This document shows, in pieces, positions 1-64,000 of a DNA stretch of 64,000 nucleotides (position 1 is its first letter; every line of letters begins with the position of its first letter). The position numbers and the translations under genes were made by a program. This DNA is from Lepidodermella squamata. Taxonomy: Eukaryota > Animalia > Gastrotricha. Where the stretch lies: positions 62,001 through 126,000 of the forward strand of contig JBLDXI010000056.1 in assembly GCA_047495785.1 (NCBI GenBank), given 5' to 3'. The notes under the pieces are model-generated. The model saw only the letters and a list, made by a program, of their open reading frames with translations, was not told the DNA's origin and ran no database searches.

Positions 1-272
1 AGCTTTGTCGTTAAAGGCAGCTTCGGTTTGGGTACTAGGTGGAGAACAATACGATCAGCGTCAGCAGCTTTCACTACCGCATCAAGGTCTTCTTCTTCAA
101 GAATGATGAAGACATGCTCACCGTCCTTCAACGCTAGTTCAGCTTCGCTAGCCAAATCTTTCCCGAAGAACTTGCGGATTTTTATTTTCAGACGTTCGAT
201 ATTGCTAACACCTTCTTCGTAGTGGGCAAAAACCGCAATCTTGCTGTCTCCTGCGACGATCTTCAGCAACAT
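1..272 (-). CDS. 5' part of a gene running off the window edge; PB1-like N-terminal domain
   Basis: Manual translation from ATG at 272 is open to base 1: MLLKIVAGDSKIAVF...LALKDGEHVFIILEEEDLDAVVK. The 'DGE-V-I-EEEDL-A' segment resembles the acidic OPCA motif of PB1 domains. Not in the ORF track because it is truncated. Confidence 0.5.
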   Translation of the reverse strand, partial: MLLKIVAGDSKIAVFAHYEEGVSNIERLKIKIRKFFGKDLASEAELALKDGEHVFIILEEEDLDAVVKAADADRIVLHLVPKPKLPLTTK

Positions 273-602
273 ATCAAAAATACTGTGGAAAATATGATTG
301 ATCATTGGAAAACAAGTGATAAAAATAGAATTAAATGATAAATATATGCCCGAAAGACTTATTAAATTCTTGATTTAAAAAAAGTGAAGAACTTGAGTAT
401 TATCCACATATATACGAAAGAATAAATTCATCTATCACTGCAATATTACTCTGAGGAAAAAATCTGGCTCAACAGAAGACAAAGCTGGTATGACAAAAAC
501 AAAAAAAAGAACGAAGTAGGCCAACACGCCACCCAGTGCGAGGTCCATCGCTCATCAATAATAAATAACTCATTTTTTGCGGGCATTGCGCAGCATATTG
601 CG

Positions 603-920
603 TTGAAGCCTCTAGAAAAAGGAGCAAACCAGGCTGAAAAGCACGTGGTAGACATGTCGGGGACAGGAATAGCTCATCAACAGTATCGTCAACAGGAAGA
701 TAAACAATGTTTTCTGGGTCAACTCAAATTGAAGCCTCTAGAAAAAGGAGTAATCCAGGACAAAACGCACGTGCCTGACATGCCGAAGCGACGGGCATAA
801 CGATTAACGATGATTTTTTCTGGGTCAACTCTCTGAGCACATGGCATAGAAGCCTCTAGAACATCCCGGACGAAAAGCACGTGGCTGGCATGCTGGCGGG
901 ACTGGCATAGCTGACCAACA
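603..920. repeat. Three degenerate ~125-bp direct repeats, each with a CACGTG box, between divergent genes
   Basis: GAAGCCTCTAGAA recurs at ~605, ~731 and ~849, each followed by CACGTG and CATG segments. Confidence 0.75.
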
Positions 921-1075
921 GCCTCAGTCGCTCGTTTTGCGTTTTAAAAGGCACGTTGTTTTCTAGTTTTATTGCAATCGTCGCGCCGGCGCGTAACGAG
1001 CCAACGTTTTTCTATGTTTTCCATTTGCCTGACCCTCTCATATCATTTTTGTTTTTTCTCTAGATAGTTGTTGAA

Positions 1076-1865
1076 ATGAGCGAAGACGTGGGCATTGTGA
1101 ATAAAATGGATTGCTTTGTGCGAAAAGCAACATGTTATCTAACCATGCGGTAAGTTGAAACAAACATTGTTCGTCAAGTGATATTTGATTTCTGCTTCTT
1201 TTAAAGCCTGAAATTAGAGTTGTCTGCCGAGGAAAGTGACGAAATTACTGAAATCTTAAGCATCCTCTCGAACGAATACAACGCTGAAGGAAGTTCTAAA
1301 ACGCAAAGAAAAAACAGATCAGTAAGTACTATTTCATTTTTTCCTCGGATGAAATATTTAATTTGTTTAATTTCTTAAGCCTTCGGCGAAATTCGATTTG
1401 CTACAATTTCTTCGAAGCTGCGAGCCACAACGACCGGCCCCTCAAACCGGCAGCTGTGAGACATGTTTACCTGATGCCCGTACGGAAGATGCATTAATAT
1501 CTGATTTGAAAGCCAAATTTGTTAATTTCTTGAATTTTCGTTCGAAATCACTTTATTCTGCATATGACTTGGGCTTCTCTTTGTTTGTTTATAAATCGAA
1601 ATTCTTTAAAAAAACTGGTAGCAAAGGCTTTGCAACCATTCTAGCCAAAACTGTCCTCCATCAGCGCAATGTCTCTAGTAAGTCGTGGATAAACAAATGC
1701 CTGCGTTTGTACCAACTCTTTAGAGATTTTCCGCATCTGATGTATTTGAATGTCGGTGTCGAAAAAATGCTGAAATTGTCCATTGATATATTTGCTTTGC
1801 TGAAATCAAGTGATGATGCTAGACAATGGTACGAGACCCTGTCTCGTTTTGCTACTGAAATGTGA
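1076..1865 (+). CDS. Three-exon gene of unknown function (~224 aa); exons 1076-1149, 1207-1321, 1380-1865
   Basis: Two GTAAGT...AG introns (57 and 58 nt) join ATG 1076 in frame to the 1398-1865 ORF (MSEDVGIV...TMR/LKLELSAEE...NRS/PSAKFDLLQFLRS...). Confidence 0.75.
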
Positions 1866-2127
1866 TTTTCGTTTTGCTGTATGGTAACTTATATTTTGAT
1901 TTCATTATTGTCAAGAAGAGATAATTCGTTGTGCTAGTCTGATCTTCAAATTGCCGGCATTTGAATTTCAGACTATCCCTCGAAAAAGTCTCTGTGACGT
2001 AATGAGTTGAAATATTTGTCAACATTCGGCCTTTTCGAATTCGTCTTGCGCTTCGTCAATTGTAACACGTTTGAAATGTCTTAATGATTGTTAATTTGTC
2101 GTCAAACATGGCTCGCTTCGTCATTTC

Positions 2128-2246
2128 CTCATTCCATATTTCAACTACCATAAATGCATGTAACGGGTTTTTCATAGTTCAAACTGCCGGCGTTTGAAAA
2201 ATGAATCATTCGTCATGCATTTATGGTAGTTGAAATATGGAATGAG
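2128..2246. repeat. Perfect 33-bp inverted repeat (hairpin) between convergent genes
   Basis: CTCATTCCATATTTCAACTACCATAAATGCATG (2128-2160) is the exact reverse complement of 2214-2246. Confidence 0.9.
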
Positions 2247-2338
2247 AAAGCTGAAGTTGAGAAAGCGTTTTATTACGAATAATACGAAGAATAAAAGTGA
2301 ATGTAGTAAACATAATAAATAATGAAATGTCTTTGGCG

Positions 2339-5300
2339 TCAATTTACATTACTCGTCTTATAATGGCCATGGGCAAGCGTTGCCACACCATCGGCACATA
2401 CCCACCGTTTATCATCGTACGGCGTCATTGCCACTTTAGTATTTTGAATCGACACAACTCGGTGGTTAAAAGAACGAATTTGATTGAACTTCACAGCCAA
2501 TGGCACCTTTTCTAAAACGCAATTTCTGTAGTCATCTGCTGCTATGTTGCGCTTGACACAAGTTTTCTTAATGCCTTTAGCCTTCTTCATTTCTTTCATG
2601 TCTTCCATGACGATGCAATAGTTTTTAGCCCGGACTCCAATAAATTCAACAATATTTTTGCCCACGCTTTCATCTTTCATTTTACCAATCACTTTTTTAT
2701 TTTTATCGGAGTAACAAAAATGATCTTTCGGATAATCTGAGAAATCCATTAGGTGGTCATAAGCTTTCAAATCGTGATACACATCTTCCGTTTGGATGTG
2801 GTAGCAAAGAGAATCCGTGTCAGTAAACAGAAGTTTTGCATTTGACCCATAATGCTTTTTAATAGTATTGTAATGAAAGTCATACATGAGGACTTTTGAC
2901 AGCTCCAGAACACAGGCGCCGACAATTATTGGCCTATCATATACGATGGATGTCTTTGCCATGTTAACTGAAATTAAATTATCAGAGATAAGTTTAGCGC
3001 TTTTGAAATTGGGCTTATTAATCAGCTTTTGTAACTGGTCTTCGCGCGTTACGAATCTAGCATCCGACCGTTTTCTGAGGTTTTCACATGTTTTGCCAAA
3101 TATAGCGTTGTTCATTAATTTAAAAAAATCTTTGTCGACTTCAGTTTTAGCTTGTTTTCGCATTTCAGTGTTGAATTCAATGTAAGGGGCCAGCCATTTG
3201 CTCTGTTTGAATTTCAGAACTTTGTGTATCTTACTCAATACCAAGCCATTTTCCAGGGCTTGTTTGAGGTTTCTATAATGTAAAACATAACTGGTTTTCG
3301 GCTTGAGGTTAGAAACTAGTTTGTCAACTTTCCCAGGTTTCGGTAGCGAGAGTTCGTTGGAAATGTTCTTCATGAATGGGCTTGGTTCACACGTCATTTG
3401 TTCAGCACAGAATGGATAATCGTTGTGCAGATCGTGTAGCTGTTCCGGGTAGTCAAGGTCGACTTCAAAGATGTACCCGTACTTATCATCCTCTAACAGC
3501 TCCATGATGACATCGTTATTGAAGTTTTTAACGTCACACCATTGGAATTCTCCAATTGGCAGTGCCTGAGACATCGCCCAGCCGTACAGATTGTTTGCGT
3601 CGAGGTAGATAATGTATGAGCTTTCTTTGTTCTTCACATATTTCGCCATGTACTTATTATTTGCTTCCGCATGCCTGTGGACAATGACACTCATACCGCC
3701 TCTCAGCCCTCTTTCTATGAACTCCAGCTTTTTTTCATCTTGTAGGAGCTCAATGCTCACTCCGGTCTTCTTCAGCATTGCATCCCAAGATAAGCCAGGC
3801 GCTGTCAAATACCAAGCAGGATCCAGACCGTAATGTCCCTGACAAGTCGCCCGGAAAGTTTCAAAACAATCAGCAAGCAGCAAAACGTCAGTCTTCAAAT
3901 AAAGGTGGTGGTAATCCAACATAGTTTTGCAGTCAAACTTGTCCCAAACCCGCTGAGCATGCTTGTATTCTTCGTCAGAAATCGAAACAGGCTCCATTTT
4001 CCCCCCTGCTGTAGCGCTTGAATTTAACGATGATGCAAAAGATTCGATAGGTGGTAATTTGTTCTCTAGTAAGCGATCTTTGTTGTCTATATACTCATAA
4101 ACCCCCTTACGCAAAAGCAGGTCAGCTTGCTCCTCATTCAGCCCTTTGAACTGGCTCCTCAGATGTTTGAATTTCCCACCGGATGCCTTCAGATTTTCCA
4201 CGCATTGTTCCAAACTGGTGCTCATGAACTGGAAGCTGTCGATGAATCTCAGCCACCCAACGGTGAAACTGAGATATTTCTCCTCACTATTTACTATTGC
4301 TTTTAACCGCATCAAATTAAAATTGTTGGCATCTTTCTTTAACATTTCATTATATTTGTTTATTTCATCACCAATGGCTTGCATAATAAAATGGCTATCA
4401 TAGCCCCGCAAGTTATGAAAGACAACTGGGGTATATGTATTTTTATAACTGTATTGTAAATTACATCTGCTATGTGCAGCTCCTCGAAATTTACCTGTGA
4501 GATGATCATGATCTCTAACTTTCGAATCACCATCATTCCGATCAGCTACGAATGTTCTGTTACAGATGTGGCAAGCCGATGCATTGTCATACTCTTTTTG
4601 TTGTTCAGCAGTTAATTTCTCCATTGCGACATTCGTATTATTGAGATACTCTCTAATTTTCTTTTGTTGTCGAAACAAATACTGCAAAAAACTAGAGGTT
4701 GAATCAAAAGTATGATAACTGGAGCGAAATGAGTCAACAGTACTAAGGAAATAACAACCGTAAGAATTAGCTTCATGCCTTTGGTAAATTTCGGAGTTTT
4801 CTCCCTTCTTCTCGCTGGCGTTAAGCAAAGTGCTTTCCGTATCACAGTAAAAAATGAACGGAACAGGCAACTGCTTTGCATAGTTTTTGAATAGGCAAAA
4901 CTTGTTCTCAGGGAAAGCCACCTTCACTTTATCGGAGAGCACTACACACTTGTTGTTTTTCAAGTGGTTCTCATGGCTTGTCTGGCTTGAAAAAGGAACC
5001 AAACACTTCATACACCAGTAAGTTTGATGCTCGTGCGATCTAGTGGAAGCTAATAGTCGGCTAACATTCTTCAGCCAGCTAAAATGGGCTGTCCGGCCAT
5101 CATTTGTTCGAAGTAAATCAATTGTTCTTGGATAATTCTGTTCTGAGGCATAGAAAGGAATAATGTTGTGCTTACCATTCTCCTCGTAGTAATCCAAAAT
5201 ATTTAAACATAGCTGATTGTTCTCTTCCAGCTTTGCGATGTCTTGTAAATTGACGGGGAAAGAGACGCCATCGCAATTGATCTCACGCTCATACTTTGTG

Positions 5301-6247
5301 TAATTGGTGATACGATGTGGATTCGCATCAACTGGATGAAGGCACGCAAGCATACTCCAGATGATACATTTTTCATCCGAATTTTGAACGTTAACAACGG
5401 CATTCTTTTTCTTTATGTATTCTGGCGTTGCAATAAAACTTCCTCCACCCAGTGGCTGGTATTTATAAACCCATAATCTAGCCCCTCGAATATCCTCAAC
5501 TGTCCACCCACTGCCTCTCGCTTGAAATTCCTCTATACTATTCCCGAGCTGTGAAAAGAGTAGATCAGCGCAATCGGAAATTTGATCTGGACGGAGAAGT
5601 GTTGGAGCTGCAGCTTTGGTTGAACTCCATTTGAAAAATACTTTTTGCAGATCATTATTTTCCATTTTGAAATTGATTTCAATGGTCAGCGTCGCTTTGA
5701 TAGGCCCAAATTTGCCTAATTGAAATGCCAACTCATTTTTTATTTTATTTTTCATTCTCGAAGTGTAGGAGTGGTAGTCTCTTTCAGTATTGAAATGAAT
5801 AAATTTGGTTTTTTGGATGACCCTATTGAATCGCCCGGAGCCTTCTTTTCTTTCGTAACGAACATAATCAGACTTCTCGAGACTGTTTGTCGATTGAATG
5901 TGCACATAATCAGAATTGACAAGCCTTTGAAAACTAGGACCACCGATCTTAATGTGCTTATAAGTTTCGGGATTTATTACATAACCTTCCCTACTTGGCT
6001 TTTTAATGAATTTGCTAGCCTTTAAAACATATCCCTTTTTCTTCAGTTCTTCGTACTTACCATCGCCTATTATAATATTCCCGCCAGTTAATGGATCAGA
6101 TGCCCATCCAATAGGAGCTTTCGATGTGTACTTGACAAACTGATTGATTCTCTCGTCATAATAATATTCGCCTTTGCTAATCAAACGATTGAATGCTCGA
6201 GAATTTATAGACAATTTTCTGCGTGTTTCAGGATTAATGACCTTCAT
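2339..6247 (-). CDS. Protein-primed family B DNA polymerase (pPolB) with N-terminal extension and inserted endonuclease VII-like zinc domain
   Basis: Exo motifs (YCDTES, FHNLRGYD, YLKTDVLLL), Pol motifs (YLDANNLYG, KLMNNAIFGK, FTDTDS) and CHIC...VRDHDHLTGKFRGAAHSRCN insertion. 1302 aa, uninterrupted. Confidence 0.97.
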   Translation of the reverse strand: MKVINPETRRKLSINSRAFNRLISKGEYYYDERINQFVKYTSKAPIGWASDPLTGGNIIIGDGKYEELKKKGYVLKASKFIKKPSREGYVINPETYKHIKIGGPSFQRLVNSDYVHIQSTNSLEKSDYVRYERKEGSGRFNRVIQKTKFIHFNTERDYHSYTSRMKNKIKNELAFQLGKFGPIKATLTIEINFKMENNDLQKVFFKWSSTKAAAPTLLRPDQISDCADLLFSQLGNSIEEFQARGSGWTVEDIRGARLWVYKYQPLGGGSFIATPEYIKKKNAVVNVQNSDEKCIIWSMLACLHPVDANPHRITNYTKYEREINCDGVSFPVNLQDIAKLEENNQLCLNILDYYEENGKHNIIPFYASEQNYPRTIDLLRTNDGRTAHFSWLKNVSRLLASTRSHEHQTYWCMKCLVPFSSQTSHENHLKNNKCVVLSDKVKVAFPENKFCLFKNYAKQLPVPFIFYCDTESTLLNASEKKGENSEIYQRHEANSYGCYFLSTVDSFRSSYHTFDSTSSFLQYLFRQQKKIREYLNNTNVAMEKLTAEQQKEYDNASACHICNRTFVADRNDGDSKVRDHDHLTGKFRGAAHSRCNLQYSYKNTYTPVVFHNLRGYDSHFIMQAIGDEINKYNEMLKKDANNFNLMRLKAIVNSEEKYLSFTVGWLRFIDSFQFMSTSLEQCVENLKASGGKFKHLRSQFKGLNEEQADLLLRKGVYEYIDNKDRLLENKLPPIESFASSLNSSATAGGKMEPVSISDEEYKHAQRVWDKFDCKTMLDYHHLYLKTDVLLLADCFETFRATCQGHYGLDPAWYLTAPGLSWDAMLKKTGVSIELLQDEKKLEFIERGLRGGMSVIVHRHAEANNKYMAKYVKNKESSYIIYLDANNLYGWAMSQALPIGEFQWCDVKNFNNDVIMELLEDDKYGYIFEVDLDYPEQLHDLHNDYPFCAEQMTCEPSPFMKNISNELSLPKPGKVDKLVSNLKPKTSYVLHYRNLKQALENGLVLSKIHKVLKFKQSKWLAPYIEFNTEMRKQAKTEVDKDFFKLMNNAIFGKTCENLRKRSDARFVTREDQLQKLINKPNFKSAKLISDNLISVNMAKTSIVYDRPIIVGACVLELSKVLMYDFHYNTIKKHYGSNAKLLFTDTDSLCYHIQTEDVYHDLKAYDHLMDFSDYPKDHFCYSDKNKKVIGKMKDESVGKNIVEFIGVRAKNYCIVMEDMKEMKKAKGIKKTCVKRNIAADDYRNCVLEKVPLAVKFNQIRSFNHRVVSIQNTKVAMTPYDDKRWVCADGVATLAHGHYKTSNVN

Positions 6248-6291
6248 TATTCACCAGAAGTGTTTGTGATTTTTGATACCAGTATATAACC

Positions 6292-6389
6292 TATATATAG
6301 AAAATAATTTTTAAGCCATTACCGAGAATTGTCAATAGTAAATTTTGATTTTTTAAGAAAAACGCCTTAAAAATTATTTTCTATATATA
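6292..6389. promoter_or_regulatory. 24-bp perfect inverted repeat with TATATA arms; putative symmetric bidirectional promoter
   Basis: TATATATAGAAAATAATTTTTAAG (6292-6315) and its reverse complement (6366-6389) lie between the divergent pPolB and 86-aa ORF starts. Confidence 0.6.
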
Positions 6390-6395
6390 AATTAT

Positions 6396-6656
6396 ATGAG
6401 TTTATATACTGAACCTATCATGACAACTATAAGCATTACAAACGACTGCTCTCCCACCAAAGAGAAAAGGTCTGTCATCAGAAGTGGCGATGCCAGTTAC
6501 CCGCGTTGGGTAAAATACGCCACGGAAGAGGAGCGGAAAGAGGCTAGAAAACTATCGATGAATGCGGCGAAGAAAAGATATGAGGACAAAAAGAAAAGAA
6601 TCATGCAGGAGTACATGCAGTTAAAAGCCCTTTTAATGAATATTTCTGCAAATTAA
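6396..6656 (+). CDS. Small basic helical protein of the Polinton (86 aa)
   Basis: ATG-initiated ORF filling the gap between pPolB and integrase; charged helix KYATEEERKEARKLSMNAAKKRYEDKKK. Confidence 0.7.
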   Translation: MSLYTEPIMTTISITNDCSPTKEKRSVIRSGDASYPRWVKYATEEERKEARKLSMNAAKKRYEDKKKRIMQEYMQLKALLMNISAN

Positions 6657-6768
6657 TTTAAGAATTTATTTCTACCTATAAGATAAGAAGTGTTTGTGAT
6701 TTTAGCCTTATCATCAGGGCATATGAAAATGTGACGGTTCCATATGCCTTGCATGCCAATTTAAATCA

Positions 6769-8313
6769 TTAATCAATAACATTTTCTGCATTTTCCCATG
6801 TGGGTTTGTCATAACCCGACCATTTGATTAAAACCAACTCTTTTCCTTTAACTTTCTTCCTATCCAAAATTTTCTCAACTCTATACACGTCATCTACCTG
6901 CTGTTTCGATTTTTGCATTTCTTGCTCGTAAAAACTACCGAAAACAGGCTCGCCGTCCATTGCTTCTATCTGGTATGTTCTCGGATATGTGTCATTTATT
7001 TTTACAACTCGCAATAGTTCTTCGCTCCATGAAGGGTGATATCCTTTTTCGAATGCGCCTTTTACGCGGCTTATCCTAATCACGTCACCCAGCGCAAATT
7101 TCGGCTTTTCCAATTTTTCTTCTCGTTCCGGGGGATTCAGCCTAGAATGGACTTTGTTGTGGTTTTTGGGATCGCTGGCCTCGATGGGAGTCATTCCTAT
7201 CGACCGATGCAGAGAATTATTATAATCACTGACCAAGCTATCGAGCATGTCAACCCAGTTACGGGTGTTGTCCAGTGTGAACCTTTTCCACATCTTGGTT
7301 TTCAAAGTTCGGTTGAACCTTTCTATGATAGGATTGTGAAAATTCTCATAAGTCGAATACCTGTTAACATTATTAGCTTTCAGCCATTTCGTGAACACAG
7401 CATTGTAAAATTCACTGCCTTGATCTACCCACATATTTTTGGGCTTCCTGTTGCTTTCTCGGACCACAGACAAAAATGCATCAAAAACATTTTTTGCATC
7501 CTTGCTCTTAAGTGCGACAGCCCAAGCATATTTGGAAAAGCAATCTATAATCGTGAGTAAATACTTATGCTGGTTATTTTCTTCGGATAAATCGCTCAGA
7601 AACACGATATCCATGCCCCAGGTTTCGTCGATATCGTGAATATACACTCGCCTGCGGGGAAAATGCTTCCGGGCCGGTTTATGAAGTTCCTCGGAGAGAA
7701 CGTGGAATTTTACTTTGCTTGAGCTTTGATCTGCATCCGTCTCTTTTTTCGACGCTGGGACTGCTTGCGTTGTTTTGGCGCCGCTTTGCGCTTTTTTCCT
7801 TGGTCGTTTTGGTTGCGGAACCTCGCCGATATATTTTGTTCCAGTATAATCCACAGGTTTCCTTTGCCGCAATTCGTATCCTTCTCCGCGGCACTCGCGT
7901 TCTTTAGGAGGAAGCTCATGGCCCGTCAGCCCTTGACCGCCATGGAATCTATCGGCTAAGCCTCCTTCGTGAAAGGTTTTGAAAACGAAGGCAGCCATGG
8001 CTCTCTCGTATCCGTTTTTAGAATCGTCGTTGGCTATCTTGAAAGCTTCTTCGGCTAGAAGTCTGTCTGCTCTTGTCCGCATTTCTCGATCTTTAAATTT
8101 CCAATAGTAATAGTCGTGAGTTTTAGCTGCTTTGTCCAAATCATTGATTCCTTCATATCCTTCCTTCATGCGCTGGACGAAATTTGTACCTGGCCCAGCG
8201 TAACTGTATTTCTGCGTGTTGTTGAATGATCCGTTGGAACGATGCTCGCCTTTGACCGGGTAAGAGGGAAGATGCAATTCTACCGGCAAGTTATTGATAA
8301 TTCCGTCGAACAT
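6769..8313 (-). CDS. Fusion of parvovirus-type phospholipase A2 domain, RVE (DDE) integrase and chromodomain
   Basis: N-term YAGPGT Ca-loop and DLDKAAKTHDYYY (HD dyad); integrase WGMD, VDQGSEF, IERFNRTLK; C-term YRVEKILDRK...IKWSGYDKPTWE chromodomain. Confidence 0.95.
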   Translation of the reverse strand: MFDGIINNLPVELHLPSYPVKGEHRSNGSFNNTQKYSYAGPGTNFVQRMKEGYEGINDLDKAAKTHDYYYWKFKDREMRTRADRLLAEEAFKIANDDSKNGYERAMAAFVFKTFHEGGLADRFHGGQGLTGHELPPKERECRGEGYELRQRKPVDYTGTKYIGEVPQPKRPRKKAQSGAKTTQAVPASKKETDADQSSSKVKFHVLSEELHKPARKHFPRRRVYIHDIDETWGMDIVFLSDLSEENNQHKYLLTIIDCFSKYAWAVALKSKDAKNVFDAFLSVVRESNRKPKNMWVDQGSEFYNAVFTKWLKANNVNRYSTYENFHNPIIERFNRTLKTKMWKRFTLDNTRNWVDMLDSLVSDYNNSLHRSIGMTPIEASDPKNHNKVHSRLNPPEREEKLEKPKFALGDVIRISRVKGAFEKGYHPSWSEELLRVVKINDTYPRTYQIEAMDGEPVFGSFYEQEMQKSKQQVDDVYRVEKILDRKKVKGKELVLIKWSGYDKPTWENAENVID

Positions 8314-8359
8314 TTCACAATGCTTATCACAGCATTAGAAATTTCTAACCTGAATTAAA

Positions 8360-9082
8360 ATGATCAATTTTGATGAAATAATTCCAAAAAGCGAGTCTAT
8401 GCCACTCAATATTTCCCCTTTTTACCCGCAGCATTGTTTCCGAGCAATTATTATCGGTCCAAGTAATAGCGGGAAAACTAATGATTTGCTCAATATCATC
8501 CATCATTCTGTTTTTCATAAGCTGCACATTTACTCTAAAACCTTGGATGAAGACAAATACCAGTTTTTGATAAATTTGCAGAAAGCTAAAGAAGCCGAGT
8601 TGAAAATGAAAGGGGTAAACGAGTCACTTATCCACTTTTCCACAGATATAGCGGATGTCGTGCCCCTTGATAAGCTTGACAAGAAATATCAGCACTTGTT
8701 TGTCTTTGATGATATTTGTCTGGAAAATGCTAAAAGCCAAGAGAAATACATCGGCGATCTCTACATCAGGTCGCGAAAGTACAATTGTTCCGTGGTTTAT
8801 TTGAGTCAGTCATATTTCAAAATTCCGAAAATAATTCGCGACAATGCGCAGTTCATTGTTTTGAAAAAGCTGAATGATGGACGCGAACTGCAAACAATTC
8901 ACAGAATTTATGCAGCAGAAATAGAAAAGCCTGTGTTCCTGAAAAAGTACGAATTGAGCGTTTCGTCCAATAATAATCACGGTTCTTTTATAATAGACAG
9001 CGTGATAAAACATAAATCGCTGAAGCTAAGAGCAAATTATACGGGGATTTTTGTCAGCGAATCTGATTCAGCTGGGGCCTGA
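8360..9082 (+). CDS. A32/FtsK-like genome packaging ATPase
   Basis: Walker A GPSNSGKT, Walker B LFVFDD, and RSRKYNCSVVYLSQSYFKIPKIIRDN motif typical of A32-like ATPases. Confidence 0.95.
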   Translation: MINFDEIIPKSESMPLNISPFYPQHCFRAIIIGPSNSGKTNDLLNIIHHSVFHKLHIYSKTLDEDKYQFLINLQKAKEAELKMKGVNESLIHFSTDIADVVPLDKLDKKYQHLFVFDDICLENAKSQEKYIGDLYIRSRKYNCSVVYLSQSYFKIPKIIRDNAQFIVLKKLNDGRELQTIHRIYAAEIEKPVFLKKYELSVSSNNNHGSFIIDSVIKHKSLKLRANYTGIFVSESDSAGA

Positions 9083-9319
9083 GCGCGCCCCTGGTAAATT
9101 CCCAAACTCTCTCAATATTTCTGAGGCCGGATTTATTAACTTGCGTCGGAAATCGCAATATTTGCTGTTTTAAGCTGGGTTAAACTAGAATGTTTTCCGT
9201 TCAAATGAGTCGAAACGGAATTTTTCCCATGGCCTGATACTCTATCTTGAATTCTTCAACACTGAACGCATTCGGTTAATTCGGTAAAATCTGATTGAGA
9301 AAATCTAGTGGTAAACCAA

Positions 9320-10474
9320 ATGCCGATCAAAGAACTCACGATCCCCGAACAGATAAAAATTTTGGAGCAATTAGATAGAGAAGAAAAACTGTATGATAAA
9401 AACCTCGCGCTTGCAAGTCATGATTCTTATGCGCTCAAGCACAAATTTGGGATGGAAACGGAACCCAGCCCGCTGACGGCCATGCAAACAGCATTCAACC
9501 AACGACCGACCACTGAAGCCATACGTAGTTTGCAAAATTCGATTAAGGAATTAGTTGTAAAAAAGAAACCACTAATAGCTAAACACGGCATTCCAACTAT
9601 TTCTGCCTCTGCATCCCCTGTGGCTCTAAAAATTCCTAAACTTGAGTATGAGAGTCCTGAGAAAAGTAGGTTAGCCTCTTCGCGAAATTCGCAAGATGAT
9701 GAGAGTGATCAAGACTCTAACTCGTCGAAGGAATCTGATGCTCAAGATGGGACATTTACCACAGACGAAATGAACACTATCATCCGTCAGCATAATTTCC
9801 CAACAATTGAGCAAATTAAACAAGAGGACATAGAAGAAGCCGTAGTGAGTTTGGCCACATACAACAGACAGGTATTGGGGGCCAGGCTCTCTAGTCTCAC
9901 ACGAGCGGGGAAAAGAGATTCAGAAGACTATAATAGAATTAAGCGCGACATCGCAGTTCTGAGAAACTACCGCGAAACATTAAAAAGCAAACAGCTAGGC
10001 GACGGTTTCACTAAACCAATCCCAAAAAATCTCCAAAGGTTTGGGCGATTTTATGTACGCAAGGAAGATTTACTCGACGGTTGGCTCCGCGTCAGAAAAA
10101 AGAACCAAAGTAGAGTGTTTGACGAGCAAATTTCCGATGGTGTGAGAAATCTCATTTTGAAGCGATATGAACCGAAAAAGTACAAATACACCCAAGAAGA
10201 TTTTTCGCACTTCCAAGAAATTTGTCGTAGGACCGGATACCAACCGAAACCTCACTCCAACGTAAGATCTGAACTCGCAATTTCTAGGCAGTCCGGTTCT
10301 GCGCTTTTTGTGACCTTACAGGATGCGCAAAAGCGTATGCTGCATTGTTTAGGAGAAATTAAAGCAGGTAATAACAATGAAGCCATTAGGAACGAATTAG
10401 TGTCTATAGCGGACTTGTTGCTGAAGCATGGAAAAATAACGAAGGAAGAATACACAACAGTTTGTAGTATATAG
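9320..10474 (+). CDS. Polinton hypothetical protein, probably virion-associated
   Basis: Long ORF with ATG at 9320, 16 nt after a TCTA motif. C-terminal GEIKAGNNN...NEL...D.LLK.G.I motif recalled from Polinton proteins. Confidence 0.8.
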   Translation: MPIKELTIPEQIKILEQLDREEKLYDKNLALASHDSYALKHKFGMETEPSPLTAMQTAFNQRPTTEAIRSLQNSIKELVVKKKPLIAKHGIPTISASASPVALKIPKLEYESPEKSRLASSRNSQDDESDQDSNSSKESDAQDGTFTTDEMNTIIRQHNFPTIEQIKQEDIEEAVVSLATYNRQVLGARLSSLTRAGKRDSEDYNRIKRDIAVLRNYRETLKSKQLGDGFTKPIPKNLQRFGRFYVRKEDLLDGWLRVRKKNQSRVFDEQISDGVRNLILKRYEPKKYKYTQEDFSHFQEICRRTGYQPKPHSNVRSELAISRQSGSALFVTLQDAQKRMLHCLGEIKAGNNNEAIRNELVSIADLLLKHGKITKEEYTTVCSI

Positions 10475-10498
10475 AGAATTATCTAGCTTCCAAATAAA

Positions 10499-11245
10499 AT
10501 GAGTCTGAGCCCGATTTTCTTACCACTAGAGTATCTTTCAAATAATCGAAGTTCTCGAAATAACACCATCGACCGATACCTCAATGATAAAATAGACTTC
10601 ACTGGAAGGCGAATTGCAGTTAGTTATATTCATTTCAGCGATACGTTTCACAACGTTTCTGCTCGTTACGGAAACAATACATTGAAATACTCGCTGAACG
10701 AAGAAATATTCGAAACAGTTTTTCCTGATGGAACGGACACCTTCCAAGATTTTAACAATTATTTGCATTTCCAGATGAAAATAAACGGACATTTTGCCGT
10801 TGACAGCGCGAAAGGAGCAGAAATTTTCGGCATCAATATTAGTGTCAACCCCGTATTCAGTTGCATTAGCGTTAGGATTGCGGAGAATTATCGTTTGATG
10901 GTAGAAACTGACGCTATGGCCCGGTTTCTCGGGGTCAACGTAGGCTCCTACGACCACGATTTCAATTCTCAAAACGTCCCTGATGTGACTATGGGGCTGG
11001 ATACAATGTTTGTTCATTGTTCCGTGGTTAATAATAGCGTCATCCCCGAATATAACACAGTTATTTTTACTTGCCCTATCAACAAAAAATTTGGGGAACA
11101 CGTCAACTACATCCCGAACGAGAAAAGGTTCCTAATGTGCACAAACGCGAACACGCAGAATATTCGAGTCTGGCTCACCAATCAAGAGGGAAACGAGATT
11201 TACTTCGTCGAAAGTAGGTGGGGGATAGGTATAGATATAATCTAG
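10499..11245 (+). CDS. Minor capsid protein (penton, single jelly-roll)
   Basis: 248 aa, beta-rich, with FHNVSARYGNN, FVHCSVV and IRVWLTNQEG motifs typical of Polinton pentons; upstream of the MCP. Confidence 0.8.
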   Translation: MSLSPIFLPLEYLSNNRSSRNNTIDRYLNDKIDFTGRRIAVSYIHFSDTFHNVSARYGNNTLKYSLNEEIFETVFPDGTDTFQDFNNYLHFQMKINGHFAVDSAKGAEIFGINISVNPVFSCISVRIAENYRLMVETDAMARFLGVNVGSYDHDFNSQNVPDVTMGLDTMFVHCSVVNNSVIPEYNTVIFTCPINKKFGEHVNYIPNEKRFLMCTNANTQNIRVWLTNQEGNEIYFVESRWGIGIDII

Positions 11246-11269
11246 TGCTTATCTAGTTATTGCTGAATT

Positions 11270-11587
11270 ATGAATAATCGAAAAAGAAAGCGCGTTTACA
11301 TTTCTGGCCGAGGTTTCGTCGACGTTGGTAAACACATTTTATCAAAAATAATAGCAGTATCAGCTGAACCAGCCCAAAATTTTGTCAAAGCAGCGCTGAA
11401 ATCTGGTTCAGAAGCTGCTGGAGATAAAGTGGGAAGTTTTGTAGCAACGAAGTTGGCTGAAAAAGTTCTGCCTAGTCATGAAACAACTAATCTTAAAGCC
11501 ATAGAGGAGCTCGAACGCAAAATTAAAAATAATATAAGTTCATATTCGGGCTCTGGCTTCAAAAAAGTTGAATTTAAAAAAATCTAA
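11270..11587 (+). CDS. Small basic core/virion protein precursor (pVII-like)
   Basis: Basic N-terminus RKRKRVYISGRGF followed by an amphipathic helix; GxG putative adenain sites (SGRG, SGSG); lies between penton and MCP. Confidence 0.65.
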   Translation: MNNRKRKRVYISGRGFVDVGKHILSKIIAVSAEPAQNFVKAALKSGSEAAGDKVGSFVATKLAEKVLPSHETTNLKAIEELERKIKNNISSYSGSGFKKVEFKKI

Positions 11588-11601
11588 TCCTTTGGTAAAT
11601 T

Positions 11602-12981
11602 ATGCTTCAACAAGAGATCGTCAATAACATTTTCGAGACTACTGAAATTCAAGATCGGGTCTTTGAGAAAAAGACATGGACGGAAACACCAGCACAGAAT
11701 TTCACTCAAGATCAAAATTCACAACCCTCGAAATTAATATTTTCCAGCTACAACCTAAAAGACAATTATTTACTAGTCAGAGAGGGGTACTTGGAGTTTC
11801 AATTGCAAATTAAAAGGAAGAATGGAGCCGCGTTCGTGAATACTGACAAGTATGCCATTCGGAATCACGTGTTGAGCCTGTTTGACAATATTGAAGTTCA
11901 AATATCGGATTCGGATCACAAAATCGAAGAGCTGCGGTTCCTCGAACATTGGGCCAACATCAATTTCCTTTTGAAATGGAGTCCTGGTTACGCCAATAGT
12001 TTAGGGGAAGAAGTGTTGTTTTCGAAAGACTGCCCGTTGGCTTTGGGAAGCACAACGCTAATTGCTGATGTGACGGCTGACACTTTCGATGCTTCGAAAG
12101 CTGCAGCTAACAAGGGTTTGATAACGCGAAGCAGCTATGTTAAATCTACTGAGGCCACCGTCACTTTATATCTAAAAGACTTGCCCTTTTTCAATTCGTA
12201 TCAGGGAATTTTCACGAAGTCTCGATTTAGGATTATTCTCACCCCGAACTATAATCGACCTTTGATTTATGTGATTGTCGCGGCTGATACAGGTACACCT
12301 GAAGGATTAACTTATCATTTCAATCGGGCTAATATGTACATCCCGGAGGTAACGCTAATGAACCAACAGAAACTTTCGATAATGAAAAAGTTCAACGAGG
12401 GATTCACGAAAATTCATAAATGGATATCGATTGATCCATATCAGTCCTGTCAATTTGCTGCTAATACCACGAATATTCAGTACACAATCAGCACTGAAAT
12501 AAGGAAACCAAATTGGGTGTATATTGTTCTTTGCCCCGATTACTCCGATGAGGAATATCCGAAGAAACTCACACAGATATATAACACGTGGAACGTTACT
12601 TCATATTCCCTTTTGATTAATAACAAAGAAGCCTTTAATGAATCCAATGTTTCTTTTGCTAAGCTGAAAGCTCACCGGTTATACAATTACATAAAACAGA
12701 ATATGCATCAGAACAGCGATAGGGAAAGTCTGAATACGGGATGTCAGATTTCGTACATGGAATTCTGCAACTTGTACAGAATTCTTTGCTTTTGCTTGGA
12801 CGACGTAGATGCTACTTCCATTTACAATTCTCGAGCAGATAACACTGTTTCTGTAGTATTCAAAGCGACGGTCGGTGCGGTGAATAAGCCTCTTGTGATT
12901 TATTCGTTCATTGAAAGGGAAAAGGAGATATGCTTCAACTACAAGCATGACTCTGTTGACATTAGTCTTACCAGCGTCTAA
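11602..12981 (+). CDS. Major capsid protein (double jelly-roll, hexon-like)
   Basis: 459 aa, beta-strand rich, LSLFDNIEVQI and RKPNWVYI motifs, position within the morphogenesis module. Confidence 0.85.
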   Translation: MLQQEIVNNIFETTEIQDRVFEKKTWTETPAQNFTQDQNSQPSKLIFSSYNLKDNYLLVREGYLEFQLQIKRKNGAAFVNTDKYAIRNHVLSLFDNIEVQISDSDHKIEELRFLEHWANINFLLKWSPGYANSLGEEVLFSKDCPLALGSTTLIADVTADTFDASKAAANKGLITRSSYVKSTEATVTLYLKDLPFFNSYQGIFTKSRFRIILTPNYNRPLIYVIVAADTGTPEGLTYHFNRANMYIPEVTLMNQQKLSIMKKFNEGFTKIHKWISIDPYQSCQFAANTTNIQYTISTEIRKPNWVYIVLCPDYSDEEYPKKLTQIYNTWNVTSYSLLINNKEAFNESNVSFAKLKAHRLYNYIKQNMHQNSDRESLNTGCQISYMEFCNLYRILCFCLDDVDATSIYNSRADNTVSVVFKATVGAVNKPLVIYSFIEREKEICFNYKHDSVDISLTSV

Positions 12982-13006
12982 TGCAAAATTTCTAATCTAG
13001 CGGTAA

Positions 13007-13636
13007 ATGAGCCATAAGTATTTGGAATACGAATTGCCCCTCACGGATAGTCAGCTGGAGAAACTCCAGGGTGCGGTAAAGAACAAAAAGTCAATAACAC
13101 TTAAATTTAGCAAACAGGTTATTCACCAAAACGAAAATTTACGCAAGTTGATGCTTACCCAAACTCAAATAAACAAAGTAGAGAAGCACAAAGCCAACGA
13201 CACCGGTGTTCAATTGAAGCTCAGTTTATCACAACTGAAGAAAAGTCAATCAGGCGGCCTACTTCCCATCCTGCCCATACTTGCGAAAGCCGCAACGATT
13301 GCTGCACCTTTAGCCCTGAGTGCTGTATCAGGGCTGATAAACGGCGCAACCAACGCGATCGGTAATAAATTAGCGGGGAAGGGCGTAAACGAGACCACCG
13401 TACAACTATCAGTTCCAAAAGAGGATTTGAATGAACTGGTCAAAATGGTCGATATGTTAGAAAATAAGAATTTATTGCCACTGGGCAGCAAACTTTCGAT
13501 TGATCGCGATATTGAGCAAAAGGGTGGCTCATTCGTTGTTCCACTAGTTGCTAGCCTGCTAGGGACATTTTTACCTACATTGTTCAGGGCGAATAAGGGA
13601 AATGGAGTGTATTTTCCATGGGAGTCAAAAAACTAG
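13007..13636 (+). CDS. Core/membrane-active virion protein precursor (pX/pVI-like)
   Basis: LMLTQTQINK motif, then two GG-preceded hydrophobic helices (QSGG-LLPILPILAK; QKGG-SFVVPLVASLLG). Ends ...WESKN* on a slippery heptamer. Confidence 0.75.
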   Translation: MSHKYLEYELPLTDSQLEKLQGAVKNKKSITLKFSKQVIHQNENLRKLMLTQTQINKVEKHKANDTGVQLKLSLSQLKKSQSGGLLPILPILAKAATIAAPLALSAVSGLINGATNAIGNKLAGKGVNETTVQLSVPKEDLNELVKMVDMLENKNLLPLGSKLSIDRDIEQKGGSFVVPLVASLLGTFLPTLFRANKGNGVYFPWESKN

Positions 13637-14067
13637 GGCGCTTCTTCCCACTTTCGAATTCGGATATTGACAAAATGATGTACTCGAGAGTTGGGAAGAA
13701 GTACAATGGATGTTACCCCAGGCATCTCTTGCCTATACATTTGAAAAATGGATACTATGTAATCAACTTGGATGATTTTGGAGGAGGAACGCACTGGGTA
13801 GGAATGCAGGTAACTGATGGGGAAATAATTTATTTCGATAGCTTTGGGTTCATTTGTCCCAATGAAGTCATTGAGAGGCGAAGTAATCGCGACATTTGGT
13901 ATTCCACTCATGAAATTCAGCACACTAAAAGTGTGGCGTGCGGTTTTTACGTTGTTTACTTCCTGTCTGAGCTGGCAAAAAATCGCAATAAGCTTGAAAT
14001 TCTCCTCGATTTCACAAATGATGGGTCCATTATGAATGATAACAAGCTTAAAGATCTGATGTTTTAG
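13618..14067 (+). CDS. Adenain-like (clan CE) cysteine maturation protease
   Basis: GGGTHWV (His), YFDSFG (Asp), IQHTKSVACGFY (Gln/Cys). Overlaps the upstream ORF in the -1 frame. Confidence 0.95.
   Translation: MGVKKLGRFFPLSNSDIDKMMYSRVGKKYNGCYPRHLLPIHLKNGYYVINLDDFGGGTHWVGMQVTDGEIIYFDSFGFICPNEVIERRSNRDIWYSTHEIQHTKSVACGFYVVYFLSELAKNRNKLEILLDFTNDGSIMNDNKLKDLMF
13627..13701 (+). other. Putative -1 programmed ribosomal frameshift signal
   Basis: A_AAA_AAC at 13627-13633 in the 0 frame, 7-nt spacer, then 13641-13657 pairs with 13684-13701. The -1 frame is the protease ORF. Confidence 0.8.
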
Positions 14068-14073
14068 CAAAGA

Positions 14074-14232
14074 ATGCATTGTTTGAAGTGTAAGGAGCAT
14101 ACTGAAACCTTTAACGAACAATGAAAGGTTACGGAAAACAAGCAAGTTGGCAAATCTCAAATTTGCGGCTCCAAAAAGAGCAAATTTGTGAATTGTCGAA
14201 TCAGGACAAAATATTTTGTTTGTAAAAGGTAG
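14074..14232 (+). pseudogene. Degraded small zinc-ribbon gene (DUF5679-like)
   Basis: MHCLKCKEHTETFNEQ*KVTENKQVGKSQICGSKKSKFV: CxxC...(S)xxCG.KKSKFV pattern with an internal TGA at 14122 and the third Cys replaced by Ser. Confidence 0.6.
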
Positions 14233-14249
14233 TAAGTGCTTTCCTGGTT

Positions 14250-14723
14250 ATGGACGAAGAATTCGAATATTGCCTCTCTCTTTTAGCCGATATAAAAAAC
14301 AAGAGCGTGAAATGCCATTCTAAATCAGAATGTGAAACGTGCTCATCACAGTTGCAAATTGATCATAGTCTCCACATCAACTTTTGTCCAAAATGTGCCA
14401 TCGTACACCCTTTCATAGATTACTATCAAAGGGTTAGCCGCTCCCCAACATACAAGCGGAAGTGGCATCTCATGACAAAAATCAGAAAATTAGGACTAAT
14501 TCTCAAATGGTATGAGCTCGATGACATTATGTCAAACTTCAAGAAAATAGATAAGCTCTATTCCACCGAATTTCCCGGTAAAAATATGATCAATGTAGAA
14601 TTTGTGCTGAAGTACTTGTCACTGATATTGGGCTATGAAGACATCGCTAATAAAATCCCTCTGGACCGTTCTAAGTATACAATTTTACGCTGGCATGAAA
14701 AATTAAATCTAATCATTACTTAG
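14250..14723 (+). CDS. VLTF3-like late transcription factor
   Basis: CETC...CPKC zinc ribbon, followed by YKRKWHL and a KNMINVEFVLKYL segment resembling poxvirus/NCLDV VLTF3 homologues. Confidence 0.65.
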   Translation: MDEEFEYCLSLLADIKNKSVKCHSKSECETCSSQLQIDHSLHINFCPKCAIVHPFIDYYQRVSRSPTYKRKWHLMTKIRKLGLILKWYELDDIMSNFKKIDKLYSTEFPGKNMINVEFVLKYLSLILGYEDIANKIPLDRSKYTILRWHEKLNLIIT

Positions 14724-14728
14724 TTGAA

Positions 14729-15442
14729 ATGAAATCTAGTTCAATTTTTATTCCTAGCGAATGGTCGGGAAGCTCGCATGGGTCGGATTTATTTCTACGC
14801 GCCGATGGGAAGAAAGGACTCATGGGTAATATGAACGCAAATAATTTCAAAATTGAAAATCTCGGCCGCCCCGTTTTCGAAAATGACGCAGCATCGAAAT
14901 CTTGGGTGGAAGAAAACACGTTGAATGAAAAAGAATCCAGGCAACTTATCGAATCGTATAAGCCGCTGCAGTACGCTGATGACAGAACCATTGACATGAA
15001 TGGTGGTCGGATAACAAACGTGGCGTATCCCGTAGATCCTTTTGACGTAGTCAACAAGCAATACGTTGATGGCCAAACATTTTTAGGCTTCGGTGAGAGT
15101 CATGTGAATGACCAAACGAAAATGCCGGTAACAAGGGTTATAACCCACACTTTGCTGGTTCAAATTAATGATGAGTTGTCTTTTCTCGAAAACATGTTGG
15201 CTAATGTGCAATTTTGGTTTAGAATTTGGGGAAATGTCTCGCCAGGCTGCACTTGTGATTTCATGAAAAACGGCAGTGTCTTAATTTCTAAATATTTTTC
15301 ATTCGACTACGACGCGATCCGAAATATAACCGAATACTGTACTTTCGTAGAACAGTTTGAAAATGGTGACACTTTCAGCATCATGATGTCGTCCAGCAAA
15401 CCTATGACTGTTGAATTTTGTTTAAAAATATCTAATGTTTGA
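14729..15442 (+). CDS. Fibre/adhesin-like virion protein
   Basis: Two copies of M-x-x-x-(K/R)I-x-N(L/V)-x-x-P----D(A/V)-x-x-K-x-(W/Y)V(E/D), as in YadA-stalk and tail-fibre repeats, then a beta-rich C-terminal domain. Confidence 0.6.
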   Translation: MKSSSIFIPSEWSGSSHGSDLFLRADGKKGLMGNMNANNFKIENLGRPVFENDAASKSWVEENTLNEKESRQLIESYKPLQYADDRTIDMNGGRITNVAYPVDPFDVVNKQYVDGQTFLGFGESHVNDQTKMPVTRVITHTLLVQINDELSFLENMLANVQFWFRIWGNVSPGCTCDFMKNGSVLISKYFSFDYDAIRNITEYCTFVEQFENGDTFSIMMSSSKPMTVEFCLKISNV

Positions 15443-15483
15443 TAAACGTGAATAAAAGTGACACACAGGTTCACATATAAAAT

Positions 15484-15897
15484 TCAGAAAAAGGTGACTG
15501 TGTCATTAATGGCTTTCGGGGTCATTGAGTTCGCTATATTTGTGTGCGTTTTCTTGCCATCTAGTTTCGGTTCACGATTATAAGTTACTCTTTGACTTTT
15601 TGATTGGATCTTCTGATTTTTTTTGACGAATTCGCGGAATTCATCGTTGTGACTGTTACTTACATCAGAACGGTCGTCTTCAGAAAAAGTTTTCTGAATA
15701 TAAATATATACGACAACAGCGCAAATGAAAAGGACACCGAATGTTATCAAAAATTTACTATAAGCGTATTCGTTTTCCTGAATTTTTAATTGTGTGGATA
15801 GACATTTTAGTTTATCAGCATAAAACTTCCCAAGTAAAGAGCTCTTGCCTTGTAATATTTTCAACATATTCTCTATTCTTCCTATGTTTTCTTCCAT
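15484..15897 (-). CDS. Polinton single-pass membrane protein, unknown function
   Basis: 137-aa ORF with hydrophobic span FLITFGVLFICAVVVYIYI; tightly packed with its neighbours. Confidence 0.7.
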   Translation of the reverse strand: MEENIGRIENMLKILQGKSSLLGKFYADKLKCLSTQLKIQENEYAYSKFLITFGVLFICAVVVYIYIQKTFSEDDRSDVSNSHNDEFREFVKKNQKIQSKSQRVTYNREPKLDGKKTHTNIANSMTPKAINDTVTFF

Positions 15898-15919
15898 TAT
15901 TATTATTGAGCATATATAT

Positions 15920-16279
15920 TTATTTTATATTTTCAATATTACTATTTAGAGAAATTTTGTTTTTGGCTTCATACTCTTTTATTCCCATCTGTAAGGCTTG
16001 CTGATATTCCTTTTCCAGCTCGTTTTCCCATTTTTCGAGCTCTGATTTGACGTTATGTGAAAGTAACTTCTGCAATGAATTCGTCACCTTCATTGTTTTT
16101 GCGGTCTGTGACTTTTTAATTTCCTCAACAGCTTTCCTCAAGCACTCATTTTCGGCTCTAGCTAACCCCAGCTCTTTCATTGTCTTTTTAGCTACATTCT
16201 TTGCATGGGATAGAGTCATATCATGGACACCAATCAACTCCCTCACTTCTCGCATAGACGCGTATTCAGAATCTTCCAT
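15920..16279 (-). CDS. Polinton coiled-coil protein, unknown function
   Basis: 119-aa charged helical ORF with 22-bp gaps to both neighbours. Confidence 0.7.
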   Translation of the reverse strand: MEDSEYASMREVRELIGVHDMTLSHAKNVAKKTMKELGLARAENECLRKAVEEIKKSQTAKTMKVTNSLQKLLSHNVKSELEKWENELEKEYQQALQMGIKEYEAKNKISLNSNIENIK

Positions 16280-16301
16280 AAGTATATATTATTGGATTTC
16301 A

Positions 16302-16745
16302 TTATTTTTTTTTATATTTTTCTATTTCTTTTCGCAAGGAAACAATCTTTCTTATCACGGGCGCATCGGCCTGGGTCATTAACACTTCATCTTTTGGCTG
16401 TGATGTTAACTGCAGGTGAACTTTTTCCACTATCGGACGTTTGTCTTTTATTAGTCGATCACAAGAGTTCGAAGAACCCTGAGAGCGAAGCTCGACGTTC
16501 GAGTTTGAAAAACGAGGATACGCAGAACGAGTATTCGAAGAACGAGTTTCGCTTCCAGCGATGTGACCTCCAATTTGGGTACTCCGCTCCTTGGATTTAT
16601 TCATGTAGTAAAATATGCTGCTTGACGAAATATTAAATTCCTCTACTATCTCCTTAACACTCTTTTTTGTGCCCTCATACTCCTTGATGGCCGACCTTAC
16701 GCGTTTACGATATTCTGAATCTCTTCGCAAATTTCGTACTACCAT
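16302..16745 (-). CDS. Helix-turn-helix DNA-binding protein
   Basis: AIKEYEGTKKSVKEIVEEFNISSSSIFYY fits an HTH (Psq/Tc3-like) pattern. Confidence 0.65.
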   Translation of the reverse strand: MVVRNLRRDSEYRKRVRSAIKEYEGTKKSVKEIVEEFNISSSSIFYYMNKSKERSTQIGGHIAGSETRSSNTRSAYPRFSNSNVELRSQGSSNSCDRLIKDKRPIVEKVHLQLTSQPKDEVLMTQADAPVIRKIVSLRKEIEKYKKK

Positions 16746-16781
16746 TATAAATTATTTTACATATATTTGATTAAGAAAATA

Positions 16782-17254
16782 TTCCAGGTACCAGGTTCCT
16801 GATTCCAGATTCTGGGCCCCGGGAATTTGTCAGATTATGCAATGACCCCACTTATATATTGTTCCACGTTCCTGATTCCAGATTCTGGGCCCTGGGAATT
16901 TGTCAGATTATGCAATAGCCCCCACTTATTCCAGGTTCCAGGTTCCTGATTCCAGATTCTGGGCCCCGGGAATTTGTCAGATTATGCAATAGCCCCACTT
17001 GTTCCAGGTTTCACGTTCCTGATTCCAGATTCTGGGCCCCGGGAATTAGTCAGATTATGCAATAGCCCCACTTATTCCAGGTTTCACGTTCCTGATTCCA
17101 GATTCTGGGCCCTGGGAATTAGTCAGATTATGCAATAGCCCCACTTATTCCAGGTTTCACGTTACTGATTCCAGATTCTGGGCCCTGGGGATTTGTCAGA
17201 TTATGCAATAGCCCCACTTATATATTGTTCCAGATTCCAGGTCCCAGATTCCCA
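16782..17254. repeat. Subterminal tandem array, ~6.5 copies of a 73-74 bp unit
   Basis: GATTCCAGATTCTGGGCCC recurs at 16801, 16874, 16948, 17021, 17094 and 17167. Confidence 0.95.
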
Positions 17255-17604
17255 ATCGCTCGCCTCTTACCCTTTTAATGCACACCCTATACCCAATATA
17301 TTTTTCCGTTTTAGAAACGCGCCTCTACTTACCATTTCTTCTCAAAATTACCAATTAACTAAGTATCTCTCCTAATTTCCTTCAAATTAATTGACCATTT
17401 TTTTCATTCTCAAATTTTCAAAATTTTAAAATCAATTTTTAATTTTTCAATTTCTCAATTTTCCACATTTGTCATTTCAATTTTTTAAAAAGTGTGTATA
17501 TCGGCCTCACTGTTTTCGTACCGGCACATAGGCACTACTTGCACATTTTTCATTATACTTTTTCGTTTGGATTTTCGTTGCAAGTTTGATATTTTAGCTT
17601 CAAC

Positions 17605-18276
17605 ATGAACAAGATCATCCTTGTTACTCTTGTCATGGTGAGTTCAAGGCCTCGATAATGATATCTTCTTCCGTAATATCATTTTATTTAACAGGCTTTC
17701 GCCGCTGTGTTGGCTGTATCTGCAGAGGAAAACAACGGCTTTGTGGCTCGTGAGGCTGCCTACGAAGAAGAGATAGCTCGTGAGGAAAACAAGAATGCGA
17801 AATCTGGTCCTAACAGGCAAACCTCCCTGAACCCTAAAGCTGGCTCAGCAGCCAACAAGAATGTGAAATCTGGTCCTAACAGGCAAACCTCCCTGAACCC
17901 TAAAGCTGGCTCAGCAGCCAACAAGAATGCGAAATCTGGTCCTAACAGGCAAACCTCCCTGAACCCTAAAGCTGGCTCAGCAGCCAACAAGAATGCGAAA
18001 TCTGGTCCTAACAGGCAGACCTCCCTGAACCCTAAAGCTGGCTCAGCAGCCAACAAGAATGCGAAATCTGGTCCTAACAGGCAAACCTCCCTGAACCCTA
18101 AAGCTGGCTCAGCAGCCAACAAGAATGCGAAATCTGGTCCTAACAGGCAAACCTCCCTGAACCCTAAAGCTGGCTCAGCAGGCAACAAGAACAAAAGCAA
18201 CAAAACCGGCAAGAATGCGAACAAGAACCACCCCGGTCCAGTCGCACGGCATTCTTTGAGCGCAAAGTCTTTCTAA
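17605..18276 (+). CDS. Secreted cationic repeat protein precursor (~204 aa); exons 17605-17637 and 17695-18276
   Basis: MNKIILVTLVM/AFAAVLAVSA signal peptide split by a 57-nt GT-AG intron, acidic propiece, then six 22-aa Lys/Asn-rich repeats. Confidence 0.85.
17788..18183 (+). repeat. Six near-perfect 66-bp coding tandem repeats
   Basis: NKNAKSGPNRQTSLNPKAGSAA x6. Confidence 0.95.
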
Positions 18277-18697
18277 AAGGCTTGTGGAGCCGAAGTGGCT
18301 GTGAAGCTATTTATTGTGGAGCCATTCAACATTCAACCCATAGTCAGCTGCGGGATCTGGTCTGGTTTTTTTCTTGAGGTCGTAGTTAGGCACATGTCAC
18401 TCTTGAGCTTGGTGTTGGGTTATTAGAATAAATAAAAAATTGCAATTCACTCATCCGGCTTAAGTTTGGGGATCCTGACTTCCAGTTATGGATCAAACAT
18501 GGCATTGAGAATGAAATATTCGGTGGCGTTAGCTGCCATTTCACTTATGAAGACATCCAGCTATTCAGCAAGATTTTTGGCAAGATTTCTTCAAAATGCT
18601 CTTGCTAATAATTTATTTCCCGTACTCGGTACTTGGTGTAGCTAGTAATATTTAGCTATTACAATTACATTATTTCACTATCGAAGCATTAAAAAAC

Positions 18698-19312
18698 AAT
18701 TGTGTACGAGACCTAGGTGTTCAAGTGGATAGCGAGCTATCTTTCGAGACTCATTGTTGTTTACTAAAGAATAGGTGCAATAATTTGATTGGTTGTATTC
18801 TCAAATCTTTAAAAAGCAGGAATCTTCGTTTGAAATTTGAAAGCCTATAAAAACTATGTTTTACCACTACTCGACTATGCGTCCTCGGTTTATAATCCTT
18901 TCCATCTCGGGATTATTGATGATCTGGAATCAATGCAGCGAAAATGTTTAATGAAATTGTCGAATTACGAATCATCTGATTATAATTTTCTACTTGAAAA
19001 ATTTGATTTGTTGTCTCTGGAACAGCGCCGATTCACTAAAGATATTGTTTTCACTTACAAATTCTATCATAATCTTGTTGACGCTAAATTTACAGATTTA
19101 TTTACGCCTTCTAGCAACAAATATGCTCCTCTTCATCGCATTCGTCAATCTGAATGCCATTTGATAAACATCTTATGAATATTTCTTATGATAAACATCT
19201 TGTGTCGTCAGTGAGGCGCCGTAATACGTGAAAAATTATCTTTTTTTCTGTTTGCTACAATCGCAAGTGCGATAATTGCAAGTCAAATATAAAAAAAATA
19301 AATAAATAAATA
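18698..19312 (+). mobile_element. 5'-truncated non-LTR retrotransposon (LINE) remnant
   Basis: VRDLGVQVDSELSF...YKNYVLPLLDYASSVYNP...LESMQRK matches the region C-terminal to the LINE RT domain; A/(TAAA)n tail at ~19290-19312. Starts where similarity between the two duplicated secreted-protein loci ends. Confidence 0.8.
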
Positions 19313-19713
19313 GATTGCGTTTCGAAAATATTCAATTTCCCTGCTTATTTTTTCAAATGTTCAATTCCAATTGACAATGAAGAACTAAGCATTAATTCTA
19401 CCACCCACTCCCTAATTTTTGGCAAGCCAGCCTTTTTCCATAAACTGCCGGTTTGTGCAAATACGCCGGTAGTTGTATTTCAGGAATTTTATATGAATGG
19501 CAGAAAATCATACATGTGTCCCCTCGCCTCTGTCATCGAGTTATCATTCGCCAAGTGCATCGGTATGCCCGAAACACGTGAATACGCCTCGTTATACACG
19601 TGAATCGCAGTTTAAACAGTTGGCGAAGTTCGTCCGGGCGATGCCTATAAAATCGGAAGGAGGCGCTGCTCATTTTTAAGAATCATTTTCTCATTATTAA
19701 TTTTCGTTTCATC

Positions 19714-20113
19714 ATGAACAAGATCATCCTTCTTACTCTTGTAGTTGTAGGTTTCACGCCTGCATGAGCTCTCTTGCCATGATATCATTTTATTTAACAG
19801 GCTTTCGCTGCTGTGTTAGCTGTGACGGCAGAGGAAAACAACGGCTTTGTGGCTCGTGAGGCTGCCTACGAAGAAGAGGTAGCTCGTGTCAAGAAGGAAA
19901 AGAAGCCCACTGATCCTATTACGAAGGACAGCGCCAAGGGTGCAAGGAATAAGACGGCCAGCAAGGGCAAAAATCCTAACAAGCAACAAATCCTTGAACC
20001 CCAATGCCGGTTCAGCAGGCAACAAGAACAAAAGCAACAAAACCGGCAAGAATGCGAACAAGAACCACCCCGGTCCAGTCGCACGGCATTCTTTGAGCGC
20101 AAAGTCTTTCTAA
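19714..20113 (+). pseudogene. Paralogue of the secreted cationic precursor with a +1 frameshift near 19987
   Basis: Same exon structure (19714-19746, 19801 onward). The shared C-terminus (SLNPNAGSAGNKNKSNK...SAKSF) is in a different frame. The 3' flank 20114-20540 duplicates 18277-18695. Confidence 0.7.
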
Positions 20114-21189
20114 AAGGCTTCTGGAGCCGAAGTGGCTGTGAAGCTATTTATTGTGGAGCCATTCAACATTCAACCCATAGTCAGCGGCGTTGGATCTGGC
20201 ATGGTTTCTTTCTTGAGGTGGTGGTTCAGCACATTTTACTCGTGAAATTACCAACTCAGTTTTGGGTTATTGGAATAAATAGAAAATGGAATTTCACTCA
20301 TCCGGCTTAAGTTTGGGGATCCTGACTTCCAGTTATGGATCAAACATGGCATTGAGAATGAAATCTTCGGTGGCGTTAGCTGCCATTTCACTTATGAAAA
20401 CATCCAGCTATTCAGCTCGATTTTTGGCTAGATTTATTCAAAATGCTCTTGCTAATAATTTCTTCCCTGTACTCGGTACTTGGTGGTTAGTGATATTCAG
20501 GTATGATTGCATTGTTTCACAATCGAAGCATTAAAAAAGAATAGCCGATCACAGCCAAATAGCTGAAATCTGAAAATTTCTAAGTTGGATGAGTGTGGGA
20601 AATAGATTATTAGCAAGTTCAGCATTTTGAGGAGCTACGATGAGCTTACGATGAGCTGATTAGTCACATTTCTCTTATTGAAAGTTGAAAGGAAGCCCCC
20701 AATTATCCTCCCAACTGGTGGATCATAATCATCTCTGCTTTTATACGGCCTCCTGTCAGTTTGCACTTCTAGACATCAATTCATCCTTATCAAATATAGG
20801 TTTCATAAACGTTATGACTCCATCAGGCTGCAATTGTAGATTACTGTCTCTTACCAGCCAACGCACATGCTATGGCATAATTTGGAGGTCCAGTTCTATC
20901 GTTACTATGTATTCGTTTGATTTGATGCAACCTGCTCTGGTAAATTCGAAATATGTAATCAGAATAATATCACTTGCGTTCGTCATTTTAATTTTCAAAT
21001 GCGGCTAATTACAAGCCCGAAGCGCCTTCATGGCTCGCCCTTTCAATTTCGGATGTTCTATTGAATATATTTAAAAAGCAAACGCAATCATGATAACATT
21101 TTTCATGACGCAAATTGGCAAGCTGTTCAAAACGTTCAAGACTTCACATATTTTATTTAGGCTGATTTGAAGTTTTTGCCAGATTCCAT

Positions 21190-24100
21190 TCACTGAGGCC
21201 GGTATGGGTAGCATTGGCATAGGTTAGCAATTTTATCGTCGTCGCCCATCAGAAGAACGCGCGTGAAGATGCCGAAACAAGATATTGCGTCACCAGGCTT
21301 CATGATATCTCCACAGCAAGAATCTAAATCTGTGTAACCCGCTCCAAGCTGAATTGTTATTCCACCCTCAAGCCAACCAAGCAAAGCCCCGGATAAGGCA
21401 CCAACATCGTCCATCAGCATACTGCTGATCCTTGTCTCATCGTACACAGAGAACAAAACTGACAATCGGCGATTGGGTGCTGAATATTCTATGTCTACGG
21501 CATTCCACGTATTTAGTGGCATCCTCGTTTCCAGCTCAGCTACAGGTATTCCCTTTCGGCCGCGAATCTGAATGGTGCTAACACCGCCTACAGCCTTGAT
21601 CCAATTTAACGCTAGCCGGATCTCGCCAGTCGGAGACCTTGCGACAAAGATTGGCAGAACACCGTAGTACTTGCTTATAATATTAAATGTGATTTTAAAA
21701 GACCCGTCGCCGAGATTTCGCAGTGAATTCGGTATTGTAAATGACAACAGCTGTGAGTTATTAATGTTGACTGAGTAAGCGGTGGCTGGCATGCGAAAAG
21801 GTCCTTTTCTAGGGTATATTACAGCAGCAGGGTTCTCTTGAACAGCAATTTTGTTTGGCGAAATGTCATCCGTTCCTGAAGCAGAGCTGAAGTGAAAATA
21901 TACCAGCGGATTCGAGGTGGCAGGCAGAGATCCGTAAGAAACTTTTTTGCATTCTTCGCTGATTTCCGTCAAGTTTCGATCACAAGAAGGGAATCGTGTC
22001 CAGGTTCCATCTGAACGACAAGACACCGTCGAAGGCCCAACAAGTCTCGAATCTTGCTTGCAATTTACGGTCAGTTGAGTGCCTGTGGGGTTAGAAGCCG
22101 ATGTTGGATCTATATAGATGATACCAAATGAACGCTCTGAAGCATCCAACACTCTCCCAACTTTGACTGTTCCGTCTTCTACTAGCGGGGGGTTGGGGCA
22201 ACCTGTCAGCCGGACACACGTTCCGATTTTTTCCGGGTATAATGTACCATCGGTGCTGCAAATTGATGATTGCGACCGCATTCGGTTCTCGCGGGTATAA
22301 TCTATACCGTAGCCCTCGTCACATATAAGCTGAATGGACTCGCCATAAGCAATCGAATTACCAGCAGGACGATCGAAAGCTGTCCTGAATCTTCCATTTG
22401 GACCCGGTGATGGTACGGCACACTGGAAAAATACTATTTCACGGAAGTATGGCATGTAAGAAATCTTACTGTTGTATCTGGATCCTCGTTTTTGAACCCC
22501 TCGCCATATCGGCGGTCCGTTGCACCGTCCGCCGTCGCGCGAACCAATCCAGTCATCGAACGAACCCAGTTGATGAACTGGCACAGCCGACTAAACACAA
22601 AAGCGTTTGTACAATTCGATGATCCAGCTGAAAGCATTCCAATGAGTCGAGTTCTGTTATTCGCAGTGGATCGGCACATCAAAGCCGCGCCCGCTTCCAA
22701 TCCACAATCTCGGTTAAGGCGAGGCTTAGCGCAAATTTGGCCATCGGTGATATTTAGCCTTCGAGATCCAGCACGCCCACACTCATTTGCTGACAAAATG
22801 TTCAGTTGTAATGATTTCAGCGAATTCTTATTTGACCCTATCGCATTCCACCAACCAGCTGATGTAACGGAGGAGCAAGAATCAATGGTCGCTGATGTCC
22901 TGCTGAACTCTGCGTTGCATAATTCACCATCATCTGGCAGGCATATTGGACGCAAGTTATCTTTGAAGGCAACTGGAGGATCAAGGCGAACGATCGATAC
23001 GTCTGGGATCTCATCGTAGGAGTAGTAAGTTATCGCTGACCTAACGTAGTCTGGATTCGTGTCTTCCTCAGGTTTTGATGATGTGAAATTCGTCTCACCC
23101 ATGTATATTGATATCCTGTGGAAATTATTTAAACTGCAGACCACAGTAAATTAGCTAAAATGTTTACTGTTTTATTGTCTGGTTCCGGCCGAAACACTGC
23201 GTGGAAGTTAGGATCCAATCAGCAGAAATAATGGTACCACTGCACCAGGTTGAAGGGCCCCTTTCGAAATCAACCCAAAGCCTTGCCATCCAAGGATAGT
23301 CTTCAATCTTCGTGGAGTTGATGGTCCCATTAGAAAGCGGTGGCCAGCCACATTCGTTTTTATTTGTCTCCGGTTTCGGCTTGATCTTTAAACCAGTAGT
23401 TTCCCGAATCCAGTCCGTCACTTTACAGATTCGACTGTAGATCGCTGGGTTGCCCTTTATTCCGCAAATATCGCCATGAGACACCACTCCGATAACATGC
23501 GTTCTATTGTCAACCTTGTTTTTGCACATCAAAGGCCCGCCGGAATCGCCACCACAGGTGTCTTGATCTGGCCATTCACTGCCCGCACACAGCTGAACGT
23601 CAGTGACATTCCTTCTGAACCCATTTCTGGCCAATGAAGCCATGGAACAGGCCTCCTGGGAGTACATGTCCAAATCGATGGATTTTAGAGATAGGGAGGC
23701 ATAGTTAAAAGACGCAGCGCCTGATACAGTGCTGTCAGTTAAACCCCATCCGGCCGATGAAACAGCTGAGCATGAATCGACAATCGATGACATAATATCG
23801 ACGTTTTTATCGCACATATCACTTTCATCGGGTAAGCAGATGGGCCGAATAGTTTTTTTGAAAGTCAGTGGGGGATCGAGTTTGATCAGGGCGAAGTCGT
23901 AGAACAGAGTTGGGGCTTCTGCGGCGCTGACATAGGACGGGTGAATTATCCAATTCGTCGAAGCTCGGACATTATCAGGAAAAGGATCTTCTTCGTACCC
24001 AAAGAGCTGCTTAAACTTTGTCAGGCCAATGTACATCGTAACGCTGAAATGGACAAATGGGAGTTAACGACGCTATGAGGTTCATGCAAACTGCAACAGG

Positions 24101-24844
24101 TAATAATATTTTCACAATTGACGAGAGAATGCACGAAATTACCAATGATGCTCCAACTGCTTTCGAGAAAAATGGTTTGAATCCTTACTTTATAGGCTTT
24201 CTCCATTCTTCCAAGCAGTGGGCTGCTGTCAGGATCCAGTCGGGCGATATCACGCTTCCACCACACATTTCCTTCTGATCTTGAGTCTCGACAGTAATTA
24301 GCAGTTTAGCCATCCACGGATAGTCTTCGATCCTTGAAAATCGACCTCCCACAATTTGATCTTTCGGCGCCGCTGAATCAAACGATTTCTGGTTCGGCTT
24401 AGGGGGATTTCCGCACTGGCTGTAGTCATTATTTGCTGATATTGTCTCGTCTTCGATCGCGAGGCTAGGTGCCGATCGCTTCGGTGCTACTATGACTCGG
24501 CACTGGCCAAATTTCGGCTGGCTCCATTGGCCATTTGCCTGACATGTGACTGATAAACTTGTGCCCTCGGCTGAGTTATCGATGAAAAGCCTCGAGCCAG
24601 GGTTGCAGTAGAGCTTGACCGTTTCGCCTCGCCTAACCCACGTCGAGTCAAGAGGTTTTCCATTTTTCAGGTAAAACGAGTTGCCAATCACAGGTATCGT
24701 ACATTGTTCCTAATTTCGTTGAAGCATTAAATAATGCTTATCTTCTGGGGTGATAATTACCGTTGAAGCCTGCTGACTTGCAACTAAAGTGCTGGTAAAA
24801 CCTAAGAGCAGCACTATCGCTGCCGAGATACTTCTTCGCCTCAT
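21190..24844 (-). CDS. Secreted mosaic serine protease A: signal, CCP, active trypsin, inactive trypsin-like, 2xCCP, LamG/ConA-like; multi-exon
   Basis: Signal exon MRRRSISAAIVLLLG at 24844; IVGG, TAAHC, YDFAL, GDSGGP; second domain TSTQC / LEAGAA lacks His and Ser; sushi C...W...C patterns; short GT-AG introns link the ORF-track pieces. Confidence 0.88.
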
Positions 24845-25642
24845 AAAAATGAAGTCATGTATATGCATTGGCATAGCGTGTAGAAGTGATGAAGTGAAAC
24901 CATTTGAAGAAGGTTCAACATCATGTTTATTAGAAACGGCAACAATGGGTAAACGCCTCCGCCATACTCTCTAATGTACTCCTTTTTACCGATTTGACGC
25001 GGATTAGGGCGTAAATGGACATTAAATTTGCAGCGGAACAATTTCAACTATGCTCAGAAATGATCTGGACAAATTTCGAAGCAATTTTCAGCAAAATCCC
25101 AGGTTTTTTCGATGGGTTTCTCTCGATTCTGTCCCTAAGTGATATTCTTAGATTGAGCTATGTTTTTCAAGCACTAACTAAAACGTGATGGTGCCTTGGC
25201 GTAGAAAGAATAAATAAAGAATAGCAGTTAGTACCAATCCGTGTTATTATTTTCTGAAAACAAGAAAATCGCACATCTCTCTTATCGCCATTGTCGCCGG
25301 TGTAAATCACAATTTACCAAGATAATGTTAGAATGATGTGTTGATTTGCAACGTTTCGAACGATTCGGGCGAGAAACTTCTAATTTTTCCTTCTCAGTAT
25401 CCAATATTAAATTAGCATTTAAATGCAGGAAGCTTCTAAGACTCTCTATAATGGGCTTACTCAATCGAGTTTTCATTAAATGATTGAGTTGAGCGACCCA
25501 GAGTAGAAAAAAGAAGACATCATTGATGATTCATTGGTGCTTGATGATGAGTTTGCTCACAATGAATCCAGCACGACATTTGACGTCAAGTGTATAGCTC
25601 TATTTGAGTTATCAGGCTGCCATTTAACCAACTCCAGTCACG

Positions 25643-28465
25643 ATGATATACGTCTTTCTCGTGCTTCATGTTTTAACACTCCTCAACAGCAGAGTTAGCA
25701 GCCAGATAGTAAAAAAGGTACGATAATATAAACTTCGCCTAAATTACTCATGATCGCCCCTTTAGGAGCAATGCACCATCCCAGCCATAGCCAATGCTTA
25801 CTACTTATCAGGAGGACGTCCTGTAAATTCCACCCGAGTTAACCCAGGCGTGTCGGTCACGCTCTATTGCAACACGGGCACAAGACTTTTCATCGACAAC
25901 GCTCCAGAGGGTTCAAGTATCACTGTTACTTGCTTAAGCAGTGGTCGCTGGAATCTACCAAAATTTGGCCAGTGCAACCCAGTGGTGGCAAAATTATCCC
26001 AGTCTGCCCCAAGCCTCTTGATTGAAGATGAAATGCCAATAACTCAAGAAGAGTACGCCGAATGTGGCGGGTTGCCTACACCTTCCGAGCTAGCCAGTAT
26101 CAAAGCTCGTAACTCAGGGCGGTCTAGCATAAGCATTAAGCCTAAAAGTCAGATCGTGGGCGGAGAAATGGCGAGTGTTGAGGACTACCCATGGATGGCC
26201 AAATTGTTGATCGCTTTTGAGGGCGAGGAGCAGCCATCACTTTGTGGAGGCAATGTAATCTCTGCAGATTGGCTTCTTACAGCGGCTCATTGCTTCGACC
26301 GCATTCGGCGAGTTATCAAGTAAGCTAACATGATATGTGTTCACATAAACTGTGGCTTTTTCAACAGCATCACCATGTACATGGGTCAGACAACTTTCAC
26401 TTCAAATGGATATGAAAGAAATCCTAACCCAGCCAATACCCGGACTTCGACAACGTACTTCATCCACCCGAACTATGTAAACTTGACAACAGCCTCAACG
26501 CAGCACTACGATTTCGCTTTGATCAGGCTTGTACCTCCAATGGTTTTTAAGAAAAATATCCGCCCAATCTGCCTGCCAGACGATAGCGACCTCTGCGACA
26601 TAGTATACAACAAAACATCATCAGTAATCGATACTTGTTCAGAGGTTTCGTCAGCTGGCTGGGGCTTGACAGATTCCAGTCAAGGCTGGGCAGCGACTAT
26701 GAACGCTACCTCGAAAACTCTTAAATCAGTGGGTTTGAAAATCTACTCCCAGGAAGAGTGCGAGCAAGCTTCGATACGCAGGAATGATTTCGCGCGTAAC
26801 GTCACTGATGTTCAGATTTGCGCTGGCCGAAGTGAGGCGGATCAAGATACGTGCCGTGGCGACTCTGGCGGGCCGCTGATGTGCAAATCCAAGGGCGATA
26901 ACAAAACGCATGTCATTGGACTGGTTTCGGTCGGAGACGGTTGCGGGATTGCGGATATGCCGGCGATTTACAGCCGCGTTTGCAAGGGCATTCAATGGAT
27001 AAGGGAGATCTTGTTAACTTATGATACAGACGAGACAACTTCATCTAGTAAAGCTCCTCCGGCTTACGGATTACCGGCCTATGGATCACCGGCAGCCGCA
27101 AGCCAACCTACTCCGTCTGCTAGATCTTCGTTCGAATTCCCAAAAGTTCTGAGCTTTGAACCGGAGAGTGACAGCAGCAAGGATTCTTCAAAAGAGGTCG
27201 GCAAAAATATATTGACCTGAAAATTAGCTGACCGTTTTCTTTTCGAAAAAATTCAGTGTACGATACCAGCAGCTGGACCGAATGGCAATTACACCATCGC
27301 ATCAGCATCGTCTGGTCTGGAGACCAAAATACCTTACGGTCAATCCATTCAACTCAATTGCAATCCCGGTTTCGCCATACAGTACGCTTCAGGAAATGAA
27401 ATGCGAACTGATTTGGCTGTGTGCAATGATGACTCTAGCTTCTACCCCTGGCCCATAGGAACCTGCGCGCGAGCATCTAATTGCCCGCCATTGCCAGCGA
27501 ATTTTCTCGAAAATGGTAAATTACTAGAAACCAGAAATTCGACGTCCCCTCCTGGCAATCGAGTATCCGTGACCTGCAACTTGGGCTATCGACTCAATGG
27601 ACTCAGTGCAATCGAATGCCTGAGCAATGGGACATGGTCTGCTTTAGGAAGATGTATTCAAATATCATCGCTTCCAGCCATCGGATCTCCTTTTACAAAC
27701 AATTCGATGCTAAGCTGTCCCAATTCAGCCAATCTTACTCTACCAAAAATGAGCCAACTTCTCGGCTATTGGCCTATGGATTCGTTCTCGCGACTTGATG
27801 ATATTTCGGCTAGTTCAGTGCCAATAATTTCCGGTTCCAACGTAGGACTCTACACTGGTAAAGGGCCGTTTCAGAAGGACGCAAGTGCCTTTACGGTTAC
27901 GACGAACGGAACAAGTTTGGCAAGTATCGTCCTTCAGGTTGTACGAAGTGGTTCCTTTTCCATCACTTTCGCAGTATTGAGTGCTTCCACGAAAACCTTC
28001 CCGATTCTGCTGGCTACAAACGGCACTGAAACTCGGCTGGCGATAACATGGGTAAAGCCTTCGAACGGCGGCAACACCCTTGAGATTCGAGGCCGCCGTG
28101 GCATAACTGTTGGAAGGGTTCTAGACGGCTTGATATTCAACAAATGGAACTATGTCTCAGTGGCTTACGATCAAGTTGATGAGATTCTTGACGTTAGAAT
28201 CACGTCAGAAAGTGGAACGACAAAATCTGCAGCTTTCCCACTTGTAGATCCTGCTGATAAACTGGAAAAGTGGATTGCGGTCGATAGCAGAGTGATTTTA
28301 GGCCGTGGATATACAAATACAACGTCTTGTTGTTCAGACGGCATGACAACTGGGGATGCATTGGCATGCTTCAGCATTTATACTACGCCATTGAGAATCG
28401 CGGATATAAACCAAATTCATAACTTTTGCAAATGCCGTAATAGCAGGATTAGCTATTTTATCTGA
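25643..28465 (+). CDS. Secreted mosaic serine protease B: signal, CCP, trypsin, Ser/Pro linker, 2xCCP, LamG/ConA-like; multi-exon
   Basis: MIYVFLVLHVLTLL signal exon; IVGG, TAAHC, YDFAL, GDSGGP; C-terminal domain homologous to that of genes A and C; only one protease domain. Confidence 0.88.
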
Positions 28466-28871
28466 ATTCGACTTGCATGTGTACTTTCGTTCTTGTCCAG
28501 ATGCTGAGAATATTTCCTGAAATCATGTGTGCCATCAATTCAAGTGTTTCCTTTGGAGCTACGTTCCTTATCAATTAATCAACCCGGTGATTTTCTTAAA
28601 TAAATCGCTTTAGATTCAAGATCTTCGTTTTCTTCTTGCCAATGCTTTTAAATTAAGGCACTTGGCACATGTCATTCTTTTCATGCGTATGTTTTATCAA
28701 TATTTAGAAGTGGAGAGGGAGGAAAAGGAGAGGAAAAAAGCGTATTATTTGCTCGACGAGCGAGAGAAAATATACTCCCTCTTTACTTTATTGTGCTTCA
28801 ATGATTATTGTCCAAGTAATTAGTTCATGAGTCTGAAATTTTTCAGGATTTCAGCCAAAATGAATGATTCT

Positions 28872-31800
28872 CTAGGGTCTATACGGGTAGCATTTGCAGA
28901 AATTGTCAACTTTCTCTTCGTCGCCCATCAGAAAAACCCGCGTGAAAATGCCGAAACAAGATATTGCATCGCCCGGTTTCATGCCATCCCCGCAACAAGA
29001 ATCCAAGTCTGTGTAACCCGTTCCAAGTTGAATTGTCACCCCGCTCTCAAGCCAACCGTTCAAAGCCCCAGCCAATGCGCCGACATCATCGAACATCATC
29101 CCGCCCCTTCGCGTTTCATCGTTTACACGGTAAAAAAAAGTCAAACGGCGATTAGGCTTGGAATATTGGATCTTCACATCATTCCAGGTGTTGAGGGGTA
29201 GTTCCAACTCAACCTCGGCAACAGGAATTCCTTTTCGACCGCGAATCTGAATGTTGCTAACTTCGCCCACAGCTTTTATCCAATTTAAAGCGAAGCGGAT
29301 CTCGCCAGTCGGCGACCTTGCGACAAAAATAGGCAGGACGCCGTAGTATTTGCTTAAAACACTGAATGTGATGGCAAACGACCCGTCGCCAATATTTTGC
29401 AGTGAATTCGGTATCGTAAATGACAATATTTTGGAATTGTTGGTGTTGACGGAATAAGCGGTGGCTGGCATGCGAAACCGTCCTTTTCTAGAGTATATAA
29501 CAGCAGCAGGGCTTTCTTGTACTGGAATTTTGTTCGGTGACAAATCTCTCGTTCCAGATGCTGCGCTGAGGTGAAAATATGCCAGTGGATTTGAGGTGGC
29601 AGGCAATGATCCGTAGGAAATTTTTTTGCAGTCTTCGCTGATTTCCGTCAAATTTCGATCACACGACGGGAATCGTGTCCAGGTTCCATCTGAACGACAA
29701 GTCACCGTCGAAGGTCCCACAAGTCTCGTACCTTGCTGGCATGTTACATACAATCGAGTGCCTTCAGGGCTTGAGGCAAATGTTCTTTGTGTAAAGATAG
29801 CAGCCCCAGCTACGAACGGAAGCTCTGGAAGGTCCGACTCATATCGAGCTTGGATTTTCCCGTCCTCTATTTCTGGGGCGTCGGGGCAACCTGTCAGTCG
29901 AACGCATGTGCCGATTTTTTCAGGATATATTGTACCATCATAGTTACAGATCGAGGATTGCGTTCGCATGCGGTTTTCGAAAGAATAATCAAGAACGTAG
30001 CCTTCATCGCATACAAGTTGGGCCGATTCACCATAAGTTATCGAGGTTCCAGCCGGACGATCGTAAGCTTTCCTAAAACTGCCATTGGGTCCCGCTGATG
30101 GCAGCGAACACTACAGCAAACGAATGAATATTATACAAAATCAATTGCTGAGTGATTAAATCGAATTCCTACCGTTGTATTTGACGCTTCAGCTTTGAAT
30201 CCCTCGCCGTAAGGACGATCGTCTGGCTCGCCCGGTATTGCGCGAACCAATCCAGTCATGTAACGAACCCAGTTGATAAACTTGCACAGCCGACTGAAAA
30301 CAAAAGCATTCGCACAATTGGATGATCCGGTTGACAGCATTCCAATCAGACGAGTTCTATTATTCGCAGTAGATCGGCACATTAACGCCCCGCCTGCTTC
30401 CAAGCCACAATCTCGGTTGAAACGAGGCTTAGCGCAAATTTGACCATCCGTAATATTCAGCCTTCGAGATCCAGCACGCTCGCACTCGCTTGCTGACAAA
30501 ATTTTCAGCTGCAATGACTTCAGCGAATTCGTGTTAGATCCCATAGCATTCCACCAACCAGCTGATGTAACTGAAGAGCAAGAATCGATCGTCGCTGATG
30601 TCCTATTGACCTCTGCGTTGCATAATTCACCGTCATCTGGCAGGCATATTGGGCGCATACTTGGACTGAATATGACTGGAGGATCCAGGCGAACGATTGA
30701 GACATCAGATTCCTCGGCGAAGTCGTAGTAAGTTGTCGCTGATCTAACGAAATCAGATTTGATGTCTGACTCGGACATCGACGAACTGATATTTGTCTGG
30801 CCCAGGTAGATCGTTATCCTGGAAATGATTGCGGCTGAAATCGTGTAGTGAAGTGCAATTTGACTTACTCTTTTATCGTCTGGTTCCGGCCGAAACACTG
30901 CGTTGAAGTGATGATCCAATCGGCAGAAATGATGGTACCACTGCACCATGTAGGTGCCCCCCTTTCAAATTCAACCCAAAGCCTTGCCATCCATGGGTAG
31001 TCTTCAACCTTTGTGGAGCTATTGGTTCCATTAGAAAGCGGTGGCCACCCACACTCGTTATAGTTCGTCTCCTGTCTCGGCTTGATCTTCAAACCAGTAG
31101 TTTCACGGATCCAGTCCGTCACTTTACAGATTCGACTGTAGATCGCTGGATTACCCGCTTGGCCACAAATATCGCCATAAGACACCAATCCGATCACATG
31201 CGTCCTGTTATCTATCTTGCTTTTACACATCAAAGGCCCGCCCGAATCGCCAGGGCACGTGTCTTGATCTGGCCATTCACTGCCAGCACAGACTTGAACA
31301 TCAGTGACATTCCTTTTAAATCCGTTTCTTGCAACTGAAGCCAAGGCGCAAGCTTCTTGGGAGAAAATGTCTAAATCTACGGATTTTAGCGACAGAGAGG
31401 CGACATTGTATCTTTCTTCGCTTGCCATGCTGCTGTTAGTCAAGCCCCAGCCGCCTGATGACACTTTGGAGCATGAATCGACAATCGATGACAAAATATC
31501 GACATTTTTATCGCACATTTCACTTTCATCCGGTAAGCAGATAGGCCGAATAGTTTTTTTGAAAGTAACTGGGGGATCAAGTTTGATGAGAGCGAAGTCG
31601 TAGAACAGAGTTGAAGCCAATGTGGAATCGACGTATAACGGGTGAGTGATCCATTTAGTTGCCACTCGGACGTTGTCAGGTAACGGGTTTTCTTCATATC
31701 CGAAATAGCTCTTGAACGTGGTCTGACCCAAGTACATCGTGACACTTCAATGAAATTAAACATTCAATTCAGTCTAGTTTCACTAGGTTTGATCGAGATC

Positions 31801-32573
31801 TGGATCGAATTTCCCACTCTACACAACGTTAGGGTTTTAGGTAGACTCACTTATGGAAATCGATTTTTTAATGGGGCATACGCAATATCGTGGTGTTCGA
31901 AAGACCAGAAATTTGCTTACTTGATCGGCTTCCTCCAATCCTCTAAGCAGTGAGCAGCTGTCAGGAGCCAATCAGGCGATATCACGTTTCCACCACACAT
32001 TTCCTTCTGAGATTGAGTCTCGACAGCGATCAACATTTTAGCCATCCATGGATAGTCTTCGATTCTTGAAAATCGTCCTCCCACGATTTGATCCCTCGGC
32101 ATTCTTGAATCGAATGACTTCTGGTTAGGCTTTGGAGGATTTCCACACTGGCTGTAGTCATTATTTGCCGATGTTGTTTCGTCTTCGATTGCGAGGCTAG
32201 GTGCCGAGCGTTTGGGAGCTACTATGCCTCTGCACTGGCCAAATTTCGGCTGGCTCCATTGGCCATTCGCCTGACAGGTGACTGATAAACTGGTTCCTTC
32301 GGCTGAGTTATCGATGAAAAGTCTCGAGCCAGGGTTGCAGTAGAGCTTGATCGTTTCGCCTCGCCTAACCCACGTCGAGTCAAGAGGCTTGCCATTTTTC
32401 AGGTAAAACGAGTTGCCAATCACAGGTATCGTACATTGTTCCTAAATCCAGTGAAAAATTCAACCGAGTTTATCGTCTCGGGTAATAAATACCGTTTTAG
32501 CCTGCTGGCTTGATACTTGTTTGCCAAATTCTAAGAACAGCACAATCGCTACAAGGATACCTAGTCGCCTCAT
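28872..32573 (-). CDS. Secreted mosaic serine protease C, close paralogue of gene A
   Basis: Exon-by-exon similarity to 21190-24844; signal exon MRRLGILVAIVLFL at 32573; intact triad in domain 1. Confidence 0.88.
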
Positions 32574-33084
32574 AAAAATGACGCCGTGTATAAACTGTGG
32601 CTTAGCGTGTAAGTGATGAAGTGAACCATTTGAAGAAGTTTGAGCATGTATTAGATATGGCAACATTAGATAAACGCCTCCACTACTCACCGATGCACTC
32701 CTTTTCTGCCAATTTGACGCTGATTACGATAGAAATAGATCTGAAATTTTCAATCCGACTATTGGTCATCTTTGGAAATTATCTTTTCAGAAATGAGGCC
32801 TATTTTTAGACTAATATAATATGGATTTTTCGACGGTTTCTTCTCGCATCTGTCCCTGCGAGATATTTTTGGATCGAGTGATGCTTTTTTTCATGCACGA
32901 AATGCAGGCCGGTAACCTGGTGTCACGAATGAATAGAGTGACGATACAGGATTGGTCTCAATTTCCTGAATATCAACAAACGGTTAGACCAATGAATGTG
33001 CTAGGTGATCGATCACTCAGGGCTATTATTGCATCAGGACAAGATTGTGCATGGACATCACCGCATCGGTGGCCTATTGTCAAA

Positions 33085-33195
33085 TTGATAAGATTCTTGA
33101 CGTCAGAAATCGGAACAATATCTGCAGCTTTCCCGCTTGTGGATCCTGCTGATAAGCTTGCGGTCGATACCAGAGGGATTTTAGGCCGTTGATAT
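33085..33195 (+). pseudogene. Remnant of a second copy of protease gene B
   Basis: SAAFPLVDPADKL...ILGR matches 28180-28310 with small deletions. Confidence 0.75.
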
Positions 33196-34009
33196 ATTTT
33201 TGTTGGACCTGATATTTTCTCTCTTGGCAAGACTTTCAAGACATACATTTTTTCCATCCTTTGTTTTTTCGTTTTTTTTCAATCAATGGATCTAAGGAAG
33301 TTTCTAGTAAAGCATACTCCGACCACTTCCGTTCTGTGATGCTGAGAGTAACGCAAGCTTTCAAGTAAAACAAAAAGGTTCCTGGGAGTGATTTTAAGAG
33401 TGGGACAAGTGGCAATTCGAAAACAGCAACCATTCAAGCATTTTTTACGATCGTTAGATTTGCACCCAAGCTCAGCAAACTTAACAAGAAGGAAAAAACT
33501 GGAAATAACATTTGAAAACGTAAAGAAAAATGAACAGGTTGCATTGTACGCCCTCCTGTTGCTGTGCGATGTCATGAAAATGAGCCTTACCCCTGCGGGT
33601 TTAGGGAACTACTGGTGAATAGCGATCAGCTTTCGGACTCAAAAATTCAGCTTCACCGACAGATTCAGCTGCTTTTTCTTCGACAATTTTCAACATCGAA
33701 ATTTGCGGCTAATGTTTTTATTTTAAGACAAAAACCCGCCGATTTCAGACTTCTCATACGATTTATTCTTCTTTTTTCAATAGTTTTCCACAACACAAAT
33801 ATAAGAAACTAATGTAAGCGGAAAAGGCCTCTCTTTCAACAATTCTCGCTCAAATGCAGTAGGAAAAATAGACCGAAACAGAAAAACATTTCATCGTACA
33901 ACTCGGGATCAACATTATACAAAAAAATAATCAAATTCTAGGAAAAATACGTGCTTATGTTATGATTTCTCATTTTCGAAAGTTCAATCACTTCTCATTT
34001 TTTTTTGGC

Positions 34010-35880
34010 TCATCTTGTGCAGGGGTGAGGCACTTGGCCCTGCGAGAACTGCGTTATCTGCTGTTGCAGCTGCCGGCCCTGTTCGAGCACGCGGCAGTGC
34101 GTCGCTCGAATTTGCTCGGCAATGTTGCACAGCGGCGGTTCAGGGATTTGCAGCGACGAATTGCCGCGAGTATTTCGCAGGTACAACCGCGAGTTGTTGT
34201 GCGATACAAAGTGAACGGACTGGTCGCGGGGAACGGCGAACCGCCGGCCCTGCGCCGCTGATCTCACGTCCAGGTCAGTGTACGATGTCGAGTAGGTTGT
34301 GTCGAAACTCGGCGCCTTACCCTCCTCCGTCAACTCTTTGTTCCAGCGCTTGTTTCTTTCCACCGTCAAGCCCCAATTCGTCGGAGGATCTGGAGAAAAA
34401 TAAATATTTGAAGTTCAGGAAAGTTGAATAATTTTCAAGAAAATTGAGATAAATTATCCGAAAAAATTATGCGGTAAATTTTCCAGATTTTTCATGTATT
34501 TCTTATCTCAGTATTTCTTTTTTAAATTAGCTTCAATCGATTGATTTGAACAGTTTGAAATCAGAATTTTATCAAACAAATTCTTCCGAAATTCAATTTA
34601 ATTCCGCAGAAATGTAGTCCAATCAGACGAAACTCCGAAAAATTACCAAACCAGTTACCATCGGGTATTCTGTGGTAAATTTATTATTTATTCGGTAAAA
34701 ATGCGGATAGACAATTGGAGGTGCTTCTGCTAGGTTTAGTCAAAGAAAAATGGATAAATTTCTCGCAAAAATGTCTGAAAAATAGAAAATTATTGCACAA
34801 TTCGTGGGACGCGCTGCAAACGAATTTTGGAGCTTTTGAAAAGAATTGGAACGAAACTTTAGTTTGGGGACATTTCCAAACTGATTCGAATCGGGATGTT
34901 TTTGTTAATATATTTTGGAAAAATTTAAGCATATAAAGTATAAATTACAAATTCAAACTCAATCTCAAATTTTTAATTGAGACTTTAGGCAACACCATTT
35001 GAATCTTAAGAGTGTTCAACTTTCTCTGGTGATTTTTCAATAATTTTCAAAAATTCCTCGAAGTCACCGAAAATCATAAACCGCGAATTCAACGCTAATT
35101 AAACAAAAAATCGTTCGAAAACAAAATAAAATCGATCGATTTCATAGAAGTTCTGGCTTAATTTTTTCTCGTGTGATTTGGCCATCAGATTAGATGGAAT
35201 AATTACTTACGGCTTATCGGATGGTCAGATTTTTCCGGCAGCCAAGCGATGTGATGCAAGTCCCATCGCCGGAGAGGCGGCAACTTTTCGCCCTCAGGCC
35301 GTTCTTTCCTGTTGTAGTCCTCGTCGTACCACGTCACCAGGTAGGGGTAATTGCTGCCGGCCGATTTGCTAGCATTCGGCTGTTCGCTGTACTTCATCAT
35401 GACATTGGAAGAGCCGAGTTCGAGCCGAACCTTCTCCTTCAACCGCAACATCTTATCCGGCCGTTGTGAGCTGAAATCGCGAAATTCGTGCCGGTGCTCC
35501 GATGATATAGGAAAACGATAATTTTCCCACTACAAAAAAATAAAAATAGCCTCAATAAAAGTTTTGAAACAAGTTCAATAATTAAATTTCTGGTTAATTG
35601 TCGACTCAATTTCAATTAGTAGGTATTATTTTGATATCAAATTTTTGGTTCATTCTGATGTTAATCGGCTTTTAGCTCAGGTTTGTTTCATACCTCATGG
35701 ACAGATTTAAGATTCAACTGAGACTTTAATACGATTTTTTCTATTTAATTGAAGCGTAAACGAAATAGTAAATCAACTCACATTTTGCCGTTCTTCGAGC
35801 CAGTTTCCAACGAGGACGTTCTTATCGTAACGAGTCTCCGGTTTCCACCCATCACTAGCAGCTGGCACTGAAGTAGTCAT
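34010..35880 (-). CDS. CFAP107: Ciliary microtubule inner protein CFAP107 (C1orf158) homologue; three coding exons
   Basis: Exon 1 WKPETRYDKNVLVGNWLEER; exon 2 YDEDYNR...LPPLRRW...WLPEKSDHP; exon 3 PPTNWGL. These match recalled human C1orf158 motifs. Confidence 0.8.
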
Positions 35881-36200
35881 GACTTTTGGCAACAAATTAT
35901 GTCCTAATGATTGTCTAAAATAAAATAAAAAAATTAATTAGGAATATTTGGGATTTTATTACCGCGAGGCATTTTTTGTCAATATCAAAACATCATTTTG
36001 AAAATTTCAAAAAACATGCTCAAAACAAGAGTAAATGACTAGTATTCAATAGCTTGATCTGAAATTATTTTTCAAAAATGATATAAAAAAAATTCAGATA
36101 AAATTTGGCACGAATGGAAAAGTTGCATCAAGTAAAGAAAAGAAACATAGAGGAAGAATTGATAGTGGGTCTCACTGCAATCGAAAAAATAGCAGAAAAA

Positions 36201-37922
36201 TTATTTAGGTTCATTAATATCTGCGCTATTCATGGTGCCATTTCGAGGTTTGGACAAGTTTTTCAAACTTCGCATCGTTGTTGTTGTAAATTCGCGATGA
36301 ATGCGCTGAGGCGAGTTGGGAGGCTGAACAGCGTTCGAAGTAGAAGTTTTCGCCAAATTTTGACCTCGGTTTTGCGAAAGCGTTGTGGTAACTACCCGCG
36401 GCTTGCGAGCTTTTGCTTCATTCGACAAATTTTGTGAAAATAACTTAGTCAACGAATTGGCATTTCTATCGTATTCATTTAATGGCGTAGTTATGGGTGA
36501 ATAAAGCGGAGATTGAAACCAGGTTAAACTTCGCTGAAGTGCGAACGGCGTGGGTTGAATTGGTGTGGGTTGAACTTGCCGATTGATTATCGGGAAAGAT
36601 GAGACGGAGGAAGACGAGCCAAGATCGTGGTCTTGCTTTTTGACAACTTTATTAGTTGAATTCTGGCCAATCATCGATGAAAACAATTTCATGCCGAATT
36701 CGCGGTGACTTTTGACCAGTTGATAAGTTATTTCTTGCTGCTTTTCTGACTCCCGTTCCTTCTCAAGGTCGACCTCCGCGTCCATTAGCATTTCTTCTTC
36801 TTTACTCATTGTGATGTTAGGTGGCTTAGGGGTTACTGAAGTGTTGTTGGGTAGAGATTCTGAAAAATCAACGCCGATTTTCGCACCAAATTCCCAACGC
36901 TTGCTACTGCGATTCGAAACCGCGGATTTGGGGTTCAAAATGTTTGTTATCCTTGAATAATTGGTTATTTGTGGCTGCGCGCCTCGCCGTTCAATTTCAA
37001 AAGCCGGGTGGTTAACACAAGCATCAGCAGTAAGCCGCTCATTCGGGTCATTGATAACACATTTCTTTAAAATATCAAACATTTCATCGCCAAGAATCGC
37101 CTGAAAGCGCTCAAGCGAGTCCTTCTTTGTAGGCATCTTTTGACCAATAGACGTGTTAGTGAGAAATTGAAATTTTTGAGAAGCGAGCATTGCGTCGACT
37201 TGATCTGAGGTAAAGGGGCCAAGAGCGGACGTGATTTGGTAAAGTTGGTCGATATCAGTATCGCCGCAGAATAAGGGTTCACCGGTTGCCATTTCAACAA
37301 GAATGCATCCAATAGTCCAAACATCAACAGGCTTTCCGTATGGCAGCCGTAAAATTAACTCAGGTGGACGGTACCATCTAGTCGCAACATAAACTGTTAA
37401 CTGAAATCCAGAAGTTGAAGCTGGCCCATCAAGGTCCTCATCTGAAGCGAGAGAAGCGCTTTGAGGTGTCGGTAAGAATCGAGCAAATCCGAAATCACAC
37501 AATTTAAGCACATCTTTCTCAGAGACTAGCAAATTTTCAGGCTTGACATCCCGATGAACAATACTTTTAGAGTGACAAAATTGCAACGCGCAGGCAAGTT
37601 GGTAAGTGTAACTACGGAACTTGTGACAAGCAATACCATGTGGACTTTCATTTAGCACATCGAGCAAAGTCCGATCGACGCATTCTAGCACCAGAAATAA
37701 TCTGTCTTTGGACTTGAAAGCGCCCAACAGCTGATTGACGTTTGGGTGTTTAAGCACGGTTAAGATTCGAATTTCACGCAAGCCGACTTTCCGAGGATCT
37801 CCATTTATGCTATGTTTGATTTTTTTGATAGCCACGATATCGTTTGTCTCCTTGCATCTGCACTTGTAAACAACTCCATAGCCACCCTCGCCAATCAGCC
37901 GCACAACTTCAAATTTTTCCAT
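36201..37922 (-). CDS. Cyclin-dependent kinase-like (CDKL family) Ser/Thr kinase, intronless
   Basis: MEKFEVVRLIGEGGYGVVYKC, VAIKK, HRDVKPEN, LCDFGFAR, YVATRWYR, GDTDIDQLY. Confidence 0.92.
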   Translation of the reverse strand: MEKFEVVRLIGEGGYGVVYKCRCKETNDIVAIKKIKHSINGDPRKVGLREIRILTVLKHPNVNQLLGAFKSKDRLFLVLECVDRTLLDVLNESPHGIACHKFRSYTYQLACALQFCHSKSIVHRDVKPENLLVSEKDVLKLCDFGFARFLPTPQSASLASDEDLDGPASTSGFQLTVYVATRWYRPPELILRLPYGKPVDVWTIGCILVEMATGEPLFCGDTDIDQLYQITSALGPFTSDQVDAMLASQKFQFLTNTSIGQKMPTKKDSLERFQAILGDEMFDILKKCVINDPNERLTADACVNHPAFEIERRGAQPQITNYSRITNILNPKSAVSNRSSKRWEFGAKIGVDFSESLPNNTSVTPKPPNITMSKEEEMLMDAEVDLEKERESEKQQEITYQLVKSHREFGMKLFSSMIGQNSTNKVVKKQDHDLGSSSSVSSFPIINRQVQPTPIQPTPFALQRSLTWFQSPLYSPITTPLNEYDRNANSLTKLFSQNLSNEAKARKPRVVTTTLSQNRGQNLAKTSTSNAVQPPNSPQRIHREFTTTTMRSLKNLSKPRNGTMNSADINEPK

Positions 37923-38613
37923 GTCCTCCTTTGAAGAGGAGCATGGAGGTGAGGGTCCTAAAAATTAACAACACATTTACAGAAGCTTACCCGGATTAAA
38001 CCACAAATCAACAGTAGAATGAAGAATGAGGAGAAATAAGAGAAAGGAAGAGAACTCTTGCAATGACAGTCAACTTGAAATTTTATAGGGTTCTGATCAT
38101 TATTTGATCAAACAAAAAATACTACCGTGTCCGCAATAGTATCATTGACCGCTGTGTCAATTTTTTCGAGAATTGGAAGTTAAAAATGACGACGCTATTG
38201 AAATTCAATCAAACCGGCCGAATTCGCCCGATCCGCCCAGACTTATACAGGCGGAGTGCGTGATTTTTGTGCTGCAAAAACTGTCGCGAGGAAAAACTGG
38301 AAAAGCTGAATTCAGATCTGAATGCTGAGCCTCTAAAACTTTTTTAAACTGAGTGTTGTCGGTGATATAAGTGGGAGAGAATCTTAGGGACATTCATGGG
38401 AGTAATTTAGAATTAAAAATTTCAAAGCTGACACATCTGACACAGAAATTAGAGTGCTCGAACAATCGCCTGAAATCAGCTGGGCGGATGGGAAGATTTC
38501 GGCCAGTTTTCGTACAGCCTTAACGGTGGTAGATAGAGATAAACGGATTTCAAAATCGGGATGAGGGCCATTGAAAACCCATAGAACTGCCGTCAACTTT
38601 TTTTCGGTAAAAA

Positions 38614-39257
38614 CTATTTGACATGCATGCATGCATGTTAAATAACGTTTTGATTCCTTATTTGACATGCATGCATGTTAAATAGCGCTCTGATTCCTTA
38701 TTTGACATGCATGCATGTAGGATAACGCTTTGTGTCCTTATTCTACATGCATGCCCTCTGTCTCTAAACAGCGTAATATCTTGTCGTTTGACAAAAAGAA
38801 GTTTTCTAGAAAACAATCTGTAAAAAATCACAATTTTTGGGACATGGGTCATGTTTGCGACATATGCGGCTGAAAAGGGTACCTTTGAAACTTGTCTTTG
38901 TGTGTACTGATAAGTTGGTTATTCTTTCAAAAATTTATTACTGTTCACATTGTCAAATAACTACATTTTTAATTCCGTTTGGATTTATGGATTTATGGAG
39001 ATATCCATAACATTTAACATTGCTGCTTTACCAGCCAATTCCTACTGGGAACATGTCCCTAGCTCCCAAACCCTCACTTGGTATAAGTCTTGGCACTCAA
39101 AAGCCTTGGATCTGTTTGCCACAGGCATAATGTTTAACAAGATTTACTTAATGATGATAATTGCAAAGGCGCGCCTCCGATTTTGCCACCTTTTTAGCGT
39201 GCATGTCAAATAAGGAAACCAAGTCTTATTTAACATGCATGCATGCATGTCAAATAG
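38614..39257. mobile_element. MITE-like element with (CATG)n-rich terminal inverted repeats
   Basis: CTATTTGACATGCATGCATGCATGTTAAATAA at 38614 is inverted at 39226-39257, with internal sub-repeats of the same unit. No clear TSD. Confidence 0.7.
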
Positions 39258-40304
39258 GTACGACCTTTTTTTCTACCGCAGATAAATAATTCCGCCATGA
39301 AAGGGTTAATAAGAAAGTAAATAACATTTGGATGAGTTATAAGTAAAAATGCTTTATGCTCAGCATAAATCAAGTTTTACAAGGCTTGATAATCAAGAAA
39401 AGCCTCCCGGCGCACCTGACGAACAATCAGGGACTCCAAGCGGATCCAACTGAAAAACAGCAGACCAGGCCAATCCCGAATGTCAAACACGTCACTAAGG
39501 ACGCTGAATTATAAAAATACAAATTTTATGCTGAATTTGCAAAAAAACAATACAAACAATTATTTTATTTTATTTACTGTCATTTTTCAATATCCGTATA
39601 AAACAGGACGCGTTTTTTATTAATCAGAATTCTCTGACAGCAGAAAACTCCACGAATCCCGGAGTCATGTGTAGCGGTAGAGTTACGTGTCAAAGCCTGT
39701 CCAGACTCTTTTTGACCCAAGCTTAAGACACTTGCTGTTGAGTCGTAGCTGTATATTCGTAATGATTGATATTACAGAGGCTTTCCTCGTGCCTGTGGCC
39801 TGTGGATATTGGGAGTCGATAGTGCGAAGTGAAAAGGCTTTATTTTTTCTTTCCAAATCCCTGTCATTCCAACGTGTCTAAGGAGTTCACGAGCGGTCGA
39901 ATGTTGAAGTTAACGTATCTGATCCCAGATACTGCCGTGAATTTCTCGGCCGATCTCTGCGATTTTCTTTAAGTTTTCAGATTCCATGTCGTGTGGCCTG
40001 TTGCCTGCTGAACTCCGGTGTTCGACCCGTTATGTCTCTGAAAGAAACAAGCTACAAGCTTCATATGTTGTATCTACCTATTTAGGAAATTGTATCCATT
40101 TCTGACTACTTATCCTATCTCCTATCTGAGCCAATCTTAGTCATTCGTCATTCATCTGCCTTATCTGCCTGTCGTTATATCTAATATCTCTTATCTCTTA
40201 TCTTTCGGCCATTGAAATTCGCCCATTTACTTGATCTGTAGTGAAACTATAAACTAAATTGCTGAATTATTTTTAGAAAGCTTAAATTGAATGTTCGAAT
40301 CGTG

Positions 40305-41200
40305 ATGTCAGCTCCCTCAGCGGCGAATCGATTACGAACAGATTTCTTGCGTCTTAGCCAAGATCCGGTTCCCTATGTGTTAGCCAGACCTCTGCCACAG
40401 AACATTCTTGAATGGTTTGTTTTTTATATCAACTATTCTGCTGGGGATATGCAATGTTTTCCCGATTATAGGCATTACGTTGTTCGTGGTCCGGAAAAGA
40501 CTCCTTATGAAGGCGGACTTTACCATGGGAAGCTAATTTTCCCTAAGGACTACCCGTTCAAACCTCCAGCAATTTATATGCTAACGCCTAGTGGCCGATT
40601 CAAAACCAACACAAAATTGTGCCTTTCAATCTCCGACTTTCACCCGGAAACGTGGAACCCCGCCTGGTCTGTAGGCACCATTCTAACGGGTCTCCTCAGC
40701 TTTCTCACCGAAAACACTCCAACCCTAGGCTCGATTGACACTTCAGACTCTCGTCGTCAGCAAATGGCGATTGAAAGCCACGCGTTCAACGTAAATGACC
40801 GCGTTTTTTGCGATTTGTTCCCCGAACTTGCCGAAGAGTGCCGAAAAAATGTTGCTGAAGCGAAAAATCAAGCTGCGTTAAACAGTGCAGTAAGTTCTTC
40901 TTGGGTTGCCGAAGTCTTGCACTGATATCCTATTTATAGACTTCGAATGACGGTGTCACTAAGCGGAAGGACAGGAGTTCTGATGAAGACGGCGAAAAGG
41001 ACGACGCTGTCGACGCCGATGAGGCTGATAACCAAGGCAATTTGTTGGGCTACATTTGGCGACTGGCTCGTGGCCACATAGGGCCGCAAATGCGAGCTCG
41101 CATTCGCTCGTTATTCGTCAACGTAGCCGTTTTCGGCGCCTTGGCTGTCTTCCTGTACTTTGCCACTAATATGGTGCGATCTCAAGCCGAGATTGCTTGA
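40305..41200 (+). CDS. UBE2J2: ER-anchored ubiquitin-conjugating enzyme (Ubc6/UBE2J2-like); introns 40415-40471 and 40890-40939
   Basis: YPFKPPAIYMLTPSGRF...LCLSISDFHPETWNPAWSV; the spliced last exon ends in a transmembrane tail. Confidence 0.9.
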
Positions 41201-41346
41201 TATAAGATCCGTTGCTTGGTTGTAATATCGTAATAAATTCATCTCGATGTTATCTATACATAGAAATATCTATATGTACTTGTTTCTTGCGATCTTCAGA
41301 TTAAACCACAATTTGATTATTTAATTTTTAGGTATTTTTTATATAA

Positions 41347-42060
41347 ATGGCGTTGGTTTGGCTGAAGGGGCTATGGCGACGTTTGGGCATGTGGCAGCAA
41401 TATTGGCTCGACCGAGCGACGCCGTGGACGTCCGCCCGCTGGCTCCTCGCAATTGGTCTCGTTTTATCATTTTTCGCTCGCATCTACTTTGCTCAAGGCT
41501 GGTATATCGTCGCATATGCCTTAGCCATTTACATCCTGAATCTGTTCCTCGCTTTCCTCACGCCGAAAATGGACCCGGCCTTCGCGATTGAGTCCGACAA
41601 CGAGGACGGCCCGATGTCAGGCGACGTGCTGCCGACCTCTTCCTCAGACGAATTCCGGCCGTTCATGCGGCGGCTGCCCGAGTTCAAATTCTGGTGGGCG
41701 ACGTCGAAAGCCACGGCCATCGCGCTGGTGTGCACGTGCTTCGAGGCGTTCAACATTCCGGTATTTTGGCCTATTCTGGTGTTGTATTTCTTCGTGTTGT
41801 TCACGGTGACGATGAAGCGGCAAATTCGGCACATGATCAAGTATCGCTACATTCCGTTCTCGTGGGGCAAGCCGCGCCACACAGAGTCGCACAATTCGCA
41901 TTCGCACGCGCAACACCCGCCGCAGCCCGCGATGCCCGCGACAGCTGCGTGGGTTTCGAAGGGCTCGGGCGGCCCGGCGCTGGGCATTGGAGCTGCGAGT
42001 TCGATGGGCCCGCCGCCTCCAGCCCCGGTCGGCGCCTATGTTGGCGTTGGGCCGAAATAA
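41347..42060 (+). CDS. RER1: ER retrieval receptor Rer1
   Basis: GWYIVAYALAIYILNLFLAFLTPK, DEFRPFMRRLPEFKFW, PVFWPIL, TMKRQIRHMIKYRYIPF. Confidence 0.96.
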   Translation: MALVWLKGLWRRLGMWQQYWLDRATPWTSARWLLAIGLVLSFFARIYFAQGWYIVAYALAIYILNLFLAFLTPKMDPAFAIESDNEDGPMSGDVLPTSSSDEFRPFMRRLPEFKFWWATSKATAIALVCTCFEAFNIPVFWPILVLYFFVLFTVTMKRQIRHMIKYRYIPFSWGKPRHTESHNSHSHAQHPPQPAMPATAAWVSKGSGGPALGIGAASSMGPPPPAPVGAYVGVGPK

Positions 42061-43151
42061 CATTTGCAATAGAAATAAATTATCAACGGAGAAAAAATGA
42101 CGGATGAAATTGAAATGTGAAAATAAAATGAGTTTGTTTAATCGGTCATTTTTTCTCCGCAAAAGCCATCGCCCATTCCAATTTTGCTATTCAAGTCGTG
42201 TTGAGAGGCTGAATTTAATTCAAGACAGCATCCTTAGAGGCGTGATTTTAGTCTGCGAAACTGCGTCGGTGAGCGTCGTTGTATGCATTATTTGTACTTA
42301 CCTGATTGAGCGACTCGTGAATCGGTTAATTTTCGCTGCATGCCTTGTTGGTCACTAGCCGGGGCGTTACCAGCTGCTGCTGCTGCCTTCTTTCATCAAT
42401 TGCGTAACACTTTGAATGTTCGCATCATTAGTGTGAGCGTGTCTCTTCTATATGTGTTTGTGGCGTCTTTTTTCCAGCTTGAAAGTTCAACAAATGTAAA
42501 TACCGTATTGCTTGTGAAAGAATTAATGTAAAACGAAATGTGCATCTTAAATGAATGAATATTATTTATCTGGTGGCTGATGAAATGTGACACAAAATGA
42601 ATAAATATCAGTTTGACGACCAACAATTTTCGGTTTTTTTTTGTTTCAAATCATCGCCGTCAACCATGATGGGAGGTGAGGGGCAAATGACACCATTAAA
42701 CCGCACCAAAATGACTTCTGGCATGAGGTCTGAAGTTGTAGTCGGATTATTTCGCGAAAATGTTGGATTTCGAGGCCAATTTTTTACTATCCTTCAGAAC
42801 CTAATAGATCAGTTATTGTAGTCGGTTTTCGCAGAATTTTCCCGAAAGTATCCGCTGGTGATAGAAAGCTTGGGTTCAAGTGTTCAGTAGGACTCGCACC
42901 TATATTGAACCAATGGATGAGCATACCGACAAAATAGTCCGAGAAGTTACGCAAGTTACGATGGGAAAATAAGAACGCAACTAATGGTAGATGCAGAATC
43001 GGGGAATTTAGTCGAAATTTAATGAGTGTCGGTAGCTGTGAGGATGAGAATCAACCGAAAAGCTGTGTGACGATCGGAAACTGTCGGTTTACTTGGTAGC
43101 AATTTTTCGACAGTTGGGCGGGAGTAAGAGCGTCATATTCTATGTGCTAAA

Positions 43152-43571
43152 CATAGAGAAAAAAATGACCAGAGTAAGTACTCGTCGACCACTCAAGCTA
43201 AAATTTTGATCTCCATTATTATAGAAGTGCGTTCTCAAAACGGATATCTCCGTTTTCTACCAAATTTTGCATGCATATAGAACGCGAGCTGCTCTTTCAC
43301 GTGGTATAAGATTTGAGGTGGGCAACCCAACCGTTGTTACGATACAAAAACCTCGTTTTCACTATGGTTTTACTTATTTTGATGATATCAAGACTGAGCA
43401 GCAATTGCCCACCTCAAATCTTATACCACGTGAAAGAGCAGCTCGCGTTCTATAGGCATGCAAAATTTGGTAGAAAACGGAGATATCCGTTTTGAGAAAG
43501 TCAACTTTGAATTAAAATGAGGATTTAGAAATTTTAGCTTGAGTGCTTTCTCTGGTCATTTTTTCTCTATG
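43152..43571. mobile_element. 420-bp foldback MITE with CATAGAG termini and 8-bp TSD (P-superfamily-like)
   Basis: Long inverted arms (including ~43232-43325 vs ~43405-43498); GTGCTAAA duplicated at 43144-43151 and 43572-43579. Confidence 0.9.
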
Positions 43572-43742
43572 GTGCTAAAGAGCACATTTCTGTGTGAAAT
43601 TATCGGAAAATCAAATCACAAAGTGGTGGACCCAAGTTAATAAAATGTTTAGCACTTAGAACACGTCAGATTTTACTTAATTTTCTTATCGGATCGACTG
43701 GAAAACCATCGTTGCATTACCCCTTATGTTGACTTCAAGCAA

Positions 43743-44707
43743 ATGCTTGAGATGACCCCCGAAGGGCGTAATCTTGTTCCGCAGATCGAAACGATTAATA
43801 TCTATCCGAACTGGCTTGAGAAAACCAGGTTGCGAACCCCGAGAAATCGCTTTGAAAAGTGTCCTGTGCCCGGTGCTTTTAACGATGTTGTCGCTTTCGC
43901 CAAAGAAGCTCTACTCATGAAGGAATTCGATCACCCAAACATCCTTCCATTGATAGGAATCGCGTCTCTCGACGGACAGCCGAACATTGTTGTCCCTTTC
44001 ATGGAAAGAGGCAATCTCCATCGTCCAACTCGTTTGAGGACGATCTTTGGGAGAAGGATCTCTTGGTGGATTATTCTAAACAAATCTGCAGAGGAATGGC
44101 TTACCTTTCGTCGCGCAATTGTGTTCGCAGAGACTTGGCTTGTCGCAACACTTTGGTGTCTGACGATGAAGTTTTGAAAATATCAGATTTTGGCTTGTCT
44201 CGATTGGTTTCTGACGAGCCCCTCTACTATAGATCTGGCGATATCAGTACTGCCATGATACCCACTCGATGGCACCCACCTGAGTCTCTCATTAGTCAGG
44301 TTTTCCTACCTAAAGGAGATGTTTGGTCATACGGGTTTGGTTGTTTGGGAAATTTTCTCTTGTAAGTGTTACTTGGCCGACCTGACTAAATTTCAGGGCA
44401 CTATTCTTAATTTCAGTATGCCGTGAGGAGCCGTATGCAGGGTTGAACAATTTCGAGGTTATAGTTAATGTGACAAGCGGGTTACGTCTGAGCAAACCTA
44501 ACTGCATAGAGAACGTAGTGATCACTACGTTCTCTATGCCTAACTGTTGCTCTGATTTGATTTAAGTTTGCTACGGGTGGCTATTCCCTGTTCTATTAAA
44601 TGTAATCGACTTCGATACAGCAAAATAATTACTCCTTGTTGGAAATGTCCCGGGAGTGCCAGGCCATCTTTTCAAGAACTTCTGGACGGCTTTGAAGAGC
44701 TGAATTA
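43743..44707 (+). pseudogene. Tyrosine kinase pseudogene
   Basis: EALLMKEFDHPNIL, GMAYLSSRNCVRRDLACRN (HRD changed to RRD), DFGLSR, DVWSYG; frameshift near 44020-44060, later stop codon and a transposon footprint. Confidence 0.8.
44505..44538. mobile_element. 34-bp (17+17) palindromic transposon excision footprint with 8-bp TSD
   Basis: CATAGAGAACGTAGTGA|TCACTACGTTCTCTATG flanked on both sides by CCTAACTG. Confidence 0.85.
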
Positions 44708-45949
44708 GTCTGATACAAAGGCCTCCAAAGACTTACCACATTAATTGATCTAACGATCCAGGTTTTAAAATGCTTCTAAAATTGGTTCTTATATACTTCA
44801 AAAGGATCATGCTACAGCATGTTTATCTGAAAATTAAAATGGCGGTAATTCCAGCGGAAGAATCATATTTAATTTTTTCATTCCGCAGCACTATCAGCCA
44901 ATAGGTCGCAATCCGTGTGGGCGTTACAAGTCTCCGGATACTCCAAGTAGCAGTATTTCGGCATCCAGCTCGGTTTAGCCTCTCGAAAATCGAAGGTGGT
45001 GAGATATGGACCCCAGGTGTGGGGACAGCCTGGAGAAATGGCGATCTTAAAATTCGGCGGATTCCGTAGTAACCGAAGTTCTACAAATCTTCCAAAATTC
45101 TCCCATAACTACACGTCTGGAAATCGGTTTTTTTTGCTGTGCAATATGATAGTCAAAGTGCTAAACGTCACCCGATTTGACGGCAGGTACTGAGCCAGCT
45201 TCAAATGGATTATATGGGTACAATAGCTGCGCTGCACGGCATTGGCTGTGACTCAACTTTGCCTGGTTTCTGTACAACCACCCATCGAGATTGACTTCAA
45301 CAAAAATAAGCAAAAGTGTACTTCAAAACGTAACTTTATTTTTTCACAAAGCAGCAATAACAGAGGAGGAGCTCCCTCGATCCTATAAATAGACAATTTT
45401 AGATTCCGACAGCCGCGTAACAGAATGTTTTCTCCAACTAAATAACTCAAATAACTTTGGCAAAGACAATCCGCAAAAAAATAACACAGAAAACGAACAA
45501 CCACATACCGAAATGGATGCGACTGAAATGATGATAATAATAATTTAGTAGATCATACAAATTAAGGAATTTTCAGCACGCAATTATTCATCAGAGAAAT
45601 TGCAGAAAAAATGTCTTGACTCGTATAACGTGGCTCTCACGGGTCACATTTGCATCACTGAGTTTATAGTGTACAGTTAGACAACCAGCGGTTGAAATTT
45701 TCGTACGGTGAATTGGATTGAATTACATTGCAGTAGGGCACCTTCAAGCAGCGGCAATGTGAGATGCCTACAAATGCAAGCAATTTCAGGGTGGAAAAGA
45801 AATGATTTTATTAGTGGGTTAACAAAATGGCTAAGTGGTGGATGGCTTTGTAGCGAGTGAAAAGGAGGAGAAATACCAGCGGCTATTTGTCAATAAAAAC
45901 GGCATCTATGTTTCCAAAGTTTTTTATTACTAGGTACGTGTGGCTATAA

Positions 45950-48900
45950 TCATGCAGCGTGTTTGAACACGAAAACCGAATCGTCGAGCAGGTAGTACGG
46001 CGCGGACATGTCGCCCTCGCACAGATACGGCAATTTCGTGAACGAGTGGATTTCAAAGCCGAGCGGGCGCATCAGCTCGATGAACGACGCCGACTGCTCT
46101 TCGTAGGAATAGCCGCGAATGTTCAGCGTTTCGATGGGCTCCGTCGAGTTGCCCATCTCGACGTAGGGGCAAAACGGGAAGGCATGCGCGACAATCAAAT
46201 AGCCGTCTTTCGCCAGTTTGAGCTTCATTTGCTTGATCAGCGAGATCGGGTGTGAGCAGCGGTCGAGCACGTTGAGGCACGCAATCGCGTCGTACATCAT
46301 GCCGTGGTCCGTCCACGATTCAGCTGTTAACAAGCTATAAAAAAATACATGATGTAACAGTTTTTTGACATTGACTTGGATATTGATTATACTCTAGAAT
46401 CGGTAGCAATGCTGGTTCTCCTTCTACACTTGTGACTGCAAAGATCGCCTATCTGATACCACCTAATATGTTATGCGTGGTTGTTGACCGCTTTTACTAA
46501 TGTGGCAATAATTTTTAGACTACAGTCTACACTAATGGTTGAGAATAACTCGACACTTTCGTTCTATCTTCATGGACTATTCGATCCGCGCCGTTTAATC
46601 ACATAAACCGGTAGAAATAATGACAAACGAGATACAAGTTCGGCCATTGAAGTGCCTTCAGTATTTGTGTTGGTCCTTGAATCCTTGGCGGCTTACTTCG
46701 TAATTGGCATATAGACAGATAATCAGAGTCGGAATCTCAGCGTTTGGACGAAGCGAAAACGCGCATCTTATTAAGACTAAAGTTTTACCGCAAAATAACG
46801 TGTTGATCCTTTGAAGCTGCTTGTCATCAACGTCGAGCTCTTGTACGGCGAAAAGTTCACGAAAGATCAAGACGTCAACTTGCGATTCAGCGGTCGCTTG
46901 TTCCACATAAAACGTTGTTGATTCTTAGCCAGTTGAACTCCTACAGCAATGAGGCATTCGCGTAAGACCTGTCGCGTTGCAATTTCGGATCTTATTTCGG
47001 ATTAATACCCTGCGACCGAATGTATCAGGTATCGGCAACGGCTGGAGAACTCTATTACCTGCGGCTAATTCCACTTCATCGTAGTGGAGCGAAAAGATTT
47101 CAGGATTTGCGACAAGTACAACCTGAAGGTACCCCGGCGTCTAAGCCAGTCGATTACTGCGACGATGGTCATATCGAGTTATCCATGAAAGAAGTGTGCA
47201 GTCACACCAGGCCCAAGGATGTCACGGAATTCTTCATCAGTGTTCTGTTGTTTTCTGCCCCATCAGACGCCCTTGCGTTGATGAATCGATTTCGCAATCA
47301 AATGTCAGAAGATTTCCTCCATGTCACTAGGTTGCTTAATCCTCATGCCGATTATTCAGAGCGGATTTTCCAACAAGCTTTGGCTGAGACAGATCAGCTT
47401 ATATCCCAGAGTAACAAGTCATTGGCGAGTTTCAACCTACCGGAATTCAGGTGCTAACAGGTCGACTTAATCGGTTGGCTGGTCCGAAGGACCGGTCCCT
47501 GGAATTGCTAGTAGACAGATAATCGGAGTCGGAACCTCAGCGGCAGATGAGTCAAATACGGGGAGTAACGCAAAATTACATGCGATTACACGCTGCATTA
47601 TTCAGGACGTCAAGTCTTTTCCTGGTTGGATTATCCCATTGGACGACGATGGTTACATAGATCAATATTGAATAAGCTCACGTCACGCTGTATCTGTGGT
47701 AGTTTTACGATATTCCATAGCTGAGCCGTTACCAACTAAACGCAAAGAGCCTGGGACTTTCCCCTAACGTCTTTGCATACTGAGTCTCTCAATGTTTCCG
47801 AGTCTCTAAATATCCTGTAACTAAAATGCAGCGAGCAAGGCGCTAAACAACTACAAACAATGAACAAGCTGAAGCGGCAACTTACTGAAAGGCTTCGCGG
47901 CGAGTCAGCCGCCAGCACATTGGTGCCGATTTCTCCGTGACGTAGACGTTGTCAAAGAGGGGCGCCATCTGTTCCGTGACTTTGCCATCGCCGGCGCCAA
48001 TGTCGAGCAGCGAGTGGGTGCGCCAGTCGTCGTCGACGCGCAGCAGCGCTCGGAATTGCGCTGTCGAGAAGACGAACATGGAGCCGCGGCCGAGCAGGCC
48101 GTTGATCGATGTTTTTGAGATGACGAAGCTGAGCAGTTTGGCGGCGAACAGGTGGAACATTTGCGTGAACAGCCAGTCCGACTTGGCGTACGACTGGTCT
48201 AGAAACAGATCGGTGCCGTTGTCCTGGCGTAATTGCACAAATTTGGAAGCCAGATCCATTGGCAAGGCTTTGAGATCAGCGGAGTAGTGCTGCAACACAA
48301 TTCAATAAATAGAAGAATGTCTCCAGTATTTCAAAACTGTGAACGGGTTCCTAAATTTGTTGCCTCGTCTACTCTTCCAACTCCTCAATATGCCAAATAG
48401 AGGAAGAAATGTCTCCCTTCATCGCTTACAGTTGCTTTTCTTGTTTCTTTGTCTATGAATACTTATTGCTAAAAAGAAGATTTCTACTTAAAAACAGAAA
48501 AGGCAGTTTCCGTTGACAGTATTCCGGTAACTCCCAATTTTAGCTCATATACGCGTTTGGGGTTCCTTTCCAAGATTCCTCCGTGAAATATTCGAACTTA
48601 CCGAAACTGAAATTTCTCAGAATTTTATTGAGAAGTTTCAGTTTCTTAGCTATCAATAATTGTTGAAATTCCTTAATTTAAAATAGGCCATTATTAGCCT
48701 AAATTAGCCTGAGTTTCTGCGGCAATTATTGAAACTTCTCTGCCTTCGCGTTAGTTCCGAGCCAATATATATCAGCATCATGTTTTAAGCACGAGGCTAC
48801 AAACTGACATTGAATATGAGCTTTTTCTTGAATTTGAATTCAATCCTCAGAGCCTACTCTAATTTTAAGTTCCATTTCAAAGAATTTTTCCATTTTTTCC

Positions 48901-49132
48901 AATTAATTCACCATTTAAATCAAACTGAAATTAAACAACTCTACTAAATGTGCTAAAAATTTGAAAACTTAATCACTTAATCCAAAATGTTATGAATAGC
49001 TTTTCTTGTTAAGAATAATATAGATCAAATGTCTGAATTTTCGAAAGAACTTACTTCTTTGCAGAGAACTTTCGAGTGAGTCTTGTCGAACTCGGCCCGT
49101 TGCATGTAGGCATTCATAAGCACCGAACGCAT
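45950..49132 (-). CDS. METTL9: Protein-histidine methyltransferase METTL9 (DREV); three coding exons
   Basis: TSINGLLGRGSMFVFS, LLDIGAGDG, CLNVLDRC, TKLPYLCEGD. Exons ~49132-49054, ~48290-47900, ~46335-45950; first exon less certain. Confidence 0.92.
46600..47600 (+). mobile_element. Degraded Helitron RepHel fragment in a METTL9 intron
   Basis: RMYQVS..AGELYYLRL..LH..GA..FQDLR.V and ...QMSEDF... match the conserved region between the Rep and helicase domains of Helitrons; flanks are disrupted. Confidence 0.75.
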
Positions 49133-49383
49133 GATTAATTAAATGCAGTTAAGTAGAGATATTCGTCAAATTATTTACAAAACCGACATCAATATAAAAT
49201 AACACCTAACCAGGAAAAATGTAAAAGTATGAAAATCAAAATGCCAAATTGAAATATGACTACTACTATGTGGATATATACTTGAGCAGAGACTTTCAAA
49301 CAAAAATTCCGAACACCGGACTTGAAAATTGAAATAAACGTAATTCAGCGGGGCTATATAGAATTCGAGAATTACAGAAGCAT

Positions 49384-52300
49384 TCAAAGGCCGATTTTAT
49401 AGGACCGGCCCTTCGGGTTGTGGATGGCGGTGCATCGCGGCTGCGTGATGGCCCATTCGTACCAGACCGAGTGGTCGTCCGACAGCCGCCACATGTGCAC
49501 CTTCAACTTTTCGCCAGCCGCGAACTGCAACGGGCTGACGAGCGGGAAGTAGATCGAGAACCACGAGAATAGATCGGGCGAGTGCGTGGTCGGGTGGATG
49601 CTCATGACGATGTCTTTGTACAGAACCGAGTCGAAATAGCCGGCCAGGCCGTGTATCGTCACGTCGTAAGGGATTGTGAATTCGGCGCAGGCGAATCGAT
49701 CGTTCGAATGGGGCTCTAAACGCGCAATAAAGGGGTAAATATTCGAGTGAGAGATGGCCGGCAAATGAGAATATGAAGACCGCTCATAGTGCGCTATTTC
49801 AATAAGGGAACACCGGAAAACTGACCGGCAAAATCGATCAGATGAGAAATTTAATAACGCCGTAAAGTGGCTTGAATCTTGATTCCTTTTCCGCAGGCAA
49901 AATTTCTCAAAATTTAAAATTAATCAGCGTATTTCTCAATTGCCTAAAGGTATAGTGTGTAGATGCATGGACACATGTACATTTCTTCACTTCAGGAAAA
50001 TAAATGAGATGGAATGAATCGGGCCAATCCCTAATTTGCCAAATGATTCGCTACAAAGGCTTGTCTCGAACGGATTGTTATCAAAAGCCAAAAAATGATA
50101 TCGACAGTTCAAATACCAGAGATTGGAGTAACAGCGGATGGGTTAATTTTACGCTCTATCGGAATAGTTTATCACAATCGGCTCATACTTCATTTTTGAA
50201 CTATTTTATTGCTTTCATCATACCGTACTGCCCGAAAAAATTGCCAGCCTCGAATAAATGGCAGCCTCAAATAAATGTCAGAGGTTTTCGGTCGTTCGAA
50301 AAAATAAATGTCAGGTCAGTGGAGGTGACAATACGAAATATCACTAATGAGGTCATTTTCAGCCATTCTGGTTGGAAGTAATTTCCACTATTGGCACTTA
50401 AAAAGGTCAAGGGCCAATATTTAGGGTCAAAATACGTAGAATCGGACGGAAATGCATGCTATTTTGGTTACCTAGGCATTTACTTTTTGGTTCGGATAAA
50501 TAAATGTCAGTCCCTTATAGATGTCAGGGGTTCATCAACGTTTGAAAACAATAAATGTCATGGGTTTTTTTCCGGGCAGTACGGTATTTTTTTCGTCGTT
50601 CGCAGTTTGCATTTTCTCTGATTAGGATCACCAACATGATAGTTTAGAGCGTATAGACCATACTAAAAGGTTTATTTGCATGCTATTTATTTCAATTTTA
50701 AAACATATCGGTGAAATTTTCATCTAAAATAAATTTTTAGAAGTTTCTTTGGGAACCCAATTTTACAATGAATTCTGTTGGCTTGACTCTCTGAAATCGA
50801 AGGGAGAAATTACATTCTGACGGTGAGCTAAGAAATCTACCCGGAGTTCGGGGATTTTATGAAAATGGACTGAAAAATGTACCACTAAATATGTTTCCAT
50901 CAATTTTTCGAAATAGAATATTGATTTCAAAAGCGAATCGGCTCTTATATGAAGCAAATGAGAGTCACTTTTCTAAAGATAGACATGTGTTAAATTGACG
51001 GGAAAAAGGGAAGGAAGCGAAACTGGAATCAAGAACAATGATACGCCTGGTTTCGGACAATTTTCAAAAGTGTGTTCCTTTTTTTGCAAAAAACACGCAA
51101 AAAGGTTTTCAGGGTATACACATCACTCATTCACTTCTTCAAGACGCTGAAAAAAGCTCGACGAGTAGAAGGCGTTGGGCTATTAAAATTTGAAAAATAA
51201 TTATTTTTCGATTATCAACGTGAATTCGAAAATTTTCTGCTCAAAACACTGCGTGATGTCATCGGGAGCCATAGGGCTTTTATACACGCAAAAATGTGAA
51301 ATTATTATGTGTCAAGGTCGAATTTAGAAAAACTAGTCTAACGACATGAAAGGGAAAAATAGACTCGGTCAAAAGGTAAAAGGTAAAAGCTGCACGAGCT
51401 TACCCAAAAACTAAGGGTAAAAATTGCTCAAATTTTCGGCACATGATTTGGAATTTTTCTGCTCAAAAGCAGAACAAAACAGATGGCGCACACGAAGAAC
51501 GAGCTTCCCCTGGGAACAACGACAAAAATTGTCAAAATTTTGTCCATTAAAAAATCAGGAAACGCCTTTCAAAATATCATTTTAAACTAATGGTTTCAGT
51601 TTTTCACCGCCCCATGGTGCAATTCATTTATAGCTTTTTTGAAGACTCATTCAAACATTGCCTCACTGATGAAAATTCCGTTTATTTCAACAAAAATCTC
51701 ACCAAAATTCGGATGGTCGAACTTGAACATAGGCTGCGGCTCGGCAAACACGTTCGCGTTGTGAAATCGCACGACATACGGCAGTTCGAAGACGTACTCG
51801 GGGTGCTTGTAGCCCTGGTGCTCGCGCATGTTGAACAGCTCCGAGTACAGGCGATGCGCCTGGATTGGCGCAATGTACGACGTGTACGACGACGGGATGC
51901 TGATGCCGCCGTCTTTTTTCAACAAATGCTGCGCCCCATCCAGGCACTCGGGCGAGAGTTCGTTGTCGCCGAACGAGCCGAGCAGTTCTGAGACCAAAAT
52001 GTCGGCAAGTTGCGGCGGCTTCCACTGCCGCATGTCGCTCGCGATGATTGTCACGTCGTCGTTCGCCCACTCGGTGACGCGGCGGTTGCGCAGTGTCACA
52101 ATCGCGTTTGGGTTCTTCTCAACCGCGTACACTTTCACGAGGCAGTCGGTTTTGCGGGCGGCTCGCAGCGTAGCGGCAACCAACGGACCGCGACCGGCGC
52201 CAACCACCATGACAACAACGCTGGAAATTTGAAAAAAAAAATATTCAAAAATCAGAAATTTAATCAAAACTGAGTTTAAATAAGGCTGGACCGAAAAATT

Positions 52301-55300
52301 AAATGGCCTAGCTTATTTTCAATCAGGTATTGAATATAGAATTACAATTTCGTTTTCTGGGGGTGGGAATTAGTTGCTGACATTCTCCCTCCATGCAGAG
52401 TTCACGTGCTTAGATTCAACAGTAACTCGTAATAGTACCGACATTTAAAAAAATATACGGAATCAACAAAATATGCCACTTGCTGCTATTTATAATTTTA
52501 CCCAAAAATAAAAATCTAGAAATAAGATGGTAAGATGAAAAAGTCAGTGTTTCTCTATCGAAGAGGACTATTTGACCGAAAATAAGTGAAAAGTGGGGTT
52601 TGGCGAATTTTCTGTATTTTCAAGTAAATCGCAAGAATAGTGTTCACTTGAAGTAAGACGATTCTTAGATTCAGAGATGTTCTTACTCAGATTTTCTTGA
52701 GAATTTTAAATTTTCAAATTTCAGATCTCTAGGATGCTCCCATCCTCCTTAAAACGCGGAAAACCCCAGAGTTGCTCTGAAATGTGTTACTGATTCAGGT
52801 CTTCGTAGAGACTCTAGCTTGATCCCAGTGAAATTTTTTAACATCAAGTAAGATACCTCACCTCAGATTGCCCCTGAAAATCATGATCGCGCATACAAAA
52901 GCATCAGAATATATTTCGCGGCTAGCTTTTAATTGATGAATGATAAACTAAATTTTTTAAGCGCGCATTATTTGAAATTAGCATTTGTCGCTCGTAAACA
53001 TTGAAGCCCATTTTCTCAGGAACCCTGATGAATATCAACCCCTTTTTTATACCATTCGACTCCACGTTAGTAGATCTTGAAAGTGGCATCAAAATCTCAC
53101 AATGTCAAAAATTTCGCCAAACCCCATTTTTCACTTATTTTCGGTCATTTTATATTTTATTCCTATCTACATGATATCCATATAGAGAAAAAATGACATT
53201 TTTTTTCTATGATGATATCAACGAAATCAGATTTGTTCTTTGTTGCCCATTCTGCGTGGTACTCTTTCCGTTGAGCGTGCTAGAAGCGCTTCTCTCGATC
53301 TTGTCCAAGACTGGACTGAAAATGTAATGAGCACATCGCTTATTATTGTCTTTTTTCTGGTTAGAAACTTATAACGGCTGTTCAAATTCGCACCTAGTTC
53401 AATGAGCATAACAACAGCAATTCTCTAATGCAAAACCGCTTTAATACGCCTCTAACATGCACGTGACCTAGGCGTGACTGAACTTTGCGCAGGTGCCACT
53501 CGGGTAGCAGGCAATATAAACGGATCAATCGCCCTAAAATTTTACTTTCTGCCAAATTGCGAACATATAATTTCACAGTTCGATTTCTCCAAAAATGAAC
53601 AAATTTCTGATCGTCATCTTACTAACAGTTGGTCTATAATATAACTATAAGCTAAATGGCATTAAAAAATGTTTCTTGTTCAAACAGGCTGTTCTAGCTG
53701 TCTATGCGGAGGAGGAGGAGGAGGGAGCTCGTATAATTCGTGACAAGCAAAACGCCCATCACATACAATCCGGCACCAAGGCTCCTCGTAAGCCGAAGAA
53801 CAAGGCCCATGGAGCGGTGAAGGCCAGCAAGTAAGCTGGCGTAAAAACCCCAGAGAAACATGAAGAGGCCAAGCCTAGAATATTTGGAAAGGTTGGGAAA
53901 TTTGTTGGGAAGGTCATCCAGAAGGGCAAAGATCAGTACAATAAGATACCTAAAGGCGTAGCTGATGGCTTGAAGACCAAGGTCAAGGCCAAGAATGCAT
54001 GAGCCGAACTTCAAAGGTAACAAGCGCGTGCTCATTTACTTATTTCACTGGTGAGGATTCGTGGAATGATGAATGAGTAAATCAATAAAACAATTCGAAG
54101 AAAAAATTAGATTTATTTGCTAATGTTTAAAAAATTTCAAAATCAGGTTCAAAATTAGTTTGAATATTCTCATTTTTTTTATAAAATTGCAACTTCAAAA
54201 CGGGTTGAGTGAAAACTGGGATTTCATTTGCAGTCTTCTTAAAATTTATAAATCTTAAAACATTGAAAAAACCAATTAATCGCAATTTCGCTGGTTTTTA
54301 CTTATGGTCTATTCACTCGCCATTGAAATACCACCTATCAGAACTTGGATGTTCCTCATATGAGACGCACCCCAAGAAAACGTACCAAACTTTTTCACTT
54401 AATCACACAAAAAGGGGCATTATAAAACTATTTTTCAAAAATTATTACTCACGTTCGACTTTTTCGCTCCTCGACCGGGACCATGTCATTCAGAGCCGCC
54501 GCAACAGCTTGATGGTACAGCTCGTACTTGGTCGGATCGCGCTCGAACGTTTCATACGTCTGCGATTCGAGGTTGTCCATCAGCGGCTGAAGCGGGCACT
54601 GCAGGCAGTCTTCGTAGCCGGATGCGAATTCTTCGATGACGTTTTTCGGCGGCATTGTCTTGTACATATGCGCGAGATACTGCGCATACACTTGATAGCC
54701 TTTTTCCGACCTGCAATGGCCGGTTATCACTGGCTGGGTCCCAAGCTATAAATGAGACAATGAAAAAAATTGGTATAAATCCAAAACCGCAAAAATTGAT
54801 AAAAATTATTTGATATGTTCAATCATTTTTCATTTCCCACATTGACTTTAGGATTCAATTTCAATTTTTTCGGACATTCCGGAGCAAAATTTCAATTTTT
54901 CACAATTAATTTTATAGTTTGGCATGATTAATGAAATTTAAAGTTTTTTCTGTCGCAATCTAAGTATTGCAAATACCGACCCTGAAAATTCGCTGCAACA
55001 TGTTTTGATGAACTTTCGGCAACACCGGATAGCTGGCACGATTGACTAGAAAAGCACTTGTATCGACGAAAACGGCTCGAATCGGCTCGCCGAGCCACCT
55101 TTGAAACGCAGTCTACACAAGCCAGCCAAATTAAGCCAATTTTGTTTTCAAATCACAATCAAAAACCGACTTCATCCGGGGCATTTGGGCCAATCATCAA
55201 GGCGAGCCCGACTCTCAGTTGATTTTGCGTCAAAATTCGCAGACGATTCCACCAACTCCACGGGTCGTTTTCTGGATCTGGATTTTCAGTCGTAGGGCCA

Positions 55301-55933
55301 CACGCTGGAATAGCGATCCAAACTTGGCTGACAAATCCGTGTAATTTCGAAAAATGCGAGTACAAAATCCGAGCGAGATTAGCGCAATTCGGCCCGCGTA
55401 ACTGGTAAACAACGGCTGAAACAGCTAGATGAGAGGCGAGCGATAATTCTTCCAAAAAAGCCTGTAATTTAGCAATTATAGCAATTCAATTTTTCGACGA
55501 TTTCTACTGCAAGACCTTTTCAGATATGAGCCGTTCAGCGTCGTTTGGATCGTCGACATCGATCCAGGATGAAAGGCGAGGCACGACAACGTGCTGCCAA
55601 TCTGAGATTTTAATTCAATTTTCATCGATTTTTTCTTTCATGTCGTTATTTGACTGTCTTACCATCGCTGCTAATGACCATGTCCGAGCGCGTGCTTGGT
55701 CTCGCTATTTCTTCACTGTCATCTGCATTTACGCGACGGCGCCGTCTCGGATGAAAAAGTGGTGTGACAACAAATCCGAAGCTAAACAAAACAACAAAAA
55801 TAATCGATCATTTCCGCTCCGTAGCACTCAAACTATCATCCTACCCCTGAGTTTTCGATTCAGCAAGGCATGACGGCAGATCGCTCGTGAAACAAAAGTC
55901 GCGGCCAAATACTAGACTCTTCTGGTTTTTCAT
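49384..55933 (-). CDS. PRMT5: Protein arginine N-methyltransferase 5; about eight exons
   Basis: GRD...[89 protein letters not shown]. Confidence 0.96.
50221..50586. mobile_element. MITE with TA|CCGTA termini (Tc1/mariner-pogo-like) in a PRMT5 intron
   Basis: TACCGTACTGCCCGAAAAAA ... TTTTTTCCGGGCAGTACGGTA, with internal repeats of ATAAATGTCAG. Confidence 0.8.
52573..53148. mobile_element. MITE-like element with ~40-bp terminal inverted repeats
   Basis: TGACCGAAAATAAGTGAAAAGTGGGGTTTGGCGAA ... TTCGCCAAACCCCATTTTTCACTTATTTTCGGTCA. Confidence 0.7.
53179..53211. mobile_element. 33-bp transposon excision footprint with 8-bp TSD
   Basis: CATATAGAGAAAAAATGA + CATTTTTTTTCTATG flanked by ATGATATC on both sides; ends resemble those of the 43152 MITE. 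Confidence 0.75.
53595..54002 (+). CDS. Nested antisense secreted cationic peptide precursor (AMP-like) with in-frame TAA at 53832; exons 53595-53627 and 53688-54002
   Basis: [26 protein letters not shown]..., the same 11-codon first exon and phase-0 intron as the genes at 17605 and 19714. The frame continues 55 codons past the TAA; AATAAA at ~54083. Confidence 0.75.
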
Positions 55934-56230
55934 TTCACGCAATACGTATCTACTGGAAAATAATCGATAAATTGTGTCCGCTCATAATGCTTTAATGGCA
56001 TTTTCGCCGAGCCGCAAACATGATTGCGCGCAAACAAGTGAATATCATCAGCGAATTTATTATTGAAGCCGAATAATACGCATCTATGTACGTGACTAGC
56101 GACTATATACCAACGAGAGAAATCTATTTACAAAAATACTCGTCAACAAAATGAAGACGGAAGAGAAAAATGTCTTTGGCACGAAATTTTAAGCACAATA
56201 TCGAGTCCTAAGAATCCCAAATGAGCAAAA

Positions 56231-57109
56231 TCAGACCGGTGATGGCTTTTTTGTCGTACTCGGCCGCGGAATATTGCACGGTTTATCGTTGTTAGCGCTG
56301 CTTTCTGACCGTAAATCCGTCACAGCCTGATGATATCCAGTGTGAAAACCGGCCATGTACCAACTCATGAGTGCGCAGTGCAGAGTTGACGACGAGGGGC
56401 CAGCTGGTGACTGCATAAGAGGCATAGCACTCGGCGAAAGTGCTGGAGGTAGCATAAACGCGTTCGGTGGACGCGAAGAAGAACAACCACAAGAACCACA
56501 AGAGCCACTGGCTTTTTGATGTTGCTGATCTTGTTGAATAGACGGAGAGTAATTACTGTATTGATGAGTAGATTGTTGTTGCGGTTGCTGTTGTTGAGGC
56601 TGTTGCGGATGTTGAGGTGGATGATAAGTAACCGGAGCGATTTCGTTGAGTAGTTTTTCATCCTCCTCATCATAACCGACATATCGAACGGTGCAAGAGA
56701 AGGTAGACTTTGAGATCTCAATAATTTCTGCCTCGTAAGGCATCCCATCTTCATATAACGCCATACACTTATCACCCACTTTCCAGCGAATTTGGGGCGA
56801 GTGAGATGCGAAAGATACATCCTCATTAGGCTTGCTACCTTGGCTTTCGTTGTGTTTCGTGTTTTTCAACGCTGATTTGATTGGCTTGCGCTTGACATCG
56901 GGAGTGACGTCTGATCCTTGAAGCTTGCTCAAAGCTAGCTTTCGGCTTTTCTCGTACGCGCGAATCAATGCTTCATCGTCAATATCGACTTCGTCGTCTA
57001 GAGAGGAAGAATTATCAGCTGGGTCTTTCGAAGCACCTCTACTCCAGATCACAGAACCTGCTGCAGCTGAAGCTGTATTTCCAGAAGCGCTATCCATAAC
57101 TATTGACAT
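56231..57109 (-). CDS. SMN: Survival motor neuron protein, intronless
   Basis: DDEALIRAYE (Gemin2-binding), Tudor WKVGDKCMALYEDG..YEAEI, YG-box LMSWYMAGFHTGY. Start at 57109 or 57097. Confidence 0.93.
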   Translation of the reverse strand: MSIVMDSASGNTASAAAGSVIWSRGASKDPADNSSSLDDEVDIDDEALIRAYEKSRKLALSKLQGSDVTPDVKRKPIKSALKNTKHNESQGSKPNEDVSFASHSPQIRWKVGDKCMALYEDGMPYEAEIIEISKSTFSCTVRYVGYDEEDEKLLNEIAPVTYHPPQHPQQPQQQQPQQQSTHQYSNYSPSIQQDQQHQKASGSCGSCGCSSSRPPNAFMLPPALSPSAMPLMQSPAGPSSSTLHCALMSWYMAGFHTGYHQAVTDLRSESSANNDKPCNIPRPSTTKKPSPV

Positions 57110-57969
57110 ACATCTAACAAACTGTGAGTGAAAAAGTGAAGTGTTAGTGCACAGTGATATGTAAAAGAGAAACCGTGGAAGCTGAGTGAAGGAAAATGTG
57201 AAATGTGTGACCATCGAAACTTGGGTCTTAGAAAACAGTTAATTAAACCCTTCAATCACGATCAAGAAAGAGTACTGTAAAATGAAAATTTTCATGAAAG
57301 GAGCAATAAAGACCCAGGGAGATGGATGCAACACAACCTCGTTATATGGCTAAAAACCACGATGCAATGATTGAAAAACAATTTCTGTGGTATGATTCAC
57401 TCAGAAGACTTCATCCAGCCATATATAAGTGTCGTCGCAATCTATCGCGCGGAGTTTATGCGGCTTGCTCGTAGCCCGATCTCAAAAAGTTCAAGTCTTT
57501 ATGGATTGTGGAGTGAGAATCAGATGAGCCCGCGTGGTTTTCAACGTCAAGGACGCGCGGGCTCTTCAGTCCTTCCGCCGGAAACTCAATTCAGTTTTTC
57601 GACAGGTTAGACAATAAAAAGTCGGCATATTACGCTTCAGAAATATGCAATTTATTGTCACTAATAGCTTTGATTGAAAAGCTGAATAATTAAATATAGT
57701 TCAAAAATAAATGAACCCGCCTTTAAAAATCAAAATCTTCCGCCGCGCGAGCTGGTTCCGAAGATTTGCCCGACTCAGAACACTCAGACCTTTTCAAGCT
57801 ACCAAAGCTTGATTGTTGATTCTTCTTTATTTCTGCGTGATCGCTTATCGCTTGTGATGACATTTAACTGTACCAACAATCTGCTAAGGTTTCACCAGCT
57901 CTGTCTTTTCTCTTCCTTTTCTGCTAATTCATGCCTCATGCTTCATGTATGATTCATTATTTGCATTAG

Positions 57970-60900
57970 ATGGAAGAACCCTCGTCTAGCTTGCCTACAG
58001 AACTCAACTTCTTGCTAAGAGGCAGAGCTCCAGGAAAACGTCAGATTAAACCAGTTTCTATTGAGCAAGCTCAAGCTAGTTTGGCGTGGGTAAAAAATAT
58101 TTGCGGAGACGACGATGAGGAGGAAGATGCCGATGGCGCCCCTGATATAATCTCGCCCAAAGCTGCCTCAGAAAATGGCGATGATGGCGAGACGCAGGAA
58201 GAATTAGATGAAGATGAGGCAGCGGACGACGAAGAGGAGGAAGCCTCTATAGACGAAGAAGCTAGCGACGAAGAAGAAGACAGGGGCGAACATTCTGCTG
58301 ACGAAGAGGAATCAATCGATGAAGTTGGACCGGAAGATCTTTCTGAAGATAACCCTGTTGAATCAGAGAAAAAAGTTGATCACAAGTCTCTGAAACTTGT
58401 TGTGAAGCGTGCTGTTCAAGTTTTCACGGTTGAAGAGCAGCACGAAGATGAACCTGAACAGGTTCCAGCTGGCCTCGGTTTCTTGCTTAAAACTCGCGCA
58501 CCTGGCAAACGCAAGATCAAACCAGTCTCTGCCGAGAAAGCTGCAATTCTCGCCGAGCTTGGTGGCAGTGATGATGACGATGAGGATTTCCAATGCGCGG
58601 CTGACCTTCATGAAATCGACGACAACAGTAACACATCAGCCGCTAGCGAAGACAGCGATGATAGTGACTACTCTCCTGCCAAGAAGAAAACAGTCAACAA
58701 GAAGAATGGCCACAAAAATGGTTACCATTCAGACGATTCAGACGTTCAAATAACCAAAGAAGAACACAACTCTATCCATATTGATCTCGATTCATTCGAT
58801 AATTCATCATCAGTGTCATCGAAACCTCAAGAATTGCCCTCAGGTAGCGGTCCGAAGGTCGAAACACTAGTTTGTTTAGTTTGTCTGAAAGAAAATAACG
58901 ATAATCCTGATAATGAGCTTGTTCAATGTGATGGCTGTGGTATAGCCTGCCATGTTTTATGCTATGGTATGACCAAAGTCAGACTACTCGCTATTGATCT
59001 TTAATTCATTCGTTTTTCTATAGGAATCGGCGAATTGAGTGATTTAGGCATGGATGACGGCAGATCCACCCCGCTGTCTACAGCTTCGACTGAGCCGTGG
59101 TTTTGCGACTCGTGTCGTGCCAGTTCTCACAAAGTTTCTTGTCAGCTATGCCCAAACGAGGGCGGAGCTTTTAAGCAAACAGATTCAGGCCACTGGGTAC
59201 ATCTAATTTGTGCCCTTTACACCGGCTGCAGCTTCGGCGAAGTCGGTGGTCTATCACGTGTCAATGTTAACACTATCAAACAGAAACAATGGGGCTCTCG
59301 GGTTTGCTCACTATGTCCGGATCCTCAATTTGCTAGCACAGGTTCGTCGTCGAATATTTTCTACAGTCTTGTTTTTTTATTTAAAAATTTTCAACAGGAG
59401 TTTGTATCTCATGTGATGCTGGAATGTGTCGAATGGTTTTCCATGTAACGTGTGCTCAACGTGAGGGCCTATTAGCCGAAGCTCCAGTGGCCGTAGCAGC
59501 TTCAGTACTCACATCAGCCATGCATTCTCCGATGGCGAAAATGCCGAAAGCGCATAGAAATGATTATTCGTCGGACGAGGAGGAAAAAAAGCAGCGCAAA
59601 CGGCAAGCAGCTGCTACCGAAGCAGCTGATCCGTTTTACGCATGTTGTAAACGGCATTCGAATCCGGAGGCCACAAAGAAAAACAGACGAAATTGTTTGG
59701 CTGCTTTTCGGATTTGCAATACTTTCAAGCAAGACGATCGATGGGAATTAGGTAACATTAATTAACCATTTTTGCGATTATACTTTTATTTTATGAAAAA
59801 TCCCAAATCGTGCACTACCACAGTTATAATTACATCTTCAGGTGCGGATTAAACGATCACGCGCCTTTCGGATAAATTGATCCCCTTAATATAACTAGTC
59901 CGTTGATAACCTTATCATTCGGAATTCTGGTTACATTTCGAAATTCTTTTAATTCTATCAATTTTTGTATTATGTATGTCTTAGCTCAAAAGCAATTTAG
60001 GCAATTTAGGTAAATAGCTAGGTTAGCAGATGATCGTTCCAATAGTCCTATTGTCCTTAAAACTAGGTTGAGGAGCGATTTCGCCTTTAAACTATGCCAT
60101 TAAGCAATCAAGGCCCTCAATTTTACATTATAATCCAATTCGAAAAAGAGCTTCAAGGCAAGAACATTCAAATGCTAGAACCACGGCAACAACATAATAC
60201 AACAGTAAGTTGTATTATAAAATGAAAATATTTTTAGACTATATCTCCGAAATTGTGAAGATCGAAAAGTTATAGATGGGTTCTATAAGTTCAGGTTTTC
60301 TTACATTTCGAATAAAAGTTGATTCTAACGTTTCTGTATGATTATTTTCCAGCTCTTGGCCGTGATCGGTACGAGCGGAAGTTGGTCGGAGCTCGCGAGC
60401 GGTTTTTGTCGCGAACTCAGCGCCAAGTCGCCTCGTTCCAATCATCAGTCTCAACAGCACTAACGTATCAATCGCGGCCGTTGACGTCGTGCCCAGGCGC
60501 CGTGAAACGCGCCCTGCTCAAGGCGAAACTCGGCGGCGTCGAGGAGGAGCAGTTTGTCATGTCGCCATCGCACAACTCGAACAGCGCAGCAGCCTCCGCC
60601 TCCCACTATGCCCCGCTTTCATTCACCTCCCGATTCTGCCAGTACTACGAGGCGAGAAATCGAAGAATCGACGAGCTACGCCTGCTGGCCTCGACATCTA
60701 ACAGCCAGCAAAACGAGGCAACTCTGGAAGAGAACGAGTTGAAAAAGACGTACGAGGTGTTGTTTCAAAGCGTTCGCCGGCATCGAGATCAGGGCGATCG
60801 AAATTGCCAGGAACTCGCTGAAATTTACGCGAATGTCGTAGATTTGCTGAAAAAATTCTACCCCGACGACGAGTCTATCAGCGAATACTCACTGCCAGAC

Positions 60901-61581
60901 GATCTTAAAGCGCCAGTCTCGGATAAGAAACAATTCGAGACTGAATTGAAAGAAACAGCGGGTATTTCGATGTTTGAATGTGCGGTTTGTAAGCAGACCC
61001 GCGAGCAGCATATGCTAATGGCGTGTGGGACTTGCGACCGCAAATTTCACTGCTTCTGCTTGGACCCTCCCCTATCTCAGCCTTGGACAACGGGACCAGG
61101 TAAAGGCTCGAAGCGGAATTCGGCTGGAAAATGGGCGTGGGAGTGCTATTTTTGTTGCCCGTCCTCGAGTGATAACGACGTTGTGAGGAAGGACGTGGAT
61201 GTCGATGCGCCGAGGCAGTTGCGGCGAGATATCAAAGCGCCGCAGCGTTTTATCGCATTTTCCGAAAATCCAGGCCCGCAATCCGACTCAAAACTGCCGA
61301 AACCGGTCGAAGAAACTCGGAAAGTCGAGGAAAAACCCGCGGCAAAGGGGCGAAATGTGTGCTACACGCACCGGGGCGGCAAAAGGGGCGGCCGAGGCGG
61401 TGGTGGAAAGGGTCAGAAACGCGGTCAGAAAAGTGTTGAAAATGCGGGCGACGATGGCCCGCTCGCGAAAAAGCAGTCGGTGCCTGAAATTCCGCCGATT
61501 TCTGTCGCGATTCTGTCGAAATCTCCGACTAAGCCCGCCGATCCGAAGGTCTACGATTTTTCGTCCGAGTCCAATGAGTGA
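57970..61581 (+). CDS. PHF14: PHD finger protein 14 homologue; about four exons
   Basis: Acidic N-terminus; PZP module (CLVC...[56 protein letters not shown]); coiled coil; further PHD (CAVC...CGTC...HCFCLDPPL). Confidence 0.88.
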
Positions 61582-62818
61582 AAAATGTTTGCTGTTTAGT
61601 CATTTGAATGAAACGCAACGTGGAAATTTTGTTTAAATTCAAATTTAATTCGATGTTTTTCAACTGGGCCTTGGCTGAATTTTCGAATTTTTCTCGTTGC
61701 GTTTCTGAATTATTTCATAAACTGCTGTAACTTGAACGACCATCAAAAACTGGAAAATCATTACGCTATGTACTTTCAATCGACTTTCATCCGAAAAATT
61801 ATTGCTCGTCGTTTTCTTTCTCTCTTCACCCTGCGATAAATTCCGCAAAATATGCTGGCCATCTCTCTTGCTCCTGCGTATTCTTATTGTTAATTCTCTA
61901 TTCACGGTGAATGTATGTAAAATTCGTGTGATACTTGCCTTTTATTGTTCAGCTGAAAGATTGTATTGTTACCTGCAACTCGATGATGCTAATAACTGCG
62001 CTAGTAATGATTTAAAAGCTGACCAAACAATGTCAAATGTCTTTTACGCAATTTTATACCTATCGATATACGCAATTCTGTCGTGTATTAAACAAAGCTT
62101 GATTAATTATTAACACAGTTTGATCGGTTTATTGCTCGGGGAATTCGATTGATCACAAAATTTAGCGGGGCTTATTTAAAGCAACAACCATGTTAACATC
62201 GCAAAAATTCAACTGAAGAAATACGTTTTGTTCCAAATTTTTCCATGTAGATTTTTTAATGCTATAATATTTCCTAATTTCAGGAATTTCTTGATAAAAA
62301 CTTATTCATATTCTGTGGAAATTAAGATTGAAGATCCCTTAGTTGGTATTAATTTTTTACTCTTAAATACATTAACATGGGCGATTTGTATTTCAAAAAT
62401 CTATGACGTGGGCGATTTAAAATTATTTCTGGGTCTTAAGAAGCCAAAAGTAAATGTTGGTTTTAATTTTGGGCCCTAATTTTAGCGTTGCAAAATTTTG
62501 ACTATTTCATTTGCCTAGAATATTAATTGTGATTAATTGTGAAATAAGAATGATTTCCATATAATTTTTCGCGATTTTAGCGTAAGGTGTGAGAGCAGTG
62601 TTATAAACCATTTTTTAGTAATTTTGGGTTATTCGCCAAGCTTAGAAATTCGATCCCGTCAAACGACACTCCGTTAATTTGTTAGCCCATATTTTGCTCA
62701 AATTGTCAATTTTTCCTTAAACAAGTTTAACGACCGGTTTGGATTTTTTCACATGTTTAATTCGGATTTTTATAAAAACTTAATTTTTAATTTTAGTCAT
62801 ATTTTATCTTGATAAATA

Positions 62819-63394
62819 ATGGGAGCGCAACAGCCCGGTGGCCAGCGGAACCGCGACGGTGCGGGTAAGGACGGCGACAAGCCGAAGCGTAAATACGAAC
62901 CGCCCGTGCCGATGAGCCGCATCGGTCGCAAGAAGAAGCGCGTGAAGGGACCGGAGGCCGCGTCCAAGTTGCCGCAAGTTACGCCGCATACAATGTGTCG
63001 ATTAAAACAACTCAAACTCGAGCGAATAAAAGATTACCTACTCATGGAGGAGGAATTTATTCGCAATATGGAGCGTCTCAAGCCGATCGAGGAGAAGGAG
63101 GAGGAAGAGCGGTCCAAGGTGGACGACTTACGCGGCACCCCCATGTCGGTTGGGTCGCTGGAGGAAATCATCGACGACAACCATGCGATCGTTTCGACTT
63201 CGGTCGGTTCCGAGCACTACGTGTCGATTCTGTCCTTTGTCGACAAAGACCAGCTGGAACCGGGTTGTACGGTACTGCTGAATCACAAAGTGCATGCCGT
63301 TGTCGGCGTGTTGGCCGATGATACCGATCCGATGGTGGCGGTTATGAAGCTTGAAAAAGCGCCGCAGGAAACCTATGCCGATGTCGGTGGTCTA
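62819..63394 (+). CDS. PSMC1: 26S proteasome AAA-ATPase subunit Rpt2, first coding exon (gene continues beyond the window)
   Basis: [67 protein letters not shown], followed by a GT donor. Confidence 0.97.
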
Positions 63395-64000
63395 GGTAAA
63401 AAATTATTTTTATTCCTCGTCTTAGTTTAAAATAGTACAGCAAAAAATATGGCGAAAAATATGGTACAATATTGACTAATTTTGTAACAATTCATTTTCA
63501 AATGATTAGAAACGAGATTAAACTTCAAGATTAATTGATTAATATTTAATTAAGACTAATTAAAGATTAATTCGAAAAGTGACCCATTTGCGTAACCAAA
63601 TTTTGGAATTTTTTATGTGCCTAAAACCAGTTTTCGAAGCGCATAAGGTTGCCATGATCGATCGGCATGATTTAAAATAATTACCGTTGAATTGAGCGTG
63701 AAATTCTGTTCAAGACGCACTCTTCACTGTAGAATTCATATATTGCCTCAATTTCGTCGAAATAATCGAAAATAGACATTTTTTAATCTAAAATTTGGTT
63801 CCGCAACTGGTAAATTTGTTCCGCTAAAAGATATTCTATTCATCTAATTCAACGTAAATTTAATTGGATTTTGCCCAAACAAAAGAGATCGTTCAATGTT
63901 TCTTAAAAAACTTGTAATAGAGAAGAAATTGGGTGGAGTTGGAATATTTGTTCAGGAAACATTCAGGTTTTATCGGCAATCTTCTAGCGTTTCAGCATTG

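Follow-up and report, generated by a model that had tools for sequence, protein, structure and literature searches.

A candidate -1 ribosomal frameshift signal that may join a predicted protease to the upstream protein in a Polinton-like element of an animal genome

Programmed -1 ribosomal frameshifting, in which ribosomes slip back by one base, is a hallmark of RNA viruses, retroelements and phages, but it is nearly unreported for DNA viruses and virus-like elements of eukaryotes. A Polinton-like element in the genome of Lepidodermella squamata (Gastrotricha; assembly GCA_047495785.1, contig JBLDXI010000056.1, positions 62,001 to 126,000 of the forward strand) raises the question of whether such an element also uses this mechanism, since its protease gene overlaps the end of the preceding gene in the -1 frame. 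The 64,000-nucleotide stretch analysed is called the window, and positions are counted from its first letter. The initial annotation, made from the sequence alone, proposed that a -1 frameshift cassette fuses a Polinton core protein to its maturation protease with gag-pro-like logic. Direct reading of the sequence and of its open reading frames confirmed the layout on which this proposal rests, the features of which are as follows.

2339..15442 (strand not assigned), gene-bearing part of the Polinton-like element
12989..13000 (+), two overlapping WWTCTAR motifs, 13-18 nt before the ATG of the upstream ORF
13007..13636 (+), upstream ORF of 209 aa, the zero frame
13597..13636 (+), overlap zone of about 12-13 codons in which both the zero frame and the -1 frame are open
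13598..13606 (+), Gly-x-Gly (aa 198-200 of the upstream protein), a candidate adenain-type cleavage site 9 residues before the junction
13618..14067 (+), adenain-fold cysteine protease ORF of 149 aa in the -1 frame, with its own ATG at 13618
13627..13633 (+), slippery heptamer A_AAA_AAC in the X_XXY_YYZ phase of the upstream ORF
13634..13636 (+), zero-frame stop UAG directly after the heptamer, the first half of the 6-nt spacer 13634-13639
13640..13702 (+), hairpin, a candidate frameshift stimulator

The gene-bearing part of the element holds a 1301-aa ORF (-) at 2339-6247, an integrase with PLA2-like and chromo domains (-), an A32-type packaging ATPase, and eight further plus-strand ORFs including the pair considered here. 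A retrovirus-type integrase (rve, E 5.5e-14), a packaging ATPase (Pox_A32, E 4e-9) and an adenain-like protease in one compact block are as expected of a Polinton/Maverick (adintovirus-like) element. In Pfam and PDB searches, however, the 1301-aa ORF gave no polymerase hit, only a weak Endonuclease VII stretch, and the 459-, 388- and 248-aa ORFs gave no hit that would assign them to capsid proteins. In addition, no terminal inverted repeats were found in the stretch analysed.

The upstream ORF ends TCA AAA AAC TAG, and the heptamer directly precedes its UAG. The -1 frame is open from 13597, the previous stop being at 13594, through to 14067. The hairpin is as the initial annotation had described it, a stem of 17 bp after a 7-nt spacer, plus one further terminal G-U pair, so that the arms are 13640-13657 and 13684-13702 and form 18 bp with one G:U inside, a 1-nt bulge on the 3' side (U13691) and a 26-nt loop, with an 11-bp lower and a 7-bp upper helix. 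The spacer is 6 nt, or 7 nt if the terminal G-U pair is not counted. The minimum free energy of 13634-13720 is -28.6 kcal/mol (z -3.72, with 0 of 200 dinucleotide shuffles as stable), while the hairpin alone gives -26.6 kcal/mol and persists in a 221-nt context. It is a plain hairpin, as the longest pairing between the loop and the next 68 nt is 7 bp, which 666 of 1000 shuffles reach. No Rfam family matched 13400-13900 at E up to 1.

Could such an arrangement be a coincidence in an A-rich coding overlap of an endogenous, perhaps silent copy? The site was picked after scanning 64 kb, 3% of all 87-nt windows of the whole 64 kb fold as well, and in-phase X_XXY_YYZ heptamers are not rare, occurring at 25 per 4019 codons (0.62% per codon); moreover, in the absence of detected terminal repeats, activity of this copy is unproven. 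However, only two of these heptamers lead into a long -1 ORF, and both lie in this 12-codon overlap, such that a heptamer by chance in the overlap is about 7%. Within 2339-15442 only 0.65% of 87-nt windows fold as well, making the hairpin the second most stable local fold in 13 kb of element, and combined with a top-1% hairpin at the correct spacing, the whole arrangement is well under 1% by chance. The hairpin also exceeds a null that keeps the protein and the codon usage (natural -28.4 against -14.9 +/- 3.2; 2 of 2000 randomisations as stable; z -4.19), whereas the best of 142 control stretches has z -3.08. The other in-phase heptamer, G_GGA_AAT at 13597, also leads into the protease frame, but it has no structure at the right distance and its middle residue varies in relatives, and it was rejected as the slip site. 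No stops or frameshifts were noticed inside the listed ORFs, although without a systematic check. Together with the conservation described below, these observations make mere coincidence very unlikely.

The -1 frame encodes a protease whose adenain fold is supported by several lines of evidence. A profile search against PDB hit adenoviral proteinase at E 3e-5, the AlphaFold2 model has a pLDDT of 93.7, and its top Foldseek hit is human adenovirus 2 proteinase (E 5e-6, TM 0.71). H59, D74, Q101 and C108 are invariant in 81 sequences. The single sequence nevertheless scores only 16.2 bits against the curated Pfam PF00770 cut-off of 21.3, and it is a distant relative, shorter than adenain.

The identity of the upstream protein is less certain. 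Its AlphaFold2 model has a confident N-terminal alpha/beta domain (aa 1-83), which is followed by a Gly-Gly plus hydrophobic segment resembling adenovirus protein X (about aa 83-115) and a conserved C-terminal tail. Pfam, PDB profile searches and Foldseek against PDB and BFVD gave nothing significant for the window protein. Among 28 family members, 3 match the adenovirus protein X family (Adeno_PX, PF05829) on the Gly-Gly plus hydrophobic segment, the best at 23.9 bits against a cut-off of 25 (E 3.8e-5), and the 'core protein' label of the initial annotation has therefore only weak support. G198 and G200 of the Gly-x-Gly site are nearly invariant (90% or more) in the 28 family members, and adenain sites are Gly-rich (PMC7998265), although cleavage here is inferred.

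Searches recovered 14 close and 15 more distant homologues of the upstream protein, homologous proteins being designated below by working numbers (P0001 and so on). All 14 close homologues, at 41-75% identity, end in Lys-Asn (12) or Lys-Lys (2) directly before the stop, including P0179, whose preceding residues have diverged, and P0184 at 33% also ends Lys-Lys-Asn. The ends of the two proteins are mutually codon-compatible only in the register of the window, and they then force AAAAAAY in three inferred same-contig pairs (P0001/P0007, P0002/P0008 and P0004/P0011), as read directly in the window, or AAAAAAG (P0174 or P0176 with P0009). All evidence on relatives is at the protein level and comes from automatic ORF calls. 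The -1 frame Lys-Lys could be kept for protein reasons, because basic residues before the motif are common in the family, and dual coding alone would conserve the run of A. Moreover, AAAAAAG, present in one sublineage, is probably a weaker site for eukaryotic ribosomes. The core of the 3' arm of the hairpin is encoded by a two-residue insertion (V25-G26) that is specific to this lineage and that 91% of 80 relatives lack.

An alternative is that the protease is made on its own from AUG 13618, either on a separate transcript starting inside the upstream ORF or by ribosomes that finish the upstream ORF at 13634 and restart 16 nt back. On this reading, the 19-nt overlap is only genome compaction, the run of A is kept by dual coding (Lys-Asn in one frame, Lys-Lys in the other), and the hairpin is incidental or helps a scanning ribosome recognise a weak-context AUG. 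Indeed, an AUG 9 nt before the heptamer is present in the window and in P0008, P0009 and P0011, so some independent initiation is not excluded, and residues 1-10 of the protease model are of low confidence, as expected of a free N-terminal tail. A hairpin some 14 nt after a weak AUG may aid its recognition, although the gap here is 19 nt and the hairpin spacing fits frameshifting (6 nt) better than start-codon pausing. However, the start is Met in only 4 of 9 lineage members, Leu in P0007, and called only from a later Met in P0010, P0012, P0016 and P0017, while the Lys-Asn/Lys-Lys-stop ending is kept in 14 of 14. That later Met lies inside helix 14-28 of the fold and after the L-S-N..I motif kept by about 80% of 80 relatives.

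Transcriptional signals and start-codon context also bear on independent initiation. The WWTCTAR motif, for which no published source was found in the library searched, looks like a promoter or initiator motif shared by the structural genes. There are 15 such motifs on the + strand of 8300-15700 against 6.8 expected, and ten of them lie 6-31 nt before 7 of the 9 plus-strand gene starts, but none lies before 13618, which confirms the remark of the initial annotation that the protease lacks the TCTA motif found before the neighbouring structural genes. The protease AUG has a weak context (no purine at -3), 5 other AUG triplets lie between 13007 and 13618, and 6 AUG triplets would have to be bypassed on a shared mRNA. 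Restarting after a 209-codon ORF is inefficient without a dedicated element. Independent initiation is accordingly regarded as unlikely, though it remains the strongest of the alternatives.

Beyond this lineage, the relationship between the two proteins takes other forms. Single ORFs holding both domains occur in other lineages (P0089, P0048, P0021, P0039, P0066 and P0109), all contiguous ORF calls, and ORFs of the P0027 cluster (4 sequences, 13 contigs) run from the tail motif of the upstream protein into the protease in one frame, suggesting that the joined protein is a natural state. The in-frame fusions are, however, mostly singletons in large genomic contigs and could be decayed copies or homopolymer assembly errors. 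The Dinothrombium protein P0014 also looked like a fusion, but its likeness to the upstream protein is short and of low complexity (E 2e-4; hhalign probability 55%), and it is treated as a hint only. In a second clade, the last 22 residues of the upstream protein are codon-compatible in the -1 register with the linker before the protease in P0048, P0089 and P0025, scoring 13-19 of 21 positions; shuffles reached the score in 0 of 200 trials for 17 of the 18 comparisons and in 5 of 200 for one, and the +1 register reaches only 9-12. In contrast, most distant relatives (90 of the 159 family proteins classified) are stand-alone proteases with their own Met, 2-9 residues before the conserved motif. 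Any frameshift is therefore a lineage feature, not a family rule.

Another possibility is that the joined protein is made, but that the shift happens at the nucleic-acid level, either by a polymerase that stutters on the run of six A and adds one A to a fraction of transcripts, or by gain and loss of an A between copies of the element, so that fused and unfused genes coexist in the population. The junction carries a run of A in every lineage seen, fused ORFs have longer Lys runs at or near the junction, and fused and -1 overlapping forms of the same segment coexist among relatives; transcriptional slippage is, moreover, reviewed together with frameshifting in PMC5009743. However, six A may be short for slippage by a cellular RNA polymerase, and slippage explains neither a strong, codon-independent hairpin 6 nt downstream nor why the zero-frame stop sits exactly after the heptamer in 14 of 14 relatives. 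This possibility is considered remote.

Taken together, the proposal of the initial annotation is supported but unproven, and programmed -1 frameshifting is the explanation favoured here with moderate confidence. In this hypothesis, the upstream gene and the protease gene are read from one mRNA that starts at the TCTA motif before 13007, and most ribosomes translate the 209-aa protein and stop at UAG 13634. A minority, held up by the hairpin, would slip back one base on the two lysine/asparagine codons and continue in the -1 frame, giving a 353-aa protein (209 + 144 residues) with the adenain-fold protease at its C-terminal end. The fusion would fix the ratio of protease to its partner, and would tie the protease to a protein with a segment like adenovirus protein X and conserved Gly-Gly and Gly-x-Gly sites, from which the protease could later cut itself free. 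That ribosomes actually shift here, the efficiency, the packaging of the fusion and its self-release are inferred. A_AAA_AAC is among the most shift-prone heptamers for mammalian ribosomes (PMC5009743), it gave 23% frameshifting with a 12-bp hairpin in reticulocyte lysate, and simple hairpins of 12 bp or more suffice (PMC3203594). However, the same study reports that natural frameshift hairpins have loops of 5 nt or fewer and that bulges lower efficiency, though less so on the 3' side, while the hairpin here has a 26-nt loop and a bulge.

While signals of this type are well known, no description of frameshifting in Polintons, Mavericks or adintoviruses was found in the library searched. If the hypothesis is correct, these elements make mRNAs that carry two ORFs, the amount of protease is set by translation rather than by a promoter, and the protease probably enters the particle attached to a partner that resembles adenovirus protein X. 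In this lineage, the protease gene should then not be called from the first AUG, and copies without that AUG are not necessarily dead. More speculatively, and rather unlikely on present evidence, the link between the protease and the protein encoded just upstream may be a rule across a wide branch of animal Polintons, realised interchangeably as a hard-coded in-frame fusion, as a long -1 overlap of 21 or more codons after a Lys-rich run, or as the compact heptamer-stop-hairpin cassette seen here. The maturation protease of this virus lineage would then normally be born attached to one of its own substrates, a DNA-virus counterpart of gag-pro, and the adenovirus partnership between the protease and a peptide cut from a precursor could be what remains of such a covalent link.

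Among known systems, the in-frame fusions of other Polinton lineages (the P0027 cluster, P0048, P0089, P0021, P0039, P0066 and P0109) have the same two domains in the same order with a Lys-rich junction, but the joined protein is encoded directly, so that every molecule of the upstream protein would carry the protease. In adenovirus, the maturation protease depends on a peptide cut from the C-terminus of a precursor, the pVI-derived cofactor (PMC4246237, PMC7998265), and the element shares with it the adenain fold, with the catalytic His, acidic residue, Gln and Cys conserved, as well as a partner protein that carries conserved Gly-Gly and Gly-x-Gly sites and a hydrophobic segment weakly matching adenovirus protein X in 3 of 28 family members. 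The adenovirus protease, however, is a separate gene product of about 204 aa, against 149 aa here, no frameshift is described in those two reviews, and no pVI relative was detected by sequence or fold; a cofactor role for the conserved C-terminal tail of the 209-aa protein is speculation. Retroviral gag-pro frameshifting, as studied for SRV-1 in PMC3203594, which also cites hairpin-driven sites in HIV and HTLV-2, likewise combines an X_XXY_YYZ heptamer with an RNA structure a few bases downstream and, as proposed here, extends a structural-type protein at low frequency into the maturation protease, which sets a ratio and would bring the protease into the particle. This likeness is one of logic only. 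The present case is a DNA element transcribed by the host, its candidate stimulator is a plain long hairpin with a large loop rather than a pseudoknot, the zero-frame stop abuts the heptamer so that the overlap after the slip site is zero codons, the upstream partner is a small protein weakly resembling adenovirus protein X rather than Gag, and some copies keep an AUG for the protease. Finally, there are cases in which a dsDNA virus uses a heptamer at the end of one gene to make a fixed minority of a longer product that shares its N-terminal part; those cases use prokaryotic ribosomes and have a different function, tail assembly, while here the setting is an animal nucleus and cytoplasm, which requires a mRNA that carries both ORFs.

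The reading of positions 12900–14300, together with the list of ORFs, confirms the layout at the junction of the two genes, in which the upstream ORF ends TCA AAA AAC TAG and the next ORF lies in the -1 frame. The heptamer is in the X_XXY_YYZ phase of the upstream ORF, and the stop codon of that ORF follows at once. The elements of the junction are as follows:
13007–13636 (+), upstream ORF encoding a 209-aa protein
13627–13633, heptamer A_AAA_AAC at the end of the upstream ORF
13618–14067, protease ORF (149 aa) in the -1 frame, which is open from 13597
13640–13657 and 13684–13702, the two arms of a hairpin predicted by RNAfold
The hairpin has 18 bp, with one internal G:U, a 1-nt bulge on the 3' side and a 26-nt loop, and is separated from the heptamer by a 6-nt spacer. 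The segment 13634–13720 folds at -28.6 kcal/mol (z -3.72), and none of 200 shuffles was as stable. In addition, the hairpin alone gives -26.6 kcal/mol and persists in a 221-nt context, although its loop shows no pseudoknot pairing beyond chance and no matching family was found in Rfam.

In-phase X_XXY_YYZ heptamers occur 25 times in the 4019 codons of the element, but only two of them lead into a long -1 ORF, and both sit in this 12-codon overlap. Only 0.65% of 87-nt windows in the coding part of the element fold as well as this one, while in the whole 64 kb the figure is 3%. Moreover, in a null model that keeps the amino acids of the protease and the codon usage of the element and redraws the synonymous codons, the folding energy is -14.9 +/- 3.2 kcal/mol against -28.4 kcal/mol for the natural RNA, and 2 of 2000 draws were as stable. 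The best of 142 control stretches reaches z -3.08, against -4.19 here. The hairpin therefore rests on the choice of synonymous codons, not on the protein sequence. A coincidence in a silent copy is regarded as very unlikely.

The junction belongs to a Polinton/Maverick-like element in an animal genome, as the flanks of the window hold animal-type genes (Sushi plus trypsin, SMN, Rer1 and protein kinase), whereas the block 2339–15442 holds an rve integrase with PLA2-like and chromo domains, an A32-type packaging ATPase and the protease. The surrounding features are as follows:
2339–6247 (-), 1301-aa ORF presumed to be the protein-primed polymerase
6769–8313 (-), integrase ORF with a parvovirus-type PLA2-like domain (aa 35–98, E 4e-7) in front of the rve core and a chromodomain at its C-terminus
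8342–14712 (+), region in which an A/T-flanked TCTA(A/G) motif, WWTCTAR, precedes plus-strand genes
16773–17284 and 17722–18249, two tandem arrays (periods 73 and 66 nt, about 6–8 copies each) just right of the element, with a partial second copy at 19700–20485, part of the region being repeated 1.8–2.1 kb further on
21188–24882 and 28867–32611, host gene block encoding Sushi-domain and trypsin-like proteins, duplicated in tandem (72–86% identity), with trypsin- and Sushi-encoding ORFs on the opposite strand (26330–28465, within 26177–28465) between the two copies
43232–43498 and 38614–39257, a 94-nt inverted repeat, 99% complementary, with a 79-nt spacer, and a CATG-rich 40-nt tandem and inverted array, both of which could be small foldback or MITE-like elements
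The presumed polymerase has no polymerase hit in Pfam or PDB and shows only an Endonuclease VII-like stretch at aa 553–596 (E 1e-4, just under the cut-off), and the presumed capsid ORFs gave no hits either. No terminal repeats were found, and no stops or frameshifts were noticed inside the listed ORFs. PLA2-like genes have been described in adintoviruses as separate virion accessory genes (PMC8502044). A fusion of PLA2 and integrase would be unusual.

The motif WWTCTAR lies 6–31 nt before 7 of 9 plus-strand gene starts, with 15 motifs against 6.8 expected, and looks like a shared promoter or initiator element, although no paper on it was found in the literature searched. It is absent before the protease and before ORF 14250–14723. 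In addition, the AUG of the protease has no purine at -3, and five other AUG triplets lie between 13007 and 13618. Both the missing motif and the weak context speak against independent initiation at 13618, either from a separate transcript or by restart after termination. This alternative remains possible because the AUG is present in this copy and stand-alone proteases are common in the family, but it is considered unlikely.

For the protease, a profile of ten relatives hits adenoviral proteinase in PDB at E 3e-5 and the ASFV protease at 3e-4, and an AlphaFold2 model built from 81 sequences has a pLDDT of 93.7, with adenovirus proteinases as its best Foldseek matches (E 5e-6, TM 0.71). Residues H59, D74, Q101 and C108 are invariant. 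By contrast, the 209-aa protein, which has a confidently predicted N-terminal alpha/beta domain (aa 1–83) followed by poorly ordered, Gly- and hydrophobic-rich later parts, has no relative by sequence or fold in PDB, BFVD or Pfam. Three of 28 family members match Pfam Adeno_PX on the invariant Gly-Gly plus hydrophobic segment, the best at E 3.8e-5 and 23.9 bits against a cut-off of 25, and virion accessory proteins with domains like adenovirus protein X have been described in adintoviruses (PMC8502044). The name ‘core protein’, which was given to it in the initial annotation, is thus a weakly supported label. Gly83-Gly84, Gly124/Gly126 and Gly198/Gly200 are invariant or nearly so in 28 sequences, which fits the Gly-rich sites that adenain cuts (PMC7998265).

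Relatives were compared at the protein level only. The upstream protein has 14 close homologues (41–75% identity), all of which end in Lys-Asn (12) or Lys-Lys (2) directly before the stop. One of these, P0179, keeps Lys-Asn although its preceding residues have diverged, and a more distant homologue, P0184, at 33% identity, ends Lys-Lys-Asn. Because the two genes overlap, the end of one protein and the start of the other constrain the same bases, and every pairing was tested for codon compatibility in the register of the window. The upstream homologue P0001 fits only the protease P0007, and the Ser-Lys-Asn endings fit the Met-Gly-(Val/Ile)-Lys-Lys-Leu starts, each such pair forcing AAAAAAY before the stop, while the two Lys-Lys endings fit only the protease P0009 and force AAAAAAG.

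The AUG of the protease, however, is not conserved. Among nine lineage members (48% identity or more), the codon at the 13618 position is Met in four and Leu in P0007, while four (P0010, P0012, P0016 and P0017) are called only from a later Met. That later Met lies inside helix 14–28 of the predicted fold and after the Leu-Ser-Asn..Ile motif, which about 80% of 80 relatives keep, so that proteins started there would lack a conserved part of the fold. The non-conserved AUG also stands against independent initiation. Moreover, residues V25-G26, encoded by the core of the 3' arm of the hairpin, are absent from 91% of 80 relatives and present in the window lineage.

In the wider family, an exhaustive profile search found 13,358 relatives of the protease, and 159 family proteins, namely the best 150 of that search and nine found earlier, were classified. 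Of these, 90 are protease-only, mostly with a Met 2–9 residues before the conserved motif, 24 start inside the domain, 24 carry C-terminal extensions, 20 carry N-terminal extensions and one carries both. Frameshifting, if real, is therefore a lineage feature. In the 24 with C-terminal extensions, including P0042, P0047, P0054 and P0062, the protease is at the N-terminus of a 185–570 aa ORF, which suggests fusion to a downstream partner. Among the N-extended proteins, P0089, P0039, P0048, P0021, P0066 and P0109 contain the upstream-protein family domain in the same ORF (E 4e-14 to 2e-4), and they are contiguous ORF calls from ENA, JGI, Logan and one EukProt transcript. In addition, ORFs of the P0027 cluster (4 sequences on 13 contigs) run from the tail motif of the upstream protein into the protease in one frame.

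A second, longer clade of the upstream protein (P0181–P0189, 253–292 aa) ends differently. Its last 22 residues are codon-compatible in the -1 register with the linker just before the protease domain in three fused ORFs, at 15–19 of 21 positions in P0048 (residues 234–254), 13–17 of 21 in P0089 (residues 248–268) and 15–18 of 21 in P0025 (residues 147–167). Shuffles reached these scores in 0 of 200 trials for 17 of the 18 comparisons and in 5 of 200 for one, and the +1 register reaches only 9–12. In that clade the same DNA segment is thus read in the zero frame as the tail of the upstream protein and in the -1 frame as the lead-in to the protease, which suggests a long-overlap version of the same link. 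The joined protein therefore appears to be a natural product in several lineages, reached by different routes, and such fusions are a further point against independent initiation at 13618.

It is proposed that one mRNA runs from the TCTA motif before 13007 and carries both ORFs. Most ribosomes would stop at 13634, while a fraction would pause at the hairpin, slip -1 on A_AAA_AAC and make a 353-aa protein ending in the protease, and the conserved Gly-x-Gly 9 residues before the junction could serve for self-release. The anatomy, the statistics, the protein-level conservation and the fusions were observed, but the shift itself, its rate, packaging and self-cleavage are inferred. Transcriptional slippage, or gain and loss of an A in the run, would be an alternative source of the change of frame, but is thought to be very unlikely.

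A_AAA_AAC is among the most shift-prone heptamers for mammalian ribosomes (PMC5009743). Plain hairpins of 12–15 bp stimulate frameshifting about as well as a pseudoknot, and the same heptamer gave 23% with a 12-bp hairpin in reticulocyte lysate, while bulges lower efficiency, less so on the 3' side (PMC3203594). The hairpin here has an uninterrupted 11-bp lower helix, but its 26-nt loop is larger than in the natural hairpin stimulators listed in that paper. In the literature searched, no paper describes ribosomal frameshifting in Polintons, Mavericks, adintoviruses or polintoviruses. The mechanism itself is classical, and what is unusual is its setting, a eukaryotic dsDNA virus-like element with the protease joined to a likely substrate.
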